A stretch of DNA of 64,000 bases from Alphaproteobacteria bacterium. GTDB taxonomy: Bacteria > Pseudomonadota > Alphaproteobacteria > M2410. The position numbers and the translations under genes were made by a program. Shown in pieces: positions 1-64,000 of the stretch. Numbering within the stretch: the stretch's first letter is position 1; the number at the start of each line of letters is the position of its first letter. The stretch spans positions 3,349,889 to 3,413,888 of the forward strand of contig OZ252216.1 in the NCBI GenBank assembly GCA_965248915.1, in the 5' to 3' direction. The notes beneath the pieces were generated by a model. It saw only the letters and a program-made list of their open reading frames with translations, searched no databases and had not been told where the DNA came from.

Positions 1-91
1 CGGGATCGCCCGCCATGACATAAGTGACGAAGCCTGCTCGATTTTCTTTCTTCAGGGCCGCAAAGCGTCGATCGATTCTTGTCTCACTCAT
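1..91 (-). CDS. trpA: tryptophan synthase alpha subunit, first 30 codons only (gene runs off the window start)
   Basis: Too short for the ORF track. Reverse translation from ATG 91-89 reads [30 protein letters not shown], the conserved TrpA N-terminus. Its ATG overlaps the trpB stop (84-86), the usual trpB-trpA coupling. Confidence 0.8.
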
Positions 92-1331
92 CGATGTTTA
101 CTCCCAGCGCCGCCCCAACTGTGAACACGTCCTTATCGCCGCGTCCGCACATGTTCATAACGAGGAGATGGTCTTTGGGGTGCTTCGGAGCCATCTTGAT
201 CACATGCGCCAATGCATGGGCAGGTTCAAGGGCCGGGATGATCCCTTCGAGTGTGCAGCACAATTGAAAGGCTTCAAGGGCCTCATCATCGGTTGCTGAA
301 ACATAAGTCACGCGCCCAATTTCATTGAGCCAGGAGTGTTCCGGTCCAATCCCAGGGTAATCAAGGCCTGCTGAGATGGAATGTCCATCGATGATCTGGC
401 CATCTTCCGTTTGCAATAGGTAGGTGCGGTTGCCATGCAAAACGCCGGGTCGGCCGCCGGTTAAGGACGCTGCATGATGACCATCTCCTTGCTCGACGCC
501 GCGGCCAGCTGCCTCCACACCGAAAATCTCAATGTCGGTGTCATCAAGGAACGGATGGAAGAGCCCCATCGCATTTGAGCCGCCACCAATGCAGGCGACC
601 AAAGAATCTGGTAATCGACCTTCAGCCGCCATCATTTGTTCACGGACTTCGCGACCGATAATGGACTGAAAATCGCGCACCATCGCTGGATAGGGATGGG
701 GCCCGGCAACCGTCCCGATGATGTAGAACGTTTCATCGACATTGGTGACCCAATCACGAAGCGCCTCGTTCATGGCGTCTTTCAGCGTGCCAGTGCCAGA
801 GGTGACCGGCACGACCTCAGCACCCAGTAGCTTCATACGAAACACGTTGGGTTTTTGGCGCTCAATATCCGTTGCGCCCATATAGATGACGCAAGGCAGC
901 CCGAACCGCGCCGCAAATGTCGCGGTCGCGACGCCGTGTTGTCCGGCACCGGTCTCCGCAATGATGCGTTTTTTGCCCATGCGTCTTGCAAGCAGGATCT
1001 GGCCCAAGACGTTGTTCGCTTTGTGCGAACCGGTGTGATTTAGCTCATCGCGCTTGAAGTAGATCTTTGCACCGCCCAGATGAGTGGTCATCCGTTCGGC
1101 ATAGTAAAGCGGGCTCGGGCGGCCAACATAGTGCGCCCACAAGTCATCCATTTGATCTTTGAAGGCGGGATCTTGCTTTGCCGTCTCATACGCCTCTTCC
1201 AAGTCGAGAATAAGCGGCATCAATGTTTCCGCGACGAACCGCCCCCCGAAGATACCAAAATGCCCGGTGTCATCAGGGCCGGTTCGAATGGAGTTGGCTC
1301 TTTCGTTCGGCGTCTTTTTCTTATCTGTCAT
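84..1331 (-). CDS. trpB: tryptophan synthase beta subunit
   Basis: 415-aa ORF with the PLP-lysine motif [11 protein letters not shown] and GGGSNAMG. Full-length TrpB-like by eye. 4-bp ATGA overlap with the trpF stop. Confidence 0.97.
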
Positions 1332-1972
1332 TTTTCCGCCTGTGATGTCGCCGCCTTCATGAAGGCTTTGATCTTATCGCTGTCTTTCAGGCCTCGACCG
1401 GTTTCAACGCCGGAAGAGACATCGACGATGGGGGCGCCCGTTTGAGCAATGGCGGCGCCTATGTTTTCTGGCGTCAGCCCACCGGCCAACATCCAAGGAA
1501 AATCAAAATCTTGTCCCTCAAGAAGTCGCCAATCAAAAGGCGCGCCGCCGCCTCCCGCCAAGTCGTTCGGTTTAGAAGGTTTGGCGTCGAACAGCAAGAT
1601 GTCCGCAACGCTGCTGAAAACCTTGGTGGAGGCAATATCCTCAGGGCCCGCAATAGGCAGTGCTTTTATGATGGGCTTCTGGGTCCGTGCCCGAATGTCA
1701 GCAATCCGCACCGCGTCCTCTTGCCCATGCAGTTGGATGTAGTCGGCAAAATCTAAAACGGCATCGAGGTCCCTGTCGCGAGGATCGACAAAGAGAACAA
1801 CCGACTTGCACCCGCGCAAGACGAACTGAGACAAGTTCCGGGCGTTTTCAACGCTAACAGCCCGCGGACTCTTGGGGTGCAAATTGAAACCAACAAAGGC
1901 AGCCCCTTCCGTCACCGCACAATCAACATGCAGGCGATCTTTCAGGCCACAAATTTTGACAGGAACAGACAT
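1328..1972 (-). CDS. trpF: N-(5'-phosphoribosyl)anthranilate isomerase
   Basis: The ORF track gives 1328..2053. The internal Met at 1972 gives [10 protein letters not shown]..., the typical TrpF start, and avoids overlap with pyrF (stop at 1977). Confidence 0.9.
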
Positions 1973-1976
1973 GCGG

Positions 1977-2687
1977 CTAAGACAAGTTGAGACTGGCAGC
2001 GATTTCTGCCGCCGCCTGGCCTGGGTTCGCCGCCTGAGTGATTGGGCGCCCAATCACGAGAATGTCGGCGCCGAGGTCGTAAGCCTCGCGTGGCGTCATG
2101 ACCCGTTTTTGATCACCAATGTCAGCACCGACTGGTCGGATGCCCGGTACAATGAGTTTAAAGTCAGGCCCACACGCTGCGCGCAAGGCTTCAATCTCGT
2201 GTGAAGAACAAACCACCCCGCCAAGGCCGCTAGCCTGAGCAAGTTGCGCGAGCGCAATCACTTGCTCCCGCGGCGACCGGGTCACGCCGGTATCTGATAG
2301 ATCGTTTTCATCAAGGCTGGTCAGCACCGTGACGCCAATGACAAGAGGGGCTGCATCGCCCGCTTTGGTTGCCTCGCGTGCGGCCGCTTCCATCATGGCA
2401 CGCCCGCCAACAGTGTGAACATCAATGATCGCGGGTCCAAGATCTGCCACTGCCCGTACGCCACCCGCGACGGTGTTGGGAATGTCATGGAGTTTCAAAT
2501 CAAAAAAGACGGGTATTCCCAAGCCCACAATGGCCCGCGCCCCTTCCGGGCCAGTAGCGTTGAAGAACTCAAGCCCAATCTTCAATCCGCCCACTGATCC
2601 ACGCACGGCTTCCCCAATCCGAACCGCTTGGGCGAGATCGGTGGTATCCAGCGCGCAGAATATGGGGTTGGACAGTCGAAGCATCAT
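1977..2687 (-). CDS. pyrF: orotidine 5'-phosphate decarboxylase
   Basis: 236-aa ORF with the FFDLKLHDIPNTV active-site motif and a PGIRP phosphate loop. Confidence 0.93.
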   Translation of the reverse strand: MMLRLSNPIFCALDTTDLAQAVRIGEAVRGSVGGLKIGLEFFNATGPEGARAIVGLGIPVFFDLKLHDIPNTVAGGVRAVADLGPAIIDVHTVGGRAMMEAAAREATKAGDAAPLVIGVTVLTSLDENDLSDTGVTRSPREQVIALAQLAQASGLGGVVCSSHEIEALRAACGPDFKLIVPGIRPVGADIGDQKRVMTPREAYDLGADILVIGRPITQAANPGQAAAEIAASLNLS

Positions 2688-2817
2688 CGCTCGCGGTTAT
2701 AGCAGAATGAGCCCGCCGTACAAGCTGTCCCGCAAGCTTTTGGGGTCAGGTCTTGCGTCTTGTTTGCAGGCGAATCGATCTTCATAGTTTTGGGTCTTGA
2801 GACAAGGAGCCGATCCA

Positions 2818-3666
2818 ATGCCCCGATCCCCTCGAATGGACTTCCCAGGCGCTCTTCATCACGCGACCGCGCGCGGCAACCGCGGCCAGAACATCTTCCA
2901 GGATGCGCAAGACTCTGAAGCCTTTTTGCGCCTTCTGGGGGAATGCAGTGCGCGATTCGGATGGCAAATTCTCAGCTTTTGCCTCATGCCCGACCGCTAT
3001 CATCTGGCGATTGAAACACCGGATGGCGGTCTTGCGCGCGGAATGCGCCATCTTAATGGCACCTATACCCAGCGTATGAACCGAAAGTATGAAACCCGAG
3101 GACATCTCTTTGATGGCCGTTACAAAGCGGTCTTGATGGAACAGGAGGCCTTTCTGCGCGATCTCATCCGTTACATTGCCCTTGCACCCGTACGTGCCGG
3201 ATTGACCGACCGCGCCGAGATTTGGCGTTGGAGCAGCTACCGCGAATGCTTGGCAGAGCACCGCGAACAAGAAACAGGCTGTTTGGCCCGTGCGCGTGTG
3301 TTGACGTTCTTCGGCGAAAATGCATCTGATGCCCGCCAGGCTTTGAGGGCGTTCGTCAACGCTGGCGCCAATCAGACCGACAAAGTAGAAGCGTTCGAGA
3401 AGGACCTGAAATGCAAGGCCGTTCTAGGTTCAAAGGCCTACGTAGAGACTGTGTCGAGCTTGTTAGGCGGCGAGGGTCAAGGTCACCGTGCGCCAGTTTC
3501 GCAACTTGCCATATCGGATTTTCTCCAAGTCTCGGAGGATAGAAATGAAGCCATGGCCAAGGCCTACCTTGAAGGAGGCCACACCCTTCGCGTTATCGCC
3601 GACGCTTTCGGGGTTCATGAAAGCACCGTCAGTCGTGCCGTCGCCAAGAACGCGGTGATGCAATAA
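2818..3666 (+). CDS. Y1 (IS200/REP-associated-like) transposase-family protein with C-terminal helix-turn-helix
   Basis: Core ...FCLMPDRYHLAIETPDGGLARGMRHLNGTYTQRMNRKYETRGHLFDGRYKAVL...RYIALAPVRAGL...WRWSSY matches the COG1943/Y1_Tnp pattern. The C-terminus HTLRVIADAFGVHESTVSRAV is HTH-like. Start placed at the Met of MPRSPRMDF. Confidence 0.7.
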   Translation: MPRSPRMDFPGALHHATARGNRGQNIFQDAQDSEAFLRLLGECSARFGWQILSFCLMPDRYHLAIETPDGGLARGMRHLNGTYTQRMNRKYETRGHLFDGRYKAVLMEQEAFLRDLIRYIALAPVRAGLTDRAEIWRWSSYRECLAEHREQETGCLARARVLTFFGENASDARQALRAFVNAGANQTDKVEAFEKDLKCKAVLGSKAYVETVSSLLGGEGQGHRAPVSQLAISDFLQVSEDRNEAMAKAYLEGGHTLRVIADAFGVHESTVSRAVAKNAVMQ

Positions 3667-3682
3667 TTATTAGAGAGCGAGA

Positions 3683-3982
3683 CTACGAAGTAGGGCCTTC
3701 GATCCGTTCCAGGTCTTTTTCCAAGTGAGAGGCGCGCTTCTTGTTGCGACGGGCGGCTTGACGCCAGCGCCCCTGTCCAACCCATGAGGCCGATCCGCCA
3801 ACGACCACGCCAATGATGAACGCCAAAAAGAGAAGCAGATAAAGCGGAATGGAAAGTCCGATGGCCGGATCTTGGGCATTGAAGGGGTCAAAGCTGAACA
3901 AAACCAGGTGACGATTGGCGACAGCCAAGTAAATAGTAGCAAGACCCGCCGGAACACCAATGACCCAAGTAGAAAGTCGCAT
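3683..3982 (-). CDS. LapA-domain (DUF1049) inner-membrane protein
   Basis: 99 aa with two hydrophobic helices followed by a basic coiled tail. Sits immediately downstream of ihfB, as is common in alphaproteobacteria. Confidence 0.6.
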   Translation of the reverse strand: MRLSTWVIGVPAGLATIYLAVANRHLVLFSFDPFNAQDPAIGLSIPLYLLLFLAFIIGVVVGGSASWVGQGRWRQAARRNKKRASHLEKDLERIEGPTS

Positions 3983-4031
3983 GTCGGAACTCCTGGAACT
4001 GTCCGGCGAGAGAAGCGCGGCCTCAAACTAA

Positions 4032-4343
4032 TTAGAAGGGCGTCTCAGGCGGCGAGGTCGGTTCAGTCTTGTTCAACCTTTCGCGCAATTCTTTGCCGGT
4101 TTTGAAGAACGGCACGTGCTTGGCAGCCACTTCGACAGGCTCTCCTGTGCGTGGATTTCGGCCAACCCGCGCGGGCCTTTGTTTGACCGAAAAAGCCCCA
4201 AACCCGCGCAGTTCAACTCGGTCTCCGCGGGAAAGCGCATTGGAAATCTCATCGAGAATCGTATTCACGATGCGCTCCACGTCGCGCTGATATAGGTGAG
4301 GATTGGCTTCGGCGATCCGCGCCACCAATTCGGATTTGATCAT
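4032..4343 (-). CDS. ihfB: integration host factor beta subunit
   Basis: The internal Met at 4343 gives [12 protein letters not shown]...[26 protein letters not shown], the HU/IHF fold signature. The upstream 31 codons of the ORF look non-coding. Confidence 0.93.
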
Positions 4344-4594
4344 GATATTCCGACCCCAATTAGGCCGCCCAAACGGGCGAAATCTAAATTCTCTCAAGTC
4401 TATCAAGAGGTTGCCAAAGGTCGGGGCACGCGTCAAGAGTTAAGTCATTCTATCACAAGGCTTTTTCCGAAAATGTTTTTCATAAGGCAGCGAAAGAGGC
4501 GGAACGACATTTCCACTGAATGGTTGATCATCGAGCACCTCCGCCACGCAATGGTGGAAATGAGGTCGTTGTTCTGCCGACATCTTGAGCTTTT

Positions 4595-5131
4595 GTGCGG
4601 GATATGTTGATTGCCCATCTCCCCGCCGGATACCTGGTCGCAAACATTTTGCCAATTGGCAGGTCGCAAAAATTGGCACCGGCGCCCCAAATACTAATGG
4701 CAACTATGGTTGGAAGCATGTTTCCAGATATTGATATGCTTGCCTTTCTGTTCTGGGATCAAGGGCAATTCCACCATCATGACTATTGGCTGCACATCCC
4801 CTTCTTCTGGTTGCTCGTCGGCTCGGCAATCTGGATGCCTCTCGGTATCGCGGGGCCGGATGCTACCTTTGCAAGCAGAGTAAAAGGTCTTGTATTGGCC
4901 TTTGGATCTGGCATTTTTCTCCATCTCTTGCTCGACAGCTATGCCGCGCCAATCCGTTGGTTTCTACCCTTGAGTGACATTCGGATTGAGCTCATCCACG
5001 TACCGGCCACCCACTCCCATTGGATCCTGAGTATGGTCCTCCATTGGAGTTTCCTGGCGGAACTAGCCATCTGGATGGCCGCCATATCGTGTTTCCTGTG
5101 GAAAAGAAATGGGAGCAACCCGACCCAGTGA
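4595..5131 (+). CDS. YdjM/DUF457-like membrane-bound metal-dependent hydrolase
   Basis: 178 aa, multi-helix hydrophobic, with MLIAHLPAGY at the N-terminus, an FPDIDM motif and His-rich loops typical of the family. GTG start; the Met at 4604 is also possible. Confidence 0.6.
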   Translation: MRDMLIAHLPAGYLVANILPIGRSQKLAPAPQILMATMVGSMFPDIDMLAFLFWDQGQFHHHDYWLHIPFFWLLVGSAIWMPLGIAGPDATFASRVKGLVLAFGSGIFLHLLLDSYAAPIRWFLPLSDIRIELIHVPATHSHWILSMVLHWSFLAELAIWMAAISCFLWKRNGSNPTQ

Positions 5132-5158
5132 AGTCGAGGAGTGTCCTGTCTCAAAGAA

Positions 5159-5184
5159 AATGCCGGGATCGAAATCCCGGCATT
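5159..5184 (-). terminator. rho-independent terminator downstream of rpsA (possibly bidirectional)
   Basis: Perfect 11-bp stem AATGCCGGGAT/ATCCCGGCATT with a CGAA loop. On the minus strand it is followed by TTTTCTTTGA. Lies between the convergent genes ending at 5131 and 5213. Confidence 0.7.
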
Positions 5185-5212
5185 CTGTCTCTGTAGCGAT
5201 GTCGACGAGAGC

Positions 5213-7027
5213 TTACGCTTTGTCGTCTACTTTCTCCGCGTCGTCAGTAGCTTCAGCTTCTTCCGCAGCAGGTTCTTCTTCTGCGGCGGGCTCTTCAGTC
5301 GCCTCAGATGCCGCGGCCGCTTCATCACCAGGCTCGTTGGCTTGCAGAGCTGATCCCAGAATATCGCCCAATGTGGCGCCAGAATCCGATGAACCGTATT
5401 GGGCCACCGCTTCTTTTTCTTCTGCGACTTCGCGCGCTTTGATCGACAGGCCGATCTTCCGGCTGGATTTGTCGAGGCTTGTCACACGAGCATCGATCTT
5501 GTCGCCAACTGCAAACCGTTCTGGCCGCTGGTCGGAACGATCACGGGCAAGATCAGAACGACGAATAAAGGCCTTAAAGCCTTCACCGACTTCCACTTCG
5601 ACCCCGTTATCTTGGATGGCGGTTACTGTGCAAGTCACAACCGAGCCACGCTTGATGGTTCCAACAGAATCCATCGGGTCGCCGCCGAGCTGTTTGACGC
5701 CAAGAGAAATGCGCTCTTTCTCTTGATCTACATCGAGCACAACCGCCTTGATGACGTCGCCCTTCTTATAGTCGGCGATGGCATCATCACCGGACCGGTT
5801 CCAGTCCAGATCCGACATGTGAACCATGCCGTCCAAGTCGCCTTCAAGACCGACAAAGAGACCAAATTCGGTGACGTTTTTGATTTCACCTTCGATTTGG
5901 GTGCCAGAAGGATACCTGTCCGCAAAGCTTGTCCAAGGATTGTCCATGCACTGCTTGAGGCCAAGAGAAATACGGCGCTTGGCCGGATCGACCTCCAGAA
6001 CCATGACTTCGACTTCTTGGCTTGTGGAAACGATTTTGCCGGGGTGAACGTTCTTTTTGACCCAGCTCATCTCAGAGACGTGGACCAGGCCTTCAACACC
6101 AGGCTCAAGCTCAACAAAAGCACCATAGTCGGTGATGTTGGTGACCCGTCCAGTGAAGCGACCGTCGATCGGATATTTAGCTTCGACGCCCTCCCATGGA
6201 TCGGCTTCAAGCTGCTTCATGCCCAAGCTGATCCGTTGGGTTTCCTGGTTGATCTTGATGATTTGAACTTTGACCGTTTCGCCAATGGTCAAAACGTCGG
6301 AAGGGTTGTTGACCCGTCGCCAGGCGATATCGGTGACGTGCAACAGACCGTCGACGCCGCCGAGGTCCACAAACGCACCGTAATCGGTGATGTTTTTGAC
6401 CACGCCTTCGACCACTTGGGCTTCTTCCAAGTTGGCCACAAGCTCGCTGCGCTGTTCGGCTCTGGTTTCTTCAAGAACCGCCCGGCGCGAAACAACGATG
6501 TTACCGCGCCGCTTGTCCATCTTGAGAATTTGGAATGGCTGCGGAATATTGAGCAAAGGCCCAACGTCGCGAATGGGGCGAATATCGACCTGGCTGCCAG
6601 GCAAAAACGCCACGGCGCCGTCGAGATCGACCGTAAATCCACCTTTGACGCGACCAAAGATGACACCTTGGACCCGTTCATTTTCACCATAGGCTTTTTC
6701 TAGGTTTATCCAGCTTTCCTCGCGGCGCGCTTTTTCGCGCGATAGCATGGCCTCACCTGAGGAGTTTTCAACCCGCTCAAGATAGACTTCGACTTGATCG
6801 CCAGCCTTTAAGGTGGATTCTTGGCCTGGCAGTGCGAATTCTTTCAAAGGGACGCGGCCTTCGGTTTTTAGGCCAACGTCAATCAAAGCGGCGTCCGCTT
6901 CGATACTGAGCACCGTGCCGGTTACCACGGAGCCTTCGGCGGTCCGATCATCGGACCAAGTTTCATCCAGAAGGGCAGTAAAATCCTCTAATGAGGGATT
7001 TAGCCCTGGATCGGTAGCGTTAGACAT
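5213..7027 (-). CDS. rpsA: 30S ribosomal protein S1
   Basis: 604 aa with six S1/OB repeats (recurring G.V..V..FGAFV.L blocks) and an acidic C-terminal tail. Confidence 0.97.
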   Translation of the reverse strand: MSNATDPGLNPSLEDFTALLDETWSDDRTAEGSVVTGTVLSIEADAALIDVGLKTEGRVPLKEFALPGQESTLKAGDQVEVYLERVENSSGEAMLSREKARREESWINLEKAYGENERVQGVIFGRVKGGFTVDLDGAVAFLPGSQVDIRPIRDVGPLLNIPQPFQILKMDKRRGNIVVSRRAVLEETRAEQRSELVANLEEAQVVEGVVKNITDYGAFVDLGGVDGLLHVTDIAWRRVNNPSDVLTIGETVKVQIIKINQETQRISLGMKQLEADPWEGVEAKYPIDGRFTGRVTNITDYGAFVELEPGVEGLVHVSEMSWVKKNVHPGKIVSTSQEVEVMVLEVDPAKRRISLGLKQCMDNPWTSFADRYPSGTQIEGEIKNVTEFGLFVGLEGDLDGMVHMSDLDWNRSGDDAIADYKKGDVIKAVVLDVDQEKERISLGVKQLGGDPMDSVGTIKRGSVVTCTVTAIQDNGVEVEVGEGFKAFIRRSDLARDRSDQRPERFAVGDKIDARVTSLDKSSRKIGLSIKAREVAEEKEAVAQYGSSDSGATLGDILGSALQANEPGDEAAAASEATEEPAAEEEPAAEEAEATDDAEKVDDKA

Positions 7028-7204
7028 TCAAATCTCCAATCAATCAAATAGGTATTCGGGCCGGTCGGTTGTGTCCGACGGTCTTCCTCCAAGGATCTGG
7101 TCGTGACCTAGATCCTCAAAAGCAAGCGTTCAGCTTTCTTGAGTGAGCTTTATCTGGTGTCTGAAGCCGGCCGAAACCCTATCCGGGTCTGAAGCTTCTC
7201 TCCT

Positions 7205-7843
7205 TTATGAAGCAGCGCCGTTTTGACCTGTCCGGTCAATGAGGGCGCAGGCCGTCTCGAACGCGGCTTCTATACTCAATTCAGTCGTATCGAGCAAGTG
7301 CCCATCTTGTGCGGGCTTCATCGGGGAGACTTCCCTCTCCTCATCGCGCCGGTCTCGCTCAACCACCTGTGAGAGAATATCTCCCTCTTCAACGGTTTCG
7401 CCACGTTCCAAAAGCTCCAAAAAGCGCCGTTTCGCACGGGTCTGAGCATTGGCAGTGACGAACAGTTTGATTTCAGCCTCGGGACAAACCACGGTGCCGA
7501 TGTCGCGACCTTCAAGAACGGCTCCTGGGGGGGTCTTCGCAAAATTTCGCTGAAAGGCGAGAATGGCGGCACGTACATCTGGAATAGCAGAGACGATGGA
7601 GGCTGCAACCCCCACCTCAGCGGTGCGCAAAGCCTCCTCAAACCGAAGATCAGGGTCAAGGGTTTGGGCAGCGTAGATGGCGCGGGCCTGATCGGTTGGG
7701 TCTGATCCTTCTCTGAGAACCGTGAGGGCAACCGCACGGTAAAGAGAACCGGTGTCGAGGTAATGAAAACCGTAATGTCTTGCCAAACGACGCGCCAAAG
7801 TTCCCTTGCCTGAGGCAGCAGGACCGTCAATCGCAATGATCAT
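7205..7843 (-). CDS. cmk: cytidylate kinase
   Basis: MIIAIDGPAASGKGT P-loop and an LDTGSLYR motif. 4-bp ATGA overlap with the aroA stop. Confidence 0.95.
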   Translation of the reverse strand: MIIAIDGPAASGKGTLARRLARHYGFHYLDTGSLYRAVALTVLREGSDPTDQARAIYAAQTLDPDLRFEEALRTAEVGVAASIVSAIPDVRAAILAFQRNFAKTPPGAVLEGRDIGTVVCPEAEIKLFVTANAQTRAKRRFLELLERGETVEEGDILSQVVERDRRDEEREVSPMKPAQDGHLLDTTELSIEAAFETACALIDRTGQNGAAS

Positions 7844-9270
7844 GGTGCCTCCGATTTCAATATTGCGCCGAGCGAAGTCATGAGCTCGACGAAATTTGGA
7901 AAACTTGTTTGAATGGAACTGGCATCATCCACCGAAACCGGCGCGTCGGCCACAAGCCCTAAGGTGAGAAATGACATAGCGATACGGTGATCAAAATGCG
8001 TTTGCACCATCGCTCCCCCAGGAACACCGGAACCATTTCCGCGAGTTGAGGGCCGACCTGCAAGTATCAAATCGTGACTCTGTTCACGCACTTCGACCCC
8101 ACAAGCCTCAAGACCTTGCGCCATGGCAGCCAGTCGGTCACTTTCCTTGATCCGAAGCTCTTGCAATCCGAGCATGGTGGTTTCGCCGTCCGCCACAGAG
8201 GCCACGGCGGCCAGGATAGGGTATTCATCGATCATTGACATAGACCGTTCCGGCGGGACGGTGACGCCCTTAAGCGGTCCTGAGACAATATGAAGGTCTG
8301 CGACCTGCTCTCCGCCCGCCAATCTCTCGTTTTCAAAGGCAATCTGTGCACCCATTTCACTCAATGTTGTGTAGAAACCCGTCCGGGTGGGATTGATCAG
8401 AACGTTTTCAATCAACAAGTCTGAGCCCTCCACCATCACCGCCGCTGCCGCCAAAAAAGCCGCTGAGGAGGGGTCTCCAGGCACATCTATAGGGGTGGCT
8501 TTGAGCTCTGGGTGTCCATGTAGTTGGATACGGGTGCCATCTTCTTGCGGAACGCTGGAGATCTGGGCCCCAAATGCTTCCAGCATGATCTCAGTGTGGT
8601 CGCGGGTCGGTTTGGCCTCGATCACGGTCGTGATCCCAGGGCAATTGAGGCCAGCCAGAAGAACCGCCGATTTCACCTGGGCTGAAGGTACCGGCAAGAC
8701 ATACTCAATGGGAACCGGCGAGCGAGCCCCGGAGATGGTGAGCGGCAACGTTCCGCCCTCCCCTCTGACAAATTGAGCCCCAAAGCGGCCAATCGGGTCC
8801 ATGATCCTCTTCATAGGTCGGCGACTGAGGTAGGGGTCACCGACAAAAGTCGCAGTGACGTCATGAGTGCCGAGGAGCCCCATAAGAAGGCGCACTCCAG
8901 TTCCTGAATTTCCAAGATCGAGATGGGCTTGAGGTTGCTGGAGGCCGCCAATGCCAAGACCGTCAACCTCCCAACGGCCCTCAGCCGTCCGCGTGATGTG
9001 AGCCCCAAGTGCTTGCAGGGCTCGAGCCGTGCACAGCACATCGTCCCCTTCGAGGAGGCCGGAGATCTCAGTCGTTCGCGTCGCCAACGCTCCAAAAATC
9101 AGGGCTCGATGGGAAATGGACTTGTCTCCGGGGACTTTAACCCGCCCCCGCAAGGGTTGTGCGCCGGACGCGGTCAAAGGCTGGGGAGGGGCCGAATGTG
9201 TCAGGACATGTCTCCAAAAATGAAGGCCTTCATGAAGAGATGATCTAGACCATAAGAGCCCGGCGCGCAA
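7840..9270 (-). CDS. aroA: 3-phosphoshikimate 1-carboxyvinyltransferase (EPSP synthase)
   Basis: Motifs PGDKSISHRALIFGALA and LDLGNSGTGVRLLMGLL. The start is uncertain: the conserved region begins about 30 codons into the ORF. Confidence 0.93.
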   Translation of the reverse strand: MRAGLLWSRSSLHEGLHFWRHVLTHSAPPQPLTASGAQPLRGRVKVPGDKSISHRALIFGALATRTTEISGLLEGDDVLCTARALQALGAHITRTAEGRWEVDGLGIGGLQQPQAHLDLGNSGTGVRLLMGLLGTHDVTATFVGDPYLSRRPMKRIMDPIGRFGAQFVRGEGGTLPLTISGARSPVPIEYVLPVPSAQVKSAVLLAGLNCPGITTVIEAKPTRDHTEIMLEAFGAQISSVPQEDGTRIQLHGHPELKATPIDVPGDPSSAAFLAAAAVMVEGSDLLIENVLINPTRTGFYTTLSEMGAQIAFENERLAGGEQVADLHIVSGPLKGVTVPPERSMSMIDEYPILAAVASVADGETTMLGLQELRIKESDRLAAMAQGLEACGVEVREQSHDLILAGRPSTRGNGSGVPGGAMVQTHFDHRIAMSFLTLGLVADAPVSVDDASSIQTSFPNFVELMTSLGAILKSEAP

Positions 9271-9415
9271 ACCGCAGGGGAGGGCCGGTCACATCTATTG
9301 TGAGCCCGCAGTGAATAAGGTTTTGACAGGCCCCGTCGTTCGTGGCAAAGGACGCCGAAATAGCAAATGCCCTTGTGTTCCCAAGGAACGGCATTAATCG
9401 GAGGAAACTCGATCC

Positions 9416-9823
9416 GTGGCAAAACCTGAATTAGGAGAGAAAAGGACCTGTCCAGAGTGCAGTGCAAGGTTCTACGATCTCAACAAATCACCCTGTGAGT
9501 GCCCGAAGTGTGATCACGCCTTTGAGCCTGAGGTGCTCTTGAAGTCGAAACGCAAGCCCGATGAGGCTGCGGCGGCTGCCGAAATAGCTAAGAAGGCCAA
9601 GGAAGCCGAAGAGGCCAAGAAGGCCAAGGAAGCCGAAGAAGCAAGCAAGACCAGCGGTGACGATGACGCGGACATTATCTCCATCGAAGATATCGATGAA
9701 GGTGATGACGATGACAACGATAGCGAAAGCGATGATACATTGATTGCGCTGGAAGACGACGATGACAGTGATGTCTCTGTCATCTTGGACGCGCCCGTCG
9801 AGACCGATAAAGCAATCGACTAG
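9416..9823 (+). CDS. TIGR02300 (FYDLN-acid) family zinc-ribbon protein
   Basis: CPECSARFYDLNKSPCECPKC zinc ribbon followed by a Lys/Glu-rich then Asp-rich tail. GTG start. Confidence 0.8.
   Translation: MAKPELGEKRTCPECSARFYDLNKSPCECPKCDHAFEPEVLLKSKRKPDEAAAAAEIAKKAKEAEEAKKAKEAEEASKTSGDDDADIISIEDIDEGDDDDNDSESDDTLIALEDDDDSDVSVILDAPVETDKAID
9590..9643 (+). repeat. tandem 27-bp duplication (25/27 identical) inside the TIGR02300 gene
   Basis: aagaaggccaaggaagccgaagaggcc / aagaaggccaaggaagccgaagaagca, encoding KKAKEAEEA twice. Confidence 0.9.
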
Positions 9824-9969
9824 CAGGTCTGACGGGCGCTCTAGCGCGCTCGGCGGATTTGTCCATTCGCGTGATTTGAAGAAGGGGCGGTCCTATTTTC
9901 GCGACCGCCTCAGGGAGCCCGAGGTGCAACTTGTATGTACGACGGCGCGCCTGCCACCCTTTTGGCGAA

Positions 9970-10045
<76 letters not shown>

Positions 10046-10831
10046 TTTTACACTCTATACGAGGGCGAAAATTTGTTACCCTCGAAACGAGTAATGATTA
10101 TAGAGGGTTACAAGACCAATAGGCTCTCCGTTTAGTATTCGATATGCCGGAGATGCGTTTTTCAGATCGGTCTTTAGTTGTTTTCTCTGTAGGGCGAGAT
10201 CGTCGTCCGCTTGAGCCTGATTTCTAAGCGGACCTGAGTTTGTGAGTCTGCTTGCCTAAGCAAGTCGAGTGAACACGATTTGCAGTGAAAATGGTCAAGT
10301 CTTTGCAACTAGTACCAAATGTTTTCAAGTGTATGGCCGCGCGCGCCAAGCGGTCGGCGGTTTGCTAGTCTGCGTCCACCACCAAACTTCCCTAAGAAGT
10401 AATACGACACGAGGGAACCAACGGGTCCCTTTGTTTTTGTGCGCCAAGTCAATGGGTTGGTGAGGAGTGGGATTGGCATGGTTTTCTCTGGAGAATCCTG
10501 AAAGTGCTTTTGATGAGGTGCACTTGGATGGCTTTCTCTGGCAGGGCCATTTGCCGACCTCTTAGAGAGGATATCCTATGCGGCGGATTTCTGCGAGTTC
10601 GATAGAATGAAGTCGATTGCGAGATCGTCTGCCCAGAGAACATTCTTCGTCGATGAATGAGGAGTTAAAGTCCGCATGATATCAAAGAGGAAGCACATTG
10701 ACGCCAGTCAATTGGAGTTTGATTCTTGCTCGAAGCGGCTATTGCGCGATTACTTCATTAGGATCATGACCCAACAGTTCTATTACGTGACTTTCTATGC
10801 CTTTTGGACTTGTGACGTGCTTCCCGAATCC

Positions 10832-11040
10832 TGGATCATTTAGAGTTGGAATTTTCTAACAATGATCCCTTGAATGGGAGAAGGAGAGTTACAAGCGGAA
10901 GTCGAAGTTTAGTGATGCACAAATCGCCTTTGTTTTGCGGCAAGTCGAAGAGGCACGTCCACTTCGGAGGTTTGCCGAAAGACCGACATCGCCGAAGCGA
11001 CCTTTTACAATTGGCGGAAGAAGTATGTTGCAAGATGAGA
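10832..11040 (+). pseudogene. decayed IS3-family orfA remnant (left end plus about 55 codons with one frameshift)
   Basis: Frame 0 reads KSKFSDAQIAFVLRQVEE. After a 1-nt loss another frame reads GTSTSEVCRKTDIAEATFYNWRKKYVAR*. Together these match the HTH region of IS3 OrfA. Truncated about 15 bp from the stop of the next gene. The TGGATCATTTAGAG terminus-like sequence at 10832 is only a tentative left end. Confidence 0.6.
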
Positions 11041-11052
11041 TATGTGTCTCGC

Positions 11053-12612
11053 CTAAGGCATCACGCCGTAGCGGGGGGTCGGGCTTGGCGATTTCGTTCG
11101 CCGGTTACGGGCGAGCTCGAGTGCCTGCGATATACGCGCTCGAGTTTCTTCAGGGAGGACAATGTCATCGACTGAAAACGTCTCGGCAGCATGGATCGCG
11201 CCGGCACTTCGCTCATAGTGTGCCACTAGATCTCTTTTGAGTTGCTCAGGATTGTCAGAGTTTTCAATTTCGGTCGCATGTGCGGCCAGAACCGCACTAG
11301 AGGGCGGCAGAGATCCAAAGTCAGCAAATGGCCAAGCAAGAACCAGATCTTGCCCACTCGAACCGCCCCCACCCATTGCGCAGGCTCCGAAACCAAAAGC
11401 CTTGCGGGTCACAACCGTAATGACAGGAATATCAGCCCATGCGAGAGAGTAGGTCAGCGCAAGCCCGGGGCGTAAGGTGCCTTCTCGTTCCGCTTCCGGC
11501 CCTGGCATCACCCCTGGTACATCGACAAGAAAGACAAGCGGCACATGATAAGCAACACAGAGATCAATGAAATGTCGCGCCTTGCGTGCGGCGGCCGCGG
11601 TGATAGCGCCTGCATATACAAGTGACTGATTGGCGACCAATCCGATCGGGTGGCCATCAATCCGAGCAAAACCCGCAATCAGCATCGATGCATGTTCCGG
11701 CTTGATCTCAAAGAAGCTTTCATCGTCCACAATAGCACTAATGACTTTCTTCATATCAAATGGCACACGCGGGTCGTCGGGAACAATGCTCGATATGATT
11801 TCTTGCGCTTCTTTTGATGGGGGCGTTGGTGCAACCGCAGGCGGATATTCGTATGCGTTTGTAGGAAGGTAAGACAAAAATTGGCGCGCCTTGGCGATTG
11901 CCATCTCCTCATTGCCGGCTCTCATGTCGGCAACACCAGAGACGCGGCAATGCACGTCCGCACCGCCTAACACTTCTTTGTCAATGTCTTGTCCGGTTGC
12001 AGCCTTAACGATCGGTGGGCCGCCTGCCGCCAACATACTTGTTCCATCGACCATAATGAGCATCTGGCAGAGTGAGGCGATGAGCGAGGAATCCCCTGCG
12101 CTTGGGCCCATTATCAAGCACACCTGCGGTGACGTCCCAGAGTGCCGGGCGATGGCTGCATAATGTGGTCCAGAAGGATATCCTTCGCCAATCATCTCTT
12201 GCGCACGTGCTCCTGCCCCATCTTGAATCCAAATAACGGGAACACATTCCTTGTGAGCTATTTCAATTGCGCGAAGTTTTTTTCGACCATGAACAATGCC
12301 GAATGTTCCACCTTTGACCGTAAAGTCTTCTCCAACAACGCAGACGGATCGTCCATCGATCTTGCCAAATCCAACGACGACACCGTCAGCTGGCGAGATC
12401 TCATTCGAAGTCGAAGAGTGTCCGATCTCTGTTCGATGAGTAGCTAAAAGGCCATATTCTCCAAAGGTGCCAGGGTCAAGAAGAAGATCAATCCGCTCAC
12501 GGACAGTCAACTTACCGCGCGCGTGTTGCTTTTTGATGCGCGTTTGTCCACCCATTTCAAGAGCTTGCTTCCGGCGAGCGCGTAGCTCTTCGTATTTCTC
12601 GTCTTTGCTCAT
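11053..12612 (-). CDS. acyl-CoA carboxylase carboxyltransferase (beta) subunit family protein
   Basis: Start at MSKDEKYEELRARR. ARGKLTVRERIDLLLDPGTF and two carboxyltransferase halves match the PccB/MmdA-like pattern. No biotin carboxylase or BCCP gene in the window. Confidence 0.85.
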   Translation of the reverse strand: MSKDEKYEELRARRKQALEMGGQTRIKKQHARGKLTVRERIDLLLDPGTFGEYGLLATHRTEIGHSSTSNEISPADGVVVGFGKIDGRSVCVVGEDFTVKGGTFGIVHGRKKLRAIEIAHKECVPVIWIQDGAGARAQEMIGEGYPSGPHYAAIARHSGTSPQVCLIMGPSAGDSSLIASLCQMLIMVDGTSMLAAGGPPIVKAATGQDIDKEVLGGADVHCRVSGVADMRAGNEEMAIAKARQFLSYLPTNAYEYPPAVAPTPPSKEAQEIISSIVPDDPRVPFDMKKVISAIVDDESFFEIKPEHASMLIAGFARIDGHPIGLVANQSLVYAGAITAAAARKARHFIDLCVAYHVPLVFLVDVPGVMPGPEAEREGTLRPGLALTYSLAWADIPVITVVTRKAFGFGACAMGGGGSSGQDLVLAWPFADFGSLPPSSAVLAAHATEIENSDNPEQLKRDLVAHYERSAGAIHAAETFSVDDIVLPEETRARISQALELARNRRTKSPSPTPRYGVMP

Positions 12613-12707
12613 TCTATTAATCTCATTCGACCGCCGCACTGTTGGCAACGCTCAACCACGAAGCGGATTGCATCAATCATTGTTATCTCCGGCTCCGCAT
12701 GCCGCAA

Positions 12708-13895
12708 CTAGCTCGCAGACGCATCCAGTAGCAACTCCGAGAGGCGAGCTCTAAGTTCATCAAGCGCCGTTTCATCGCCTATCATCTCAATGTCGGTGTT
12801 AATTTGCACCGCAAGAGCGGAATCTGTTTTCGCAAGGTAAACCAATAGGGATCGATATCCCGGAATCCAACCGCCATGACCGTAGCTTTTTCCGTCAGAT
12901 GTTTCAAAAATGGTGACGCCGAGGCCATATTTAGGATACTCAGTCTCTTGATTGCGACGACGCACCCCTTTGAACATTTCGGTTCGATAATCCCAGTCCA
13001 TGGCCCGACCACCGAACAATATCCGCCCCCAACGGGCCAGATCTTGGGAATTATTTACAAGTCCACCGCCGGTCCACTCCGTCAATGGGTCGTATACCAG
13101 CAGCCCTTCGTTATCGAGCGTTTTCGTTGGCACACCCAGTGGATTGTCCGCGCTCAGATAGCCTGGAACAAGCCCCTTTAGGTCGCGTTTATTTGAAGGT
13201 GATGTGCGCGTGAGTGCAAAAGGCTCGAGAAACGTCTCTGTCAAAACTTGGTAGTAATTCTTGTTTGAAGCTTTTTCGATGATTAGCCCGACAAGCAAAT
13301 ACCCGGTGTCTGTGTATGAAAACCCCTCGCCTGGCTTGAACAATGCTGGTTGACCCAGAATCGTTGCAATCGTCTCGCGCGGTTTGAGTGCCGGTGCAGA
13401 CAGGCCTCGCTCTGCCCATAGGTCTGCAAATGCTTTCATGTACACATGATCGACCAATCCACTTGAATGGGTAAGCAGATGCCGGACTGTAATGGTGCTG
13501 GCATTTGGTAATAGGTCAAAAAACGATTCATCAGCCAACCACTTCGAAATGGGAGCATCCAGCTCCAGCACGCCCTCGCCAACCAGCGAAAGTGCTGTTG
13601 CAGAGACGTAGGTCTTACCGATGCTCGCTGAAAGCATGCGCGATTCAACATTCATTTCAATGTTAGAGTCCGGATCGGCATATCCAACCGCCGTGGCACA
13701 GACTTTGCCATCCGGCAGCGCCAACGCAGCGGTTGCTCCTGGAAATTCATAAGAATCGTAAACCTCCTGCACGATCTGATTCAATTTCGAACAGACCTCA
13801 GGAGGACTTGCCGACCTGTGATGCGATTCCAGGCAGCCGACAAGCAAAACCGGCATGGCAACAAATGCCAAAATGGCGGCTCGATAAGCTCGCAT
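12708..13895 (-). CDS. serine hydrolase (beta-lactamase/esterase family), predicted lipoprotein
   Basis: The internal Met at 13895 gives MRAYRAAILAFVAMPVLLVGC (a lipobox-like LVGC). S-x-x-K motif SIGK; later YTDTGY and HGGW motifs. Confidence 0.75.
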   Translation of the reverse strand: MRAYRAAILAFVAMPVLLVGCLESHHRSASPPEVCSKLNQIVQEVYDSYEFPGATAALALPDGKVCATAVGYADPDSNIEMNVESRMLSASIGKTYVSATALSLVGEGVLELDAPISKWLADESFFDLLPNASTITVRHLLTHSSGLVDHVYMKAFADLWAERGLSAPALKPRETIATILGQPALFKPGEGFSYTDTGYLLVGLIIEKASNKNYYQVLTETFLEPFALTRTSPSNKRDLKGLVPGYLSADNPLGVPTKTLDNEGLLVYDPLTEWTGGGLVNNSQDLARWGRILFGGRAMDWDYRTEMFKGVRRRNQETEYPKYGLGVTIFETSDGKSYGHGGWIPGYRSLLVYLAKTDSALAVQINTDIEMIGDETALDELRARLSELLLDASAS

Positions 13896-14346
13896 TTGAG
13901 GCCGCCAACAGTCACTTGGATCGTTTGATATATCCAATGTTTGATTAGCAAAGAAGCCCCGGAACAATTTCATCGCTTGGCAATTCTCCTCAGCCTGGCT
14001 GTCGGTCAAAAAACAAAACATGACATCAGTATTGGTTTTATTATTGTTCCGCATGTAATGTCAAGCGACGGACCATGCGAGGCGCACAACAAAAGCGAAG
14101 CTTGTCAACAAGGGAGCTTAGTCTTGAATTCAGTAAACTCGAAATCTCGTGTGACAGTGGGAAAGTGATCCTCCATCGAAAGGGTGCTCGGGGCGAAAAT
14201 TTGAAAACTGCTTTTTGACTTTACCCAGCCAATTGACAGTTTTTGCTCACAACCCAGATGGACTATATGAAAAAGTTGAATACCGCTTGTTGATTCGTTA
14301 TCAAACACGCGAATATGGGATTGACACTTCTTGGAATAATTTTGGC

Positions 14347-15063
14347 ATGAACGATTTTACTTACCGCCAATATCTGGAGCGGAAAATATCTGGAGAGGGC
14401 CAAAAGAGGAAGGGAGCAAGGACTCGTGATCGCTTGAAAATAGCGGCATCAGACCTTCTCAACAAAATTTCATACAAAAAGATGAGGGTCAGTGACATTT
14501 GCGACGTGGCAAAAGTGTCGCCCGGCACCTTCTATCTCTATTACAAAAACAAGACTGAAATTTCGAAGGAAGTTGTCGGTGAGTTTGTTGAGCTGTTTTA
14601 CGATACAGTAGAAACTGTAAACACAACAGACACGTTTCAATCCATTTTCTCTGCAAACCGGGCCGCAATGTCGGTTGCGCGTGCAAACCCCGGCCTGATG
14701 AGAGGATTGGTACAACTCGGTGAAGATGAATCTGATTTTGCAATTCAAGAGTTTGAAATCAACAACTCGTGGACACTAAGAATGGCTCACTCCATTGCGA
14801 AGAATCTAGATATGGAGAATCTCGCAATTGCCCACTTCGCAGCCAACGCCATGAGTGCCATGATGGACCAATGGATTTCACGAATCATCGTCGCAGAGGA
14901 CACCTATATTGCGGCGTTGGTTTCTGACCTTTCCTTGAGCGACGACGATATGTGTGAATGCCTTTCGGTTCTATGGTATCGAGCCATCTATGGGAAAAAC
15001 CCACACGCAGTAGAATCGGAGGCGGCGAAACAGATTGTCGCTATGGCAGACAAATCAATTTAG
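14347..15063 (+). CDS. TetR-family transcriptional regulator
   Basis: HTH region TRDRLKIAASDLLNKISYKKMRVSDICDVAKVSPGTFYLYYKNKTEI. Start placed at MNDFTYRQ; the ORF track starts at a TTG at 14215. Confidence 0.8.
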   Translation: MNDFTYRQYLERKISGEGQKRKGARTRDRLKIAASDLLNKISYKKMRVSDICDVAKVSPGTFYLYYKNKTEISKEVVGEFVELFYDTVETVNTTDTFQSIFSANRAAMSVARANPGLMRGLVQLGEDESDFAIQEFEINNSWTLRMAHSIAKNLDMENLAIAHFAANAMSAMMDQWISRIIVAEDTYIAALVSDLSLSDDDMCECLSVLWYRAIYGKNPHAVESEAAKQIVAMADKSI

Positions 15064-15145
15064 AATTGGCTTATTCAGTTCGCCAAGGCTGACCAATCCC
15101 TCTCTTGAGGTACGACCAGCCCTGACTGTTTGTCTTTGAGTCTTC

Positions 15146-17371
15146 CTAAAAGTCCATCCTAAGCTCAATACCGAAAGTTCTTGGCTGACCCAATACAGAG
15201 AATTTTTGACCAACAAGCGGATTGGTGAAGAGGTCAAACAACCTGGTTCGGTAAACTTCGTCAGTCAGGTTCTTACCCCACAACGAAACAGCCCAACCGT
15301 TTTCCGAACTAGCGATCATCACACGCGCGTTCACCAACAAATACGGATCGACTTCAGTATCAGGATCTGACGTATCAAGACCCAGATAGTTTGTTCCCTG
15401 ATGAACCAGATCGCCGATAAGCGTCAAGTCATAGTCGCTTGACAATGTCGTGGAATACTCAAGCGTCGCGCCAATCTGATGTTCAGGAGCATTGGGAACT
15501 TTTGTTAACATTTTTGGTATTGCAGGAGGAGCGGCAGGAATTGTCCCTTCATCGAATTCAGTTTCGTTGAAAGACGCAAATCCGCTCAATCGAAGATCAT
15601 CTGTTATGAATGCGACAAATTCCAACTCAATGCCTTGAGAATGAGCCGCGCCGGCATTCGACGTGATTGGATCATAGACAAGCGGTGTTGCGGGGTTGTC
15701 GGAACTCGTCTGAATGTCCTTCCACTCCATATAATATACAGCCCCATTGACCGTGACACGTCCGCCCGCCAGCGTCGATTTGAAACCGGCCTCGTAGTTC
15801 CACAAAGTCTCAGGGTCGAAGGAAATACCCGTCGCATCACCGAGAGCGTCGTTGTAGCCACCGCTCTTAAAACCGCGGCTAATTGTCAGGTAACTCATAA
15901 CGTCATCAGACCAACGATATTTGAGCGAAAGCGTGGGGGTAAACGCGTTCCAATCGTCTGCGTCTTTTAAGTCGACGACCGTACCACCCAATAGAAAAAG
16001 TGGATCGCTTTGATTGTAAGTGATGGACTTTTCTTCGATTGTGTATCGCCCCCCGATGGCGAGCTCGAGACGTTCGGTCATGTCCATGGATACATTCGCA
16101 AAGAGTGCATAACTGTCAACTTCCATTTGAGCGCTGGACCCAACTGTCAAACCATCTAGGAGGGCGGGGTCACCCGTGAGAGCAAACGACAAATCGCTCC
16201 CCAAGGTCACAAAACTCAAATTATCAGTATCCTGATGAAAGTAGTATCCGCCAACAATCCAGTCGAATCTCTGATCGCCTGTTGATGCAAGCCGAATTTC
16301 CTGGCTGGTCCGGGACACGTCTTCCGGATCACCGTCATAGGCCCAGTCAAGTGGGGAAACATCAGTATCGCCGATATTGTAGTACTCGTGGGTTCGGTAA
16401 CCTGTCACACTGATCAAGTCGATACCGTCAAAGGACTTTACGATTTTGAGCGAGACGCCTTTGGCCTCAAGGGTTTCTTCAGATAGCAGGTTGGAATATA
16501 TCCTGCGGTCTTCAGGGTTTGTATTTAGCGGCAGACTGTTGGCGATCAATGTGGCGGTTACAAGCCCGGCCGGATTGTACGACAAAACTTCAAAGTTTTT
16601 GGAATGCTGCTCCACATTTTGATAATCCGCATTAAGTGAAATCTGTAGGCTGTCGGTTGGCGTAAAGTCCAATGCGAGTCTAAAGCCATATCTTTCGGTA
16701 TCATCGACATCCTCACCGAGAAAGACGTTTTCCGTATACCCGCCATGTTCAAACAGCATTGCAGAAAGCGAAGCGTTGAATTTCCCTTCGACAATCGGTC
16801 CGCCGACCACTCCCCTTAGGCGCGTATGATCATAGTCGCCGAACTCAACTTCTACATTGCCGGAAAACTCCGATGGTGGCGCCTTTGACACGATGTTGAT
16901 TACACCACCGATAGTGTTGCGGCCAAAGACAGTTCCTTGAGGTCCGCGCAGGATTTCAATACGTTCGATTTCAAATAGGTCAAAATTGGCGCCGACACCG
17001 GGGCCAAGAAAAATTTCGTCAAGATAATAGCCAACCGCGGGATCTTGGCCCGCCGATCCTGAACTGGCCACAATGCCGCGCAGCGACGTGCCGCCTAATT
17101 TGAGGTCGGTAAAGTTGCCAAAGACCAAACCAGGTGTATGGTGAGCAATATCCTCAAACCCCGTTGCATTCATTTTCGCCAAATCGTCTGACGAAAACGC
17201 AGTGATCGAAATCGGAACATCCTGGATGGACTGCTCACGTTTTTGCGCAGTCACAACGATCTCCTCGATCAATTGAGCTGACACCGGCATAGTGGCCATG
17301 GTTAATGCGGCTATCGTCGCACCATAGACAATTGCATTATGCTTCTTATTGAAGTTCCAGATTGATCTCAT
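15146..17371 (-). CDS. TonB-dependent receptor
   Basis: Signal peptide, plug motif EEIVVTAQKREQSIQDVPISITAF, long beta-barrel region, C-terminal ...GIELRMDF. Confidence 0.9.
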   Translation of the reverse strand: MRSIWNFNKKHNAIVYGATIAALTMATMPVSAQLIEEIVVTAQKREQSIQDVPISITAFSSDDLAKMNATGFEDIAHHTPGLVFGNFTDLKLGGTSLRGIVASSGSAGQDPAVGYYLDEIFLGPGVGANFDLFEIERIEILRGPQGTVFGRNTIGGVINIVSKAPPSEFSGNVEVEFGDYDHTRLRGVVGGPIVEGKFNASLSAMLFEHGGYTENVFLGEDVDDTERYGFRLALDFTPTDSLQISLNADYQNVEQHSKNFEVLSYNPAGLVTATLIANSLPLNTNPEDRRIYSNLLSEETLEAKGVSLKIVKSFDGIDLISVTGYRTHEYYNIGDTDVSPLDWAYDGDPEDVSRTSQEIRLASTGDQRFDWIVGGYYFHQDTDNLSFVTLGSDLSFALTGDPALLDGLTVGSSAQMEVDSYALFANVSMDMTERLELAIGGRYTIEEKSITYNQSDPLFLLGGTVVDLKDADDWNAFTPTLSLKYRWSDDVMSYLTISRGFKSGGYNDALGDATGISFDPETLWNYEAGFKSTLAGGRVTVNGAVYYMEWKDIQTSSDNPATPLVYDPITSNAGAAHSQGIELEFVAFITDDLRLSGFASFNETEFDEGTIPAAPPAIPKMLTKVPNAPEHQIGATLEYSTTLSSDYDLTLIGDLVHQGTNYLGLDTSDPDTEVDPYLLVNARVMIASSENGWAVSLWGKNLTDEVYRTRLFDLFTNPLVGQKFSVLGQPRTFGIELRMDF

Positions 17372-17404
17372 GTTCGGTCTCCCCCGGGGAATTGTCGCTT
17401 GTGA

Positions 17405-17415
17405 AACCCCGTCAA
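17405..17415 (+). repeat. 11-bp direct repeat copy 1 (AACCCCGTCAA, then GGTCAA 2 nt later)
   Basis: Exact 11-mer also at 17529..17539. Both lie in the divergent region between the receptor and the MaoC operon. Confidence 0.5.
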
Positions 17416-17528
17416 TTGGTCAATTTGTAATCGCGGCTCCGCAATCCGTCTCAGCAGAAAGAAAAACAAGTCTGCGTAACCACCGCATCCATTCCTCACT
17501 TGGATTTTGACAATCCTAGGCTGCAAGG

Positions 17529-17539
17529 AACCCCGTCAA
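17529..17539 (+). repeat. 11-bp direct repeat copy 2 (AACCCCGTCAA, then GGTCAA 6 nt later)
   Basis: Exact match to 17405..17415, 124 bp away. Confidence 0.5.
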
Positions 17540-17686
17540 CTCACAGGTCAAACGCACTCAAAACGAAATAACCTGTTGAAACTTAATCATCTTTCTTGTA
17601 AAACTAAATATAACGTCAGTATTATTTATTGCCCGAGAAAAAATGTCAACCACCAAGGTGCTAATGAAACCAAGGAAATAGAAACG

Positions 17687-18220
17687 ATGGCAAATAGCAA
17701 AGACGATCAAGGATCTTCGATTTTTGATGAATTGAAGCAGCTGTCTGAAGGAGAGTTGATCGGCGTGTCCGACTGGTTGACGGTTGATCAGGAAATGATC
17801 GATGGATTTGCCAAACACACACTTGATCCTGATCCCATGCATATAGATCCGGAGTGGTGCAAGAAAAACAGCCCCTTTGGTACGACTGTCGCCTTTGGTT
17901 TTCTCACAGTGTCTTTGCTAACGCATTTTTTGCATGATGTGTTGCACTTCAATCAATCTGACAACGCTGCTGGCGGCGGCTACGGCATCAATTATGGATT
18001 TGACAGATTGCGTCTTGTGGCTCCGGTTCCTGTAAACTCTCGGATCAGGGGGACCTTCACAATGAAAAACATTCGTGAAAAGAATCCAGGAGAAATGATT
18101 CAAACCGTTGACTGCACGATCGAAATCGAAGGTCAAGAACGTCCAGCGCTTGTTGCTGAATGGGTTTCTCTCGGCGTTTCCGAACAAGGACACGAACGAA
18201 TTTCCGCCAACCAACGGTAA
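17687..18220 (+). CDS. MaoC-like (R)-specific enoyl-CoA hydratase / hotdog dehydratase
   Basis: Start MANSKDD preceded by AAGGAA. DPDPMHIDPEWCKKNSPFGTTVAFGFLTVSL matches the MaoC hydratase motif region. Confidence 0.8.
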   Translation: MANSKDDQGSSIFDELKQLSEGELIGVSDWLTVDQEMIDGFAKHTLDPDPMHIDPEWCKKNSPFGTTVAFGFLTVSLLTHFLHDVLHFNQSDNAAGGGYGINYGFDRLRLVAPVPVNSRIRGTFTMKNIREKNPGEMIQTVDCTIEIEGQERPALVAEWVSLGVSEQGHERISANQR

Positions 18221-18262
18221 TACATCCAGATTGGGCAAAGAATCTCAAGTGGGCGCATAACA

Positions 18263-19609
18263 GTGATCAAACACCGCCTTATCGCTGGATATGCAATCGG
18301 CTCACTCGGCACTGGCATCTACTCCAGCGTTCCCTCGGTTCTCTTACTCTACTTCATGACCGATACTTTGGGCATTGGCGCTGGCCTTGCTTCTCTTGCC
18401 GTGTTTGTTCCAAAAATCTGGGATGTGGTGACAGACCCAGTCATGGGATGGCTCTCGGACAATACCCGTTCTCGATGGGGCCGGCGAAGGCCCTGGCTCT
18501 TGGTTGGTGCCATTCTTATGTCTGTCAGTTTCATCTTCCTCTTTACGGTCCCAGAATACGATGAAACGTTCACCAAGTTCTTGTATGTTCTGATCGTTTT
18601 TACAATCAGCGCAACGGCATATACGGTTTTCGCTGTTCCCTATCTGGCGATTCCGGCCGAGATTAGTGACGATCACCACGAGCGAACGCTGATCATGTCT
18701 TATCGGATGGGCTTTGCAATGGCTGGCTTGCTCATCGGTTCGGCTTTTGCGCCATATTTGGTAAGTTATTTTGGTGGTGGAACGGCTGGGTACTCGGCCA
18801 TGTCGGTATTGATTGGTGCCCTTTGTGCCTTTGCTATGCTGGTTGCAGTCTTTACTACAGCCAAACTACCATCGCGGCCCGAACCCAAAACAAAATCGAA
18901 GATCACCGAGGTCTTTCAACCTTTCTTCGAGGATAGGGCATTTCGTATCTTGATTTCGGTTTACATTCTTCAACTTTTGGCACTTGGCATATTCAGTTCC
19001 GCTATTCCCTTTTATGTTGCCTATATTCTGTTTCAAGGTGAAGCGTTGGTGGCAACAATCTTTCTCTGTCTTCTTTCAGCAGCTATCGTTGCAATGCCCT
19101 TATGGGCGGCGATCGCAAAATTGACGGGTAAGAAAACGTCGTTCGGTTTGGCTGCTCTCGTCTTCTCGATTGGCATTGCCTCCATGCACTTGGGCAGCGA
19201 AAGCGGTGTGGCCGCGACGCTGTATGTCAAACTTGCAATCATGGGGGTTGGTCTGGCGGGCATTCAAATGTTGCCATTCGCCATGTTGACAGACATCATA
19301 CAAGTTAGCACCGTTCGCCAAGGACAGAGGCGAGAAGCTGGCTATACCGGTCTTTGGACCGCAAGCGAGAAACTTGGCCTGGCTTTTGGCCCGCTCATAA
19401 CTGGGTTGGTTCTGCAGGTAACGGGTTTCAAGGCGGCAATTGCCGGACAAGCCCAAACACAATCCGAATTCGCAACGAGCGGAATCATGATTTGTGTTGC
19501 TATTCTACCGGCTGTTTTTGCGGGGATCAGCGTTCTTGTATTACGGATGTATCCGATAACTGAGTCCGTGATGAATTCGATGACGGTGGCAAGTACCGAT
19601 GTTGAGTGA
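18263..19609 (+). CDS. MFS_2 / GPH-family (MelB-like) cation symporter
   Basis: 12-TM-like protein with the GPH signature DVVTDPVMGWLSDNTRSRWGRRRPWLLVGA. Confidence 0.8.
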   Translation: MIKHRLIAGYAIGSLGTGIYSSVPSVLLLYFMTDTLGIGAGLASLAVFVPKIWDVVTDPVMGWLSDNTRSRWGRRRPWLLVGAILMSVSFIFLFTVPEYDETFTKFLYVLIVFTISATAYTVFAVPYLAIPAEISDDHHERTLIMSYRMGFAMAGLLIGSAFAPYLVSYFGGGTAGYSAMSVLIGALCAFAMLVAVFTTAKLPSRPEPKTKSKITEVFQPFFEDRAFRILISVYILQLLALGIFSSAIPFYVAYILFQGEALVATIFLCLLSAAIVAMPLWAAIAKLTGKKTSFGLAALVFSIGIASMHLGSESGVAATLYVKLAIMGVGLAGIQMLPFAMLTDIIQVSTVRQGQRREAGYTGLWTASEKLGLAFGPLITGLVLQVTGFKAAIAGQAQTQSEFATSGIMICVAILPAVFAGISVLVLRMYPITESVMNSMTVASTDVE

Positions 19610-19639
19610 CAACAACAGAGCCAAAGAAGAGCTCCAACA

Positions 19640-21220
19640 ATGACAGTTCAAGAGAAGACACCATCGTTCGACATCATAAGCGATTACGTCGAATACTATG
19701 CCAAAGAGCGGCCTGGTGCGGAAGCGATGGTTCTGAAAGACAGGTCGTTCGATTATCGCGAACTCAACGATATGATCGACAGAGGTTTGAAGTCTTTGAT
19801 AGCAATGGGTGTAAAAAAGGGTGACAGAGTTGCGACTCTTTCCAGTCCACATCCAGACTTTCTCATTCTATTTCTATCCTGCGCTTCGATTGGGGCGATT
19901 TGGATTGGACTTAACCCCAAATATACTCTTAGCGAACTCGGCTACGTTGTAGGTGACGCGGCGCCGACTCTCTTATTCGCACGGACACGCATTGAGGATC
20001 GAGACTTTCGAGACGAATTGAAAGAACTGGTGCGGTCCAATTCTTCCATCAGCGATGTTATCGTTCTCAATGGAGATCCTGGAATCGACGGAAGCATTTG
20101 CTTTGATACTTTTCTCGACAAAGGCAAGATGGTCTCGCAATCCGATGTTGACGAACGCCGCAATGCTGTGTTGCCAACCGATCCAGCCTTGATCGTTTAC
20201 ACTTCTGGTTCGACCGGCAAGCCCAAAGGCGCCTTGCTGCCCAACAAAGGACTGACCCATTGTTCGCGCATACAGATTGGTTATTGGCCTTGCGATCCAG
20301 TTCGGTTGGTGAATTTTCTACCGATTAATCACATTGGTTGCGTTGGAGACTTGTGCTGCTATGCGCTGGTCGCAGGCGGGGCGATCATATTCATGGAAAA
20401 GTATGATCCCATGGAAAGTCTCAGACTTCTCGCCGAGCAGAACATAACATGCTGGGGAGGTGTACCTACGACGATCCAGATGTGCGTCAACTTGCCTAAT
20501 TTCGACGAGTATGACCTTTCGAGCGTGCAAGTAATCGCTTGGTCTGGTGCGGCCGCGCCAGCTGAATTGGTCACCAGGCTTTCGAGAATCTCAAACAAAT
20601 TGAGTAACGCCTATGGCATGACTGAAACCGTGGGTTCGGTAACTTTCGTTGAGCTGTGTAATGACGTAGACGTCCTTGCCAACACGGTCGGTAAACCGGT
20701 TCCGGAGTACGATTTTCGAATTGCCGACCAAACAGGCAAGGAGTGTCCACAAGGTGTGGAGGGCGAAATCCAGGTTCGCGGTGACTTTGTCATGATCGCG
20801 TATTGGAACCGACCTGACGCGACAAGAGAAGCATTTACGGAGGATGGGTATCTCAAGACCGGCGACACGGCTGTCCAAAGAAAAGATGGAAATATCAAGA
20901 TAGTCGGGCGACTATCAGAGATGTACAAGTCGGGCGGTTACAACGTGTATCCACGCGAAATCGAAACCGCCCTTGAGGAATACCCAGGCGTCGCTATGGC
21001 CGCTGTGTTTGGCGTGTCGGATGAACTCTACGGTGAAACTGGTCGCGCCTATGTTCTACCTCAGCCGGGAGTACTATTGGATCAAAACGAGTTGAAAGAA
21101 CATTGCCGTCAGCGACTGGCAAACTACAAAATTCCAAAGAAAATTGTCATTGAGGCCGATTTACCAATGCTGCCGATTGGCAAGATTGATAAGCAATCAT
21201 TGCGCCAGCGCAGTGATTAG
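19640..21220 (+). CDS. AMP-dependent acyl-CoA synthetase/ligase
   Basis: YTSGSTGKPKGA AMP-binding motif, GDTAVQRKDGNIKIVGR, and the C-terminal lysine region PIGKIDK. Confidence 0.9.
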   Translation: MTVQEKTPSFDIISDYVEYYAKERPGAEAMVLKDRSFDYRELNDMIDRGLKSLIAMGVKKGDRVATLSSPHPDFLILFLSCASIGAIWIGLNPKYTLSELGYVVGDAAPTLLFARTRIEDRDFRDELKELVRSNSSISDVIVLNGDPGIDGSICFDTFLDKGKMVSQSDVDERRNAVLPTDPALIVYTSGSTGKPKGALLPNKGLTHCSRIQIGYWPCDPVRLVNFLPINHIGCVGDLCCYALVAGGAIIFMEKYDPMESLRLLAEQNITCWGGVPTTIQMCVNLPNFDEYDLSSVQVIAWSGAAAPAELVTRLSRISNKLSNAYGMTETVGSVTFVELCNDVDVLANTVGKPVPEYDFRIADQTGKECPQGVEGEIQVRGDFVMIAYWNRPDATREAFTEDGYLKTGDTAVQRKDGNIKIVGRLSEMYKSGGYNVYPREIETALEEYPGVAMAAVFGVSDELYGETGRAYVLPQPGVLLDQNELKEHCRQRLANYKIPKKIVIEADLPMLPIGKIDKQSLRQRSD

Positions 21221-21309
21221 ATCCAGTCCAGATGTTATTGCGGTCTTTTATCTATTGTCGCAGGAGGGATCGTCGCACAGTGGCAACTTCGGCGGCATAG
21301 CTTGCTAAG

Positions 21310-21876
21310 TCATTGGTTCTTCATTCGGGTCGCCATATGATCAAGATCACTAGGACAAGAGACAGGCTGTGCATCGATCAGAACAACGACCGCAGAGCAT
21401 TCCTGATCACTACGGTTTTCCCAGGAGTGTTTTGTCCCTCTTTGGACGACACAATCACCGCCGCGCAGCATGTATTCTCCGTCCTCCATAATCATCCATA
21501 GTTCGCCCTTCAAGACGACCATGTAATCGACGCTATCGGTCTTGTGCATCAAACCATGAGCGTTGCGATCACTCTCAGTTGGTTGGTTCTTGCTGCCGAT
21601 GTCGAGGAAGAATTTCTTCGCCTGTCCTTCGGATATCTCTGTCGCCGGCGGAAACCGCAAAAACCGGAACACCGTTCCACCATGTGATGGATCGTGTGTG
21701 AATGGCCGTAGGGAGAGATCCTTGCACCCGGAATTATCAGCGGGGGATTCGTGTGTTACCCAAATGTCAGCTCCTGAGATAAATCCGAAATCCTGAACAT
21801 TCGATGCGAAATCATCCATGATGACGGTCGACTTTCCATCCTCATTGTGGCCAGTGACAAACCGCTTTACTGCCAT
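21310..21876 (-). CDS. cupin-domain protein
   Basis: 188 aa. VVLKGELWMIMEDGEYMLRGGDCVVQRGTKHSWEN resembles the cupin_2 barrel motifs. Confidence 0.65.
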   Translation of the reverse strand: MAVKRFVTGHNEDGKSTVIMDDFASNVQDFGFISGADIWVTHESPADNSGCKDLSLRPFTHDPSHGGTVFRFLRFPPATEISEGQAKKFFLDIGSKNQPTESDRNAHGLMHKTDSVDYMVVLKGELWMIMEDGEYMLRGGDCVVQRGTKHSWENRSDQECSAVVVLIDAQPVSCPSDLDHMATRMKNQ

Positions 21877-21900
21877 TGCTATATCACCTTTTCCATCGTC

Positions 21901-22917
21901 TTATTTTGGGGGACTGATTATGGTGTTTTTCAAGATACCAATACCTTCAACTTCCAATTCGATTGTGTCACCGGCTGAAAGGAACTTACCCAATTCCAGG
22001 CCGCACCCTAGAGGAACTGTGCCGGAGCCAAGAATTTCTCCTGGGTGGATTGTCTGTGCACGGCTAACATAGGAAATGATGTCCTCAAATCGGAAGTCCA
22101 TTTGGTCCGTAGAGCCCTCCGACCAGACTTCACCATTGATGCGCGCGATCATTTTCATATTGTAGGGGTCAGGGAGCTCGTCCGCCGTGACGATACAGGG
22201 CCCCAGAACGCCGCCCGTATCGAAATCCTTGCTCTTGTTGACGCCAATCCCGGCAGCCATTTCCCTGACTTGGTAGTCACGGGCGCTGATATCGTTGAAG
22301 ATAGTGTAGCCAAATATGTGCTCACGCGCTCGGTCGACGGAAATATCGCAGCCGACCTTGCCAATGACGGCAGCAAACTCAAGTTCGTAGTCCATTAGTT
22401 TGGCGAAGCTGGGCCAGATAATGTCTTGGCCCGGCCCGATCACGGCCAGATTGTTGCACCGGTAGTAAACCGGATTCTTGAGCATGAATTCCGGCAATTC
22501 CTGCGCTGTGAGAAGACTGCTGGAATTTTCCAAGTGAGCCTTGGTCGCTTGTGGGTCCTTTGACTCCGCAATCATAATTTCAGCCAGGGCGGGCATGCTG
22601 TTGCGCATGTGATCGAGAAAGGCGATGCAGTCGCGAATCTGGATGGGCCGCGGTATTGGAGCGCGGAGCATCACAGTCGAACTACTGATCACGAATTCCG
22701 GCGCGTCGTCCATGGGGGTCTGTGCCAGGACCTCCTGAGCCATATCTAAGGCTTGTTGGCCACCCTCGATCAATGCCTGCATGGACGAGAAGAACGGGAC
22801 CGTCTTGCCGAGGTTTGTTTTGGCGGCGTCACTCAGATCAACAATTGCTGAATCTGATTGACACAACGCGCCGAGGCGATCACGACCGTTGCCATTTTGG
22901 AAAGTTACGAGTCTCAC
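21901..22917 (-). CDS. fumarylacetoacetate hydrolase (FAH) family protein
   Basis: ELEFAAVIGKVG...IFGYTIFNDISARDYQ and a GDTIELEVEGIG C-terminus are typical of the FAH fold. Confidence 0.85.
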   Translation of the reverse strand: MRLVTFQNGNGRDRLGALCQSDSAIVDLSDAAKTNLGKTVPFFSSMQALIEGGQQALDMAQEVLAQTPMDDAPEFVISSSTVMLRAPIPRPIQIRDCIAFLDHMRNSMPALAEIMIAESKDPQATKAHLENSSSLLTAQELPEFMLKNPVYYRCNNLAVIGPGQDIIWPSFAKLMDYELEFAAVIGKVGCDISVDRAREHIFGYTIFNDISARDYQVREMAAGIGVNKSKDFDTGGVLGPCIVTADELPDPYNMKMIARINGEVWSEGSTDQMDFRFEDIISYVSRAQTIHPGEILGSGTVPLGCGLELGKFLSAGDTIELEVEGIGILKNTIISPPK

Positions 22918-22954
22918 GTTGTATCAAGCTACCTTTTTTCTGACCTGCTCAGCA

Positions 22955-25291
22955 CTAGAACCGAACCGTTGCGAGGACTCCGAATTTAGCTGGCTCATTT
23001 ACAGCGCCGAGTGGGAAAGAACCCAAAGCAGAAACCTGTGTGATATGGCGCTCATCGAAAATGTTACTGCCAAAGAGAGACAGCTCGTAGCGATCACCAG
23101 CAGGTGTGAGTGTGAAACGCACATCGACCTCTTCCCATCCTTTCGAACGGAACGTGGACTGATCTTGGTCGGTTTCAGTAAAAAAGACGCTGGACTGATG
23201 CTGGAGACTGACCAACAGATTACCGGAACCCCAGTTGCCAATATCGAACGTGTAGTCGGCAGCCAGATAGAGCTGCCACTCCGGTGCTCGGCTCAGCTTG
23301 TTGCCATCAATACTGACTGGAACAAGTGGGATAGGGGCGCCAATTGGAAACAACAAGCTGTCAGGAACAGCACTCAATTGACCGCCTTGAAACTCGGTAT
23401 GCAGATAGGTCACATTTCCAGTTAACCGAAGCCCGTCAACCGGCAATGCTGTGACCTCCAGTTCGAATCCTGCAATTTCTGCGGCAGGCGCGTTTTCTAT
23501 GATGGCACCACCTGTAGGCACCGGCCGTCTAACCTGCAGATCGGTGTAATCGCTGTAGAATACGGCTAAGTTTGTGCGCAGGAGGTTGTCGAGAAAGTCC
23601 CCCTTCAGTCCGACCTCGATTGTTTCAACGCTTTCGGGCCGAAAGGCAGGGACAAGACCAAAGGAATTGAAACCTCCCGACTTGAATCCTTGCGAGTAGC
23701 TGGCATAAACCAGCATTTCGTCCGACACTTGAAAATCAACCACAGCACGACCAGTAAAATCGTCCCAACTTTCGTCATCCGTGAAGGTTGTTGGTGGAAC
23801 CAAAACAGCGCCTGCGGGGAGTGTCAATCCGCCGAGCGGTGGCGGAACGAACGCAGGTACGGTTCCGCCATTTAGGATGAAAACGACCTGGTTGTTTTCG
23901 AAGTCTTTGTCTTCGTGGCTGAACCGGCCTCCAAAGCGTAGTGTCAATCGCTCAGTGGTGTGAATTGACACGTCGGCGAAGGCTGCATATGCATCCAGAT
24001 CTTGGAAGGCGTCGAAAATGGCGTTTGTACCGAGCCCAAAGAAGCCGTTGATATTGTGGATTTCCAGAGGGCTCATGGCGTTATCTTCATGGAGATAATG
24101 CGCGCCGACAACCCACTCGACACGCTGCTCACCGTTTGAGCGCAGGCGAATCTCCTGGCTGTATTGCTCGTTTTCGAAACGACCGTTGTTGTTGAAATTG
24201 GAAAAACCGCTACCGTCGGAGTCTTGCGCACCGTCGAGCTCCCAACTTCTGAATCCGCTTAGCAGATCCAGTACGACAGAGCCCAAATCCCAGTTTATTG
24301 CTAGTGTGGAACTCCAGGTTTCGGAGTTAGCAAATTGAGGGTCGTTGATGGCGTAGTTGTCGCTATCGAGCATCTGGTCAAGGTCAGGTCGCACGACAAA
24401 GGGAGAAGAGGCTAAGGGGTTATTGATATCGGCAATCTGGAAAGTAAGCGGGACGGCGTTGCGTTTTTGGTACTCGTTTATCAAGTCAATGTTCACGTTT
24501 TCGCTGGCCAGGAATCTAAGCCGCAGTCTGGCCGTAAAATCCTCCGAGCCACCAAGGTCGCTGCCATCGACGATGTTCTTGCCGAAGCCAGAGCGGTCCG
24601 AAAAAGACGCGGCGGCCCGAGCCAATAGTCGATCCGTAACGAGTGCACCCGACACGACGCCCGACACCCGCCATTCGTCCAAGCTCGCCCAACCTGCACT
24701 CACGCGGCCTTCAAATTCTTCCGTCGGTGTCGCCGTATTGACCAGTAAAGCACCAGCAGTCGAGTTTCGACCATAGAGCGTGCCTTGTGGTCCACGGACC
24801 ACTTCGATCGATGAAATGTCGACCAGGTCGGCAGTTGAGAAACTCAATCGGCCAATATAAACACCGTCCACATAAACGGCGACAGGTTCGTCTGCGAATA
24901 TGTTCGCCCCGCCGTTGGCGCCGCCAATGCCTCTAATGCTGAGCGGAGCTTGCGAATAGGCGACAGAATTTGTGGTTACAAACCCCGGCACCAACCCGTT
25001 CAGGTCTTCCAAAGTGTGTACATCTTTCTCAACCAAAAAATCGCCGGTCAAAGGTGTGATGGCAATGGGTACATCTTGGCTACTTTCAGAGCGCCGCTGA
25101 GCAGTAACGACGACCTCCTCGAGTAGTATTTGTCTGTCATTGGATTGCGCCACCGCAACTGATAAGCCGCCCGTGCTCAGCAGGCATGAGGCGGCACCTA
25201 GACTGACAAGATATTTGAGCTTGCGAACCAGGCCCAAGTAGTTTCCACCCACAGGAGGTGAAAAGGCGAACGTAAATGGGGTCATAGACAT
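22955..25291 (-). CDS. TonB-dependent receptor
   Basis: Plug motif EEVVVTAQRRSESSQDVPIAITPL and C-terminal ...LATVRF. Start placed at the ATG of MSMTPFTF; the ORF track starts at a TTG at 25315. Confidence 0.9.
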   Translation of the reverse strand: MSMTPFTFAFSPPVGGNYLGLVRKLKYLVSLGAASCLLSTGGLSVAVAQSNDRQILLEEVVVTAQRRSESSQDVPIAITPLTGDFLVEKDVHTLEDLNGLVPGFVTTNSVAYSQAPLSIRGIGGANGGANIFADEPVAVYVDGVYIGRLSFSTADLVDISSIEVVRGPQGTLYGRNSTAGALLVNTATPTEEFEGRVSAGWASLDEWRVSGVVSGALVTDRLLARAAASFSDRSGFGKNIVDGSDLGGSEDFTARLRLRFLASENVNIDLINEYQKRNAVPLTFQIADINNPLASSPFVVRPDLDQMLDSDNYAINDPQFANSETWSSTLAINWDLGSVVLDLLSGFRSWELDGAQDSDGSGFSNFNNNGRFENEQYSQEIRLRSNGEQRVEWVVGAHYLHEDNAMSPLEIHNINGFFGLGTNAIFDAFQDLDAYAAFADVSIHTTERLTLRFGGRFSHEDKDFENNQVVFILNGGTVPAFVPPPLGGLTLPAGAVLVPPTTFTDDESWDDFTGRAVVDFQVSDEMLVYASYSQGFKSGGFNSFGLVPAFRPESVETIEVGLKGDFLDNLLRTNLAVFYSDYTDLQVRRPVPTGGAIIENAPAAEIAGFELEVTALPVDGLRLTGNVTYLHTEFQGGQLSAVPDSLLFPIGAPIPLVPVSIDGNKLSRAPEWQLYLAADYTFDIGNWGSGNLLVSLQHQSSVFFTETDQDQSTFRSKGWEEVDVRFTLTPAGDRYELSLFGSNIFDERHITQVSALGSFPLGAVNEPAKFGVLATVRF

Positions 25292-25371
25292 CACAGCACT
25301 CCTCGTATTGGTCAACGCAAAGCCGAAGTTAAGGAGGATAATTCAAAAAATAGTCAAAAGTAAAGTTTTAT

Positions 25372-25387
25372 TTAGTCACATGACTAA
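25372..25387. promoter_or_regulatory. 16-bp perfect palindrome TTAGTCA-CA-TGACTAA, candidate operator
   Basis: Lies about 80 bp upstream of the receptor start, between the receptor and the TetR gene. An extra TAGTCA hexamer is at 25351-25356. Confidence 0.35.
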
Positions 25388-25479
25388 GATTGTTTTATAA
25401 TTTTTGCCAACAGTCTATGGTTACTGGCCGCGGTATTCACGAACAGTCTGGGTATTCCAACCAGGGCAAAAACTGCGAA

Positions 25480-26133
25480 TCATGACTTCGAAATGGAGCA
25501 GGCAGCACTTATTCCAGCCACACAAAACGCAATAATTACCTCTCGTGCGTGAGTGTCCTTGCCGGGCTTTCTTTTCTTCATCACCGATTCAAATCGCCCA
25601 GCATCAGAAAAGGTAGTGATCATCGTGGAAACCATCAGCTCGTATGCAAAATAGACGTCGCTTGAATCAGCTTCCGGCAATGCTCTACGCAATAACAACG
25701 CCATTCGATGAGCCGTCGGATCAAAGTACCGACTGGTCACGTCCTTCCATTCTTGCAGTGCTGTCATCTGGGCAATGAGCTTGACATAGTTGCGCCAACC
25801 CTCAGTGCCGGTGAGACGAAGCTCAAACACCGGCTCAATAAAACAAGCGACAATTGCCTCTAGCGATGGATTTCCGGGGGAAGCATCTCGCTCCGCTTCG
25901 TCCAGCCGCTCAGCCCGCTTCTCGGACAACAAGTTTGCCCTCCTGGCAATGGTGTGCTCGAAGAGATCTGTCTTTTTTCCAAAATGGTATTGGACAAGAG
26001 CCAGTTCGACCCCGGCCTCTTTTGCCACAGCGCGCATGGACGTTCCGTGAAAACCCATGTGTGCAAATAGGGCTTCTGCCGCATCGAGAATCGCAGTCTG
26101 TTTTGAGTTTCTTTTGGTCTTGACCATTTGCAT
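25480..26133 (-). CDS. TetR-family transcriptional regulator
   Basis: AILDAAEALFAHMGFHGTSMRAVAKEAGVELALVQYHFGKKTDLF HTH region. Confidence 0.85.
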   Translation of the reverse strand: MQMVKTKRNSKQTAILDAAEALFAHMGFHGTSMRAVAKEAGVELALVQYHFGKKTDLFEHTIARRANLLSEKRAERLDEAERDASPGNPSLEAIVACFIEPVFELRLTGTEGWRNYVKLIAQMTALQEWKDVTSRYFDPTAHRMALLLRRALPEADSSDVYFAYELMVSTMITTFSDAGRFESVMKKRKPGKDTHAREVIIAFCVAGISAACSISKS

Positions 26134-26278
26134 TTGCCTGTCCGGCGTACTCTCATTTGATAATATCAGGATAATAAGATCGCGATATTACCTATTGTAA
26201 TTCCGCCAACACGAGCAACTTTACACAATCGCATGCACTAATAAACACTTTACATTTACCCTTTTAAAACTATACGTA

Positions 26279-26298
26279 TGACTATGAAAGATTAGTCA
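26279..26298. promoter_or_regulatory. inverted repeat TGACTA-N8-TAGTCA, sharing its hexamer with the 25372 palindrome
   Basis: Located in the divergent region between the TetR gene (start 26133) and the OsmC-like gene (start 26347). Confidence 0.3.
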
Positions 26299-26346
26299 AT
26301 TGTATCACAACAATAGCAACTGAGAAAGATGCGGGGTAATTTGTCA

Positions 26347-26841
26347 ATGTCCGTGACCTCAAAGATTCACGAAGTGGTTTTTCGCTGCCAGGGTAGGGCG
26401 GAGGGCAAAATGCGTAGCGCTCTCAGTGTAAGAATGGAAAAGCCATGGTCTGAAACCTATGAGCTGGCAACCGATGAAAGCAAAAGACTGGGCGGTGAAG
26501 GAACTGCCCCGCCACCGCTTGCCTTGTTTGTCGCCAGTCTTGTGGGCTGTCTTATGACTCAGATTAGGTCGGTCGCCAAGCAATGGACTTTTGGGCTTGA
26601 GAAATTAGCAGTAGAAGCGCTTGTCGAATGGGAGGCCGAACAGATCGGCAATAGTCCTTACACGGCGATGCCAAAAGAAATTTCTCTTCAAATCGATGTG
26701 TCTAGCGATGCCCCCCAAGGAGAGGTAAGAAAACTAATAGAGGATGCGCGAAAGTCATGCTTTATCGAACAAACGCTAGGATGCAAGAATGTGATACGGC
26801 ACCGTCTGAGAAGTGAAGACGGTGGGTGGATTGAAATCTAG
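26347..26841 (+). CDS. OsmC/Ohr-family protein
   Basis: ATDESKRLGGEGTAPPPLALFVASLVGCLMTQ matches the OsmC core with its conserved Cys. Start placed at MSVTSK. Confidence 0.7.
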   Translation: MSVTSKIHEVVFRCQGRAEGKMRSALSVRMEKPWSETYELATDESKRLGGEGTAPPPLALFVASLVGCLMTQIRSVAKQWTFGLEKLAVEALVEWEAEQIGNSPYTAMPKEISLQIDVSSDAPQGEVRKLIEDARKSCFIEQTLGCKNVIRHRLRSEDGGWIEI

Positions 26842-26952
26842 TGCGATCCTTGGATGACACCACTATGCAATCGGTCCCATCAATCGATTGTAGGTCGGAG
26901 GGTTACATCTTAGACTTCAGGGATGGTCTGAACGGAAAGGTTCACAACGCCC

Positions 26953-27195
26953 TCATCCGCCCTTGATTCGCGGGATCAGAAAGACATCGGCGTGTGCCGG
27001 AATCGGCTGTGTCCAGTCGTCACGGTAGATGTCGCCATTGATCGACACGGCTATCCCTTCATCTATGTGATCCTGCATTTCTGGATAGCGTTCAACCAGC
27101 GCGGTAAGCAGTCCATGGATCGTCGATGCTTCGACGTCAATCGTAGCGGCACCGCCAGCTCCGGATCGAAGAGTGCCCGTCAAGCTAACTCGCAT
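26953..27195 (-). CDS. MoaD/ThiS-family ubiquitin-like small protein with C-terminal Gly-Gly
   Basis: 80 aa from MRVSLTG..., ending ...DVFLIPRIKGG*. The start overlaps the last 11 nt of the molybdoenzyme large-subunit gene. Confidence 0.6.
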   Translation of the reverse strand: MRVSLTGTLRSGAGGAATIDVEASTIHGLLTALVERYPEMQDHIDEGIAVSINGDIYRDDWTQPIPAHADVFLIPRIKGG

Positions 27196-29452
27196 GGCTT
27201 GCGTCATCAATGGCCTCAAGAACGCGTGGAGGCGACATCGGCACTTGCGTCAGTCGAACACCGACAGCATCGGCGATCGCATTACCAACCGCTGCAAGGG
27301 GTGGAACGATGGAAGTCTCCCCGACGCCGCGTATGCCATAGGGATGATTTGGATTCGGAATTTCAAGGATCATTGTATCGATGAAGGGCAGATCCGAACA
27401 CACAGGAATGCGATAATCGAGAAATCCCGGATTCTGCAAAACCCCATCCTTCCCATAGACATATTCCTCGTTGAGTGCCCATCCTATACCCTGAGCGGCA
27501 GCGCCTTGAAACTGGCCTTCAACATAGTCGGGGTGAATTGCCTTGCCCGCATCTTGAACCACCGTGTAACGAATAACCTTACTGGCTCCGGTTTCGGGAT
27601 CGACCTCAATATCGCAGATGTGGCTCGCAAATCCAACACCAGCACCATCTGCGGTGACTTCATTGTGGCCAGCGATGGGGCCGCCCGTTCTGTGTGATCG
27701 CGCTGCAATTTCTTTCAGGGACAATGTCGGGAGATTGCCATGCTTCTTGCCTGTGGCTCTGGCCTCGCCATTTTCCCAGGTGACGTCTTCAATCGGAATA
27801 TCCCACATTTTTGCGGCGCGCTCCTTCAACACGTCAATTGCCTCGCGTGCGGCGAATATGGTCGCCATGCCCGAAGAGAAAGTGCCGCGGCTGCCTTCGG
27901 TCGTGTCATTGTGCCCGAGAGAAGCTGAATCGCCGATGCTGGCCTTGACCTGTTCATAGGCAACGCCCAGTTCCTCCGCAGCAATCATGGCCAAAGACGC
28001 GCGTGAACCGCCAACATCGACCGTCCCGACCGTAAGATTGACGGTTCCGTCGGTACCAATATTAAGGTCTGTGCACGTCTGACCGCCAATGTTGAACCAG
28101 AAGCCGCAAGCAACACCGCGGCCCTGGTTCTTCTTGAGCCGAATTTTCATGTGCGGATGGTCCCTCACTGCTTCCAGCGTCGGTTCAATTCCGATCGGAC
28201 CGTAAATGGGACCATAAGGCGCACGGGTGCCTTCTCTGGCAACGTTCTTGAGGCGGAAGTCAACGGGGTCCATGCCAATCTCTTTGGCTAACATATCCAT
28301 CGTGCTCTCGATCGCAAAGGCCGCCATTGGTGCCGACGGGGCCCGGTAGGCCGTACTCTTTGGTCGATTAACGACGACATCCCAGCCTATGGTCTTCATG
28401 TTCTTGATGTCATAACAGGCAAACCCGGTCATGCAGCCAAGCATCGCCCACTGTCCCGGAAACGCACCGCCCTGATATCGCATCTCTGCAACGGCGGCTG
28501 TAATGGTCCCATCCTTCTTTGCGCCAATCTTGACATCAATCGATGTCGACGATGTTGGTCCGGTTGCCCTGAAGACCTCATCGCGGTCCATCACCAGCTT
28601 GACGGGCCTGTTCGCCTTGCGCGAAAGAGCAAGGGCAACCGGTTCCGTCCAGACATGGGTCTTGCCTCCAAAACCACCACCGATTTCCGATGACGTGGTC
28701 TTGAGCGCGGCGAAGTCCAACCCCAACAGCGCAGCACAGGTGTTGCGGAAAGAAAAATGTCCCTGGGTTGTGACCCAGAGTTCTGAGGTCCCGTCAGGAT
28801 TGACCGATGCGAGGCATGCATGGGGCTCAATATACCCCTGGTGTGTCTGGCCGGTCTTGAATGACTTCTCGGTAATAACGTCTGCGTCCTCAAATCCTGT
28901 TTCGACGTCTCCGTTGCCCATCTGCGTTCGGGCGGCAATGTTCGAGGGCTTTTCCGGTTTCGGATCAACGCCTGAAGTGAAGATCCAGTCATGAAGTACC
29001 GGCGCGTCGGGTTTCATTGCCTCGTCCACATCAGTGACGTGGGGGAGTACCTTATAGTCGATCTCGATAAGCTTGAGGGCCTTCTGGGCCGTCCGTTCGT
29101 CGATGGCTGCAACTGCGGCAACAGCGTGGCCGTCGTAAAGTGCCCGGCCTCTGGCCATGCAGTTCTCAAGAATGTTTTGCAATCCAATGTCACCATTTGT
29201 GAGATCGGGAAGATCTTTCGATGTAATGACGGCCTTAACGCCCTTGAGCTTTTCCGCTTTGGAGGTATTGATCTTCCTGATTTTCGCGTGGGCATGAGGC
29301 GAGCGCAGAATGCGGCCAACAAGCTGGCCTGGAGCAAAAGTGTCCGCACCAAAGCGAGCCTTGCCGGTAACCTTGTCCACTCCATCGGGACGCTTGAACC
29401 GGTTGCCGATAACAACAAATTTGCGCTCTAGGAAACTATTGTCATGGGTCAT
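27185..29452 (-). CDS. xanthine dehydrogenase/aldehyde oxidase-family molybdopterin-binding large subunit
   Basis: 755 aa. N-terminal RPDGVDKVTGKARFGAD hammerhead region plus conserved Mo-domain blocks (GGGFGGK, AYRAPS). Confidence 0.9.
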   Translation of the reverse strand: MTHDNSFLERKFVVIGNRFKRPDGVDKVTGKARFGADTFAPGQLVGRILRSPHAHAKIRKINTSKAEKLKGVKAVITSKDLPDLTNGDIGLQNILENCMARGRALYDGHAVAAVAAIDERTAQKALKLIEIDYKVLPHVTDVDEAMKPDAPVLHDWIFTSGVDPKPEKPSNIAARTQMGNGDVETGFEDADVITEKSFKTGQTHQGYIEPHACLASVNPDGTSELWVTTQGHFSFRNTCAALLGLDFAALKTTSSEIGGGFGGKTHVWTEPVALALSRKANRPVKLVMDRDEVFRATGPTSSTSIDVKIGAKKDGTITAAVAEMRYQGGAFPGQWAMLGCMTGFACYDIKNMKTIGWDVVVNRPKSTAYRAPSAPMAAFAIESTMDMLAKEIGMDPVDFRLKNVAREGTRAPYGPIYGPIGIEPTLEAVRDHPHMKIRLKKNQGRGVACGFWFNIGGQTCTDLNIGTDGTVNLTVGTVDVGGSRASLAMIAAEELGVAYEQVKASIGDSASLGHNDTTEGSRGTFSSGMATIFAAREAIDVLKERAAKMWDIPIEDVTWENGEARATGKKHGNLPTLSLKEIAARSHRTGGPIAGHNEVTADGAGVGFASHICDIEVDPETGASKVIRYTVVQDAGKAIHPDYVEGQFQGAAAQGIGWALNEEYVYGKDGVLQNPGFLDYRIPVCSDLPFIDTMILEIPNPNHPYGIRGVGETSIVPPLAAVGNAIADAVGVRLTQVPMSPPRVLEAIDDASHAS

Positions 29453-29955
29453 GTTGCTGCCCTATTCCTTTTTTTCTTTGCCTTGCGCATGTCTTTGGCA
29501 GTCGCTTGGACGGCCCGAACAATCTTGTCATAACCGGTACAACGACACAGGTTACCAGCAAGGGCATAGCGAATTTCCATCTCGTCCGGATCTGGATTTC
29601 TGTCAAGCAGGGCCTTGGCAGCGACAAGGAACCCGGGTGTGCAAAAGCCGCACTGCAGTGCCGCATGTTCAATGAACTTCTCTTGCAGCAAATGCAATTC
29701 GCCGTTTGCAGACAATCCTTCAACGGTTTCCACTTCCCGTCCGCCTGCCTCAACACCGAGGACAAGGCAGGAACAGACCAACCGACCATCCAGCGTGACG
29801 CTGCAAGCACCGCAATCACCAGTGCCGCAACCTTCCTTGACACCGGTCAGGCCCACTCGGTTTCTCAATGCGTCGAGCAGTGTCTCTTCGTTGGGACAGG
29901 CAAACTCTACCGTATCTCCGTTGACAGTTGTTGATACAAGTGTGGTGCCCGTCAT
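29449..29955 (-). CDS. (2Fe-2S)-binding small subunit of the molybdoenzyme
   Basis: Cys clusters CGTGDCGACSV and QCGFCTPG...CRCTGY. 4-bp overlaps with both neighbouring genes. Confidence 0.9.
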   Translation of the reverse strand: MTGTTLVSTTVNGDTVEFACPNEETLLDALRNRVGLTGVKEGCGTGDCGACSVTLDGRLVCSCLVLGVEAGGREVETVEGLSANGELHLLQEKFIEHAALQCGFCTPGFLVAAKALLDRNPDPDEMEIRYALAGNLCRCTGYDKIVRAVQATAKDMRKAKKKRNRAAT

Positions 29956-30812
29956 GCCGTTCCCTCTGCTCTTTTGAGTGCTATTTTTGCAACACGGCGC
30001 GCCATCACGCCAGCGATTCGTTTCCGGTAAGCGGCGGTGCCGCGTTTGTCATCAATAGGCCTGCAGGCCGACGAACAAGCAGCCGCCAGATTGTCCAACG
30101 CAGATTTGTTGACTTTCGTACCGATGAGAGCATCGGCCGCTTCCGGCGCCAGGAGGGCCGTTGGGGCCACCGCACCGAGGGCAACACGCGCTTTCTTCAC
30201 AAGACCGTCCTCCAGCGAAAGGCATATGCCAATGCCAACGACAGCGATGTCCATTTCTGTTCGGGGGATAAACCTGAGATAGGCATCACCCGTGTGCTTA
30301 CTTGGATTTGGCAGCATGATCGCCTCGATCACTTCCGCCTTCGTAAGGGATGTTTTCCCCGGACCTGTAACAATGTCTTCGACCCGAACCGTACGCCGTC
30401 CGTTCGCGCCAACGACAACCGCTTTTGCGCCAGCTGCAATGAGTGCCGGCACACTGTCGGCCGCCGGCGATGCATTGCATAGGTTACCAACAATGGTGCA
30501 ACGCCCCTGGATCTGGTCAGACCCAATAAGATTTGCTGCCTCAACGACCCCAGGCCAGACCTTTTTCAGAGCTTTGTGCTCACCGAGTTCAGCGCAAGAA
30601 ACCGCAGCTCCGATGCGAAACCCTGTTTTGCGGGTTTCGACGGTCCTAGCGGCAGGAATACGCTTGATGTCGATCAGCAGATCTGGTTCGACCATGCCTG
30701 TCTTCATCCCGACCAACAAGTCAGTGCCACCTGCGATGACGCAAGCCTTGCCTTTCTCGTTCTTTAACAACCCGACGGCCTCTTTGATCGTCGTGGGCGC
30801 TTCATATCTCAT
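29952..30812 (-). CDS. FAD-binding medium subunit of the molybdoenzyme (CoxM/XdhB-like)
   Basis: MRYEAPTTIKEAVGLLKNEKGKACVIAGGTDLL is the typical N-terminus. The ORF track starts 6 codons upstream at a TTG (30830). Confidence 0.85.
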   Translation of the reverse strand: MRYEAPTTIKEAVGLLKNEKGKACVIAGGTDLLVGMKTGMVEPDLLIDIKRIPAARTVETRKTGFRIGAAVSCAELGEHKALKKVWPGVVEAANLIGSDQIQGRCTIVGNLCNASPAADSVPALIAAGAKAVVVGANGRRTVRVEDIVTGPGKTSLTKAEVIEAIMLPNPSKHTGDAYLRFIPRTEMDIAVVGIGICLSLEDGLVKKARVALGAVAPTALLAPEAADALIGTKVNKSALDNLAAACSSACRPIDDKRGTAAYRKRIAGVMARRVAKIALKRAEGTA

Positions 30813-31160
30813 TGTTGGTTTCGCTTCCAATTGTTGCAGGTGCAGGTGATTGCACCCCCTTTTTGCGATTCAGCTGCGAAGTATTCAGCATATATTTGGT
30901 CATTGCAACTCGACTGTGAGTGGACAATTCCACAGGGTTTTGATCCGCGAGATGGTCTCGATGAATTGGGAAATGAACTATCATTGCAATGAAGATCTGG
31001 TTGGTACTGAAGGTTCTGCTGATCGACGGGTTCACGCAAAGTCCTGGTTCAGACTTGGATGCGAACGTAATGGTGTTGCTGACGCTTGCAAGAAGTAGTG
31101 GGTAGAATGAGGGCTCTACACTTTTTCCAAACGTGGTTTTCTTGTTCTTTTTTAAATTTT

Positions 31161-31204
31161 ATTGAAATTATCGTAGTGATAAAGTATATTTATCGTTATG
31201 ATAA
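31161..31204. promoter_or_regulatory. 44-bp conserved element, copy A (candidate double operator)
   Basis: The reverse complement is 42/44 identical to 46434..46477 (a 28-bp exact core). Contains TTATCGT-A-GTGATAA and TTATCGT-T-ATGATAA. Confidence 0.55.
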
Positions 31205-31432
31205 AGTGCAATCAGCGTTATGATTGTGCCGAGATCGTACGGGAAGCACCAAGAGAAAGAGATTTGTATTTCTATCCGGGCATGTTTCTCATGTATCAGC
31301 GCTTCGGAAATCAGTCGCGCAAAAGGGAACTATTTTAGGGGATTGTTGCGCCCGTGAATTGAGAACAGCGACTGAGTGTCGGTGTTTGAGGGACGTAAAT
31401 CACATATCTTGATGAAGGAACAGGAGGGGAAA

Positions 31433-33859
31433 ATGACGAAACTACAAACATCTATGGTGATGCTCTCAGTGATCATAGGGGGGGCGATCGGACTGACAAG
31501 CATTGCTCAGGCACAGATCGAGGAAATTACGATTACGGCCACCAAACGGGAGGCGTCGTTGCAGGATGTTCCGATCGCGGTCACAGCAGTGTCCGGAGAG
31601 GAACTCAATCTTGCCAATATCAGCGATATCAACGATCTTCAGATCACGGCGCCAAGCTTGTATATCAGCACAACGAACACGCCTTCGGTTAGTACGACGA
31701 TCCGTATTCGCGGCGTCGGGACGACTGGCAACAATGTTGGGCTTGAAGGAGCTGTCGGGGTCTTCCTTGATGGCGTTTACAGAAGCCGCGCCGGTATTGC
31801 ACTTGGCGATCTCATTGACATTGAGCGGATCGAGATCCTACGTGGACCCCAAGGTACTCTGTTTGGGAAAAACACGTCTGCGGGCGCAATTTCGGTCGTC
31901 ACCAAAGCACCTTCCAATGAGTATGAGGGCTATGGCGAAGTGATGGTGGGCAATCATGATGCTCTCAAGATAAAGGGCATGATGAACTTGCCGCTAATAG
32001 ACGACAAATTAGCATTGCGTTTCTCCGGCGCGACGAGTGAGCGTGATGGTTTTCTTGAGGATGTCGTGAATGGCCGCACTTACAACGACCGCGATCGCCG
32101 GACATTCAAAGGGCAATTGTTGTGGACGCTGAACGATGACATCAATATCAGGGTCATCGCCGATTATGCGGAAGCCGATGAACATTGCTGTCAAACGGTC
32201 AGGGTTTTCAATGGGCCGACGGCGCCTGCAGTGAGTGCTTTTGCACTTGGCAGCGGCAACGCTTTCTTCTCCCCACCAAATCCAGGGGCCTTCAAAACGT
32301 CAATCGATGGACCGGTCTTCAACGAATTCCGTGATCGCGGTTTTTCGGTGGAGCTAAATTGGGATATTGGTATTGGCACGTTGACCTCTATCACATCGGA
32401 CCGGAGTTTCGACTCCACTACGAATAACGATGTTGATTTCACTGGGGCGAGAATTCTTAACCAGCTCACAATCTTTAACAACGAACAATTCAGTGAGGAA
32501 TTGAGAGTTGCCGGACAAATTGAAGGTGGTGGATTCCTTCAGTCGATTGACTGGCTCATCGGTGGTTACTATTCGGACGAAAAGTTCTTGCGCGACAATA
32601 GGCCGACATTTGGGGCGGATACCGATGGTTATGCGACACTCATATCGGGTGGCTCATTGGCGGGCGTCTATTTGGCTGGAACCGGCACTTCCGGAATCTG
32701 GCACCAAGAGGGCGATTCGAAATCTGTCTTTGGTCACGTGACGTTTACTTTGGACGATCAATGGGCCTTGACTGGTGGCATACGTTGGAACAGTGATGAA
32801 AAAGAGGGCGACGGAACCCTTAGCGTAACGCACCTTGCGACGGGTCCTGTGCTAGGCGCTCTATTTCCGTTTCTTCCGCCGCAACATGATTATGTGGCCT
32901 CGACATCTGAAGAAGAACTGTCCGGCACGATCAATCTGCAGTACAACTGGAACGACGATATCATGACCTATGTCAGCTATAGCCGCGGATACAAGGCGGG
33001 TGGTATCAACTTGGATCGCAGTGCTGCAGGCTCATTGAACGCAGCAATTCCGGTCATTGCAATTACGTCTGATCCGGCAAACTTGCCATATGTCGCTGGG
33101 ACTTATGCGACAATTCCGTGCGGTGCGAGAGGTGGTGCGTATCTCTTCACCGCAGTCGTCGGAGTAGCCCAAGAGTTTTACGGTTGCTCACCCAAGGATG
33201 CGACTTTCTCGCCTGAGTTTGCCGATAGCTACGAAATTGGCATTCGCTCATCCTGGTTCGACCATCGATTGAACTTCAACGTCACAGCGTTCTACTCGCT
33301 GTTCGAAGACTTCCAACTGAATACCTTCGACGGTCTGGCCTTTAATATTGAGAATGTGTCTGGCGCTTCCACGCGCGGGATCGAGGCGGAGTATGTCTTC
33401 AGACCGATTGAGGGCCTGTCGATTACCGGCGGTGTGAATTGGGTCGAGGCGCGTTACGACGATGATGTCGGTCCTCCTTCGCCGGCAGACCCGCCATTAG
33501 GTGGCAAGGTCTTAACCAACGCACCGCAGTTCACCGGAAGCACAGCGATTACGTATGAACGCGGTCTGGCCAATACTGATCTCATCTGGTACTCGCGCGC
33601 TGAGATGTTCATGTCCACGGGCCGCGAAACCGGTTCGGACCTCGATCCGGCCAAGCATGTTGGTGGCCGCCAAATCTACAATGGACGTCTTGGCCTGAGA
33701 AACGACGATACGGGTTGGGATCTTTCGGTTTGGTGCCGCAATTGTTTGGATAAGCGGTATACGACCGTCATCTTCGATTCGGTTGCACAATCCGGCAGCT
33801 ATGACGCCTTCATAGGTAACCCGATGGAATGGGGGCTATCCGCCTCAATGCGCTTCTAA
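31433..33859 (+). CDS. TonB-dependent receptor
   Basis: ATG at 31433 preceded by AGGAGGGG. Signal peptide, plug motif EEITITATKREASLQDVPIAVTAV, C-terminal ...LSASMRF. Confidence 0.9.
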   Translation: MTKLQTSMVMLSVIIGGAIGLTSIAQAQIEEITITATKREASLQDVPIAVTAVSGEELNLANISDINDLQITAPSLYISTTNTPSVSTTIRIRGVGTTGNNVGLEGAVGVFLDGVYRSRAGIALGDLIDIERIEILRGPQGTLFGKNTSAGAISVVTKAPSNEYEGYGEVMVGNHDALKIKGMMNLPLIDDKLALRFSGATSERDGFLEDVVNGRTYNDRDRRTFKGQLLWTLNDDINIRVIADYAEADEHCCQTVRVFNGPTAPAVSAFALGSGNAFFSPPNPGAFKTSIDGPVFNEFRDRGFSVELNWDIGIGTLTSITSDRSFDSTTNNDVDFTGARILNQLTIFNNEQFSEELRVAGQIEGGGFLQSIDWLIGGYYSDEKFLRDNRPTFGADTDGYATLISGGSLAGVYLAGTGTSGIWHQEGDSKSVFGHVTFTLDDQWALTGGIRWNSDEKEGDGTLSVTHLATGPVLGALFPFLPPQHDYVASTSEEELSGTINLQYNWNDDIMTYVSYSRGYKAGGINLDRSAAGSLNAAIPVIAITSDPANLPYVAGTYATIPCGARGGAYLFTAVVGVAQEFYGCSPKDATFSPEFADSYEIGIRSSWFDHRLNFNVTAFYSLFEDFQLNTFDGLAFNIENVSGASTRGIEAEYVFRPIEGLSITGGVNWVEARYDDDVGPPSPADPPLGGKVLTNAPQFTGSTAITYERGLANTDLIWYSRAEMFMSTGRETGSDLDPAKHVGGRQIYNGRLGLRNDDTGWDLSVWCRNCLDKRYTTVIFDSVAQSGSYDAFIGNPMEWGLSASMRF

Positions 33860-33872
33860 GGAAAGACAAGGT

Positions 33873-33896
33873 CCGATGGCGGGAAATCGCCATCGG
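33873..33896 (+). terminator. stem-loop 14 bp after the receptor stop (weak U-tract)
   Basis: Perfect 9-bp stem CCGATGGCG/CGCCATCGG with loop GGAAAT, followed by TTATAAC. Confidence 0.4.
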
Positions 33897-33974
33897 TTAT
33901 AACATTGTCAATGACATTCCGGGTTTTGATCGGAGTTTAATCTCTCCAGCTTCAAGTAAAGTCCGGGGAACTGG

Positions 33975-34013
33975 CCCGCTTTGTGATGCAGCACGAAGCG
34001 GGTTTTCTCTTTT
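33975..34013 (+). terminator. rho-independent terminator-like hairpin with U-tract
   Basis: Stem CCCGCTT/AAGCGGG with a 14-nt loop, followed by TTTTCTCTTTT. Confidence 0.55.
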
Positions 34014-34092
34014 ACAGGTTGATCTCAATTGTGACCTGCCTTTGGAGAGAGTGCCACGATACCTGTTGCAAGGACCGAACGAATGAAGCTAC

Positions 34093-35715
34093 TCATTGCA
34101 CTTGCCGTTCGACCCCATTCCAAAAAGGTTTCCGCAGCTCGGTCTTCAATACTTTCCCCGAAGGGTTCATAGGCAGAGCATCAATGAAGTCGATGGATTT
34201 CGGTGCCTTATAGGCGGCAATGTGCTCTTTGGTGTAGGCAATCAACTCCTCGGCCGCACAGGTGACCCCAGTTTTGAGCACGACAATCGCTTTGACGGCC
34301 TCTCCCCATTTTTCGTCCGGAACACCAATGACCGCCACATCTGCAACTGCAGGATGACCGTAAATTGCGCTTTCCACTTCGGCCGGATAGACATTCTCTC
34401 CACCTGAGACAACCATGTCTTTGATGCGGTCGTGGATATAAACGTATCCGTCTTCGTCCATATAACCTGCGTCGCCCGTGTGTACCCATCCATCAACAAT
34501 GGTCTTTGCTGTCGCTTCCGGCAATTTCCAATAGCCGATCATATTTGCCGGCGAGCTGATACATATCTCACCGATTTTCCTCGGCGCTAACAATGCGCCA
34601 GACTCACTAATAATCTGAATCTGGATATTGGGTAATGCCTTACCCGCAGATTTCATGCGCTCATTCCCGTCCGGGTCGTGATCACTTGGCGGAAGATAAG
34701 TCGTTTGAGCGGCTGTCTCAGTCAGGCCGTAGGTTTGAACGAATTCGCATTGAAATGCATCGATGGCCTCTCGCAGAAGATCCAATGGAATTGGCGACGC
34801 TCCATACCAGAGGTATTGCAAGGAGGAAAAATCGGTCGCCATTTCCTGCGATGCCAACAGAACCAGCCGTAGCGCAGAAGGTACGAGAAAGAGTTTTGTC
34901 ACCTTGCGCGCAGAAATTGCCTCAATTATCCGCACGGGATCAAATTCAGGTAATATGACAGTTGTGGCGCCCGGCAACAGCCCCATGACACCCCAACGCA
35001 GGCCAGCAATGTGAAAACAGGGCATAACCAGCAAGCTCACATCATTAGCGTCCCATCGATTCCAGTCCATGCCGTCACTATCGTCCAGCGTTGACTCTAA
35101 CAAAGCACCACATGACAGCAGCACGCCTTTGGGATGACCTGTCGTTCCGCTTGTATACATTTGGATCGCAGCGTCTGTAGGTGAGGTTTTCCGATGGGGG
35201 TCTTCAACACTTTGTTTGTCACGCCAGCTAACATATTCTTCCCACTCCGGATGTTCGCCGGATATTGAAACGATTTTCCTAACGTGTACCAACTGATCGG
35301 ATATGCTCTCAATGAGATCAAGAAACCTTTCGCCGACAAAAAGTATGTGGGCCTCAGCATCGTTGAGAATATAGACGATTTCTGGCCCCGCCAGACGCCA
35401 ATTTATCGGGCAAATGACGGTATTGGCTTTGGCACACCCAAACAACAATTCGAAGAACATTTCGCTGTTGAGATCCAACCAAGCGACGTTTCCTTGCAGC
35501 TCGATTCCTTCTGCTTTCAGGCCGTTGGCGACCTGGGAAGCGAATTGATCCAGTTGGGCAAAACTCGTTCGGCAGCCCTCATAGAACAGTGCAGTATCTG
35601 TAGGCGAATTCACTGCATGGAACCGCGTGATATCAGCAAGAACGCTCAAGTCTTCATAGCAAGTTGCTTCAGCCGGAGACGTATTGGGAAAAGATGGCAT
35701 AACACTATTATCCAC
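34093..35715 (-). CDS. AMP-dependent acyl-CoA synthetase/ligase
   Basis: YTSGTTGHPKGV motif, HTGDAGYMDEDGYVYIHDRIKD, and C-terminal PSGKVLK. Confidence 0.9.
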   Translation of the reverse strand: MDNSVMPSFPNTSPAEATCYEDLSVLADITRFHAVNSPTDTALFYEGCRTSFAQLDQFASQVANGLKAEGIELQGNVAWLDLNSEMFFELLFGCAKANTVICPINWRLAGPEIVYILNDAEAHILFVGERFLDLIESISDQLVHVRKIVSISGEHPEWEEYVSWRDKQSVEDPHRKTSPTDAAIQMYTSGTTGHPKGVLLSCGALLESTLDDSDGMDWNRWDANDVSLLVMPCFHIAGLRWGVMGLLPGATTVILPEFDPVRIIEAISARKVTKLFLVPSALRLVLLASQEMATDFSSLQYLWYGASPIPLDLLREAIDAFQCEFVQTYGLTETAAQTTYLPPSDHDPDGNERMKSAGKALPNIQIQIISESGALLAPRKIGEICISSPANMIGYWKLPEATAKTIVDGWVHTGDAGYMDEDGYVYIHDRIKDMVVSGGENVYPAEVESAIYGHPAVADVAVIGVPDEKWGEAVKAIVVLKTGVTCAAEELIAYTKEHIAAYKAPKSIDFIDALPMNPSGKVLKTELRKPFWNGVERQVQ

Positions 35716-36062
35716 TGTGAGATGTTACTTTCCAAGAGGCCGCTGGGCGGATCTCTTCAGCCTGTCCGTCACCAAATAATTCGGAGCAATCGGTGAGTCA
35801 TGCATATGAAAGATCTGACTTGTCCGGTCGGGAAATTTTAGCGACTTTCATGCGATGTTGCAATCACCTATGACTACCAGATCCACCACACTGTGTCGGT
35901 CGAACTGATTGTTTCGATCCGATTATTGGCGACAACCCAAAAATCTTTCATCGTCGTAAGCGTGATGCTTGAAGGTTGGAAAGTTCGCCTCTAGAATTGT
36001 AATCCAATAGTTCACGGTAGTTGTGCAAAGCGACTATCTGATTTCTAAAGGAGTAGATTCTT

Positions 36063-37148
36063 ATGAGAGCGGCGGTATTTCGCGAAGTCGGAAAACCTAT
36101 GGAAATCGAAGATGTTCTCATCTCAAAACCGCGACCGCGAGAGGTTCTAATAAGGACAGCGGCAGCAGGCGTTTGCCATTCCGATTTGAATTTCTTTGAT
36201 GGGACATATCCATACCCTTTACCAAGCATCTTGGGTCATGAATCCGCAGGCGTCGTTGAACAAGTCGGTTCCGATGTTACATATGTCAAACCGGGCGATC
36301 ATGTTGTCACCTGTTTTTCAGCCTTTTGCGGCCATTGTGAATTTTGTCTGACAGGACACATGTCTCTGTGTCAGAGTTCAGAAACGCAGCGCGGAAATGA
36401 TGATAAACAGCGGTTGGAAACGGCAACATCCCCAATCACCCAGTTTTTCAATCTGTCTTCTTTTTCGGAGCAAATGCTTGTACACGAACATGCAATTGCA
36501 AGAATCCGTAAGGACATGCCGCTTGATCTTGCGGCTCTGATTGGCTGTTCCGTCACCACCGGTGTAGGGTCGGTTTTTCATACTGCGAAGGTCGAACCAG
36601 GAACGTCAATTGCCGTCATCGGTTGCGGAGGTGTTGGCCTCAACTGCATCAATGGTGCGGCAATTGCTGGCGCCGGTCGAATAATCGCGGTTGATACGCT
36701 CGATTCGAAACTCAATCTTGCTAAGGAATTTGGGGCGACGGACGTGATCAATGCTTCGGGTGGTAATGTCGTCGAACAAGTCAAGGAGTTGACGAGTGGA
36801 GGTGTCCACTATTCATTTGAAGCGATTGGCTTAAAGAATACAACGGAACAGGCATTTCAAATGCTTGCCCGCCGCGGCACCGCAACAGTCATCGGTGCGA
36901 TCCCGCCTGGTCAAATGATTGAGGTACATGGCATGGATTTTCTTGCGGAGAAGAAGATCCAAGGCTCTTACATGGGGTCCAGCCAGTTCCGTGTTGATGT
37001 GCCGCGCTTGGTCGACTTCTACATGGACGGTCGTCTCAAATTAGACCAGATGGTCTCGGAACGCATTGGTCTCGAAGCCGTGAACACTGCCCTTGAAGCG
37101 CTGAAGACCGGCGAATTGACGCGTCAAGTTATCATCTTCGATGATTAG
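36063..37148 (+). CDS. zinc-dependent alcohol dehydrogenase (MDR family)
   Basis: AAGVCHSDL, GHESAGVVEQVGSDV, a structural-Zn Cys cluster (CGHCEFCLTGHMSLC) and a GCGGVGL Rossmann motif. Confidence 0.88.
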   Translation: MRAAVFREVGKPMEIEDVLISKPRPREVLIRTAAAGVCHSDLNFFDGTYPYPLPSILGHESAGVVEQVGSDVTYVKPGDHVVTCFSAFCGHCEFCLTGHMSLCQSSETQRGNDDKQRLETATSPITQFFNLSSFSEQMLVHEHAIARIRKDMPLDLAALIGCSVTTGVGSVFHTAKVEPGTSIAVIGCGGVGLNCINGAAIAGAGRIIAVDTLDSKLNLAKEFGATDVINASGGNVVEQVKELTSGGVHYSFEAIGLKNTTEQAFQMLARRGTATVIGAIPPGQMIEVHGMDFLAEKKIQGSYMGSSQFRVDVPRLVDFYMDGRLKLDQMVSERIGLEAVNTALEALKTGELTRQVIIFDD

Positions 37149-37299
37149 GATGGCGGCGCCCTCGAGAACAGGGTCGTTCTGATCCCCTTCCTTTCTGGTA
37201 GCTCTATTGGCGTGTTCCCGAGGCTGCTATCACTTTCGGGGACATCGTTAGATTGATCTCTACGTTTCTCTGGAAGCGCTCATGGGGAACATGTTGTGA

Positions 37300-37701
37300 T
37301 CATTGCATCAATCTGAAAACCGGCACTTGAAAGTCGTCAGAGATTTTCATGAATTCGACGCGAACCGAAGCACCCAATCTCAATTCCATGCCGTAACCGT
37401 CAAGTAGGTTGCTGACCATTCGCACTTTCTCGGGAAATTCAACAACGGCGGCTACAAAGGGAGCCTCAAAGCTGGGATGAAAAACCTGGTGCGTAATTGT
37501 CCAGGAGTATAGTGAACCGATTTCACTAACGGGGGCCCATTCGTAGTCCCTGGAGCCACAATACGCGCACATGTATCTTGGAAGGTGTCGGAATTTGCCA
37601 CATGCGGAGCAACACTGAATACGCAAGGTGCCATCTTGACAACCTTGCCAGAACTCATCATTCATCGGATCAATCGGCTTCGGTATTGGTCTGTCAGACA
37701 C
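37300..37701 (-). CDS. DUF35 Zn-ribbon/OB-fold protein
   Basis: C-x2-C-x10-C-x2-C ribbon (CSACGKFRHLPRYMCAYCG) followed by an OB-like C-terminal half. 3-bp gap after the thiolase-fold gene. Confidence 0.8.
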   Translation of the reverse strand: MSDRPIPKPIDPMNDEFWQGCQDGTLRIQCCSACGKFRHLPRYMCAYCGSRDYEWAPVSEIGSLYSWTITHQVFHPSFEAPFVAAVVEFPEKVRMVSNLLDGYGMELRLGASVRVEFMKISDDFQVPVFRLMQ

Positions 37702-37704
37702 ACA

Positions 37705-38889
37705 CTATCTCCTCAGTATTGCGATGCTGCCATCACCAAGGTCACCCCAACCGGTAACTAATCCAATTTCCGCATCGGCAATTTGACGCTTACCCGCAGT
37801 TCCACGCAATTGCCTCGTTGCTTCAAGGGCATGGTTGAAACCCCAAATATGTGCTTCGCTCAGAAGCCCACCGTTTGTATTTATCGGATAGCGCCCACCC
37901 AGTTGGATCTGGCCGTCCTTAACAAAATCGTAGACTTCACCTCGCGCCGCGAACCCCATCGCCTCAAGCTGAAGCAGCACGACATATGTGAAACAGTCAT
38001 ACACCTGAAGAAAATCAACGTCGGTGGGCTTAATTCCTGCCATTTCGAAGGCCCTGGGAGCCGCAAAGCTCAGGCCTATTCGGAACGGATCTTCTCGTGA
38101 GGCTATGTCATCTGCAGGGAAGGGATGCCCTTCGGCAGCACCCATGACGTAAACGGGATCATGCGCTAAGTCCTTCGCCTGATCTGCTCCTGTCAACACA
38201 ATAGCGCAAGCACCATCGGTCTCAAGACAACAGTCATACAATCTAAAGGGTTCTGAAATGAAGCGACTGTCGAGGTATTGCTCCATCGACAATGGCTTGT
38301 TGTACATTATCGCTCGTTCGTTCAACTGAGCATGTGCCCTGCAAGCGACGGCAATCTCTCCAGTTGCCTCATCAGGCACTCCGTAGAGTCGTTTGTGCCG
38401 GGTTGCCATCCAAGCATACATCTGCACGGGTAAGGCTACGCCGAACGGAACATAGAAATCGCGCATGGTATTGGCAATTGCCGTGATTCCCATGGATTGA
38501 TTGCGCGGTCGACTGGGTTTGGGCCGCAGTGCAGAATAACCATTCCAGCCAACCACAATGAGTACAGCCTTGGCGACGCCACTGGAAATGGCTATTGCGG
38601 CGTGTTGTATAGCAGTTGTGGGACTGGCTCCGCCCATGTGAACTGTAGACACATAGTTAAGAATAGGGATGCCCAGATTCGCCGCTATTTGCTCGGATGT
38701 TGTATAGGCCGGTGGAGGCACCATGCCATCAATATCACATGGTTTCAGGCCAGCATCTTGGATTGCCTTGCTTGCAGCCTCAAGAATCATATCAACATTC
38801 GTTCGGTCGGTGCCGCGATAAAATTGTGTCTCTCCTATACCGACAATAGCCGCCTTATCTTTCCACTTGAGACTGTCGCTACTATACAT
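37705..38889 (-). CDS. thiolase-fold protein, SCP-x/Ltp-like (non-canonical active site)
   Basis: AAIVGIGETQF N-terminus and NTNGGLLSEAHIWGFN C-terminal motif. The position of the thiolase C-A-S-G reads G-A-S-P by manual alignment. Confidence 0.8.
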   Translation of the reverse strand: MYSSDSLKWKDKAAIVGIGETQFYRGTDRTNVDMILEAASKAIQDAGLKPCDIDGMVPPPAYTTSEQIAANLGIPILNYVSTVHMGGASPTTAIQHAAIAISSGVAKAVLIVVGWNGYSALRPKPSRPRNQSMGITAIANTMRDFYVPFGVALPVQMYAWMATRHKRLYGVPDEATGEIAVACRAHAQLNERAIMYNKPLSMEQYLDSRFISEPFRLYDCCLETDGACAIVLTGADQAKDLAHDPVYVMGAAEGHPFPADDIASREDPFRIGLSFAAPRAFEMAGIKPTDVDFLQVYDCFTYVVLLQLEAMGFAARGEVYDFVKDGQIQLGGRYPINTNGGLLSEAHIWGFNHALEATRQLRGTAGKRQIADAEIGLVTGWGDLGDGSIAILRR

Positions 38890-40135
38890 ACAAGACCGAA
38901 TCATCTTTACTTGTTTGACGTCCTTTCAAGTTTTCTTCGTCACTAGATGGATCTTTTCCTATTAGAACTCCTTGCGTTTCCAACAGATCAAGGTATTCGT
39001 CATCCATATTGAGTTTCGCTTTCAACAGCATACGATTGTGCTCGCCTTGCGGATATGTTCCCGATGTTGGTCCAACTTGACTGTCGGAAAATCGAAACGG
39101 CGAGCGGGGTATTTTGACCTTCTTACCATTGACATCAACCTCGACAAATGCGCCTCGCGCCACAGCCCAATCCAGTTCAGAAGTTTCTGCCAGCGTCTGA
39201 ATTTTCCCCAAAGGCAACCGGGCTGAATCGAGCGCCTGTTCAAACGCCTGAACAGATTCGTAAGTGCCCGCCCAACACTGAACGATTTTTTTGATCTCTT
39301 TCACGCAACCTTGCGTGTCTTTGGTAGTGTACCAACCCTGCTCATGCAGTTCGTGAGTTTTTCCCAATGCCTTAGCAACCGGAAAAATCCAAGTCTCCGG
39401 ATTGCCGGGTACGTGGACCCAAGTTTTGTCTTGAAGTTGCAACATAGCCGCCTCCCCCGGGCGGAAAGGGCTGATCAAGCCCTCTGAGCCACCGTTGACT
39501 TCTGCTGCTGTCCACTCATTCATGGCAAGCATAGACTCTGCCATGGAAACATCGATGCTCTGACCTTTGCCCGTGCGTAGTTTATGAATCAGTGCAGCGA
39601 GAATGGCTGTTGTAGCTTGGGCGCCTGCAGCAAAGTCAGCGTGCGCGACAGCTTCTGGCAAAGGGTCCATTCCACGCTCACGAGAATTTATTGCCAAAAG
39701 GCCTGTCTCCGCATGAATGACCGGAGCGTATGCGCGGCGGTTGGCAGCAGGACCATCCTGCCCGTAACCGGTAATCGAACAGTAGATAACATCAGGATTG
39801 ACTGTCAGCACATCTTGGTAACTGATCCCCAATCGCGCTGTTACACCTGGACGAAAGTTCTCGACAACAATATCTGCCTTTTTCGCCAACTGCAAAATGA
39901 CCTCTGTCCCAGTCTTTTTGGAAAGATCGATACTCAGTAGTTTCTTCCCGGCATTGAGTTGGGCAAACCCCACTCCAACACCGTTGACCTTCGGCTCACC
40001 TCGACGAAGTAAGTCTCCGACGGGGGGTTCAACTTTGATAACCTCAGCGCCGAGATCTACCAACGTTCTTGTACAAGAGGGCCCCGCGATAACTCGCGTG
40101 AGATCCAGTACCATCATGCCTTCGAGTAGTATCAT
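38882..40135 (-). CDS. family III CoA-transferase (CaiB/BaiF family)
   Basis: MILLEGMMVLDLTRVIAGPSCTRTLVDLGAEVIKVEPP is the canonical family N-terminus. Start placed at that Met. Confidence 0.88.
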   Translation of the reverse strand: MILLEGMMVLDLTRVIAGPSCTRTLVDLGAEVIKVEPPVGDLLRRGEPKVNGVGVGFAQLNAGKKLLSIDLSKKTGTEVILQLAKKADIVVENFRPGVTARLGISYQDVLTVNPDVIYCSITGYGQDGPAANRRAYAPVIHAETGLLAINSRERGMDPLPEAVAHADFAAGAQATTAILAALIHKLRTGKGQSIDVSMAESMLAMNEWTAAEVNGGSEGLISPFRPGEAAMLQLQDKTWVHVPGNPETWIFPVAKALGKTHELHEQGWYTTKDTQGCVKEIKKIVQCWAGTYESVQAFEQALDSARLPLGKIQTLAETSELDWAVARGAFVEVDVNGKKVKIPRSPFRFSDSQVGPTSGTYPQGEHNRMLLKAKLNMDDEYLDLLETQGVLIGKDPSSDEENLKGRQTSKDDSVLYV

Positions 40136-40169
40136 CAAATTTCTCCAACCGCATGGTACGGTTTCCTGA

Positions 40170-40946
40170 TTATGATTCCTGAAATTTCGGATCCCTGCGT
40201 TCAACAAATGCCTTCATCCCCTCACGGGCATCATCGGTTTCTCCGACTATTCTTCTGAGCAGCCCTTCGACGCGCAATCCTTGTCGCAGCGGCATTTCAT
40301 AACTACTCAACAGTGATTCCTTGATGGAGCGTAATGATTGAAGAGACATGTCGGCGAGAACATTGGCGAGTTCGTGAGCGCAGGTTATCAATTCGTCCTG
40401 TGGCACTACTCTATTCACGAAGCCGATTCGATAAGCTTCCTGAGCATCGAAAGTCTTGCCCGTGAAGAGTATTTCGGCCGCTAGATTGTATGGCATTAGG
40501 CGAGGTAAGCGTTGAGTGGCGCCCATTCCGGGGAAAATGCCACGTTTGATTTCGGGTTGACCAAACACCGCTGTATCTGAGGCCAGCCTGATATCGCACA
40601 CCATCGCAAGCTCCATACCTCCACCGAGGCAGTAGCCATTTATCGCACCGATAACAGGCTTGAAAAGATCAATTCCCTTCATGGGTGTTAGGAAGTCAGT
40701 GCGCCCAAATTGCGTGACGTGGGGATCGCTATCTTTTGAATTTCTCTCTTTAATATCGGCTCCGACGCAAAAAGCTCTGTCGCCGGATCCTTTGACAATC
40801 AATACGGCGCGATCAGCGTCTTTCGAGAAGTCGATCCATGCGTCCCGAAGTTTTACGCCAAGATCTGCATTCATTGCATTGAGAGCTTGCGGTCGATCAA
40901 GCGTAATCGTAGCGATCTTGCCTTCTTTTTCGTAGATTAAGCTCAT
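40170..40946 (-). CDS. enoyl-CoA hydratase/isomerase (crotonase) family
   Basis: MSLIYEKEGKIATITLDRPQALNAM and LIVKGSGDRAFCVGADIKE oxyanion-hole motifs. Confidence 0.88.
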   Translation of the reverse strand: MSLIYEKEGKIATITLDRPQALNAMNADLGVKLRDAWIDFSKDADRAVLIVKGSGDRAFCVGADIKERNSKDSDPHVTQFGRTDFLTPMKGIDLFKPVIGAINGYCLGGGMELAMVCDIRLASDTAVFGQPEIKRGIFPGMGATQRLPRLMPYNLAAEILFTGKTFDAQEAYRIGFVNRVVPQDELITCAHELANVLADMSLQSLRSIKESLLSSYEMPLRQGLRVEGLLRRIVGETDDAREGMKAFVERRDPKFQES

Positions 40947-40986
40947 GTCAGGTCCGTTTCGGAATTGTTGGCTGGTTGGAGTGTTC

Positions 40987-41589
40987 CTAACTCCGCTCGA
41001 ACACCGATAGCATCTGGTCCAATATTGAATAGAGTCGCTCATCCATTTCCGTCACCGGAATCTTAAACTCTTTGCTTAATCCGCGGCGTGTGGTCATGTA
41101 CCCATTGCCCAATGAAGAGACCAAGATGAGAAGAGCTTCCAGGTCCGTGTCTGGATCAATCACACCATCGTCGACTTCTTGTTTCAAATCTGCCAATCGC
41201 CGCTCTTTCAGCGGGGAAAATCTTGGGCCTTCCGCGTCATCGAGACTAAGCAGTGTCGCCAGCCGAATTGTTGATCCGCGGCCACGCAACGATCTAACCA
41301 TTTGAACAATCTGCTCACGGAAAGGCAGGGTGGCCCCCGAAGTACTCTTGCCGAGCCATTTCTCCGCGTCCTTTTTCAAAGCGGATCGCAGTAAGCTCCT
41401 CCGGGACCCATAGTAGTGATAAACAAGACCGCGGTTTACACCGGCTTCTTCGGCTACCTCTCGCAAATTTAGCCCGGCCAATACTCCATTCTTCTTGAGC
41501 AGTCTCAGGGCGGCGGCCTCAAGAGTTGTTTCTGTTAAGGCACGGTCCATCGGTGCTCTTTTCACTGCATGCAGTTGTTTCTGTTTCAT
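40987..41589 (-). CDS. TetR-family transcriptional regulator
   Basis: LEAAALRLLKKNGVLAGLNLREVAEEAGVNRGLVYHYYGSRRSLL HTH region. Confidence 0.8.
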   Translation of the reverse strand: MKQKQLHAVKRAPMDRALTETTLEAAALRLLKKNGVLAGLNLREVAEEAGVNRGLVYHYYGSRRSLLRSALKKDAEKWLGKSTSGATLPFREQIVQMVRSLRGRGSTIRLATLLSLDDAEGPRFSPLKERRLADLKQEVDDGVIDPDTDLEALLILVSSLGNGYMTTRRGLSKEFKIPVTEMDERLYSILDQMLSVFERS

Positions 41590-42408
41590 CTATTTCTCAT
41601 TGAAAAAGGCCATCAAGTGCTCAGCTACTGCTTGCGGCTGTTCCTCCGGAATCCAGTGCCCTGCTCCTTCAACAACAATTGATCTGACGTTGTCAGATAT
41701 CCGTGTAAGAGATTGTTGCATTAAATCCTTTCGACCGCTATGGGCACCACCTGCGAGCGTTAGAACCGGCATGGTAAGCTTGGCATTGCCGAAAGATTGA
41801 ATGTTGTCTCGCTGGTCTTGTGCCATGACACGATAGTGATTGAACGCGGCGCGCATACCGCCAGGCTGGGAATAGGTACGTACGTATTCCGTTCGCGCTT
41901 CAGGTGAAATCGCGTCTGGTCGAGCGCCGCCGGCCCGATAAAACCAATTCAGGAAGATCTCTTCGCGCCCCTCGGTGAGGGCCTCTGGCAGATCAACGAG
42001 CCTATTGAAACCATGGTGCCATCTGGCTGGGACGCTATTGTCTTTTTGCAGGTCATTGCGAATAAGCACATCCACAAAGACTAACCGGTTAACGGCCTGA
42101 GGCTGATCCATGGCAATTCTGTACGCGACAGGACCGCCGATATCGTGGCCAACGAGATGAAATTTTTCAATCCCCAAATGATCGCGCAGCAATTGATAAA
42201 TATCGCTCGCAACTGTCTTTTTTTCGTATCCTGACAATGGCCGTGAGCTGTCCCCGAGACCACGCAGGTCCGGGGCAATCAGTTGATAGTTCGAGGACAT
42301 CAAGGGCATGACAAACCGCCATTCGAACCAAGATTGTGGCCATCCATGCAGCAGCACAACCGGCTCACCGCTTCCCACGGTCACATAGTGAAGCGTCACA
42401 CCATTCAC
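41590..42408 (-). CDS. alpha/beta hydrolase, epoxide-hydrolase/dehalogenase-like (Asp nucleophile)
   Basis: LLHGWPQSWFEWR and HLVGHDIGG motifs. Its stop directly abuts the TetR start. Confidence 0.8.
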   Translation of the reverse strand: MNGVTLHYVTVGSGEPVVLLHGWPQSWFEWRFVMPLMSSNYQLIAPDLRGLGDSSRPLSGYEKKTVASDIYQLLRDHLGIEKFHLVGHDIGGPVAYRIAMDQPQAVNRLVFVDVLIRNDLQKDNSVPARWHHGFNRLVDLPEALTEGREEIFLNWFYRAGGARPDAISPEARTEYVRTYSQPGGMRAAFNHYRVMAQDQRDNIQSFGNAKLTMPVLTLAGGAHSGRKDLMQQSLTRISDNVRSIVVEGAGHWIPEEQPQAVAEHLMAFFNEK

Positions 42409-42441
42409 GCGAGCATAGCTATGTGTGAATTCATCGATGCT

Positions 42442-43515
42442 CTATACCAAACCCCTGTTTCTTGACGTCAACTCGAAGACCCCGGGGCGATCGCGTATTT
42501 GATCGGTGGTCAACCAAAGACGCTTTAGATGGCGTTTTAGATCTGGATCTTCATAGTCTTCGAACGCAGTGCGAGCATGAAAGACGGAGTAATTGTTTAC
42601 AAACTGCATATCTCCGGGCTCAAGGTCTACGTTTAAGTGCATATCCGGATCGTGCATCAACTCATCAAAGTAGTCGAGCGCCTCCAAGTCACGGGCACTG
42701 AGTTTGGGCACATCATCAAACCGTTGAGCCGACGTGATGTAACCGCGAACGTATCGGCTAAATAGTCTGCCGTTGTGTTCGGTGAAGATTGGGCAGGCAT
42801 AGAAAGGCTTTTCACCCTCGGGTTGCTCGCCGCGCATGTCATAGTAAAAAGGTTCATAAAAGCGCTCGAGCAAATCCGGTCTTTTGCGGGCTATCGCATT
42901 GTGGCAGGCAATTGAACTGACAATGCTGCTCAATCCGCCAGCCTTCGCTTTGCGCAGACAAAGTAAGCACACAAAGTCGGCTCGATCCGTGTGAAAGGGC
43001 AAGTTCAACCGGGTCTGATAACCTCGAATATTGTTGTTCTCTTTGAATTTGGCGCCCTCATCTTGGATATCTCCGAGTAACAGGCCATTCTGGGTTTGCG
43101 GCCATGCTTGTCCCATGTGAGTTCCTATGCCCCAGAAAACTGTACTTGCGTCTTCTTTCGAATAGTCGAGTGCGGGAAACCCACGAAGAAGTTTAAATCC
43201 TCTACCGTTGACAAGTTCGTCAACCAGGTTGTTTACGACAGCAGAAAGCGTAGGAATCGGAAAATCCTCTGCCGTAACTTGAATACCGCTCAGTCCTTTG
43301 GACTTTGCATGTCCAAGCGCTGAATCTAATTCCGATATCTCAGCTGAACTCAAATGATGGATCCAATTGGAGTCCTCCACAAAGCTTTCTCGCTTCCAAT
43401 TCGCCCGTGATTCTATGGGTTCATGCCTAAGAGTCATTATCAAATCAAGATCGGGTGGCCGACCTTCCTCACTGTGTTCATGTGCGATCAAAAACAATAA
43501 ATCATAACTTAGCAT
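42442..43515 (-). CDS. TauD/TfdA-family Fe(II)/2-oxoglutarate dioxygenase
   Basis: The LPFHTDRADF (H-x-D) and FHARTAF (distal His) pattern fits TauD. The true start may be the Met at 43437 (MTLRHEPIES). Confidence 0.8.
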   Translation of the reverse strand: MLSYDLLFLIAHEHSEEGRPPDLDLIMTLRHEPIESRANWKRESFVEDSNWIHHLSSAEISELDSALGHAKSKGLSGIQVTAEDFPIPTLSAVVNNLVDELVNGRGFKLLRGFPALDYSKEDASTVFWGIGTHMGQAWPQTQNGLLLGDIQDEGAKFKENNNIRGYQTRLNLPFHTDRADFVCLLCLRKAKAGGLSSIVSSIACHNAIARKRPDLLERFYEPFYYDMRGEQPEGEKPFYACPIFTEHNGRLFSRYVRGYITSAQRFDDVPKLSARDLEALDYFDELMHDPDMHLNVDLEPGDMQFVNNYSVFHARTAFEDYEDPDLKRHLKRLWLTTDQIRDRPGVFELTSRNRGLV

Positions 43516-43523
43516 AATGATAA
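43509..43523. promoter_or_regulatory. 15-bp near-palindrome TTAGCAT-A-ATGATAA (third locus carrying the TTATCRY-N-RYGATAA motif)
   Basis: One arm mismatch (plus a different central base) relative to the perfect palindrome at 46456..46470. Lies in the gap between the MFS and TauD genes. Confidence 0.35.
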
Positions 43524-43729
43524 ATACAAGCCAAAACCAGCCATTTCAATCTGTCTTCATTGATTCCGAGTATTTGGTTATTGGAGTTTGTACGAGGTCC
43601 GAATTGTACTTTGGTTGAATAGAACAGCGTCGCATTTTGTATCTCATTGCTCGCCGTAGAGTCCATGTGATGCGACGCGATGCAGCCGATTTCTAGCAAT
43701 AGGGATTGGGCCACAATTCGCAAACTGCG

Positions 43730-45007
43730 TTAGCTTTCCATATCGAGTTTCACTGTACGTGAGCCAAGCCAATAGTGTACGCCCGCCCACAGATTGAACG
43801 GAATGATCGCGAGCAGCGCATACCGCAACGATTCGACACCCAAGGTAGGGCGAAGAACGTCGCTAATGATACCAACCAATTGGGGACCCAACCCAAGTCC
43901 AATGAGATTGATGACAAACAACATACCAGCTGCAGACATGGCTCGCATTTGGAGAGGAACAATTGTCTGTCCGACCGCATGAACTGGGCCAGTCCAAAAC
44001 GACCCAAAAAATGCCGGAATCGAATACAACATCAGCCCCAATCGAGGATCGGAAGAGAGAAATACCCCAAACTGGAAGGGCATGGCAACTAAGCCCGCTA
44101 TTCCAGGGACCAATAGGTAATAGCGAACATCCTTCACCGCCAGTTTTTCCGAGAGGACGCCCCCAACAATTGTGCCCACACCCCCTCCAATTCCAAGAGC
44201 AATCCCTAGAATAAGAGCGATTTCTGCAGTACCAAGATGATGTGAGCGAATGAAGAAGGATGGCGTCCAGTTTAGAAGACCGTAACTGGCCAAAGCATGG
44301 AGGGCAGCCGCAAAGACCATGTGTCGGTATGTACGGCATTTCCACAGATAGGCCAGTGTTTTGCGAAACTTGGGCGGGTCATCTGTTGCTTTGCGATTTT
44401 CACTTGCCCCTCGAGCAGGTTCCCGCAATGTTAGCCTAAGGAGTAACGCTACGGCGACGCCAGGAAGTCCGACGACCATGAAAGCCACACGCCAGCCATA
44501 CACCTCGTTAACCCAGCCACCGGTGGTAAAACCAATTATAATTCCCACTGGTATAGCAAGGGAGTAAACGGACATAGCTCGGGAACGTTGATGAGGCGGA
44601 AAGTAATCAGCGATCACAGATTGAGCGGCGGGACCTGATCCCGATTCCCCAACAGCCACACCCATGCGGGTCAAAAGCAATGTCGTGAAGTTGAAAGCAG
44701 CTCCGCTCAGTGCGGTCATTAAGCTCCACATTGTAAGTGCGGACGCTATAAGATTGCGTCGCGAGTGTCTGTCAGCCCAGAGGGCGATCGGAATGGCAAA
44801 GAAAGTAAAGAAGATGGCAAAGGCGATTCCGGAGAGCAATCCGAGTTGAGTATCACTCAGTAGCATCTCTTCTTTGATTGGTTGTAATAGGATCGAAAGA
44901 ATCTGCCGATCAATAAAATTAAGGATACCCACCGTAGTGAGTAACCCCAAAACGTAATATCGATAGGCACTGTTACCAATGCTCTCCTCCCCAACCTTGC
45001 GCATCAA
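43730..45007 (-). CDS. MFS transporter (Spinster-like MFS_1)
   Basis: YRYYVLGLLTTVGILNFIDRQILSILLQPIKEEMLLSDTQLGLLSGIAF plus 12 hydrophobic segments. Confidence 0.85.
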   Translation of the reverse strand: MMRKVGEESIGNSAYRYYVLGLLTTVGILNFIDRQILSILLQPIKEEMLLSDTQLGLLSGIAFAIFFTFFAIPIALWADRHSRRNLIASALTMWSLMTALSGAAFNFTTLLLTRMGVAVGESGSGPAAQSVIADYFPPHQRSRAMSVYSLAIPVGIIIGFTTGGWVNEVYGWRVAFMVVGLPGVAVALLLRLTLREPARGASENRKATDDPPKFRKTLAYLWKCRTYRHMVFAAALHALASYGLLNWTPSFFIRSHHLGTAEIALILGIALGIGGGVGTIVGGVLSEKLAVKDVRYYLLVPGIAGLVAMPFQFGVFLSSDPRLGLMLYSIPAFFGSFWTGPVHAVGQTIVPLQMRAMSAAGMLFVINLIGLGLGPQLVGIISDVLRPTLGVESLRYALLAIIPFNLWAGVHYWLGSRTVKLDMES

Positions 45008-46326
45008 GCAAATGACCTTGCTTCACGTGCGTAGGCTGCGGAAGATCTGAACAGATTGGTGGCCATCAAACTCGATTCAGCTTCGGCTCGCAGGTCGTAA
45101 AGGTCGCCGACGATTTTCTGAACCTCTGCATCTTCTGGCGCAGATTCAATGGCGTAGTCCGCAAGATGACAGGCAAGGCGCAAATCCCCGGTCTCCCCCA
45201 GTTTTTTGGCTCTTGCGGCAAGTGCCCTGGCACCTCCAGCTGCATCAGCTATTTCCTTTGCCACGTCACTTCGTGGTGCAGGCTTCAGCTCACTTGGCCG
45301 CCCGCTCCACCAACCGCCGTAGTAACGAATGACATTTCGTATGATGAATTCCGCCTCGTCATAGACGGGTTGAAGCCACGGAGAGTCACTTGATGGTGGT
45401 GTGACACTGCGCACAATATCGACATGTGGAGGCGACCCATTCTCCAGTTCAGAAAGTGTCTGAGAAACCAAGGAATCGAGATAATCTGCGGTTTCAAGGA
45501 GCATTGTTTGGAGCAAGTCCGGCTGATTGACGACCGGGCCGCCATGCCCGGGCCCCATGGAACGAGGTTTGTAAGCCGCCATTTGTCGCAGCCCATTGGC
45601 CCAATCCCAAGGATAGCGCTGAGCCTTCTGCGGATTGCCAGCGTTCGGCACTCCCCAAATAAAGAGATCTCCCGGACATAGCACTTCCCGCTCACGGCAA
45701 AACACCCAGGTATGATCGTCGGTTTCGCCGCGGCAGTGATGCAATTCGAAAGTCAATCCGCCTACAGTTAATGTCATTCGATCATCATAAAGGAGATTAG
45801 GTGGATATTCCGGCATGATGAAGGCCGATGCTCCAGGCTCAATATTAAAAACGGGGGCGCTCACGGTGCCACCCAACTGTCGCGCATTGATTGACTGGTT
45901 ATGAATCAACGTCTTTCCATAGCGAGTAAATCGCTCTGGCATGGCTCTTTGCCCAATAATCCTCGGTGTATTCTGTCCTTCAACTAGGAACTTAGCTAGG
46001 CCATACGCGTGATCAATGTGACCGTGCGTATAGACAGCCGTATGCACAGGGGATTTGGTCTCCTGTCTCAAGGCGGATGCCAGATTATCGGCGCGCCTAA
46101 CCAATCCCGTATCAACTAGTACGAGCCCTTCATCAGTTTCAAAAGCCGTGCAGCCACTTTGAAAAGACTGAAACCAGGTCTTGTCTGCAAGTTCCACGGG
46201 CCCTCCGGTCCAGAAGAAAGTCGCTTCTTCTGGACTCTTGCCTGCAAGTTTGCGGAAATTTTCTGTCGGATTTCTTGCCACAGTTTCACCTCGGGGGTTT
46301 TGATCACAATCGGCAGGTTTGAACAA
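45004..46326 (-). CDS. MBL-fold hydrolase with alkyl-sulfatase dimerisation-like domain (SdsA1-like, no SCP2 tail)
   Basis: Metallo-beta-lactamase motif YTHGHIDHAYG. The C-terminal block YYGGWWSGRPSELKPAP...GDLRLACHLADYAIESAPED resembles the alkylsulfatase dimerisation domain. Only 440 aa. Confidence 0.6.
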   Translation of the reverse strand: MFKPADCDQNPRGETVARNPTENFRKLAGKSPEEATFFWTGGPVELADKTWFQSFQSGCTAFETDEGLVLVDTGLVRRADNLASALRQETKSPVHTAVYTHGHIDHAYGLAKFLVEGQNTPRIIGQRAMPERFTRYGKTLIHNQSINARQLGGTVSAPVFNIEPGASAFIMPEYPPNLLYDDRMTLTVGGLTFELHHCRGETDDHTWVFCREREVLCPGDLFIWGVPNAGNPQKAQRYPWDWANGLRQMAAYKPRSMGPGHGGPVVNQPDLLQTMLLETADYLDSLVSQTLSELENGSPPHVDIVRSVTPPSSDSPWLQPVYDEAEFIIRNVIRYYGGWWSGRPSELKPAPRSDVAKEIADAAGGARALAARAKKLGETGDLRLACHLADYAIESAPEDAEVQKIVGDLYDLRAEAESSLMATNLFRSSAAYAREARSFA

Positions 46327-46433
46327 CTTCCTTTGTCGCGAACAAGCTTACTCGAACCGTCAAATCTGAAATCGATACCCAGGAAAATCAGGCCTGCCTT
46401 TTGGAGAATCTTTGGTTTTCAATAGTCCTCATA

Positions 46434-46477
46434 TTATCATAACGATAAATATACTTTATCATTATGATAATTTCAAT
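46434..46477. promoter_or_regulatory. 44-bp conserved element, copy B (candidate double operator)
   Basis: 42/44 identical to the reverse complement of 31161..31204. Contains TTATCAT-A-ACGATAA (46434-46448) and the perfect palindrome TTATCAT-T-ATGATAA (46456-46470), with centres 22 bp apart. Confidence 0.55.
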
Positions 46478-46522
46478 ACTATGGAAGAAGATCGTGTATC
46501 GCAATTTAATAGGAGATTGAAC

Positions 46523-47674
46523 ATGCAAACCAAGATTTGCCAGAGACTCGGCATCGACTTCCCCATATTCGCTTTTACCCATTGTCGAGATGTAGTAGCA
46601 GCGGTGACCAATGCTGGGGGCTTTGGTGTATTGGGTGCGGTGGGATTTTCTCCTGATCAACTACGAATCGAACTTGACTGGATTGACGAGCACGTCAATG
46701 GCAAGCCATACGGCATCGACGTAATCATCCCAAATCGATATGAAAACCAAGATGAAAAGGATCCTGAAAAGCTACGCAGTATAATAAGCGCTGCAATCCC
46801 GCAAGGACACAGGGACTTTGCGGACGAGCTGTTAGATGCCCATGGTGTGCCACGTTTGCCGGGGGGTCAAAAAACGCGAGATCAGCTTATGATGACGGAA
46901 GCCACTTCCACACCGCTCATTGATATTGCTTTGGAGCACGAGAATGTCAAAATGGTTGCGAACGCACTCGGCACGCCACCGCCGGAGGTTATCAAGCAGA
47001 TTCAAGATTCGGGCCGGATGGTAGGCGCTCTGTGCGGCTCGCCGAAGCACGCCAAACGCCACGTTGAGGCTGGCCTTGACTTCATCGTGGCCCAAGGGGG
47101 CGAAGGTGGTGGTCACTGCGGCGAAATCGGCAGCTCCGTCTTGTGGCCGGAAGTAGTGGAGATCGCGGGAGATATCCCGGTTATTGCCGCTGGGGGTATT
47201 GGCTCTGGTAGCCAAATGTACGCCGCACTAGCAGTAGGCGCTCAAGGGGTTTGGTGTGGTTCGATATGGCTCACGGTGGCGGAATCAAACACCGATGAAG
47301 TCAAGCGGGAACGGCTACTAGAAGCAAGTAGCTCGGATACAGTCCGCACCAAGAGCTATACCGGCAAATATGCTCGTATGCTGCGCACACCCTGGACCGA
47401 CGCTTGGGATTCAGATAAAGATCCCAAGCCCTTAGCGCCTCCTATGCAGATGATGGCTGTGCGAAATGCAATGCGCCGAATGAGCAAGTTTCCCAAGCAA
47501 GCACGAGACGTAATGTTTGTTCCGGTCGGTCAGATTGTTGGGCGCATGAACCAGACGATGGGTGCGAGACAGCTCATTTCGGAAATCGTAGATGAATACA
47601 TTGAAGCTCACGAGAGAATGTGCGCGCTGATACCCTCGGGCGAAGAGTCTTCTCGCCAATTCGAAAGCAATTGA
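46523..47674 (+). CDS. nitronate monooxygenase (NMO/2-nitropropane dioxygenase) family flavin oxidoreductase
   Basis: ATG at 46523 preceded by AGGAGA. Motifs GFGVLGA, IVAQGGEGGGH and VIAAGGIGSG. Confidence 0.85.
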   Translation: MQTKICQRLGIDFPIFAFTHCRDVVAAVTNAGGFGVLGAVGFSPDQLRIELDWIDEHVNGKPYGIDVIIPNRYENQDEKDPEKLRSIISAAIPQGHRDFADELLDAHGVPRLPGGQKTRDQLMMTEATSTPLIDIALEHENVKMVANALGTPPPEVIKQIQDSGRMVGALCGSPKHAKRHVEAGLDFIVAQGGEGGGHCGEIGSSVLWPEVVEIAGDIPVIAAGGIGSGSQMYAALAVGAQGVWCGSIWLTVAESNTDEVKRERLLEASSSDTVRTKSYTGKYARMLRTPWTDAWDSDKDPKPLAPPMQMMAVRNAMRRMSKFPKQARDVMFVPVGQIVGRMNQTMGARQLISEIVDEYIEAHERMCALIPSGEESSRQFESN

Positions 47675-47675
47675 A

Positions 47676-48482
47676 ATGTCCCATTTGGTTTACGAAAAAA
47701 GGAACGGAATAGCCTATCTCACAATGAATCGTCCTGATCGTAGTAATTCTTTGAGTCCGCAAATGATAGTTGAAATGGCTAAAGCTTGGAGTGACTTCAG
47801 GGACGATGAAGATGCGCGAGTCGCCGTACTGACCGGCGCCGGTGACAGAGCGTTTTGTTCTGGCGCAGATCTGGGTTTGCTAATTCCATTGATGTCCCGT
47901 GCTCGCCAGCCGGAAGATGAGTACGACGAAGCATTCTTAAAAGACAGATCATTGATACAGACCGCATTGTTGCGTGACTTCAAGCTCTACAAGCCGGTCG
48001 TTGCAGCGATTAACGGGTTTGCGCTTGCTGGCGGTATGGAGATCATCCAAGCGACAGACATAAGACTTGCAGCACCAGGAAGTGAGTTCGGCCTGTCCGA
48101 GGTGATGCGGGGGATTGTTCCTGCGGGGGGGTCGCTCGTTCGGTTGGCCAGGCAAATTCCATACTGCAAGGCTATGGAGGTACTATTGATTGGCGATCGA
48201 ATGAATGCCGCCGAAGCATTGCGTATTGGACTGATCAATGAAGTTGTCTCAGATGGCACATTGATGGACAGAGCGGAGGAAATAGGACAGCGGATAGCAG
48301 ACAATGGGCCATTGGCGGTTGCGGCATGCAAGGAAGCCGTCCTTCGCACCAGCGGAATGCCCTTAAAGGAGGCATTTGCTATTGAGAGTGAGATTGGTGC
48401 CATGATCTTGCGTTCCAAAGATGCCGTTGAGGGCCCTCGGGCATTTATGGAAAAGCGAAAACCCGATTTTACTGGGACGTGA
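47676..48482 (+). CDS. enoyl-CoA hydratase/isomerase (crotonase) family
   Basis: IAYLTMNRPDRSNSL and AVLTGAGDRAFCSGADL. 1-bp gap after the NMO gene. Confidence 0.9.
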   Translation: MSHLVYEKRNGIAYLTMNRPDRSNSLSPQMIVEMAKAWSDFRDDEDARVAVLTGAGDRAFCSGADLGLLIPLMSRARQPEDEYDEAFLKDRSLIQTALLRDFKLYKPVVAAINGFALAGGMEIIQATDIRLAAPGSEFGLSEVMRGIVPAGGSLVRLARQIPYCKAMEVLLIGDRMNAAEALRIGLINEVVSDGTLMDRAEEIGQRIADNGPLAVAACKEAVLRTSGMPLKEAFAIESEIGAMILRSKDAVEGPRAFMEKRKPDFTGT

Positions 48483-48709
48483 GGATCACGCGCTAGGAGC
48501 CGGTGTAGGCGTCGCCCATCCTGGCACCAACAATACCGAGCGAGCAGAGTCACTGCCGCTCAAGTAAATGTTCACTGTGGAAGTCTTGCGACACAGGCTA
48601 TTTTGAGCTGGAATTTTCCATTTGCGATCACTTGAACAAGAAGAGAAGGGCCTCACCAAAAGGAAATAGATCCACGAAATCCGCAGTTTTTCTCAATAGT
48701 AAACTGAAC

Positions 48710-49077
48710 CTATTCAATCTTTGGCTGGAAACTGATCTGCGTGCCATTTGGAGCTCGGAGATAGTAGATACGCTCGCCATGGGCGATCGTAGGACCGAGA
48801 GGCGAGAGGCCATTTTTTTGGGCGTTTTCAGCCCATGCCTCAACATCATCAACAATGATCTGCAACATGGTCATTTCGGGCATCTCATCGGAGGCGGGCC
48901 AAACCTCGACCCAGCTGTCATCGCCAGCAGGAAATACACTTCCCCAGCGAAGGGATCGTCAGCTCCCCCTAGGTTGCGCGATGGCAATCCCAGTCCCTTG
49001 CCCAAAAAATCAGAGAAACTTTCCGCATCCGCAAGAACCGCACAATGCCGAATTCCAAGTACTTTCATGTCTCTCAT
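48710..49077 (-). pseudogene. frameshifted VOC (glyoxalase/bleomycin-resistance/dioxygenase) family gene
   Basis: One frame gives MRDMKVLGIRHCAVLADAESFSDFLGKGLGLPSRNLGGADDPFAGEVYF. Near 48930 another frame continues PAGDDSWVEVWPASDEMPEMTMLQIIVDDVEAWAENAQKNGLSPLGPTIAHGERIYYLRAPNGTQISFQPKIE*. Joined, they form one VOC-like domain of about 120 aa. Confidence 0.6.
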
Positions 49078-49346
49078 CTCCCTCCGGAGTGAAAAGTGCA
49101 AACGCTAATCCGGATGTTGTATGTTCAGTCGAGCTACATTTCGATCACACCAATTCACCTATGGGTGCAAGATCTCTAAGGCGAGATCGACGCCCATGTG
49201 TCGATAAAGGCCGCCCCTTTCAAAATCACAATGTTCTGCTCTTCGCTAAATCCACGACATGTCAAAGGCCCGTCTCCTCAATCGATCAGACTCCACAATA
49301 TTTTGGAGGACTTCAAGTGGAGCACGTCAGTGTGAATTTTGTATTC

Positions 49347-50006
49347 TTAGGGATCGTCGTGAAGAGTCCCAAAGAGCTTGTCGCAAATTGGATAGGTGAT
49401 GTTGAAATTGTACTTCGCCATTAAGGTCTTGTTGTGGTGCGTCGTGTGGTGTTGTCTTAGCGCACTCATGAACGGCAATTTCGATGGCCAGGCGGATTCT
49501 TCGATATGATAACAAAAGTGCAAGATCTCATAGTTGAGAAAGTAGAGCGCCGATGTGAAAACGAACAAGAATGCCACATTGGGTGAGAACAAGAAGTAAA
49601 GCAGTGCACCAACGGGTGTCGCGAAACAACCAAAAAAGAAGAACAACATGACCGGTGGAAAAAGGACGGCCTTATAGTCTTTTGAAGAGTCGAATGTTGT
49701 CGCTTCTTCGGTAAAGAAAGAGTGATGTTCAATCGCATGCCGATGATAGAGGAGGCCGAAGAACTTTGTTCGCTTGTGCATCGGCCCTTTGTGCCCCAAA
49801 TACTCAACCAGATTGGCATAGGCGAAAGTTACAGGAAGTGTCGTCCATTCCAAGGCGCTAATGTCTTTGAGCATAATGATCGAAAACACGATCACCGCGA
49901 GCGTGACCGAAACCGTTGTCGCCAAATGTAGCGGGCCGGAGTAACTCATGGAAATATTGTTTTCACGAAAAGCTCTGCGAGACTTCTCAACTGTTTGCTC
50001 TGACAT
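49347..50006 (-). CDS. fatty-acid hydroxylase / sterol desaturase-family membrane di-iron protein
   Basis: Histidine boxes HKGPMH, HRHAIEHH and HHTTHH, with four hydrophobic segments. Confidence 0.7.
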   Translation of the reverse strand: MSEQTVEKSRRAFRENNISMSYSGPLHLATTVSVTLAVIVFSIIMLKDISALEWTTLPVTFAYANLVEYLGHKGPMHKRTKFFGLLYHRHAIEHHSFFTEEATTFDSSKDYKAVLFPPVMLFFFFGCFATPVGALLYFLFSPNVAFLFVFTSALYFLNYEILHFCYHIEESAWPSKLPFMSALRQHHTTHHNKTLMAKYNFNITYPICDKLFGTLHDDP

Positions 50007-50234
50007 GGGGCCTTGTTTCTTGTTGTCTGCTAATCACAAAGATTGGGTACTGGATCCAGTATAGCCTCGGCGAGTATGACAATTTTCATATCGAGTCAAG
50101 TAATACATGAAAACTGAGTAAGACTTGACAAATTGATTTGACGGGCTCAAGTTCTAATCATGAACAGGTGGTGATGCCACCCTTGCCGTATCCTTTGGCC
50201 TGTAGTGCCTTTGCCCCTTGGGATGGAGCCCGAC

Positions 50235-51377
50235 ATGTTACGACCACCGCTTGAAGAACATGAAATCTTCCGCAATTCGGTGACCGAGTTTGTTGAGCGT
50301 GAGGTGAAGCCGAATGCACTTGAATGGGACCGGGCCGGCGAAGTTCCACGTGAGCTGTTCGAGAAGCTTGCCAGTCTCGGGTTTCTCGGCGTTCGTCTGT
50401 CCGAAGATGTCGGCGGCGCCGGTCTCGACTTTTGGTACACGACCATCCTGTTGCAAGAGCTAATGCGTTGCGGTTTGGTTGGCGTTCCAGTGGCCGTAAT
50501 GGCCCATGCCGAGTTCGCCACTAAAGTCATTGATCGCGAAGGATCTGAGGAACTGCGTAAGCGATTTGTCGCTGCCGCGGTGCGAGGAGAGAAAGTCGGA
50601 TCTCTGGGTGTCACCGAACCGGGCGCTGGCAGTGATGTCGCCGCCATACGCACCAAGGCTGTGCGCGACGGCGACGAATATGTGATCAATGGCGCCAAGG
50701 TCTTCATCACCAATGGGACGATCTCTGATTTCGTCACGACGGCGGTTCGCACAGGTGGTGAAGGATACAAGGGCGTCTCGCTTGTCGTTGTACCAACGGA
50801 CACGCAAGGGCTTAGCCGGCGCCGGTTACAGAAAACTGCGACCCATGCCTCAGATACCGCAGAAATCATATTCGACAATGTGCGCGTGCCGGTGGGTAAT
50901 CTGGTCGGCGAGGAGGGAAAAGGCTTCCGTTACATTATGCAAGGTTTCGAGGGTGAGCGCTTAGTGCTTTCCGTCATCGCTTGCAGCCAAATGCGGCTGA
51001 TGTTCGAAGAGGCGCGTGGATGGGGCCATGACCGTAAGGCTTTCGGTCAGTCATTATTGGGTTTCCAGGTTTGGCAGCACCGCTTGGCCGATGTCATAAC
51101 CGAAATCGCAGCCGCAGAAGCGTTGACCCAGCGTGCCATCGAACTCTATGTCGATGGCCAACCGGCCAATGCAGAAATCTCCATGGCCAAGCTTTTCGCG
51201 ACCGAGAAGGCCCGTCATGTGGCGCACGAGTGCGCTCAGATTTTCGGCGGTATGGCACTCATGGAGGAGACGTCAATGGCGCGGCTCTACCGCGATTGCA
51301 TGGGCTTCACCATCGGTGCCGGCACCAGTGAAACGATGAGAAACATCATCGCTAAAACGAATGACTTGATGGTCTGA
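50235..51377 (+). CDS. acyl-CoA dehydrogenase
   Basis: Start MLRPPLEEHEIF preceded by GGAG. Motifs GVTEPGAGSD, FITNGT and C-terminal IGAGTSETMRNIIAK. Confidence 0.9.
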   Translation: MLRPPLEEHEIFRNSVTEFVEREVKPNALEWDRAGEVPRELFEKLASLGFLGVRLSEDVGGAGLDFWYTTILLQELMRCGLVGVPVAVMAHAEFATKVIDREGSEELRKRFVAAAVRGEKVGSLGVTEPGAGSDVAAIRTKAVRDGDEYVINGAKVFITNGTISDFVTTAVRTGGEGYKGVSLVVVPTDTQGLSRRRLQKTATHASDTAEIIFDNVRVPVGNLVGEEGKGFRYIMQGFEGERLVLSVIACSQMRLMFEEARGWGHDRKAFGQSLLGFQVWQHRLADVITEIAAAEALTQRAIELYVDGQPANAEISMAKLFATEKARHVAHECAQIFGGMALMEETSMARLYRDCMGFTIGAGTSETMRNIIAKTNDLMV

Positions 51378-51387
51378 GGGGCGATAA

Positions 51388-52464
51388 ATGGGGCCAAAGA
51401 GAGAAATGCTTGCACATGTCAGCGGTGTCGCCACCGTCGGACCGGTGGTGCACGATCCCCGGTCGATACCTGAGGTCGTCCTTGAAGCGGTTGAAGCTGC
51501 GCTCGCTGATGCCAATCTCACATATGACGACATCGATGCTGTTGTAACGGCGTCGGTGGACCTATTCGATGGACTTACTGCTTCGAACATTGCCGTTACC
51601 GAGGTTGTCGGTGCGGTGATGAAACCTGAAACTCGCATTGCCGCAGATGGACTCTGTGCATTCATACATGGCGTCGCGCAGGTCTGCGCCGGTGCATACA
51701 AGACTGTACTCGTAGTCGCTCACTCAAAGCCATCTCTTTCGAATTTTGATGACATTACCCTTTGGGCCATGGAGCCGGTCTTCTCCCAATCACTGGGTTT
51801 GGATTTCAAATCCGCTGCTGGACTGCAGGCGGCGAACATTGCTGCCCAAGACAAGGATGCTGTGCACCGGTGGGCTGAACTAGTATCTGCGCGCCGTGCC
51901 GCAGCCAGCGGCGGCATTGCTGGTACAGTTTCGGTTCAGGAGGTTCTCGACTCCGAAATTATCGCCTCCCCTCTACGAAAAGAAATGGTAGCGCCTTTTG
52001 GAGACGGAGCTTGTGCGGTTGTCTTGAGCAAAAGCGACCTCTCTCATTCTAATGAGGTGGGAGTTGTTGTCTCAGGTGTAGGTCATGACCTGGCCCCGCA
52101 CGCTCTCGGCGATCGTAATCTGACGAGGCTCGATGGGTTGACGCGTGCATGTAACCGAGCCTATGGCATCGCCGGTATCGAAAAGCCATCAGAGTGTTTT
52201 GATCTCGCGGAACCGTCCGCAATCTATCCGCATGAAGAGGAGTTGTTTGCATCTGCTGCCGGGTTCGGCCCTGCGGTTTCTCTCTCACCGGGGGGAGGTC
52301 TATTCGCAGGCCACGTTCCCGTTGCAGCCGGTCTTACACGTTTGGTCGATTGCGTTCGGTTCATTCGCAGCAATAGCGATTGCCACCGCGCCATGGCTCA
52401 TGGCGCTTGGGGGCCTGCTGGGCAAGGTCAGGCGGTCACTGTACTCGAAAGGATGATCCCATGA
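51388..52464 (+). CDS. thiolase-fold protein A (no canonical nucleophile by eye)
   Basis: Thiolase-like blocks DIDAVVTASVD, CAVVLSK and SPGGGLFAGHVPVAAG. The C-A-S-G position reads A-A-D-G. SD GAGGGG lies upstream. Confidence 0.65.
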   Translation: MGPKREMLAHVSGVATVGPVVHDPRSIPEVVLEAVEAALADANLTYDDIDAVVTASVDLFDGLTASNIAVTEVVGAVMKPETRIAADGLCAFIHGVAQVCAGAYKTVLVVAHSKPSLSNFDDITLWAMEPVFSQSLGLDFKSAAGLQAANIAAQDKDAVHRWAELVSARRAAASGGIAGTVSVQEVLDSEIIASPLRKEMVAPFGDGACAVVLSKSDLSHSNEVGVVVSGVGHDLAPHALGDRNLTRLDGLTRACNRAYGIAGIEKPSECFDLAEPSAIYPHEEELFASAAGFGPAVSLSPGGGLFAGHVPVAAGLTRLVDCVRFIRSNSDCHRAMAHGAWGPAGQGQAVTVLERMIP

Positions 52465-53615
52465 AGCGCGTCGGTATCATCGGCACCGGTCAAACCAAAC
52501 ATACGCGCCTGCGCGACGATGTGAATCAGTCCGAACTTGTGCGTGAAGCTGCAGCACGGGCTCTCAGCGATGCTGGTATAGATTCTCACGAAATTGATGC
52601 CGTCGTAATATCAAACATGGAGCTTTTTGAAGGCCGCGCGTTTCCCGAGTTGTGGGTCGGGGAGGGTGCCTTTGCATTGGGCAAGCCATGCATGAAAGTA
52701 GCGACAGGCGGAACGTCCGGCACAAGTTCCTGCATTGCAGGTTACCATCAAGTGGCTTCCGGCCTATTTGACATTGTTCTCGTCGTTGGATTCGAGAAAC
52801 ACTCCGAAGGCCACACTCAAGCTGGTATGGCCCTCGTCGATCCATTTTGGGATCGAGCCGTTGCCTCCGGCGCCCTTGGAAATTTCGCACTTTCAATATC
52901 GCAATACATGGCCGAGCGTGGTGTCACAGAAGACCATGCTGCCAAAGTTGCCGTGAAAGCGAGACGCAATGGGGCGCTCAATCCGCACGCCCATTTGCAG
53001 AATGCGGATGTGACGATTGAGGATGTCTTGCAATCGAAGATGTTGGCCTATCCGGTTCGCATGCTTGACATGTGTCCTCAGTCGGATGGTGCATGTGCCA
53101 TTGTTTTGGCGAGTGAAGACCGCGCGGAAGCTCTCTGCGATCGCCCGGCATGGATTGAGGCCGCCGCAACCCGCCATCAGCAACCCTATATCGGCGACAT
53201 AGAGCGTCGTCTGGTGACAATGGAAACCCTGCGAGATGCAGCACGCGAAGTATATGACAAAGCCGGTATCACGGATCCATTGCACGACTTCGACGTAGCG
53301 GAAATCTATGAGCCTACGACCTACGCCGAACTCGCCTGGTATGAGGCCCTTGGTTTTTGTCAGGAAGGTAAGGCGGGAGATCTGATTGATAGTGGCATCA
53401 CCGAAATTGGTGGAACGATGCCGGTCAATCCGTCGGGCGGTGTATTGTGTGCCAATCCGGTTGGGGCCACTGGGGTCGTTCGGATTGCCGAGGCTGCAAA
53501 GCAGATCCTGGGACGAGCAGGAGACTATCAAATCGATGGTGCGACCACTGCGTTGGCCACAGGCTACGGTGTTTATGCTTGGGCTGATGCAATGATCTTG
53601 CGGGGGGCGGCATGA
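52461..53615 (+). CDS. thiolase-fold protein B, SCP-x-like (no canonical nucleophile by eye)
   Basis: MKRVGIIGTGQTKH, VVGFEKHSEG and VNPSGGVLCANPVGATG. The C-A-S-G position reads G-T-S-G, and the GHP position reads ANP. ATGA overlap with protein A. Confidence 0.8.
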   Translation: MKRVGIIGTGQTKHTRLRDDVNQSELVREAAARALSDAGIDSHEIDAVVISNMELFEGRAFPELWVGEGAFALGKPCMKVATGGTSGTSSCIAGYHQVASGLFDIVLVVGFEKHSEGHTQAGMALVDPFWDRAVASGALGNFALSISQYMAERGVTEDHAAKVAVKARRNGALNPHAHLQNADVTIEDVLQSKMLAYPVRMLDMCPQSDGACAIVLASEDRAEALCDRPAWIEAAATRHQQPYIGDIERRLVTMETLRDAAREVYDKAGITDPLHDFDVAEIYEPTTYAELAWYEALGFCQEGKAGDLIDSGITEIGGTMPVNPSGGVLCANPVGATGVVRIAEAAKQILGRAGDYQIDGATTALATGYGVYAWADAMILRGAA

Positions 53616-54064
53616 CCGGCGGCAGGACCATTACCCACGAAATGAACTTGACTTGGGCCTATGCGTCAGGCGCCGCTATGGAACGGTTCAGTGAGGGATT
53701 GAAGGCGCGGCGCATTGAGGCGATAAAGTGTGGCAACTGCAATCGACGATACTTGCCACCTCGCCCCTTCTGCGGTCGTTGCAACGAGCGTATTGCCGAG
53801 TGGGTGCCTGTGGCCGATGAGGGTGTACTTGAGGCCTGGACGGTAATGTATCTACCCATCATCGATGGGCGCACCGGCGAGATGCGCGAACCGCCCTACG
53901 GCATGGGACTTATCCGCCTCGATGGTGCAGATACCACACTTAACCACTACTTGGCAGAAAGCGATCCGCAGACCTTGGCCGTTGGACAACGTGTCCGTGC
54001 CGTTTGGCGCGACGAACTTCACGGTGCCATGGATGATATCTTGCACTTTGAGGTGATGCGATGA
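53612..54064 (+). CDS. DUF35 Zn-ribbon/OB-fold protein A
   Basis: CGNCNRRYLPPRPFCGRCN ribbon plus an OB-like tail. 4-bp overlaps on both sides. Confidence 0.8.
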   Translation: MTGGRTITHEMNLTWAYASGAAMERFSEGLKARRIEAIKCGNCNRRYLPPRPFCGRCNERIAEWVPVADEGVLEAWTVMYLPIIDGRTGEMREPPYGMGLIRLDGADTTLNHYLAESDPQTLAVGQRVRAVWRDELHGAMDDILHFEVMR

Positions 54065-54474
54065 TCCGCGAGGGAAGCATAAAACTCCCCTTTGCTTTCG
54101 CGGTAGGCGAGGCGGCGAGTAAGGTCCTTGAGGCGATAGAGGAGCGGCAGGAGATATTGGGGTCTCACTGTTTCGCCTGCGATGAGGTTTTCGCTCCCGC
54201 ACGTTCTTTTTGTCCCGGATGCGGAACATCCGACCTGACAACACGGCTGGTCGGCCCGGGGGGAACTCTTCGGGCGTGGACAGATGTGCCAGGGCGGGGG
54301 GTCTTCGGTCTCATTTTGCTCGATGGTGCAAGTCGCCCTTGGGTTCACAACCTGATTGGAGACCGTAACCAATTTGGCGTCGGTGTGCGGGTTGAAGCAC
54401 GCTTCAGCCCAATTCAGGGAGATCCGAGTAAAGCGGCACTTGTCGGGTTCGAGCATATGGAGGCCGCACAATGA
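54061..54474 (+). CDS. DUF35 Zn-ribbon/OB-fold protein B
   Basis: CFACDEVFAPARSFCPGCG ribbon plus an OB-like tail. 4-bp overlaps on both sides. Confidence 0.75.
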   Translation: MIREGSIKLPFAFAVGEAASKVLEAIEERQEILGSHCFACDEVFAPARSFCPGCGTSDLTTRLVGPGGTLRAWTDVPGRGVFGLILLDGASRPWVHNLIGDRNQFGVGVRVEARFSPIQGDPSKAALVGFEHMEAAQ

Positions 54475-55262
54475 CAGTTCGCACCGAACGTCAAGACGGA
54501 ACACTGATTGTCACAATTGATCGACCCGAAGCGCGAAATGCCCTCAATGCTGAGGCGCGGCAGAGGTTAAACGAAGCCTGGTTGGCGTTTCGAGACGATG
54601 ACGATTTGCGGGTCGCTATACTTACCGGCGCCGGAGACAAGAGTTTCTGTGCTGGGGCTGATTTGAAGGAAATGGGCGACTACTACAAGTCCATGACGCC
54701 AATCGAACGCCGCGAACGAGGCGAACGAGAGGTGGGACTTGGGGGGCTTACGCGCAATTTCGATGCCCGCAAACCCATCATCGCGGCGATCAACGGTCAC
54801 TGCTTGGCTGGTGGACTGGAGCTGGCCTTAGCATGTGACATTAGGATTGCCGTATCCCACGCGACCTTCGGACTACCTGAGGTTAAGCGTGGCATATTGC
54901 CCGGCGCAGGCGGCACACAGCGATTGCCACGAAGCGTTCCGTTTGGCGTTGCGCTTGAGATGATCCTAACAGGCGCACCGATCTCGATTGATGACGCGCT
55001 CAATTGGGGACTTGTTAGCCATGTCGTTGAGTCGGAGAGGCTGCTCGATGAAGCGCTTCGCATCGCCTCGTTAATTGCCGCTAACGGCCCGCTTGCAGTG
55101 CGCGCCGCGCGTGATGCCGTCTATCAAGGGATTTCTTTGCCACTCGTTGAAGCGCTGCGACTCGAGCAATTCCATGCCGAACCTTTGCGTCAAACGCAAG
55201 ACGCGCAAGAAGGCGTGCGTGCCTTCATCGAAAAACGCGTCCCGAAATTCAAAGGAAGATAG
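54471..55262 (+). CDS. enoyl-CoA hydratase/isomerase (crotonase) family
   Basis: LIVTIDRPEARNALN and AILTGAGDKSFCAGADLKE. Confidence 0.9.
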   Translation: MTVRTERQDGTLIVTIDRPEARNALNAEARQRLNEAWLAFRDDDDLRVAILTGAGDKSFCAGADLKEMGDYYKSMTPIERRERGEREVGLGGLTRNFDARKPIIAAINGHCLAGGLELALACDIRIAVSHATFGLPEVKRGILPGAGGTQRLPRSVPFGVALEMILTGAPISIDDALNWGLVSHVVESERLLDEALRIASLIAANGPLAVRAARDAVYQGISLPLVEALRLEQFHAEPLRQTQDAQEGVRAFIEKRVPKFKGR

Positions 55263-55266
55263 CGAT

Positions 55267-56046
55267 ATGGTCAACCAACACATAAAAACCACCTCAGAGA
55301 ATCGAATTCTTCGCATTACCTTGAACCGACCCGACATTTTGAATGCGCTGAATGCAGAAATGTTGGAAGAAATCCATGCCGCCGTGATAGCCGCCGAAGC
55401 AGATGAATCTGTTCGCGTTCTGTTAGTCGACTCTGCGAGCGATCGATCTTTTTCCGCTGGAATTGATGTTGCCTATGTCAAGGACATGGATGCCTTTGGC
55501 TCGCGCGCCATGGGTCAGCTGCTTCATAAGGTTTTCTTAGGCCTTAGGACTGTGAAGAAGCCTGTCGTTTGTTCGATCGATGGCCTGTGTTTAGGCGCCG
55601 GCCTTGAGCTTGCACTGTCTTGCGATTTCATGATCGCGTCGGATCGTTCACGCTTTGGATTACCTAACATTCATCGCGGTATTCCCGCCATCGTCGAAGC
55701 TGCAATACTTCCTATCGCCATTGGCATCCAGGGCACGCGTGAACTCTGTTATTTGGGTGAGTTTTGGGATGCTGAAAAGGCCGAGCGCCGTGGGCTCGTG
55801 CAAGCGATTCATGCATCCAAAAATCTCGCGCAAGAAGTCGACACGCTTTGTCGGACTCTTGCGGAAAAGAGCCCCTTCGCGCTTGAGACCCAAAAAGAAA
55901 TTATTCACAAATGGATGACGACAGATCTTGAGAGTGCCATCGACTTCTCGATCAATACAGTGGGGTTGAACTGGCTCACCAAGGATCAAAAGGAAGGCAT
56001 GCAATCGTTTGTCGACAAGAGGTCGGCTAAGTTCAAAGGGGAGTGA
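55267..56046 (+). CDS. enoyl-CoA hydratase/isomerase (crotonase) family, divergent
   Basis: Start MVNQHIKTTSENRILRITLNRPDILNALN. The oxyanion region reads SASDRSFSAGIDV. Confidence 0.85.
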   Translation: MVNQHIKTTSENRILRITLNRPDILNALNAEMLEEIHAAVIAAEADESVRVLLVDSASDRSFSAGIDVAYVKDMDAFGSRAMGQLLHKVFLGLRTVKKPVVCSIDGLCLGAGLELALSCDFMIASDRSRFGLPNIHRGIPAIVEAAILPIAIGIQGTRELCYLGEFWDAEKAERRGLVQAIHASKNLAQEVDTLCRTLAEKSPFALETQKEIIHKWMTTDLESAIDFSINTVGLNWLTKDQKEGMQSFVDKRSAKFKGE

Positions 56047-56051
56047 AGTTT

Positions 56052-56927
56052 ATGACAAAGACCATCATCACTTGCGCTCTCACGGGGGCACAACAGGGCA
56101 AGGAAGCCAATCCCGCACTACCCGAACAACCGCAAGAGATTATCGAGGCGGGTATCGGAGCATGGCGGGCTGGTGCTGCAATCCTACACATTCACGCACG
56201 CGACAAACAGGGCAAAGCCTCAAGCGACGTTGATACGTTGCGCACCATTGTCAATGGCTTGAAAGAGAGCGGGTGCGATGCAGTAATCAACCTAAGCACT
56301 GGGGGTGCCATTGCTGGATTGCCGTTAGATGAGCGCATTCGATGTGTCCCAGAATTGAAGCCAGAGATTGGCTCTTTTAGTGTTGGTGGTGGGTCGTTGC
56401 TTGGGCGATACGATACTACTGATGGCGAGTGGCGCGGCGATCGATTTGTTCCGCTGTTTTCGTCCCATAGCGAACTCGAACGCGTGGCGAAGATATTTCA
56501 AGAAAATGATGTTCGCCCCGAACTCGAAGTCTATCACTCCGGCATGTTGAACAATATCGCTGCACTCAAAGATCGTGGCGTTCTTGATCAGCCTCTGCTT
56601 GCCAATATCGTGATGGGCATTCCGGGAGAAACCACGAAGGCGGAAGTAAAGAACCTCCTTTATATGGTTGAGGGCCTGCCACAAGACACACAGTGGCTGG
56701 TTTCCGCAATTGGGGCTCGCAATCATTTTCGTATGTTGGGCGCGGTGGTCTCTATGGGAGGCCATGTCCGTGTCGGGCTTGAAGACAATGTCTACATTTC
56801 GGCAGGCAAGCTTGCCTCATCTAATGCCGAGCTCGTGGAAAAAGCTGTGCGCATACTGCGCGAACTGGGCGCCGATCCTGCCAGTCCTGAAGATACGCGG
56901 GACATATTGAAACTTCCAAGGAGATAG
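56052..56927 (+). CDS. BKACE (beta-keto acid cleavage enzyme, DUF849) family protein
   Basis: MTKTIITCALTGAQQGKEANPALPEQPQEIIEAGIGAWRAGAAILHIHARD matches the family N-terminal TIM-barrel signature. Confidence 0.8.
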   Translation: MTKTIITCALTGAQQGKEANPALPEQPQEIIEAGIGAWRAGAAILHIHARDKQGKASSDVDTLRTIVNGLKESGCDAVINLSTGGAIAGLPLDERIRCVPELKPEIGSFSVGGGSLLGRYDTTDGEWRGDRFVPLFSSHSELERVAKIFQENDVRPELEVYHSGMLNNIAALKDRGVLDQPLLANIVMGIPGETTKAEVKNLLYMVEGLPQDTQWLVSAIGARNHFRMLGAVVSMGGHVRVGLEDNVYISAGKLASSNAELVEKAVRILRELGADPASPEDTRDILKLPRR

Positions 56928-56932
56928 GACAC

Positions 56933-57787
56933 ATGACACGGAAAAAGATCGCCATTGATGCATGGGCAACATATGTCAGCCCTGAAGGGGCGACGCGGTG
57001 GCCGGAAGAGTTCATTCACATCTTCAATAAGTACCGATCACCCAAAATCATGACAGAAGGTCAACCGGTTGAAAATATGATTGCGGAAATGGACGAGGCC
57101 GGGGTCGATAAGATCATCTTGTCCTCGTTTTATTACAAAGGCGATCCGGTCATGACCAATGAGGAAGTCTCAGTTCTGGCCAAAGACTATCCTGACCGAT
57201 TCATTCCGGCCGGAACCGTCAACGTCATGGACAAACCGATGAAGGTTGCGGCAGACGTGGAGTATCTAGTCAAGGAACTTGGCATGTGCTGCATTCGGCT
57301 TGAGCCCTACATGTATGGAGACGGCATGACCGGGCTGGCGCCGAACGACAAGCACTACTGGCCGGTTTACATTAAGTGCTCTGAGCTGGGTGTGCCGGTA
57401 GCTCTACAGGTTGGTCATACAGGACCCCTGCTTCCGTCGGAATGTGGGCGGCCCATCTATCTCGACGAAGTGGCGCTTGCCTTCCCTGATCTCACAATCA
57501 TCGGCTGTCATCTCGGTCAACCTTGGCATGAAGAGATGATGACCCTGGCCTGGAAGCATCCCAATGTCTACGTTGAAACTTCTGCGCGGGGTCCACGGCA
57601 ATGGCCACAGAACTTCATCGAGTACGTCAAGTCTTGGGGGCAAGACAAGGTGATTTGGGCCACTGACTACCCGCTACTTACTTTCGACCGTACCTTGAGC
57701 GAGCTTGAGGATTTGGGTGTGTCAGATGAGATCTATCGCAAGGTCACCCGCGACAACCTCATTCGCGCCTTTGGATTGGATCTTTAG
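56933..57787 (+). CDS. amidohydrolase_2 (ACMSD/LigI-like) family metal-dependent hydrolase
   Basis: IAIDAWATY N-terminus, GCHLGQPWHEE and IWATDYPL motifs. Confidence 0.75.
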   Translation: MTRKKIAIDAWATYVSPEGATRWPEEFIHIFNKYRSPKIMTEGQPVENMIAEMDEAGVDKIILSSFYYKGDPVMTNEEVSVLAKDYPDRFIPAGTVNVMDKPMKVAADVEYLVKELGMCCIRLEPYMYGDGMTGLAPNDKHYWPVYIKCSELGVPVALQVGHTGPLLPSECGRPIYLDEVALAFPDLTIIGCHLGQPWHEEMMTLAWKHPNVYVETSARGPRQWPQNFIEYVKSWGQDKVIWATDYPLLTFDRTLSELEDLGVSDEIYRKVTRDNLIRAFGLDL

Positions 57788-57790
57788 GAG

Positions 57791-58225
57791 ATGGGCGTAC
57801 AAGGACTACTTGCCACAATACCTTACGTTGTCTGGCACGAGATTGAGGTGCTTGAGGAGAGCGAGATCGCGTTTGAGATGCGCCTCAGGAATCGTCCGGA
57901 AGTGCATAACTATGTGGGAACCATGCATGCTGGAGCACTCTACACTCTGGCTGAAACGGTGGCGGGAGTGGCGGCCGACAGGTTTGCAGGCGATCAGAAT
58001 GCTTTCATTTTGTTGCGGGACGCAAGTGTTCACTACACCCGCAGGGCGGAAGGGGATATTATTGCTCGATCATTCATCGACCCTTCTAATCTCCGTACTG
58101 CCACAGATGAAATGAAGGAAAATGGTCGGGCTATTATACAGGTGAGTATTTCGGCCCGCGACACCTCCGGCGAAACGGTGTTTGAGGGATCATTTACATA
58201 CGCATTGAGACCGAGGAAACAATGA
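57791..58225 (+). CDS. PaaI/YiiD-like hotdog-fold thioesterase
   Basis: 144 aa. HNYVGTMHAGALYTLAETVAGVAA matches the PaaI-type motif region. Confidence 0.7.
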   Translation: MGVQGLLATIPYVVWHEIEVLEESEIAFEMRLRNRPEVHNYVGTMHAGALYTLAETVAGVAADRFAGDQNAFILLRDASVHYTRRAEGDIIARSFIDPSNLRTATDEMKENGRAIIQVSISARDTSGETVFEGSFTYALRPRKQ

Positions 58226-59001
58226 GTGACAAGCTGTTACAAGAAGTCGATGCGGGCGTTCTGACGTTGACTTTGAACCGTCCAGACAAACTCAACGCAA
58301 TCGACTTTGAACTACTTGACGATTTGGTTGCCGCATTGGAAAGAGCTGGAGACGATTCGGAAGTTGGTGCAATCGTATTGGCCGGAGCAGGAAAAGTCTT
58401 TTGCGCGGGCGCTGACATCGGTCAAATGGTAGATCGATCACCAGGTGAGTGGGAGGCGATTGTCGATCACTATCTCGACCCCATCCGATTGATCTCCACC
58501 ATCGAAAAACCGGTGATTGCGCGTTGCCACGGCAATGTGGTTGGCGGTGGGTTAGGGCTTGCTTTAGCCAGCGACTTTAGGATCGGCGCTGAGGGCTCTC
58601 GATACTGCGCACCCTTTATCAAGCTGGCGCTGGCCGGCTGCGATATGTCGGCTGGGTATTTTCTGCCACGACTTGTTGGACTCGGGTCTGCCACCGATAT
58701 GATGATGACCGGTCGCTTCGTTGAGGCTGAGGAGGCTGTGCAAATCGGTCTGATCTCGCGGTTGGTTCCTGAGGTGGATCTCAATGCGGCTGTGATGGAA
58801 TTGGCGGCGAGCTTCGCTCAGGGCCCGAAGGAAGCGATTGGATTTACCAAGAAGGCAATCCGCCGATCGCTCGATCGCGATATGGCCGGAGAATTCGATT
58901 ACGAGATCTACGCTCAAGTGCAATGCCTGCAAAGCGATGAACACAAGGAAGGTGTGGCGGCCTTTCTGGAACGACGTGCGCCGAATTTCGGCACGCGTTA
59001 G
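58222..59001 (+). CDS. enoyl-CoA hydratase/isomerase (crotonase) family
   Basis: VLTLTLNRPDKLNAI and IVLAGAGKVFCAGADI. 4-bp overlap with the thioesterase gene. Confidence 0.88.
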   Translation: MSDKLLQEVDAGVLTLTLNRPDKLNAIDFELLDDLVAALERAGDDSEVGAIVLAGAGKVFCAGADIGQMVDRSPGEWEAIVDHYLDPIRLISTIEKPVIARCHGNVVGGGLGLALASDFRIGAEGSRYCAPFIKLALAGCDMSAGYFLPRLVGLGSATDMMMTGRFVEAEEAVQIGLISRLVPEVDLNAAVMELAASFAQGPKEAIGFTKKAIRRSLDRDMAGEFDYEIYAQVQCLQSDEHKEGVAAFLERRAPNFGTR

Positions 59002-59010
59002 GAAAACACC

Positions 59011-60153
59011 ATGAATGACCCGACTTTGAGTGAAGAGCAAAACCAGTTTCGCGACAGCGTAAGACTATTCGTCAACAAAGAAATCTTACCTCACGCCACG
59101 AAATGGGATTTGGCTGAAAGGTATCCGCAGGAGCTTTTCAAAATATTTGGCGATCTTGGATGGCTGGGTGTTTCATTTCCAGAAGAGTATGGTGGCTCAG
59201 GCGGCGGTTCGGTTCTTTACGCCATCTTGAACCGTGAACTTGCACGCGGGTCTGCTGCGGTCTGTTTGGGGCTTTACGTGCATACGGCACTGGCAGCGTC
59301 GGCTATTCTGCATTTAGGAACAGAGAACCAAAGGAAACACTATTTGCCGCCCCTAATGAAAGGTGTGAAGGTCGGATGTTGGGCATATGCCGAGCCCGGC
59401 GCCGGCGCTGACGTCTCGAGCGCGCGTCTGCGAGCGACGCGCGACGGCGATGAGTATGTCCTATCTGGAACGAAAATGTATATTACCAATGCGCCGTTTG
59501 CCGATCTCATGATTGTGGTGGCGGCGACAAAGCCTGACGCGGGTCTCAAAGGGTTATCCCTTTTCATGGTTGAGGCGGGGACTGAAGGCGTCACCGTCAA
59601 TGCGCCGCTGAAGAAACTCGGCATGGGCGCGTCCGAGATGGCGGAGATCGTATTTGAGAATGCGCATGTTCCGGAATCAGCGCGGCTTGGGCCGGAAGAA
59701 GGTGGGTTTTTTCAGGCGCTGCGCGTTTTGACACTCGGTCGAATCGCGAGTGCTGGACTTGGTGTCGGTCTTGGGACTGCAGCACTGGAAACGGCGCAAG
59801 GCTACACGAGCGAGCGCGTTCAATTCGGCAAGCCGCTCGCCAAACAACAGTTCGTCCGCTTCACCTTGGCGGAGATGGTGACACGGCTTGAGGCAGCCTG
59901 GCAATTGACCTTACATACGGCACGGCTTGTTGACGCCGGCGAACCTCATGACAAAGAAGCTTCTATGGCCAAGCTCTTTGCGACGGAGGCGTGTACCTGG
60001 ACTTGCGAACGCGCACTGCACCTATGTGGTGCGCAAGGCTACATGAGGGAGAGCCCGGCACAGCGCTTTTACCGAGACTGCAAGGTGCTCGAAATTGGCG
60101 AGGGTACAAGTGAAATTCAGCGCGAGACCATAGCTCGACATTTGGGAGTATAA
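59011..60153 (+). CDS. acyl-CoA dehydrogenase
   Basis: AYAEPGAGADV, YITNAP and C-terminal EIGEGTSEIQRETIARHLG. Confidence 0.92.
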   Translation: MNDPTLSEEQNQFRDSVRLFVNKEILPHATKWDLAERYPQELFKIFGDLGWLGVSFPEEYGGSGGGSVLYAILNRELARGSAAVCLGLYVHTALAASAILHLGTENQRKHYLPPLMKGVKVGCWAYAEPGAGADVSSARLRATRDGDEYVLSGTKMYITNAPFADLMIVVAATKPDAGLKGLSLFMVEAGTEGVTVNAPLKKLGMGASEMAEIVFENAHVPESARLGPEEGGFFQALRVLTLGRIASAGLGVGLGTAALETAQGYTSERVQFGKPLAKQQFVRFTLAEMVTRLEAAWQLTLHTARLVDAGEPHDKEASMAKLFATEACTWTCERALHLCGAQGYMRESPAQRFYRDCKVLEIGEGTSEIQRETIARHLGV

Positions 60154-60156
60154 GTC

Positions 60157-60771
60157 ATGGGCGTAAGTGAACGGCGACAGCGAGAAAGGCAAGCGCGGCG
60201 ATCTTCAGTGATCGATGCGGCGCGCGGTTTACTGCTTGAGAAGGGCTTCAATGGCGCCACGACGAAACAAATCGCCGAAAGATGCGAACTTTCCGAAGCA
60301 ACACTGTTCTTTTACTTCAAAAACAAGGATGAAATCCTGAGTTCAATTCTGTTTGAGAGCATTGATTTTTGGGCGGAAGGGTTCAACAAAGTAGCTGGCG
60401 CCAAACTCCAACCCGATAATAAGCTGGCGCGGCTTTGGAAGTTTTTCAAGAAGGTGAGAGAGGAGCATCCTGAATACTTTTTTGTCTCCGCTTATCTAGC
60501 TCGACCGTATGCCATGGCAGATGTGTCGGACGAAATAAAGAACAAGATCGTGGATAAGTCCGGTGAGAATTTCCAAAGATTGGCTGCGATCTTGGAAGAC
60601 ATTACGGGTCGTAGCGATGGACGCATAATGGCGGATTTCGTGTGGTCAACCTTCTTAGGTCTCATGGTTTTGCGGGATTCCCGCGATAATCTTAACTCGA
60701 CGCCGCACCCGAGCGATCGGGATCTTGTTGCCATTTTCGATATGTTGAAAACGAGTATTTTGGCGCGCTGA
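60157..60771 (+). CDS. TetR-family transcriptional regulator
   Basis: VIDAARGLLLEKGFNGATTKQIAERCELSEATLFFYFKNKDEIL HTH region. Confidence 0.85.
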   Translation: MGVSERRQRERQARRSSVIDAARGLLLEKGFNGATTKQIAERCELSEATLFFYFKNKDEILSSILFESIDFWAEGFNKVAGAKLQPDNKLARLWKFFKKVREEHPEYFFVSAYLARPYAMADVSDEIKNKIVDKSGENFQRLAAILEDITGRSDGRIMADFVWSTFLGLMVLRDSRDNLNSTPHPSDRDLVAIFDMLKTSILAR

Positions 60772-60785
60772 ACTGGAGATATGAG

Positions 60786-61832
60786 ATGAGTGAAATGATG
60801 GCAGCCCGACTTATTGCACCCGGCGAACCGCTCCGAGTTGAGTCTGTTCCCATTCCGGAACCGGTCAGCGGCGAAGTGTTGGTCAAGGTCAGCGCCTGCG
60901 GTCTCTGTGGCACAGATATTCACTTGGCCATTGATGGGGACATTCCCGTTGAGCGCACTCCAATCACTCTTGGTCATGAATCGGCGGGTACCATCACGTC
61001 TTTGGGCGAAGATGTCGATGACTTTGCAATAGGAGACCGCGTTGCGCTTTTCCCATCGGCCAATTGTGGCGTTTGCGACTATTGCCAGGCGGGAAGACAG
61101 TCTCTTTGCGACCGGTCACGGGTCTATGGTATGGCTCGCGATGGCGGTCTTGCACAATACGTAACTGCGCCAGCACATTCATTGATCCGGATCCCAGATT
61201 CAGTTTCCTTCGAGATTGCAGCGATCATCACAGACGGCGTTTCGACGCCGTTTCATGCACTGAGGGACCGGGGAAATTTGCGGCCAGACGAAAGTGTTGC
61301 GGTTGTCGGATGTGGTGGCCTTGGCACCCATGCAATCATGTTGGCTAGACTACTAGGCGCGGGTAGAATCGTCGCTATTGATGTGCAGCAACCTGCACTT
61401 GAGCGAGCCTTGGCGCTTGGAGCGGATCTTGCCATCAACCCAATGGAACAGGATCCAGCAAAAACCATCCGTAGCGAGCTTGGAATTCGGGGTGTCGATC
61501 TAGCACTTGAATTTGTCGGTGCGGCGAGAACTGCTGAGACGGCCATGAGTGTTTTGGGTAAGTCCGGGCGTGCCGTTTTGGTTGGTGTTGGAATGGAGCG
61601 GCCATCCTTGCCGCCGCTCTTGCGATTTGTCGGCATGGAACAAACGATTCTCGGTTCGTTTGGTATGAACAAACAGGACATTGAAGACTTGCTCGCTCTT
61701 GTTGATGAAGGAAGACTCGATCTGTCGCAATCGGTCTCTGCCAAATTTCCATTGAACAATGTCAATGATGCTCTGGCGACACTCGTGCGCAAAGAAGTTG
61801 GTGTTGTCCGGGTGGTTGTGGAGCCCAATTAA
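60786..61832 (+). CDS. zinc-dependent alcohol dehydrogenase (MDR family)
   Basis: CGLCGTDIH, GHESAGTITSLGEDV, a structural-Zn cluster CGVCDYCQAGRQSLC and GCGGLG. Confidence 0.88.
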   Translation: MSEMMAARLIAPGEPLRVESVPIPEPVSGEVLVKVSACGLCGTDIHLAIDGDIPVERTPITLGHESAGTITSLGEDVDDFAIGDRVALFPSANCGVCDYCQAGRQSLCDRSRVYGMARDGGLAQYVTAPAHSLIRIPDSVSFEIAAIITDGVSTPFHALRDRGNLRPDESVAVVGCGGLGTHAIMLARLLGAGRIVAIDVQQPALERALALGADLAINPMEQDPAKTIRSELGIRGVDLALEFVGAARTAETAMSVLGKSGRAVLVGVGMERPSLPPLLRFVGMEQTILGSFGMNKQDIEDLLALVDEGRLDLSQSVSAKFPLNNVNDALATLVRKEVGVVRVVVEPN

Positions 61833-61992
61833 GGTCTATACCCCTTCTCGCTAGAAACTCATTTTGGTGACAATGGTAGGTCTACGATTGGCCGCTAGGA
61901 TCCCTGGTTCGTTCGACCTGTTTCCAGATCTTGAGAACAGGGAATTGCACTCTTGTTCGAATTCCAACCCTTTGAACGAGGAGGAGACACTT

Positions 61993-62217
61993 ATGACATC
62001 TGAGAAGAAGACAGCAAAGAAGGGCAATTTTGAACTTTCTGCTGAAAAGAGCCCTGTCGAGATACTTGGAGCTGTTACCAAAATGGGAGCGGATATTAGA
62101 CAAGGAAGGCTCTCGCCTCTTGAGATATGCTTCACAAGTAGCGCGACCGCAATGAGTGTTAAGAATCTGAACGTTCTAGATACCAGACAAGGGTCTGTCG
62201 TTATCGGCGGTGACTAG
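61993..62217 (+). CDS. hypothetical small protein (74 aa)
   Basis: ATG preceded by a GAGGAGGAGA Shine-Dalgarno sequence. No recognisable motif. The ORF track lists a longer TTG-initiated version from 61864. Confidence 0.3.
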   Translation: MTSEKKTAKKGNFELSAEKSPVEILGAVTKMGADIRQGRLSPLEICFTSSATAMSVKNLNVLDTRQGSVVIGGD

Positions 62218-62516
62218 TGAGATAATTGGACTGCAAACAGCCGTCTACTCACTCTGACTTTTGAAGACAAGAATAGGCTGGTACTTGCGCGCTTTGTCAA
62301 ATTTACCGGCAGCGTCTATGAGACTTGTTCACACGATGGGTGGCGAAGAGAAGACGGGAGAAAAGGTAAAACAGCGGCCAATGCATCTTTGTTGTAGAGT
62401 GGCTATTCGTGCGATTGTCATTGCAAAACTGGGCATTGTATCACTCAGGCATCGAAGACCATTCGATTTTCTCGGCATCTACTTTTTGCTAAGCTCACAA
62501 CTTCAATTCTCTCCAG

Positions 62517-62681
62517 TCACTCATGTTTCAGGGCGTGTACAGGATTTGCTGTTGCGGCGCGCACGGCATGTATCGCAACTGTGCCATTTGCAATCAACAA
62601 CGCAAATACTGCACCACCGAGGAATGGCCACAGAGTCAGATCAATTCGATAGGCAAACCCCGAAAGCCATGTCTTTCCCCC
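62517..62681 (-). pseudogene. C-terminal remnant (about 50 aa) of an FtsX/MacB-type ABC permease
   Basis: Reverse frame reads KTWLSGFAYRIDLTLWPFLGGAVFALLIANGTVAIHAVRAATANPVHALKHE*. This matches the last TM helix and the conserved ...A..NPV.AL+.E terminus of FtsX-like permeases. No upstream part is present. Confidence 0.5.
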
Positions 62682-62727
62682 TTATAACTGATCCACGAGA
62701 TTCGTGATATTCTAGTTATGTGGAGGT

Positions 62728-63021
62728 ATGGGAATGGCGAGGAAACGGTTTTCAGAAGAAGCTATATTGGGTCTGCTGCGGCAGATTGAGTTGAGTTTGA
62801 CCTCTGGTGGTGACGTGAAGTCGGCCTGTCGATCCGTTGGGGTAAGCGAAGCGACATACTACAATTGGCGGCGCCGGTTTGGTTGTATGAGCAAGTCCCA
62901 GCTTCAGGAATTGAAGTCTCTGGAGAAAGAGAATGTCCGGCTTAAGAAGATTGTTGCTGACCTTGAGTTGGACAAGTTGATCCTGAGGGAAAGTCTTGAT
63001 TACCTAAAGCCGAAGGTCTGA
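62728..63021 (+). CDS. IS3-family transposase OrfA (HTH plus leucine zipper)
   Basis: ARKRFSEEAILGLL...SVGVSEATYYNWRRRFG...LKSLEKENVRLKKIVADLELDKLILRE matches the IS3 OrfA pattern. Confidence 0.85.
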   Translation: MGMARKRFSEEAILGLLRQIELSLTSGGDVKSACRSVGVSEATYYNWRRRFGCMSKSQLQELKSLEKENVRLKKIVADLELDKLILRESLDYLKPKV

Positions 63022-63053
63022 CGATTGCCGATCTGCGTCAGGCTGTAATCCAG

Positions 63054-63803
63054 GTGCGTCAGAAGTTCGGATCATCCGAGCGGCGGACGTGCAGAACGAT
63101 CGGCGTGGCACGGTCCACACAGCGTTATGAGGCAACAGCGGAAGATGATGACAGCCTGCGGCTGGCATTGATCCGACTGGCAAAGCAGTACGGTCGTTAT
63201 GGCTACAGGAAGATTGCCGCACTGCTTCGCGTTGAAGGCTGGAAGGTCAATCACAAGAAGGTAGAAAGGCTTTGGAGAGAAGAAGGTCTCCAGATGCCTC
63301 AGCGACACAAGAAACGCAAGCGGCTTTATCACAAGGATAGTTCGATCATCCGTCTCCGCCCGAAGTATCAGAACCATATCTGGAGCATCGACTTCGTCCA
63401 TGACAAAATGACCAATGACAGGTCGTTCAAGATGCTCACCGTGCTGGACGAGTACACCCGTGAGGCCCTGTGCGTTGCAGTAAAGCCTCGAATGGGCAAT
63501 GCAGAAGTTCTGGAGGCGCTTTACCCACTCCTCCTAAGGCATGGCAAGCCTGAGTTCATCAGGTCAGACAATGGCCCAGAGTTTGTTGCAGAGAACTTCC
63601 AGACCTGGCTCACCAAGGTCGGGGTCAAGCCAATCCGCATCTATCCCGGCTCTCCCTGGGAGAACGGTTACAACGAACGCTTCAACGGCACACTGCGAAG
63701 GGAAGTCCTCAATGCAGAGTGGTCAGCACCATTAAACAGGCTCAAATCGTCATTCAGACGTGGCTCAAACAGTACAATCACATCCGCCCGCATCAATCCT
63801 TGA
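63054..63803 (+). CDS. IS3-family transposase OrfB (rve/DDE integrase core), 3' end frameshifted
   Basis: YGYRKIAALLR..., WSIDFVH (D), IRSDNGPEF (D) and GYNERFNGTLRRE (E). After ...LNAEW (about 63723) the conserved tail FSTIKQAQIVIQTWLKQYNHIRPHQSLNMRPPVPE continues in another frame to a TAG at 63848-63850, which implies a 1-nt deletion. The frame is open from 63009. Confidence 0.85.
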   Translation: MRQKFGSSERRTCRTIGVARSTQRYEATAEDDDSLRLALIRLAKQYGRYGYRKIAALLRVEGWKVNHKKVERLWREEGLQMPQRHKKRKRLYHKDSSIIRLRPKYQNHIWSIDFVHDKMTNDRSFKMLTVLDEYTREALCVAVKPRMGNAEVLEALYPLLLRHGKPEFIRSDNGPEFVAENFQTWLTKVGVKPIRIYPGSPWENGYNERFNGTLRREVLNAEWSAPLNRLKSSFRRGSNSTITSARINP

Positions 63804-63860
63804 ACATGCGTCCGCCTGTGCCGGAAACTCTAGCTAGAAGTGGTACATAGAATGGGGGCT

Positions 63861-64000
63861 TTACACGGGATCTAACGTGATTTGTTCATCGGTCGTGTCA
63901 GGGAATGTGGTTTTCGTGGGACGATCGAACCCATCATATTCAAAGAGTGTCGCATTGCCATTGGCATCTACCACCGAAATCTGGTTGCCGTTCAAGTCGT
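63861..64000 (-). pseudogene. YD/RHS-repeat protein fragment (runs off the window end; reading frame terminates inside the IS end)
   Basis: Reverse translation gives DLNGNQISVVDANGNATLFEYDGFDRPTKTTFPDTTDEQITL, which fits the YD-repeat pattern (DxxGNxxxxxYDxxxR). The last four codons (DPV*) are IS-derived. Confidence 0.45.

Follow-up and report, generated by a model that had tools for sequence, protein, structure and literature searches.

Description of the locus

The window, i.e. the whole stretch of DNA analysed, is 64,000 nucleotides long and occupies C1:3349889-3413888 of a 3.7 Mb genome. A small gene at 26953..27195 (-) encodes a MoaD/ThiS-family beta-grasp protein of 80 aa. By translation, the product starts with MRVSL and ends with PRIKGG, the stop codon following GG directly. 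From its ATG, at 27195, the small gene shares its first 11 nt with the 3′ terminus of the gene for the Mo subunit (27185..29452 (-)). Translation and coordinates thus confirm both the reading frame and the overlap given in the preliminary description. An alternative in-frame ATG is present upstream at 27207 and gives 84 aa and a 23-nt overlap with the Mo gene. Six nucleotides before it, within the terminal part of the Mo gene, stands GAGG (27214..27217 (-)), by sequence reading a possible ribosome-binding site for ATG 27207. Homologue alignments start at the methionine of MRVSL; the database copy of the protein is annotated with 84 aa. Because of this 84-aa call and the GAGG-preceded ATG, the start codon is given as 27195 or 27207.

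Three genes for the subunits of a molybdenum hydroxylase precede the small gene. The large, molybdopterin-binding (Mo) subunit (755 aa) belongs to the xanthine dehydrogenase (XDH) family and has the Pfam domains Ald_Xan_dh_C, MoCoBD_1 and MoCoBD_2. The [2Fe-2S] small subunit (29449..29955 (-), 168 aa) has Fer2 and Fer2_2. The FAD-binding medium subunit (29952..30812 (-)), identified from its translation, has FAD_binding_5 and CO_deh_flav_C; its start is taken as ATG 30812, TTG 30830 being also possible. The FAD, FeS and Mo genes overlap one another by 4 nt; with the overlap of the small gene added, all four cistrons overlap on one strand, and the small gene is the fourth cistron of the operon, as had been proposed. 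It is also the last, because the next gene downstream is OsmC-like and convergent. A scan for promoters and terminators returned no more sites than shuffled sequence.

All Pfam domains of the three subunits score above their cut-offs, which identifies the products as a heterotrimer of the XDH/CO-dehydrogenase family. The Mo subunit carries, at 709-712, a conserved GVGE motif that presumably holds the catalytic glutamate. Its best solved relative is the alpha subunit of 4-hydroxybenzoyl-CoA reductase (1rm6_A, 345 bits). The 4-hydroxybenzoyl-CoA reductase equivalogs score 476 against a cut-off of 994.55 (alpha), 118 against 404.55 (beta) and 182.5 against 257.8 (gamma), and the beta equivalog matches only in two pieces. 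Every NCBIfam equivalog score of the Mo subunit lies under its cut-off. An aryl- or heteroaryl-CoA, or the corresponding kind of acid, is a reasonable guess for the substrate.

Conservation and selection of the small gene

Close homologues of the small protein form 99 clusters with 51-81% identity. Among 1.84 billion representatives, 587 clusters matched the profile at E ≤0.001, of which 157 at ≤1e-10; the gene family is thus widespread as well as well defined. The median dN/dS of the small gene is ~0.08 (49 pairs). Differences per site are 0.35, 0.24 and 0.63 at codon positions 1, 2 and 3, the third being the most variable. The gene is under purifying selection and strongly conserved. A chance or untranslated open reading frame, which would have undone the preliminary description, is ruled out by this conservation and the low dN/dS, together with the ThiS match and the GG-stop in 80/80 loci described below.

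Family, fold and C-terminal tail

Member of the ThiS/MoaD superfamily, with a predicted fold of the MoaD/CysO/SAMP1 type. The HMM assignment proposed earlier gives Pfam ThiS (PF02597) above its cut-off (28.3 bits vs 22.5), profile positions 1-76 being covered. The best NCBIfam match is the SAMP1 model (NF041918), with 23 bits vs a cut-off of 60; it is accompanied by the archaeal-MoaD model TIGR01687, with 22.2 bits vs 49.5, which is the only MoaD model among the NCBIfam matches of the protein. The AF2 model is a beta-grasp with a pLDDT of 89.7. Foldseek aligns this model to CysO, SAMP1 and MoaD at TM 0.75-0.83 with probability 1.00, and to ThiS at 0.53; solved MoaD chains rank among the top structural matches. 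The protein differs from canonical MoaD in its sub-cut-off MoaD-model score and in not being encoded beside moaE.

Only G54, G79 and G80 are invariant in a diverse alignment of 67 members, in which the consensus of the tail is EVxLLPRIxGG. With its pattern [LF]-P-x-[IVM]-x-G-G, the tail is similar to that of the window genome's own MoaD, FPPVTGG. A stop codon follows directly after GG in 80/80 related loci, these being the best 80 of 332 stretches. An exact C-terminal GG is the hallmark of E1-activated carriers. The invariant G79/G80 and the GG-stop in all 80 loci argue for chemistry at the C-terminus.

Residues beyond GG occur in a few members (P0154, P0139; L129, G054:C1), as GGCS, GG followed by ~35 aa, and GGGAAS. 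Such extensions are either masked C-termini that would require a peptidase or artefacts of gene calling or sequencing.

Linkage to the enzyme across genomes

A pattern scan with one genome per species gave 332 stretches with a relative of the small protein, and the best 80 loci were analysed. The arrangement is the same throughout: in 79/79 loci with upstream DNA the genes for FAD, FeS and Mo subunits precede the small gene in this order and on its strand. The Mo gene and the small gene overlap in 30 of the 79 loci (28 of them by the same 11 nt as in the window) and are 0-30 nt apart in 30 more. Clustering of the flanking ORFs of the 80 loci revealed no further conserved neighbour; an enoyl-CoA hydratase (16/80) comes closest. 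The remaining flanks consist of assorted catabolic genes that vary by lineage. No sulfur-accepting enzyme, dedicated E1, E1-rhodanese fusion, JAMM peptidase or desulfurase is conserved near the 80 loci, and no XdhC is present in their flanks.

The order is retained in distant relatives. Within the window's class it is the same in 5/5 loci, the small protein being 35-44% and the Mo subunit 55-66% identical. In a metagenome subgroup (31-34% identity, mostly soil/peat) the Mo subunit is directly upstream in 60/62 loci with room. In the plasmid collection both genes are found on the same 37 records, including pSymA of Sinorhizobium meliloti and the megaplasmid of Ruegeria pomeroyi DSS-3 (module SPO_RS21915-21930); RefSeq labels the small gene on plasmids as 'MoaD/ThiS family protein'. 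Among the matches listed, only this enzyme clade has an adjacent ThiS-family gene, 65 further Mo-subunit matches standing outside the list.

Two singleton proteins appeared as natural fusions of the Mo subunit and the small protein. Both are artefacts, because the junction reads as a frameshift into the frame of the small gene.

The module of the window nests, with strong support, within modules of marine Gammaproteobacteria/Pseudomonadales MAGs. It is present in 3/7 sampled genomes of the window's own family, which is titled Alphaproteobacteria. Because of this nesting and the patchy presence, the whole module, small gene included, looks like one that was horizontally transferred.

Enzymes with and without the small gene

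The Mo subunit was searched in 301 genomes of the class, of which 52 have homologues (42-100% identical). The small gene lies just downstream in 29/30 of the best Mo loci (≥56% identity). At 42-55% identity it is in the fetched stretch in 2/20 loci, and one of these two is a second Mo paralogue just downstream of the small gene of another module. This paralogue (L126/L150, G193:C55:8010-13755; 53% identity) follows the MoaD-like gene and lacks FeS and FAD genes of its own.

A tree built from 117 Mo subunits places the carriers of the small gene in one clade of 102 rows, which includes two small subclades without it; the sister clade (11 rows) and the outgroups are also without the gene. Presence and absence on this tree require 4 changes vs 21 in shuffles, row L031 being coded absent although its locus has the small gene. 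The low number fits a single old recruitment. No copy was found anywhere in 4 genomes from the subclades without the gene. The copy-free genomes, together with the sister clade and subclades without the gene, mean that the protein is dispensable for very similar enzymes. It is an old, clade-specific, losable accessory.

No residue of the Mo subunit varies with whether the small gene is present, and therefore no docking site is indicated. T713, next to the glutamate of GVGE, was considered as such a residue and rejected: it is a trait of one subclade, and basal carriers have V or A like non-carriers. In clades without the small gene, the DNA that follows the Mo gene yielded no replacement accessory gene.

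Other carriers and cofactor-maturation genes of the genome

Four ThiS-family genes are present in the window genome: moaD, thiS, the window gene and a gene for a GG protein beside a BNR-repeat protein. The canonical moaD, whose product ends with PPVTGG, is followed by moaE (C1:2054885-2055485, next to uvrC); thiS adjoins thiG. A single MoaE (C1:2055144) and a single MoeB-type E1 without rhodanese domain (C1:3177704) are encoded. The genome thus has a single MoeB and, with MoaD, ThiS and the window protein, several carriers. In BLASTP the window protein matches the genome's own MoaD with 17.7 bits over 31 residues. Canonical moaD stands beside the sole moaE also in 20/20 other carrier genomes tested. 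The possibility raised in the preliminary description, that the gene is the only housekeeping moaD of the organism and merely located here, is ruled out by these separate moaD-moaE pairs.

XdhC, ThiF/MoeB, MoaE and CoxE are absent from the window, as stated earlier, and all copies in the genome lie outside it. XdhC genes are at C1:998721 and C3:6307, and a CoxE-like gene is at C1:2635001. The one ThiF match in the window (18.8 bits) is a weak match to a Rossmann motif. No good JAB-family match was found in the genome. Four XDH-family enzymes are encoded in the genome, and the XdhC of contig 3 lies beside one of them. Per genome examined, XDH-family Mo subunits number 3-22 and XdhC genes only 1-3. 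Presence of XdhC is not discriminating, every genome tested having at least one.

The XdhC of C1 and a MocA-type NTP_transf_3 domain are encoded on the same strand ~1.8 kb apart (C1:996422-998924), away from XDH-family genes. The stretch is a possible general locus for maturation of the MCD cofactor. Given an unlinked XdhC near a MocA-type gene, the window enzyme need not lack a conventional route of maturation, and conventional sulfuration and insertion may be available to it too.

The fourth GG beta-grasp protein (C1:282842-283066; L004:1498-1758, -) has 86 aa and ends with ALRGG. Its ThiS score is 21.6 bits, just below the cut-off, and its gene is directly downstream of that for a 325-aa BNR/Asp-box repeat protein, a further puzzling partnership of a MoaD-like gene.

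Comparison with known systems

MoaD-family proteins encoded beside a pterin oxidoreductase are known from tungsten enzymes, the nearest precedent for the window gene. MoaD genes strictly adjacent to tungsten AOR have been described, with no XDH-family context given (Iyer, Burroughs, Aravind 2006; PMC1779556). AorD and AorE are putative maturation factors, and addition of aorDE raised the specific activity of recombinant AOR from 4.5 to 16 U/mg (PMC9295118). In Thermococcus kodakarensis, TK1065 is flanked by AOR on one side and by a radical-SAM gene on the other (PMC11323500). The protein of the window resembles AorD of Aromatoleum aromaticum and TK1065/UblC in being a GG MoaD-family protein beside one pterin oxidoreductase, extra to housekeeping Moco synthesis. 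It differs in its enzyme, which is of the XDH family, with one-pterin Mo, FAD and 2Fe-2S subunits, and not a tungsten bis-pterin AOR. It also differs in having no radical-SAM partner (AorE/TK1064) and no linked MoeB or MoaE. The tungsten-versus-molybdenum rationale does not apply here.

Searches of full-text literature found no description of a MoaD paired with the XDH family, and searches by presumed locus tags of the Sinorhizobium and Ruegeria modules also gave no paper. This agrees with the preliminary description, in which the arrangement was not recognised as a described one, though the gene itself is already annotated in RefSeq under the MoaD/ThiS family name.

Escherichia coli MoaD (1fm0/1jwb) is similar in fold (TM 0.79-0.81), in size (~80 aa) and in a C-terminal GG after a Pro-containing hydrophobic tail; unlike it, the window protein is not encoded beside moaE and is extra to the canonical pair. 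CysO of Mycobacterium tuberculosis (3dwg, TM 0.82) and SAMP1 of Haloferax volcanii (3po0, TM 0.75) are also top structural matches and end with GG. They differ in an identity of only 17-25%, and no partner of the CysM/Mec or UbaA type is conserved near the small gene. XdhC/PaoD/CoxF-type chaperones handle cofactor sulfuration and insertion. They are accessory to XDH-family enzymes, and the small protein may fill the same slot; they are of unrelated fold and family, and none is present in the window or in the 80 flanks. Among solved structures the Mo subunit is closest to HcrCAB (1rm6), and CoA ligases, CoA transferase and enoyl-CoA hydratases occur in the window and in some related loci, but the equivalog scores given above are far below their cut-offs.

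Proposed role and alternatives

Most likely, the protein is a specialised paralogue of the sulfur carriers of MoaD type that is co-produced with the Mo subunit and has this hydroxylase as its only target. That it serves as a maturation factor dedicated to the enzyme and working through an activated C-terminus is considered somewhat more probable than its negation. Restriction to one clade, pairing down to ~31-35% identity and no swap for copies of host MoaD argue for a factor dedicated to the enzyme and not for general supply.

XDH-family hydroxylases need a terminal sulfido ligand and tend to lose it in air. In the favoured mechanism the single MoeB-type E1 would adenylate the C-terminal glycine, and a persulfide donor would turn the adenylated C-terminus into a thiocarboxylate. 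The flexible ...PRIxGG tail would then hand the sulfur to the enzyme's own Mo centre. The likeliest chemistry would be to install or restore the terminal Mo=S (sulfido) ligand. Activation by MoeB, formation of the thiocarboxylate and the acceptor of the small protein are points that we infer, and the sulfido ligand in this enzyme clade is assumed from the family. A sulfido-donor step with the enzyme's Mo centre as acceptor is a tentative proposal, possible and rather doubtful. Direct donation of Mo=S from the C-terminal thiocarboxylate to the enzyme-bound cofactor, by a route that would need no XdhC-type chaperone and no cofactor sulfurase, is a little more doubtful still.

The preliminary description had put forward a dedicated sulfur carrier for Moco or its sulfido ligand. 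Fold, terminal GG and exclusive linkage are all consistent with it, and do not separate it from its rivals. It had also held that XDH-family enzymes generally need a dedicated maturation or sulfuration factor. The unlinked XdhC near a MocA-type gene and the close relatives without the small gene qualify the proposal.

Cofactor supply in place of enzyme-specific maturation would make the protein a second small subunit of MPT synthase, activated by MoeB and pairing with the housekeeping MoaE, which would boost supply when the operon is induced. Its MoaD-type fold, with solved MoaD chains among the top structural matches, and a tail like the FPPVTGG of the genome's own MoaD speak for such a subunit. 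Paralogues of MoaD adjacent to AOR have been so read (PMC1779556), and MoaD-family Ubls of Thermococcus contribute to synthesis of the tungsten cofactor (PMC11323500). General supply does not account for why only one of the 3-22 XDH-family enzymes per genome has the gene, or for a family that is tied to its enzyme clade down to ~31-35% small-protein identity and shows no replacement by host MoaD. The protein is barely alignable to host MoaD (17.7 bits), canonical moaD is replaced in 0/20 genomes, and there is no second MoaE. An MPT-synthase role is therefore regarded as unlikely. Less likely again is a sulfur-free role as assembly chaperone or fourth subunit, in which the body of the protein would bind the apo Mo subunit and the GG tail would plug the cofactor or substrate channel, keeping the apoenzyme competent for insertion. 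The MoaD tail occupies the channel of MoaE in this manner. Cistron overlaps in 30/79 loci, with 30 more within 30 nt, suggest that the protein is produced in concert with the Mo subunit; its exclusive tie to the enzyme and the lack of a linked dedicated E1, JAMM peptidase, rhodanese or desulfurase point the same way. However, a C-terminal GG in 80/80 loci, as the sole invariant pair, exceeds the needs of a plug, and the protein has not become stably fused to the enzyme in evolution.

A role in the pathway around the hydroxylase is very improbable. The protein would deliver sulfur to a metabolite, as QbsE, PdtH and CysO do, or be conjugated to proteins, as SAMPs and TtuB are. CysO and SAMP1 are among its structural neighbours, the SAMP1 model is its best NCBIfam match, though far under the cut-off, a few members have residues after GG, as in QbsE, and the window, with its TonB-dependent receptors, is a catabolic island. 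Against such a role, the 80 loci share no conserved sulfur-accepting enzyme, E1-rhodanese fusion or JAMM peptidase, the flanks vary between lineages, and the genome has no good JAB-family match.

The dedicated maturation factor, as the preferred reading, bears on a wider question. To our knowledge, acquisition and retention of the sulfido ligand in bacterial XDH-family hydroxylases are understood only for a few enzymes with an XdhC-type partner. A conserved, enzyme-specific paralogue of MoaD is a testable candidate for a missing step of maturation or repair. If the proposal is true, ubiquitin-fold sulfur carriers gain a new kind of acceptor and wider uses, and XDH-family enzymes a route of sulfuration or repair in place. 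Co-expression of the small gene may be needed for active recombinant enzymes of the clade, cf. aorDE with AOR. The module is carried by Sinorhizobium meliloti (pSymA) and Ruegeria pomeroyi DSS-3 (megaplasmid) and is thus genetically tractable, so that the question is open to ordinary genetics and protein chemistry.

Surroundings of the operon

The window is an uptake-plus-catabolism island. Three TonB-dependent receptors are encoded within 19 kb, at 15146-17371 (-), 22955-25315 (-) and 31376-33859 (+). Interleaved with the receptor genes are those for two CoA ligases, a CoA transferase of family III, a MaoC hydratase, an FAA hydrolase and a TetR regulator; the window also encodes a thiolase-like protein. 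The OsmC-related protein at 26329-26841 (+) scores 103 bits vs 95 with the 'OsmC-related (seleno)protein' model; its gene is not conserved beside the module elsewhere.

Follow-up and report, generated by a model that had tools for sequence, protein, structure and literature searches.

Positions 50235-61832 of the 64,000-nucleotide stretch of alphaproteobacterial DNA analysed here (the window) raise the question of what 14 tightly packed genes, read in the initial annotation as a CoA-thioester operon of no nameable pathway, might do together. An ORF check placed all 14 on the plus strand with the boundaries given there, and the described spacing, 3-14 bp gaps or 4-bp overlaps, was borne out by recomputed junctions: +10, -4, -4, -4, -4, +4 and -4 from g01/g02 to g07/g08, and +5, +3, -4, +9, +3 and +14 from g08/g09 to g13/g14. 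All five listed ATGA overlaps were right. The g07/g08 junction is -4 when g08 starts at GTG 56043 and +5 with ATG 56052, and a sixth 4-bp overlap may lie at 56043/56046. Pfam agreed in order with the 14 family assignments (Table 1). Spacing, collinearity and a conserved upstream motif are what suggests co-transcription. None of the 14 proteins reached the cut-off of an NCBIfam curated equivalog model, and full-text literature searches combining the key families found no description of the cassette; that it matches no nameable pathway holds to this extent.

Table 1. Features of the locus, with their positions in the window and the basis of each assignment.
Feature	Position	Strand	Assignment	Basis
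FA_hydroxylase	49347..50006	-	membrane di-iron hydroxylase/desaturase family, accessory gene	Pfam
Motif	50115..50131	+	promoter/operator-like motif TGAGTAAGACTTGACAA	contains TTGACA -35-like hexamer
g01	50235..51377	+	acyl-CoA dehydrogenase (ACAD)	Pfam ACAD N, M, C domains
g02	51388..52464	+	degenerate SCPx-thiolase-fold protein, Ltp4-like	NCBIfam, alignment; Pfam weak thiolase-like
g03	52461..53615	+	Ltp3-type thiolase-fold protein	Thiolase_N + Thiolase_C_1, alignment
g04	53612..54064	+	DUF35 protein (zinc ribbon + OB), partner of thiolase-fold proteins	Pfam zf-ChsH2 + OB_ChsH2_C
g05	54061..54474	+	second DUF35 protein (zinc ribbon only)	Pfam zf-ChsH2; OB part divergent
g06	54471..55262	+	canonical enoyl-CoA hydratase, EchA19-like	Pfam ECH, motifs, NCBIfam
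g07	55267..56046	+	crotonase with one catalytic Glu	Pfam ECH_1, motifs
g08	56043..56927	+	BKACE (beta-keto acid cleavage enzyme)	Pfam BKACE 286 bits
g09	56933..57787	+	Amidohydro_2 enzyme	Pfam, alignment to PipW
g10	57791..58225	+	DUF4442 hotdog protein	Pfam DUF4442 73 bits + weak 4HBT
g11	58222..59001	+	crotonase, PaaG-like	Pfam ECH, motifs, PDB matches
g12	59011..60153	+	acyl-CoA dehydrogenase (ACAD)	Pfam
g13	60157..60771	+	TetR-family regulator	Pfam TetR_N
g14	60786..61832	+	zinc-dependent medium-chain alcohol dehydrogenase (Zn-ADH)	Pfam ADH_N + ADH_zinc_N

The fold family assigned initially to g02 and g03 was right, but they are not thiolases because the catalytic residues are absent. In g03 and 12 orthologues the nucleophile Cys is replaced by Gly, HDCF by YEP(T/V) and GHP by (S/A)NP. 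The best NCBIfam match of g02 is PRK07937 'lipid-transfer protein' (127 bits); its Cys loop is deleted, and the HDCF and GHP motifs are both missing. A Tsukamurella Ltp3-like protein is 45.6% identical to g03 over the full length and carries the same substitutions (Cys to Gly, His to Tyr, GHP to SNP), and an Ltp4-like protein of that genus is 29% identical to g02. Both halves of the Tsukamurella fused double-DUF35 protein are 32-34% identical to g04, and its C-terminal half is 27% identical to g05. The match of g02 and g03 to the actinobacterial module of Ltp3/Ltp4 and a double-DUF35 protein makes a retro-aldol mechanism probable for their C-C cleavage; g03 is a putative retro-aldolase, and g02 is probably its partner, either non-catalytic or repurposed. 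Retro-aldolase activity is proven for SCPx-like proteins that have DUF35 partners (PMC10398937).

The earlier likening of the genes to steroid side-chain degradation was well founded, as g03 has a homologue in Ltp3, g02 in Ltp4, g04/g05 in the Rv3521-like (double-DUF35) gene and g06 in EchA19. For g06 the best NCBIfam match is EchA19 (277 bits against a cut-off of 400), and identity to the Tsukamurella EchA19-like protein is 40%. On this evidence the cassette might belong to sterol catabolism and take the C24 alkyl branch off side chains of the phytosterol type, the role put forward for actinobacterial FadD19/EchA19/Ltp3/Ltp4. Genetics ties the Ltp3/Ltp4 region to C24-branched sterol side chains (PMC6273163), a link also made by Wilbrink 2012, to go by its citation in PMC10398937, and the NMO and ECH genes upstream in the window are 43% identical to NMO and EchA19-like genes of the Tsukamurella region. 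Nevertheless, no Rieske oxygenase, ketosteroid dehydrogenase, meta-cleavage enzyme, MaoC hydratase or P450 was found among the Pfam-scanned window ORFs or the recurrent neighbours at ~120 loci, and no resemblance to steroid ring C/D genes, also proposed before, was found. The identities are 27-46%, each ACAD has its own catalytic Glu, known sterol pathways assign no role to a BKACE, an Amidohydro_2 enzyme or the isomerase, and presumed anaerobes and Nanopelagicales are among the hosts. A role in sterol breakdown is on balance unlikely.

The most conserved gene of the cassette is g09, with 1855 relatives at E <= 1e-40. Its product aligns with PipW at 29% identity over 221 aa (114 bits, E 9e-35), and its best PDB match, 3irs, is of unknown function. 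Residues H162, H193 and D245 are invariant, while the strand-1 HxH is replaced by DAW. The gene was missed in the initial annotation as a putative CouO/PipW-like beta-ketoacyl-CoA C-C hydrolase; as it lacks the HxH metal ligands of CouO and PipW, its chemistry may differ. PipW, CouO and HpeF stand in for thiolase in aryl side-chain shortening (PMC4737184, PMC9618137, PMC12753220). The adjacent g08 keeps the HIH and GLED (metal/catalytic) motifs and is predicted to convert a beta-keto acid and acetyl-CoA to an acyl-CoA and acetoacetate. In NCBIfam it scores 251 bits with the Kce model, where the cut-off is 382, and 213 with that of the dioxohexanoate enzyme, where it is 430, so that no equivalog is assigned, and its best PDB match, 3lot, is an uncharacterised protein. 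Across loci, g07 is always found with g08.

Cou/Pip/Vce-type deacetylation combined with ACADs could shorten aryl-alkanoate side chains (dihydro-hydroxycinnamates, phenylpropionate, phenylvalerate, lignin-derived aroylacetates), and the suggested resemblance to aromatic side-chain pathways did hold for g09, whose closest relatives are PipW and CouO. The BKACE and small thioesterase also parallel VceA, presumably a BKACE, and VceB. In the Vce system, a beta-keto acid becomes an acyl-CoA in an acetyl-CoA-dependent step, after which a thioesterase acts (bioRxiv 10.1101/2022.04.28.489975). In an abundant marine MAG of the Pseudomonadales, a tannase/feruloyl-esterase family gene adjoins the cassette's short variant, but it is limited to that one lineage. 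Genes for aromatic ring cleavage or O-demethylation are not conserved nearby, g09 departs from CouO/PipW at the HxH motif, and neither the IVD-type ACAD nor the Ltp3/4-like aldolase module is accounted for. Aryl-alkanoates as the dedicated substrates thus seem improbable.

The remaining enzymes were read from motifs in their translations. g01 lacks the C-terminal catalytic Glu (IGAGTSE) and has one at the IVD/LCAD-type position (FEGERLV), positions presumed to be catalytic by comparison with MCAD and IVD; no NCBIfam equivalog was reached at cut-off. The canonical Glu is present in g12 (IGEGTSE), whose best NCBIfam match is AcrC (346 bits against 640). The ring-opening capability attributed to the three crotonases found no evidence in any of them: g06 keeps both catalytic Glu (GGLELA, GLPEV), g07 only the first (GAGLELA; GLPNI), and g11 neither hydratase glutamate (GGGLGLA, CAPFI). 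The best PDB matches of g11 (6sl9, 6sla, 6slb and 3hrx, 180 bits), presumably Thermus PaaG, point to a putative enoyl-CoA isomerase; our guess for g07 is a hydrolase or isomerase. A putative acyl-CoA thioesterase is encoded by g10. Catalytic and structural zinc motifs are present in g14, and its best PDB matches are general primary and secondary ADHs; its substrate may be an alcohol, aldehyde or ketone in free form, or it may serve as the 3-hydroxyacyl-CoA dehydrogenase.

Two ACADs, two crotonases and a Zn-ADH would also fit the Geobacter/Syntrophus CHC scheme and thereby alicyclic ring opening of the cyclohexanecarboxylate or naphthenic-acid type, analogous to CHC-CoA dehydrogenases with Dch/Had/Oah or BadK/H/I. 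CHC-CoA dehydrogenase models are among the top NCBIfam ACAD matches. Nevertheless, the equivalog models fall far under their cut-offs (227 against 575 and 248 against 650 bits; Had on g14, 164 against 339), Dch, Oah and BadI models are missing among the top NCBIfam crotonase matches, and g11 resembles an isomerase and g06 an ordinary hydratase. Such a ring-opening route is decidedly doubtful.

Gene-order comparison across genomes upheld the treatment of the 14 genes as one unit. At least 12 of them occur in the same order on ~20 distinct MAG contigs from at least six phyla, the host groups being Alpha-, Beta- and Gammaproteobacteria, Myxococcota, Acidobacteriota, Actinobacteriota (including Nanopelagicales) and Desulfobacterota, mostly uncultured, and the flanking genes vary from contig to contig. 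Chance falls far short of explaining an arrangement that is repeated in many unrelated genomes. A fortuitous grouping of generic beta-oxidation paralogues without a dedicated joint function, which could be argued from every family being common and from the further lipid clusters of the window that lack an ACAD and contain ECH, ligase and thiolase-like genes, is contradicted by this synteny across phyla and flanks and by the common upstream motif, and is scarcely credible.

Variation among the copies is modular. The short variant is without genes 2-5 and 7-8 and has in their stead genes for a CoA ligase, a citryl-CoA-lyase-like protein and an Ltp2-like aldolase with DUF35; the long variant lacks the ligase and the short variant the BKACE. 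The short-variant 'thiolase' is likewise without the Cys, HDCF and GHP residues, and it shares a YDCF-type signature with the window protein at 37705-38904. The TetR gene g13 is present in both variants. Its best PDB match reached only 54 bits.

Of 60 loci, 48 carry the motif TGAGTAnnACTTGACAA 65-150 bp upstream of g01, in 37 distinct sequences. Its copy before g01 is the sole match (<=2 mismatches) in the 64-kb window, with 0.09 expected by chance, and the motif region is likely the binding region of the cassette's TetR. The FA_hydroxylase gene is divergent from g01, shares the motif-bearing intergenic region with it and adjoins the cassette in 9 loci.

We favour, with some reserve, the reading of the 14 genes as a self-contained, TetR-regulated, horizontally transferred catabolic cassette, in which a beta-branched or bulky acyl-CoA is shortened in a beta-oxidation-like manner with no true thiolase. 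The reactions, their sequence and the substrate are all inferred. The acyl-CoA would be desaturated by g01, with its IVD/LCAD-type base, and hydrated by g06. The g02-g05 complex would then split the 3-hydroxyacyl-CoA, probably tertiary, by a retro-aldol reaction into acetyl- or propionyl-CoA and a carbonyl product. In a second stage g12, g11 and g14 would act, the last on a carbonyl/alcohol or a 3-hydroxyacyl-CoA. The 3-oxo stage could be cleaved by g09 to a free acid and acetyl-CoA; alternatively, g07 or g10 would hydrolyse the thioester and g08 would act on the free beta-keto acid, giving a shortened acyl-CoA and acetoacetate without ATP. The short variant would rely on its ATP-dependent ligase, citryl-CoA-lyase-like enzyme and Ltp2-like aldolase with DUF35 for the steps of g02-g05 and g07-g08. 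Isoprenoid or sterol-side-chain-like branched acids would rank first as substrates, then aryl- or alicyclic-alkanoates; no transporter or ligand pointing to the substrate emerged from this analysis, and no result singled out the terpenoid, steroid-fragment or cycloalkane-like class proposed initially. Against this two-round scheme, three alternative C-C cleavage systems in one operon are not parsimonious, the aldolase's carbonyl product has no explained fate unless it is a beta-keto acid, and g10 is missing from copies L002, L016, L019, L080, L081 and others, several otherwise complete.

Compared with known systems, the benzylsuccinate beta-oxidation genes (BbsEFGHCDAB) similarly combine an ACAD, crotonase, dehydrogenase and thiolase-fold protein plus DUF35 on a bulky acyl-CoA. 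The best PDB matches of g03 include BbsB, a true thiolase in which the alignment shows the catalytic Cys still in place, whereas g03 is Cys-less; the BbsB NCBIfam model scored 160 against a cut-off of 750 in the cassette protein search, and the cassette lacks a CoA-transferase. In common with known BKACE systems (Kce of lysine fermentation, VceA/VceB of Sphingobium SYK-6 and the triacetate and 3-oxoadipate BKACEs), g08 is a full-length BKACE and could re-thioesterify a beta-keto acid without ATP; the small thioesterase gene g10 lies two genes downstream, after g09. The g08 protein differs in scoring under every NCBIfam equivalog cut-off and in being always coupled to a single-Glu crotonase inside an ACAD/aldolase operon, a combination for which literature searches found no description.

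CouLMNO, PipUVWX, Atu1415-1421 and HpeEF, which carry out beta-oxidative deacetylation of aryl-propenoates, likewise use an Amidohydro_2-type enzyme for thiolase at the 3-oxo stage, and g09 and PipW have HTG, FPDLT..H..PW and (S/T)D(F/Y)P motifs in common. These deacetylation systems have a MaoC hydratase, SDR and MarR where the cassette has a crotonase, Zn-ADH and TetR, and no counterpart of its ACADs, aldolase module or BKACE. Ltp2-ChsH2, Sal1 and Atf1-ChsH4 (operon atf1-chsH4-chsE6-kstR3) share with the cassette a thiolase-fold protein without thiolase chemistry, a DUF35 partner, pairing with a reductase or ADH, and a TetR gene in the operon (PMC10398937). These steroid systems use one aldolase and one DUF35 protein on C17 side chains together with MaoC-type hydratases, whereas the cassette has two thiolase-fold proteins, two DUF35 proteins and crotonase-type hydratases.

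The actinobacterial FadD19-EchA19-Rv3521-Ltp4-Ltp3 region has, like the cassette, paired Cys-less SCPx-thiolase-fold proteins (~360 and ~390 aa), two DUF35 units and an EchA19-like hydratase. In Tsukamurella the relatives of all four components lie in this region, where Ltp3 and Ltp4 are known by genetics rather than biochemistry; there the DUF35 units are fused, whereas the cassette encodes them separately and in a different gene order. The cassette, in hosts that are mostly non-actinobacterial and uncultured, is without the FadD19 ligase and the surrounding steroid genes, and adds a BKACE, an Amidohydro_2 enzyme, an isomerase, a hotdog protein, two ACADs and a Zn-ADH.

The 14 genes of the cassette (g01–g14) all lie on the plus strand, and recomputing the junctions from the sequence gave spacings of +10, −4, −4, −4, −4, +4 and −4 bp from g01/g02 to g07/g08 and of +5, +3, −4, +9, +3 and +14 bp from g08/g09 to g13/g14. 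The g07/g08 junction becomes +5 bp if g08 starts at ATG 56052 instead of GTG 56043. The five ATGA overlaps described in the initial annotation are correct, and its family names were all confirmed by Pfam: in order, an ACAD (g01), a weak thiolase-like match (g02), Thiolase_N with Thiolase_C_1 (g03), two DUF35-type proteins (g04, g05), two crotonases (g06, g07), a BKACE protein (g08), Amidohydro_2 (g09), a DUF4442 hotdog protein (g10), a third crotonase (g11), a second ACAD (g12), a TetR regulator (g13) and a Zn-ADH (g14). None of the 14 proteins reached the curated cut-off of an NCBIfam equivalog model. Spacing and gene order fit a predicted single operon, and a conserved motif lies upstream. 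A simple sigma-70 scan of low information placed the sole internal plus-strand promoter-like site inside g14, while a simple scan for terminator-like hairpins returned 17 against 14.1 expected in shuffled sequence, which is no excess. The GC content of the cassette (0.53–0.565) is 3–6 percentage points above that of either flank (0.49–0.50). An IS3-like element directly follows g14.

Features of the cassette and its surroundings (window positions unless stated otherwise)
Feature	Position	Strand	Remark
Cassette, g01–g14	50235–61832	+	14 ORFs
Predicted operator	50115–50131		perfect motif copy
FA_hydroxylase gene	49347–50006	−	divergent from g01
Nitronate-monooxygenase-family gene and crotonase	46412–48482	+	just upstream of the cassette
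MBL/alkyl-sulfatase-like gene	45004–46326	−	next to the lipid-type cluster
Second lipid-type cluster	37705–45007	−	Cys-less YDCF (Ltp2-like) thiolase-fold gene without adjoining DUF35, family III CoA-transferase, crotonase, TetR, alpha/beta hydrolase, TauD-family dioxygenase, MFS transporter
Catabolic gene region	15146–35715		three TonB-dependent receptors, two more AMP-forming CoA ligases, fumarylacetoacetase-family gene
Xanthine-dehydrogenase-family molybdoenzyme	27185–30830		three subunits
IS3-like element	62261–63803	+	directly 3′ of g14
ORF of IS3-like element	62261–62707	+	no Pfam match
Small ORF of IS3-like element	62728–63021	+	
rve integrase-core ORF of IS3-like element	63054–63803	+	Pfam match
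Tannase/feruloyl-esterase family gene	3107–4708 (loci L120–L122)	−	between Ltp2-like aldolase and extra ACAD-ECH pair

The motif TGAGTAnnACTTGACAA...GAGTnnnACTC was found 65–150 bp upstream of g01 in 48 of the 60 cassette loci with upstream sequence (37 distinct sequences; set L001–L093), spanning Proteobacteria, Actinobacteriota, Acidobacteriota and Desulfobacterota. The window copy, between g01 and the divergent FA_hydroxylase gene, is the sole match at up to two mismatches in 64 kb (0.09 expected by chance). The putative operator reads TGAGTAAGACTTGACAA; it is probably the site bound by the TetR protein g13 and is predicted to overlap the −35 box. The conserved motif together with a TetR gene within the cassette argues for one regulated unit, and the two offer an experimental handle on the inducer, hence on the substrate. 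The FA_hydroxylase family (membrane di-iron hydroxylase/desaturase) recurs beside the cassette in nine loci, mainly of alphaproteobacterial MAGs, and may thus provide an oxygen-dependent entry step.

The search for the same architecture elsewhere, proposed initially as a check, was run on one genome per GTDB species with g02 and then a g09 alignment as queries, and the 14 window proteins were scored against the 119 loci from the two scans. Among these loci, at least 12 of the 14 genes recur in the same order in about 20 distinct contigs, at 40–94% protein identity. By the depositors' own taxon labels, the collinear hosts are Woeseiaceae, Burkholderiales, Rhodobiaceae and Hyphomicrobiales within the Proteobacteria, together with Polyangiaceae/Myxococcales, Thermoanaerobaculia and other Acidobacteriota, Gaiella, Solirubrobacterales and Desulfarculaceae. 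All 14 families are present in a Nanopelagicales MAG, with the g11–g12 pair inverted and downstream; rearranged cassettes occur in Acidimicrobiia, Nitrospirae and Anaerolineae, and partial ones on short contigs of Rokubacteria and Methylomirabilia. In ten loci (L045, L046, L049–L053, L024, L044, L088), g11 and g12 are separated by an additional gene for a 4HBT-type thioesterase (about 140 aa), absent from the window.

Among the matches listed, the nearest relatives are marine alphaproteobacterial MAGs (g09 93–94% identity). Relatives of g09, which is the best conserved of the 14 genes, were found in 172 GTDB species representatives, the best 80 of the 172 all being MAGs. At E ≤ 1e-40, 1855 relatives (90%-identity clusters) were found in a metagenome protein collection, and every one bearing a source organism name came from a MAG. 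Plasmids of cultured strains held no orthologue, the relatives there reaching at most 37% identity for g09 and 46% for g03; a g09 relative in Rhodococcus aetherivorans has an unrelated gene context. The flanks of the cassette differ from locus to locus, with no conservation. As a unit, the cluster is conserved and probably mobile.

The thiolase-fold pair was examined by aligning g03 with HMMER to solved SCP2-thiolases, BbsB and one archaeal thiolase. In g03 the nucleophilic Cys is replaced by Gly, HDCF by YEP(T/V) and GHP by (S/A)NP, and all three substitutions are kept in 12 orthologues. In g02 the Cys loop is deleted and the HDCF and GHP motifs are both missing, again in 12 orthologues. The signature of true SCP2/SCPx-type thiolases (Cys, HDCF, GHP) is thus lacking in both proteins and, judged by these residues, g02 and g03 are not thiolases. 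Two other assignments of g02–g05, as a PhlACB-type acyltransferase or as an archaeal thiolase/HMG-CoA synthase/DUF35 complex, were rejected; both need the catalytic cysteines missing from g02 and g03, and the PhlC match is weak (77 bits).

Among plasmids of cultured bacteria, the best match of g03 was found on plasmid 4 of Tsukamurella tyrosinosolvens. The genes there run in the order nitronate monooxygenase, crotonase, AMP-ligase, double OB-fold (DUF35) protein of 309 aa and thiolase-like proteins of 359 and then 390 aa, with a P450 and a gene annotated "steroid 3-ketoacyl-CoA thiolase" nearby. This is presumably the arrangement of mycobacterial fadD19-echA19...Rv3521-ltp4-ltp3. The Tsukamurella genes were taken as Ltp3/Ltp4 orthologues on the basis of their FadD19/EchA19/P450/FadA5-like context and of the Rv3521–Rv3523 gene order.

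Over its full length, g03 is 45.6% identical to the Ltp3-like protein, with a common Gly/Tyr/SNP signature, and g02 has the Ltp4-like protein as its best match (29%). The two halves of the fused double-DUF35 protein correspond to g04 and g05 (27–34%), and the EchA19-like crotonase to g06 (40%). Both g04 and g05 carry Pfam zf-ChsH2 and adjoin g02/g03, giving two DUF35 units. By similarity and by its repurposed active-site signature, the g03/g02 pair is predicted to be of the Ltp3/Ltp4 type. The nitronate-monooxygenase-family gene and crotonase just upstream of the window cassette each share 43% identity with their counterparts (NMO, EchA19-like) that flank Ltp3/Ltp4 on Tsukamurella plasmid 4. 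At other loci the two genes are not conserved next to the cassette.

Retro-aldolase activity is established for SCPx-like proteins that work with a DUF35 partner, such as Sal1 and Atf1-ChsH4 (PMC10398937). As summarized in two later papers, sterol side chains require ltp3 and ltp4 when they are branched at C24 but not when they are straight (Wilbrink 2012 via PMC10398937, PMC6273163). FadD19 is needed only for C24-branched sterols, and sitosterol use is slowed by loss of EchA19 (PMC6273163). Homology and the missing thiolase residues are what suggest retro-aldol activity for the Ltp3-like complex of the cassette.

The catalytic glutamates of rat ECH are E144 and E164. Mapped by crotonase motifs instead of by structural alignment, these positions are both kept in g06, only the first is kept in g07 and neither in g11, and g06 alone would qualify as a canonical enoyl-CoA hydratase. 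The best PDB matches of g11 (6sl9, 6sla, 6slb and 3hrx; 180 bits) are entries that we take to be PaaG isomerases. The ACAD motifs were read from the translations and assigned to the catalytic positions known from MCAD and IVD: the usual C-terminal catalytic Glu is present in g12 and missing in g01, where a Glu stands instead at the isovaleryl-CoA/long-chain ACAD position. Such an active-site layout would fit a 3-substituted substrate. Both zinc motifs are present in g14, which resembles general primary and secondary ADHs and stays below the cut-off of the Had model (164 vs 339). The CHC-CoA dehydrogenase models were not reached either (227 vs 575 and 248 vs 650), and Dch, Oah and BadI were not among the top 25 crotonase matches. 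A lower pathway of the benzoyl-CoA/cyclohexanecarboxyl-CoA kind was discarded, the equivalog scores being far under cut-off, as was a role for g10 as CouM/PipX-type MaoC hydratase, to which it has no similarity.

A full-length match to Pfam BKACE (PF05853) was obtained for g08 (286 bits vs cut-off 24.8), with the Zn-binding HxH (as HIH) and GLED motifs kept. It reached none of the named NCBIfam BKACE equivalogs (Kce 251/382, dioxohexanoate enzyme 213/430, 3-oxoadipate enzyme 177/350). The carnitine, lysine-fermentation and phloroglucinol BKACE pathways were rejected, as there is no equivalog and the context holds no carnitine dehydrogenase or phloroglucinol reductase.

The best PDB match of g09, 3irs, has no known function, and its PDB relatives with known function are solely decarboxylases and one hydratase (E ~1e-4). 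PipW, whose sequence was taken from the supplement of PMC12753220, scored above every PDB entry (BLASTP: 29% identity, 221 aa, 114 bits, E 9e-35). PipW, CouO and HpeF belong to the amidohydrolase superfamily and replace a thiolase at the final step of aryl-beta-ketopropionyl-CoA deacetylation (PMC4737184, PMC9618137, PMC12753220). Sharing the HTG, FPDLT..H..PW and (S/T)D(F/Y)P motifs with these enzymes, g09 is by similarity a candidate CouO/PipW-type hydrolase. Nevertheless, D-A-W stands in place of their strand-1 HxH in 10 of 10 aligned orthologues, which leaves the chemistry of g09 uncertain. The other metal ligands, H162, H193 and D245, are conserved, so that g09 has part of the CouO/PipW set of HxH, two His and strand-8 Asp. 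That Asp is reportedly D257 in CouO. The likeness to aromatic side-chain pathways noted initially extends to the closeness of g09 to PipW but not to the HxH.

Taken together, the cassette is classified as a beta-oxidation-like catabolic cluster with predicted aldolytic and hydrolytic C–C cleavage. All reactions, and the substrate, are inferred. A beta-substituted acyl-CoA would be desaturated by g01 and the product hydrated by g06, after which retro-aldol cleavage of the 3-hydroxy intermediate would fall to the g02–g05 complex. A second round would use the remaining genes, ACAD g12, isomerase g11 and dehydrogenase g14, and the 3-oxo stage would be cleaved without thiolysis. Here g09 might hydrolyze the beta-ketoacyl-CoA; by a second route, g07 or g10 would free the beta-keto acid, which g08 with acetyl-CoA would convert to a shortened acyl-CoA and acetoacetate. 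The VceA/VceB pair, in which VceA is presumably the BKACE, is a precedent for this second route. Should the aldolase, like HMG-CoA lyase, release a free beta-keto acid, this product would feed BKACE directly.

The homology to Ltp3, Ltp4 and EchA19 and the signature of g01 favor, as substrate, an isoprenoid or sterol-side-chain type of chain that carries a beta-alkyl branch. Aryl- or alicyclic-alkanoates are a possible alternative, given the CouO/Vce parallels and the tannase-family neighbor in one lineage. For the branched substrate, a bolder and rather unlikely reading is that of an undescribed bypass of the beta-branch block, the classic obstacle to beta-oxidation. It would use neither ATP nor a thiolase, combining an Ltp3/4-type aldolase acting on a tertiary 3-hydroxyacyl-CoA with BKACE and a CouO-like hydrolase. 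If the carbonyl product were a free beta-keto acid, BKACE would return this acid to its CoA-bound form by spending acetyl-CoA, and the CouO-like hydrolase would finish the chain. If true, the horizontal spread of the cassette in uncultured marine, freshwater, groundwater and sponge bacteria could make the bypass one of the main ways in which isoprenoid-derived or carboxyl-rich alicyclic organic matter is turned over.

Other loci carry a short variant, which keeps g01, g06 and g09–g14 and has a divergent operon in place of g02–g05 and g07–g08. Its hosts are Hyphomonadaceae, Parvularculaceae, Robiginitomaculum, Marinicaulis, Pseudohongiella, Halieaceae and an abundant TARA Pseudomonadales MAG. 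In the divergent operon, an AMP-forming CoA ligase is found in 22 loci and a short, citrate-synthase-like relative of "citryl-CoA lyase" in 21 (156 bits, under the cut-off of 193); one DUF35 gene and one Cys-less YDCF-type (Ltp2-like) thiolase-fold gene complete it. A true thiolase is found in neither variant, and the long, window-type cassette has BKACE and no ligase whereas the short one has the ligase and no BKACE. The swap can be read as two answers to the same needs, namely breaking a C–C bond in a hindered 3-hydroxyacyl-CoA and (re)activating an intermediate that is an acid.

In a third arrangement (Myxococcota, "Deltaproteobacteria" and Spirochaetaceae MAGs), g09–g12 stand together, divergent from g01, an aldolase-like gene, g06 and g14. 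Loci L120–L122, with the tannase-family gene, are from an abundant marine Pseudomonadales MAG with the short variant, whose g09 homologue P0030 is present in 40 assembly-collection blocks. The thiolase-fold gene of the second lipid-type cluster of the window (37705–46326 with the MBL/alkyl-sulfatase-like gene) falls with the aldolases of the short variant (≥40% identity). The catabolic gene region further upstream suggests that the host is a catabolically versatile Gram-negative bacterium.

At the level of these searches, which covered the best 80 genome matches and plasmids of cultured strains, no characterized pathway collinear with the cassette was found. Within the non-subscription full text covered, BKACE/DUF849 and DUF35 were not co-mentioned, nor was DUF35 with amidohydrolase, ACAD and ECH, and nothing relevant was retrieved on 3-keto-5-aminohexanoate cleavage with OB-fold, thiolase and amidohydrolase. 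A NetSyn preprint on BKACE gene contexts makes no mention of thiolase, amidohydrolase or enoyl-CoA. To this limited extent the searches fit the initial proposal of an undescribed pathway; the parts belong to known families.

The interest of the cassette lies in its broad distribution and strict conservation, the listed genome matches and source-named relatives all being uncultured. To our knowledge, the genes by which such organisms degrade branched isoprenoid acids or alicyclic dissolved organic matter are largely not known. If the model holds, the cassette would give a first functional context to three enzyme groups of which little is understood: Ltp3/Ltp4 with a double DUF35, the HxH-less branch of CouO-like amidohydrolases, and BKACE in association with a single-Glu crotonase. 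In that case it would be, in addition, a compact, portable pathway in at least 172 GTDB species representatives and 1855 metagenomic protein clusters, including abundant pelagic and freshwater lineages.

The comparison with steroid side-chain degradation made initially stands for g02–g06, which match Ltp3, Ltp4, DUF35 and EchA19, but not for the surroundings: no steroid nucleus genes were found among the window ORFs scanned with Pfam or the recurrent neighbors of the cassette loci. The sterol C24-branch module sits within a steroid catabolic cluster, whereas the cassette, judged by these ORFs and neighbors, does not. Within the cassette itself, g01, g02–g05 and g06 are contiguous, as in steroid side-chain operons.

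Follow-up and report, generated by a model that had tools for sequence, protein, structure and literature searches.

Genes of the conserved cluster

The window, the whole stretch of DNA that was analysed, comprised 64,000 nt from an Alphaproteobacteria bacterium (GCA_965248915.1 OZ252216.1:3349889-3413888). It contained a conserved cluster of 14 genes, in which the genes for two thiolase-fold proteins, designated A and B, were followed by those for two DUF35 proteins, D1 and D2. The genes and the features of interest within them were:

50205..51377, + strand: ACAD1, acyl-CoA dehydrogenase (Pfam Acyl-CoA_dh_N/M/1), which opens the conserved cluster
51388..52464, + strand: A, divergent Cys-less thiolase-fold protein of the Ltp4-like type, 358 aa (profile, AF2/Foldseek, NCBIfam)
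51562..51645, + strand: A residues 59-86, LFDGLTASNIAVTEVVGAVMKPETRIAA, near-invariant in 25 and in 51 sequences
52461..53615, + strand: B, Cys-less SCP2-type thiolase-fold protein of the Ltp3-like type, 384 aa (Pfam, NCBIfam)
52710..52712, + strand: codon of B Gly84, at the position of the thiolase nucleophile Cys (alignment to 6hsj)
53307..53315, + strand: B Tyr283-Glu284-Pro285, replacing H-D-C of HDCF (phmmer alignments)
53454..53456, + strand: B Asn332, replacing the GHP histidine (phmmer alignments)
53612..54064, + strand: D1, DUF35 protein with zinc ribbon and OB fold, 150 aa (Pfam zf-ChsH2 and OB_ChsH2_C)
54061..54474, + strand: D2, divergent DUF35 paralogue with ribbon and an apparently shortened OB part, 137 aa (Pfam zf-ChsH2 only)
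54471..55262, + strand: ECH1, EchA19-like enoyl-CoA hydratase (Pfam ECH_1; NCBIfam EchA19 277 bits, below the cut-off of 400)
55267..56046, + strand: ECH2, crotonase-family protein (Pfam/NCBIfam, synteny)
56043..56927, + strand: BKACE, beta-keto acid cleavage enzyme (Pfam PF05853, 286 bits)
56933..57787, + strand: AH2, Amidohydro_2 metal-dependent hydrolase/hydratase/decarboxylase-family protein (Pfam PF04909)
57791..58225, + strand: TE, DUF4442 hotdog-fold putative thioesterase
58222..59001, + strand: ECH3, crotonase-family protein
59011..60153, + strand: ACAD2, acyl-CoA dehydrogenase
60157..60771, + strand: TetR-family regulator
60786..61832, + strand: Zn-dependent alcohol dehydrogenase, syntenic in related loci, which closes the conserved cluster

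The initial annotation described the four genes from A to D2 as chained by ATGA/GTGA overlaps. The overlaps were present, but all were of one kind: the A/B, B/D1, D1/D2 and D2/ECH1 junctions were each a 4-base ATGA overlap, GTGA occurred at none of the four, and a GTGA start was possible only for BKACE, further downstream. B was entered in the ORF listing from an upstream TTG (52380); the ATG at 52461 agreed with all homologues.

Complete B, D1 and D2 genes were present in 56 independent genome loci; all of these came from MAGs, which together represent more than 10 phyla. A, B, D1 and D2 occurred together, inside the syntenic 14-gene cluster, in every related locus of sufficient length. The initial annotation had suggested a census of 2+2 loci; the repetition of the four-gene order in the 56 loci shows that the arrangement is more than a chance one. 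ACAD1 lay directly 5' of A in most related loci, while ECH1 directly followed D2 in almost all of them. A 2+2 locus was also present in a cultured strain, Cupriavidus necator N-1.

The fraction of positions that were at least 90% conserved was 51% in B, 29% in D1, 20% in A and 14% in D2. When nine cluster proteins were compared, B had the lowest mean distance and was the most conserved, whereas A and D2 evolved fastest. The identity was 28% between A and B and 31% between D1 and D2 across the ribbon and OB parts (BLASTP), values that indicate ancient duplications maintained by selection; together with the conservation, they disposed of the possibility, raised in the initial annotation, that one pair is a recent tandem duplicate in decay. 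Once the rest of the cluster had been taken into account, the distances of A, B, D1 and D2 were still correlated with one another (partial r 0.35-0.59), which weakly supports a putative association of the four proteins. The mirror-tree comparison hinted at the pairs A-D1 and B-D2, the reverse of the pairing suggested by the conservation levels.

Residues at the former catalytic positions

B matched Thiolase_N and Thiolase_C_1 above the cut-off (Pfam) and therefore belongs to the thiolase-fold superfamily, whose members share a five-layer alpha-beta-alpha-beta-alpha fold. In the phmmer alignments, the nucleophile Cys of SCP2-thiolases was aligned with Gly84 of B (C-S-T-G versus G-T-S-G), H-D-C-F with Y283-E-P-T, and G-H-P with A-N332-P, so that the nucleophilic Cys at the N-terminus of helix N-alpha3 (C-A/S-S/T-G), the His and Cys of the HDCF (or NEAF) loop and the GHP His were all absent from B. 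The replacements were strictly maintained; Gly84 was Gly in 56 of the 57 family sequences and a gap in the remaining one, and Y283-E284-P285 and N332 were invariant in all 57, which represent more than 10 phyla.

A was weak in Pfam, where its sole match, ACP_syn_III, fell below the cut-off (20.5 versus 24). A family profile built from 25 sequences matched PDB thiolases with an E of 3.6e-15, and the AlphaFold2 model (pLDDT 82.9) had TM scores of 0.74-0.83 to DUF35-associated thiolases with a Foldseek probability of 1.00, which places A in the same superfamily. In the profile alignment, A85-A86-D87-G88 of A took the place of C-A-S-G in the M. thermolithotrophicus thiolase, S277-A-I-Y that of H-D-C-F, and V310 that of the GHP His; the nucleophile position was A85, or I84 in one alignment. 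The family alignment had no conserved Cys in the nucleophile region of A, and the profile comparison with PDB thiolases placed no Tyr, His or Cys at its catalytic positions. H309, which neighbours V310, and C90 of the A protein in the window were not kept across the A family.

The profile, phmmer and structure comparisons therefore bore out the initial reading of A-A-D-G in A and G-T-S-G in B at the nucleophile motif, of ANP for GHP in B, and of both thiolase-fold proteins as Cys-less. Moreover, because the residues that replace the catalytic ones are invariant across phyla, a repurposed, non-thiolytic site is indicated, as had been proposed. A catalytically competent SCP2-type or archaeal-type thiolase was ruled out, since A and B lack every catalytic residue.

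The catalytic Tyr of the Ltp2/Sal type, at the first HDCF-equivalent position, was present in B as Tyr283 and absent from A, which has Ser277 there. The motifs HDCF, YDCF, YDCY and YDHF are equivalent, and a Tyr in this position is the experimentally established catalytic base of Ltp2 (Tyr294) and Sal (Tyr302) (PMC12329534). Since B retains the counterpart of the Tyr that serves as base in Ltp2 (YDHF) and Sal (YDCY), it can reasonably be read as an aldolase, and the invariance of this residue makes B the probable catalytic retro-aldolase subunit. The second aldolase catalytic residue was missing, as Pro285 of B occupies the position of Sal Cys304. Asn332 falls at the position of Sal Gln352 and, as judged from spacing, of Ltp2 Tyr344.

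By the same alignments, A is probably a non-catalytic partner of B. However, invariant Asp, Arg, His, Glu and Gln residues were found in the A family, and A may still have a catalytic or ligand-binding role of its own because it is so well conserved. Residues 59-86, the most conserved stretch of the family, end at the former nucleophile position, A85. Although near-invariant, they had a pLDDT below 50 in the monomer AlphaFold2 model, and this loop is a candidate interface or trans-acting element.

D1 and D2 both contained C-x2-C-x10-C-x2-C, as first noted, with PF12172 above the cut-off in each. The four cysteines were invariant in all 57 sequences of D1 (Cys40, 43, 54 and 57) and likewise of D2 (Cys37, 40, 51 and 54). 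The OB fold of D1 (PF01796) scored 53.9 bits against a cut-off of 27.1; D2 had no Pfam OB match, but in BLASTP it could be aligned with D1 over this part as well, apart from a 14-residue deletion. The two proteins were fused into a single polypeptide in loci L030, L045, L061 and L047.

Relationship to known DUF35-associated systems

NCBIfam families PRK07937 and PRK08313 presumably correspond to M. tuberculosis Ltp4 and Ltp3, with which they were equated by synteny and protein length. The best match of A was PRK07937 (127.4 bits, cut-off 419), while B scored 403.6 bits against PRK08313 (cut-off 514) and 160 bits against the BbsB model (cut-off 750). Since they fall below the PRK07937 and PRK08313 cut-offs, A and B are relatives of the Ltp4 and Ltp3 families, not members; the Tsukamurella proteins passed, with 734 and 593 bits. 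Loci in Tsukamurella, Streptomyces and Nocardia combined a double DUF35 with a PRK07937 member and a PRK08313 member. The B-family HMM gave about 380 bits on Ltp3-like proteins, the A-family HMM 165-184 bits on Ltp4-like proteins, and the D2-family HMM matched both halves of the actinobacterial double-DUF35 proteins.

Loci of this Rv3521-ltp4-ltp3 type likewise have two Cys-less thiolase-fold proteins beside two DUF35 units. A B-type signature, T-[GA]-G / Y-x-P / N-P, was common to B and the Ltp3-like proteins, and an A-type shortened D-[GA] loop with an AH..G..Q C-terminal loop to A and the Ltp4-like proteins; both signatures were also present in Cupriavidus and Simplicispira. An EchA19-like hydratase lay near both the actinobacterial locus and the genes in the window. 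The two kinds of locus differed in several respects, 1) the DUF35 proteins in the window are encoded by separate genes 3' of the thiolase-like genes, whereas the actinobacterial DUF35 is one fused protein encoded 5' of them, 2) the N-terminal DUF35 half in Tsukamurella and Streptomyces (two proteins read) lacks the Cys ribbon that D1 and D2 keep, and 3) the genomic surroundings are not the same, the 14-gene cluster in the window containing BKACE and Amidohydro_2 but no steroid genes. Sequence comparison suggests that A/B/D1/D2 is most likely a distant relative of the actinobacterial Ltp3/Ltp4/double-DUF35 sterol side-chain module. In that module, ltp3 and ltp4 are genetically required for the degradation of C24-branched sterol side chains (Wilbrink 2012, as cited in PMC6273163) and are regarded in the latter source as aldol-lyases (PMC6273163).

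The initial annotation was aware of no characterised example of this composition. Two thiolase-fold and two DUF35 units, the latter fused, are already known in loci of the Rv3521-ltp4-ltp3 type, and the D1-D2 fusions and Cupriavidus necator N-1 provide further precedent, but the statement holds for the literature, in which no biochemical or structural study of such a 2+2 heteromer was found.

Ltp2-ChsH2, the steroid C3 side-chain aldolase (6ok1), resembles B in its Cys-less SCP2-thiolase fold, its DUF35 partner and its Tyr in the HDCF position. It differs from A/B and D1/D2 in being a homodimer with one kind of DUF35, and Ltp2 has YDHF and a second catalytic Tyr344 where B has YEPT and Asn. 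For Sal-Shy, the bile-acid C5 side-chain aldolase (9myr), the Tyr base and the amide of Gln352 at the GHP-His position are comparable with Tyr283 and Asn332 of B, but Sal needs Cys304 (YDCY) as acid where B has Pro. Sal is also a homodimer and its DUF35 is a domain of the hydratase Shy, whereas D1 and D2 are separate genes. The known systems had been assumed to use one DUF35 per thiolase-fold dimer, which is wrong; Sal-ShyDUF35 is an alpha-beta-beta-alpha tetramer in which two DUF35 flank the dimer, one per protomer (PMC12329534), as proposed here. The 2+2 arrangement therefore has the usual 1:1 ratio, the sole difference being the two paralogous pairs. By analogy, it would most likely be a heteromeric counterpart of the alpha-beta-beta-alpha Ltp2-DUF35 and Sal-DUF35 aldolases.

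BbsAB, the benzoylsuccinyl-CoA thiolase (7pxp), ranked third among the PDB sequence matches of B (E 3.7e-42) and, like B, combines an SCP2-type thiolase-fold subunit with a separate DUF35 subunit. However, BbsB is a true thiolase that keeps its catalytic Cys, and BbsAB is an alpha2beta2 complex with one thiolase type and one DUF35 type. PhlABC/MucABC (5m3k, 9vbo) and the archaeal thiolase/HMG-CoA synthase complex (6et9) consist, like the genes in the window, of two thiolase-fold proteins and DUF35, but they have a single DUF35 type, their two thiolase-fold proteins form separate homodimers, and their catalytic subunits use a Cys nucleophile, for example PhlA Cys88. Acyltransferases of the PhlABC/MucABC type combine a KAS III-like subunit that has a catalytic Cys with a PhlC-like subunit and one DUF35, and membership of this type was ruled out by the missing catalytic Cys in both A and B.

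Proposed complex, alternatives and pathway

From these comparisons we infer a physical complex, its heterodimer, its catalytic subunit, retro-aldol chemistry and the class of substrate. The reading that we favour, with a probability of roughly 0.6, is that A, B, D1 and D2 jointly make up one C-C lyase of the DUF35-associated thiolase-fold kind, acting as a retro-aldolase. The strict co-occurrence of the genes, their translational coupling and the D1-D2 fusions indirectly favour one assembly, which would contain a pseudo-symmetric A-B thiolase-fold dimer with each protomer capped by one DUF35, a 1:1 ratio made up of two paralogous pairs. B would be the catalytic protomer, with Tyr283 taking the proton from the beta-hydroxyl of a 3-hydroxyacyl-CoA; cleavage of the C-alpha/C-beta bond would yield a ketone or aldehyde and an acyl-CoA enolate, whose protonation would give acetyl- or propionyl-CoA. 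A, with its shortened nucleophile loop and without a catalytic motif, would serve as a structural or substrate-shaping partner, its invariant loop 59-86 probably lying at the interface.

An A2 + B2 architecture would be equally compatible with the sequence data, because PhlABC and the archaeal complexes bridge separate homodimers via DUF35. The two homodimer units, each binding DUF35, would act in successive steps or be bridged in a larger assembly, and A would contribute a binding or catalytic function of its own. The closest structural matches of A include subunits of such complexes (6et9, TM 0.83; PhlC, 5m3k; MucABC, 9vbo), many polar residues of A are invariant, and two dimers could equally be tethered by the D1-D2 fusions. 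A Simplicispira locus with three thiolase-like and two DUF35 genes also implies that the stoichiometry is flexible. We nevertheless consider separate homodimers rather unlikely, given that A has no recognisable catalytic motif and a shortened nucleophile loop, and that its most conserved part, disordered when A is modelled as a monomer, appears to need a partner in order to fold. Moreover, A-type and B-type subunits are always paired across very distant lineages, as is typical of obligate heteromers; examples from steroid catabolism are ChsE1-ChsE2 and ChsH1-ChsH2.

The chemistry, too, might be of another kind, and the lack in B of the general acid of known aldolases, together with the presence in the cluster of further C-C enzymes of an unusual kind (BKACE, Amidohydro_2) and of three crotonases, would be in keeping with a non-aldol CoA-thioester reaction: C-C hydrolysis, decarboxylation, Cys-independent acyl transfer or a biosynthetic Claisen-type condensation. 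Such a reaction seems improbable, as the Cys nucleophile of thiolase-fold acyl transferases and condensing enzymes (e.g., PhlA Cys88) is absent from A and B, the ACAD and hydratase neighbours suit delivery of a 3-hydroxyacyl-CoA, and the TetR control and dehydrogenases point to catabolism. The characterised Cys-less members of the thiolase fold with a Tyr motif are, in addition, all retro-aldolases (PMC12329534). That A and D2 evolve fastest in the cluster and that Pfam does not recognise the D2 OB domain might mean that one or both are functionless relics of tandem duplication, leaving B and D1 as a classical 1+1 enzyme. We give this very little credence; across more than 10 phyla, 56 loci have kept intact A and D2 reading frames beside B and D1, A has a near-invariant 37-residue stretch, all four D2 cysteines are invariant, A-type/B-type pairing extends to Actinobacteria and Betaproteobacteria, and the 28-31% identities speak for ancient duplications under selection.

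With A/B/D1/D2 as a lyase at its centre, the 14-gene cluster is most likely a breakdown pathway. ACAD1 and the EchA19-like ECH1 would produce the 3-hydroxyacyl-CoA from a branched or alicyclic acyl-CoA, a compound that would be unsuited to ordinary dehydrogenase/thiolase beta-oxidation, with ECH1 the likely supplier of the lyase substrate. Pfam and NCBIfam annotation identified no canonical Cys-containing thiolase within the cluster. The nearest PDB entries of BKACE were 3lot (uncharacterised) and Kce (2y7d), and that of AH2, which was up to 94% identical in related loci, was 3irs (uncharacterised). Elsewhere in the window (37300-38904) there was a separate Sal/SLP-like 1+1 pair with the motif YDCF.

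Gene chain and catalytic residues

The long open reading frames between 50205 and 61832 were all on the + strand and were spaced by overlaps or by gaps of a few bases. Four of these genes encode two thiolase-fold proteins without the nucleophilic cysteine, designated A and B, and two DUF35 zinc-ribbon proteins, designated D1 and D2:

51388-52464, + strand, thiolase-fold protein A, 358 aa
52461-53615, + strand, thiolase-fold protein B, 384 aa
53612-54064, + strand, DUF35 protein D1, 150 aa
54061-54474, + strand, DUF35 protein D2, 137 aa

An ATGA overlap was present at every junction (A/B, B/D1, D1/D2 and D2/next gene); of the ATGA and GTGA chaining described in the initial annotation, the ATGA part held for all of the four-gene junctions, while no GTGA overlap was found among these four. 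In the mechanical list of reading frames, B began 81 bases farther upstream, at a TTG within gene A (52380-52460), but both the ATGA coupling and a comparison with homologues favor 52461, an ATG, as the true start. In Pfam, B matched Thiolase_N and Thiolase_C_1, D1 was a complete DUF35 protein (zf-ChsH2 and OB_ChsH2_C), D2 matched the zinc ribbon alone and A gave only a sub-threshold match. The C-x2-C-x10-C-x2-C motif was present in both D1 and D2.

The phmmer alignments of B with several solved SCP2-thiolases were unambiguous. The nucleophilic cysteine of N-N-C-S-T-G corresponded to G84 in the sequence T-G-G-T-S-G of B, H-D-C-F to Y283-E-P-T, and G-H-P to A-N332-P; G84, Y283-E284-P285 and N332 were invariant in the B family. 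The H-D-C-F motif of SCP2-thiolases is YDCF in SLP and becomes YDCY and YDHF, respectively, in Sal and Ltp2, two characterised DUF35-associated retro-aldolases in which the motif tyrosine is the catalytic base (Tyr302 in Sal, Tyr294 in Ltp2) and the general acid is Cys304 in Sal and Tyr344 in Ltp2 (JBC 2025, PMC12329534). Exactly this motif tyrosine was kept in B as the invariant Tyr283, and the position of Sal Cys304 was occupied by proline. A spacing of 50 residues was common to H306 and H356 of the solved SCP2-thiolase 6hsj, Y294 and Y344 of Ltp2, and Y302 and Q352 of Sal, and by this spacing Asn332 of B would map to the Tyr344/Gln352 position. Since Tyr283 is kept, with proline at the Cys304 position and Asn332 at that of Tyr344/Gln352, the active site of B looks like that of an aldolase in which the base has been retained and the acid relocated.

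For A, a family alignment of 25 sequences from the protein search was used as a profile against the PDB sequences, and it matched archaeal and SCP2-type thiolases down to an E value of 3.6e-15. The C-A-S-G motif of the M. thermolithotrophicus thiolase corresponded to A85-A86-D87-G88, H-D-C-F to S277-A-I-Y and the histidine of G-H-P to V310; H309 and C90 of the window protein were unconserved across the A family. The hand alignment of the initial annotation, in which both proteins lacked the nucleophile, thus proved right for B by phmmer and for A by the family profile, and a hidden cysteine nucleophile was ruled out for both. The AlphaFold2 monomer model of A (mean pLDDT 82.9, pTM 0.87) superimposed on DUF35-associated thiolase-fold structures with TM scores of 0.83 for the archaeal thiolase 6et9, 0.80 for BbsB, 0.76 for Sal and 0.74 for Ltp2. 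The nucleophile loop of A was three residues shorter and there was no residue comparable to Tyr283 of B; the simplest reading of A is a partner without catalytic function. Residues 59-86 (51562-51645) were the most conserved stretch of A, nearly invariant across phyla, and in the monomer model they also formed the sole internal region where the pLDDT fell below 50, as would be expected where folding depends on contact with a partner. The equivalent segment of thiolase folds runs into the interface of the dimer and into the active-site elbow.

Conservation, spread and relatives

A and B were 28% identical and D1 and D2 31% identical, with D2 lacking 14 residues of the OB hairpin relative to D1. 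The initial annotation had considered that one pair might be a recent tandem duplicate undergoing decay; recent duplication and decay were both ruled out by these identities, the invariant residues and the cross-phylum conservation. When one genome per species was scanned, loci encoding a relative of A numbered 73, every one from a metagenome-assembled genome (MAG). The hosts included Alpha-, Beta-, Gamma- and 'Delta'-proteobacteria, Acidimicrobiia, Solirubrobacterales, Gaiella, Thermoanaerobaculia and other Acidobacteria, Nitrospirae, Chloroflexi, Rokubacteria, Methylomirabilia and Myxococcota. A tblastn census with the window proteins showed that A was followed by B, D1 and D2 wherever the contig was long enough. 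One Candidatus Bathyarchaeia MAG, also among the hosts (L048, 570-4328), carried two thiolase-like genes, two DUF35 genes and the crotonase gene ECH1, with an Amidohydro_2 gene upstream; this archaeal copy was either acquired horizontally or binned in error. A search of sequencing runs found the window sequence in the source sample only.

Complete B, D1 and D2 genes were obtained from 56 loci. The fraction of positions that were at least 90% conserved was 51% in B, 29% in D1, 20% in A and 14% in D2, and all eight ribbon cysteines of D1 and D2 were invariant. Among the nine cluster proteins compared, the mean pairwise distance was smallest for B (0.32) and largest for D2 (0.86). The distance matrices of A, B, D1 and D2 co-varied beyond the rest of the cluster, with mirror-tree partial correlations of 0.59 each for A-D1 and B-D2. 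The mirror-tree analysis weakly suggests that A pairs with D1 and B with D2, in conflict with the conservation levels, which hint at the pairs B-D1 and A-D2.

The A family was small and distinct, with approximately 12 clusters at 50% identity scoring above 250 bits, beyond which relatives formed a continuum (173 clusters at E <1e-30); most members are annotated as 'hypothetical protein'. Two long A-like 'fusions' from the representative search, P0220 and P0264, were rejected and read as frameshifted A-B neighbours. Another protein from this search, P0177, combined an A-like N-terminal region with the B-like Y-E-P and A-N-P signature and had a C-terminal tail of 130 residues rich in Lys and Ala; such a protein could represent an intermediate or an ancestral state.

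tblastn of A against plasmid records pointed to relatives of the same composition. In Tsukamurella tyrosinosolvens and Streptomyces, an annotated OB-fold protein (309-313 aa) with two OB_ChsH2_C stretches in Pfam was followed by two thiolase domain proteins of approximately 355 and 390 aa, and Nocardia farcinica had the same arrangement. The second and third Tsukamurella proteins belonged to NCBIfam families PRK07937 (593 bits, cut-off 419) and PRK08313 (734 bits, cut-off 514), respectively. Genes for an F420-dependent oxidoreductase, a nitronate monooxygenase, a crotonase and an AMP-binding enzyme were found nearby. In M. tuberculosis the order is fadD19, echA19, Rv3520c, Rv3521 (conserved hypothetical), ltp4 (Rv3522) and ltp3 (Rv3523) (PMC6429209). 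The actinobacterial neighbourhood mirrors this order, and these loci are therefore regarded as being of the Rv3521-ltp4-ltp3 type. Besides synteny, the assignment rests on the protein lengths in M. tuberculosis. Degradation of C24-branched sterol side chains is reported to depend genetically on ltp3 and ltp4 (Wilbrink 2012, cited in PMC6273163).

The B-family HMM scored approximately 380 bits on the Ltp3-like proteins and the A-family HMM 165-184 bits on the Ltp4-like proteins. Against the NCBIfam models, the window proteins scored 404 bits (B, cut-off 514) and 127 bits (A, cut-off 419); both were below the cut-offs, so that A and B are relatives rather than members of these families. All of these systems shared the T-[GA]-G, Y-x-P and N-P motifs in the B/Ltp3 type, and a short D-[GA] loop, a variable HDCF loop and an AH..G..Q C-terminal loop in the A/Ltp4 type. 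D1 and D2 were not assignable as orthologues of particular halves of the actinobacterial double-DUF35 protein, as both halves scored alike with both HMMs, the D1 HMM including fused sequences.

Two cultured Betaproteobacteria had related loci. Plasmid pBB1 of Cupriavidus necator N-1 (L078, 7782-11219) carried A-like, B-like and two DUF35 genes in the order of the window, in a stretch without annotation in the collection used, and offers a route to experiments. The Simplicispira suum plasmid (L076, 6343-10770) had a 3+2 arrangement, with A-like, B-like, DUF35, a third thiolase-like gene and DUF35.

Stoichiometry and candidate chemistry

The Ltp2 and BbsAB complexes are alpha2beta2. Likewise, in the complex of Sal with ShyDUF35 two DUF35 domains flank the dimer and the architecture is alpha-beta-beta-alpha, contradicting the premise of the initial annotation that such systems use one DUF35 unit per dimer (PMC12329534). 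The 2+2 composition thus represents the normal 1:1 ratio. Unlike in the characterised systems, the thiolase-fold protein has been duplicated and has diverged, and so has the DUF35 protein, as would be expected if a homodimer had become an obligate heterodimer with each DUF35 protein co-evolving with one face.

D1 and D2 were fused in a single reading frame in four unrelated MAGs (L030, 10811-11713; L045, 12479-13390; L061, 12159-13115; L047, 12225-13634), and in the last, from Acidobacteria, Pfam placed a GNAT acetyltransferase domain between the two DUF35 units. Some may be assembly errors, but the four cases are independent. These fusions and the fused actinobacterial form argue that the two DUF35 units would work in one assembly.

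The reading that we favor, with a probability of about 0.6, is as follows: 1) A and B would form the thiolase-fold core, with one DUF35 protein on each protomer, 2) B would be the catalytic subunit with Tyr283 as the base, 3) the acyl-CoA dehydrogenase ACAD1 and the EchA19-like crotonase ECH1 would make a 3-hydroxyacyl-CoA, and 4) retro-aldol cleavage of this intermediate would yield a carbonyl compound and a short acyl-CoA. The main rival is a PhlABC-like architecture, in which A2 and B2 homodimers are bridged by DUF35; it is considered unlikely. Chemistry other than retro-aldol cleavage would be in keeping with the loss from B of the general acid of the known aldolases; this alternative is judged improbable. 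That proteins of the A and D2 type, the least conserved of the four, are functionless relics is very unlikely.

A more elaborate form of the favored A-B reading, which we consider speculative and rather unlikely as a whole, is an obligate A-B-D1-D2 heterotetrameric C-C lyase in which A, through its residues 59-86, completes the B site in trans and supplies the lost general acid. This lyase would be the core of a ligase-free pathway, with the beta-keto acid cleavage enzyme (BKACE) transferring CoA onto the substrate. Conserved as an operon of 14 genes across at least 10 phyla, in bacteria that are uncultured, the pathway would be directed at an abundant branched or alicyclic target.

Aldolases of the Ltp2/Sal type cut side chains beyond the reach of ordinary beta-oxidation and are of interest as biocatalysts. 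Within the literature searched, the characterised DUF35-associated thiolase-fold aldolases are homodimeric with one DUF35 type only; in full-text searches covering few subscription journals, neither the 14-gene cluster nor an Ltp3-Ltp4 complex was the subject of any study, and the same held for heteromeric thiolase-like enzymes that have two DUF35 units. The locus and its relatives would define a second, heteromeric architecture, ancient and widespread, with a B/Ltp3-type subunit (Y-x-P/N-P), a degenerate A/Ltp4-type partner and two DUF35 units, split or fused. Such an architecture was foreshadowed by the genetics of Ltp3/Ltp4, but it has a distinctive active-site signature and a conserved 14-gene setting. 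For the Ltp3/Ltp4 step in the degradation of phytosterols, which has long been uncharacterised, it also offers a structural hypothesis that can be tested.

The 14-gene cluster and its neighbourhood

The cluster (50205-61832 in the window; loci L001-L071) was syntenic across more than 10 phyla, and in most loci the tblastn census gave the order ACAD1-A-B-D1-D2-ECH1-ECH2-BKACE-Amidohydro_2-hotdog thioesterase-ECH3-ACAD2-TetR-Zn-ADH, where ACAD1 and ACAD2 are acyl-CoA dehydrogenases and ECH1, ECH2 and ECH3 are crotonases. It flags a strongly conserved pathway in a range of uncultured bacteria, among them Acidimicrobiia, Woeseiaceae, Alphaproteobacteria and Chloroflexi. The Acidimicrobiia and Chloroflexi carried these genes in two divergent blocks.

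The 14 genes included no CoA ligase or transferase and no cysteine-bearing thiolase. BKACE, with 3lot as its nearest PDB match, could be a ligase-free source of the CoA ester, given that the known reaction of this family converts a beta-keto acid and acetyl-CoA to acetoacetate and a shortened acyl-CoA. The nearest solved structure to the Amidohydro_2 protein (56933-57787) was 3irs, Bordetella BB4693, which has no assigned function. In the comparison with the closest relatives of the window, this protein was among the most conserved of the cluster: two Alphaproteobacteria MAGs encoded versions 93-94% identical to it, and the version in a Woeseiaceae MAG was 84% identical. A clue to the substrate was sought among the neighbours in NCBIfam and the PDB, where the matches were generic or uncharacterised and the likenesses to EchA19 (ECH1, 277 bits, below the cut-off), AcrC and Had were sub-threshold; the likeness of Zn-ADH to the hydroxyacyl-CoA dehydrogenase Had was distant. 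The gene content, with its three crotonases and its hotdog thioesterase, suggests that the substrate is branched or alicyclic.

A second, classical 1+1 pair was found on the - strand at 37300-38904, so that the genome holds both architectures. It consisted of a 399-aa SCP2-thiolase-like protein without the nucleophilic cysteine, with the nucleophile loop H-M-G-G-A-S and, like Sal/SLP, the motif Y-D-C-F; a complete DUF35 protein of 133 aa came next. The pair adjoined genes for a family III CoA-transferase, a crotonase and a TetR protein.

Just upstream of the cluster, on the - strand at 42442-46326, were genes for a TauD-family dioxygenase, an MFS transporter and an alkyl sulfatase of the metallo-beta-lactamase type (Lactamase_B and Alkyl_sulf_dimr), and farther upstream a TonB-dependent receptor (31376-33859) and an acyl-CoA synthetase (34093-35715). 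The set of neighbours suggests that sulfated organic compounds are taken up and desulfated; in other genomes they lay outside the conserved cluster. A nitronate monooxygenase-family gene and, after it, a second EchA19-like crotonase gene (292 bits, below the cut-off) were located at 46412-48482. On the Tsukamurella plasmid (L074), members of the same two families were divergently transcribed neighbours of the Ltp4/Ltp3-type genes.
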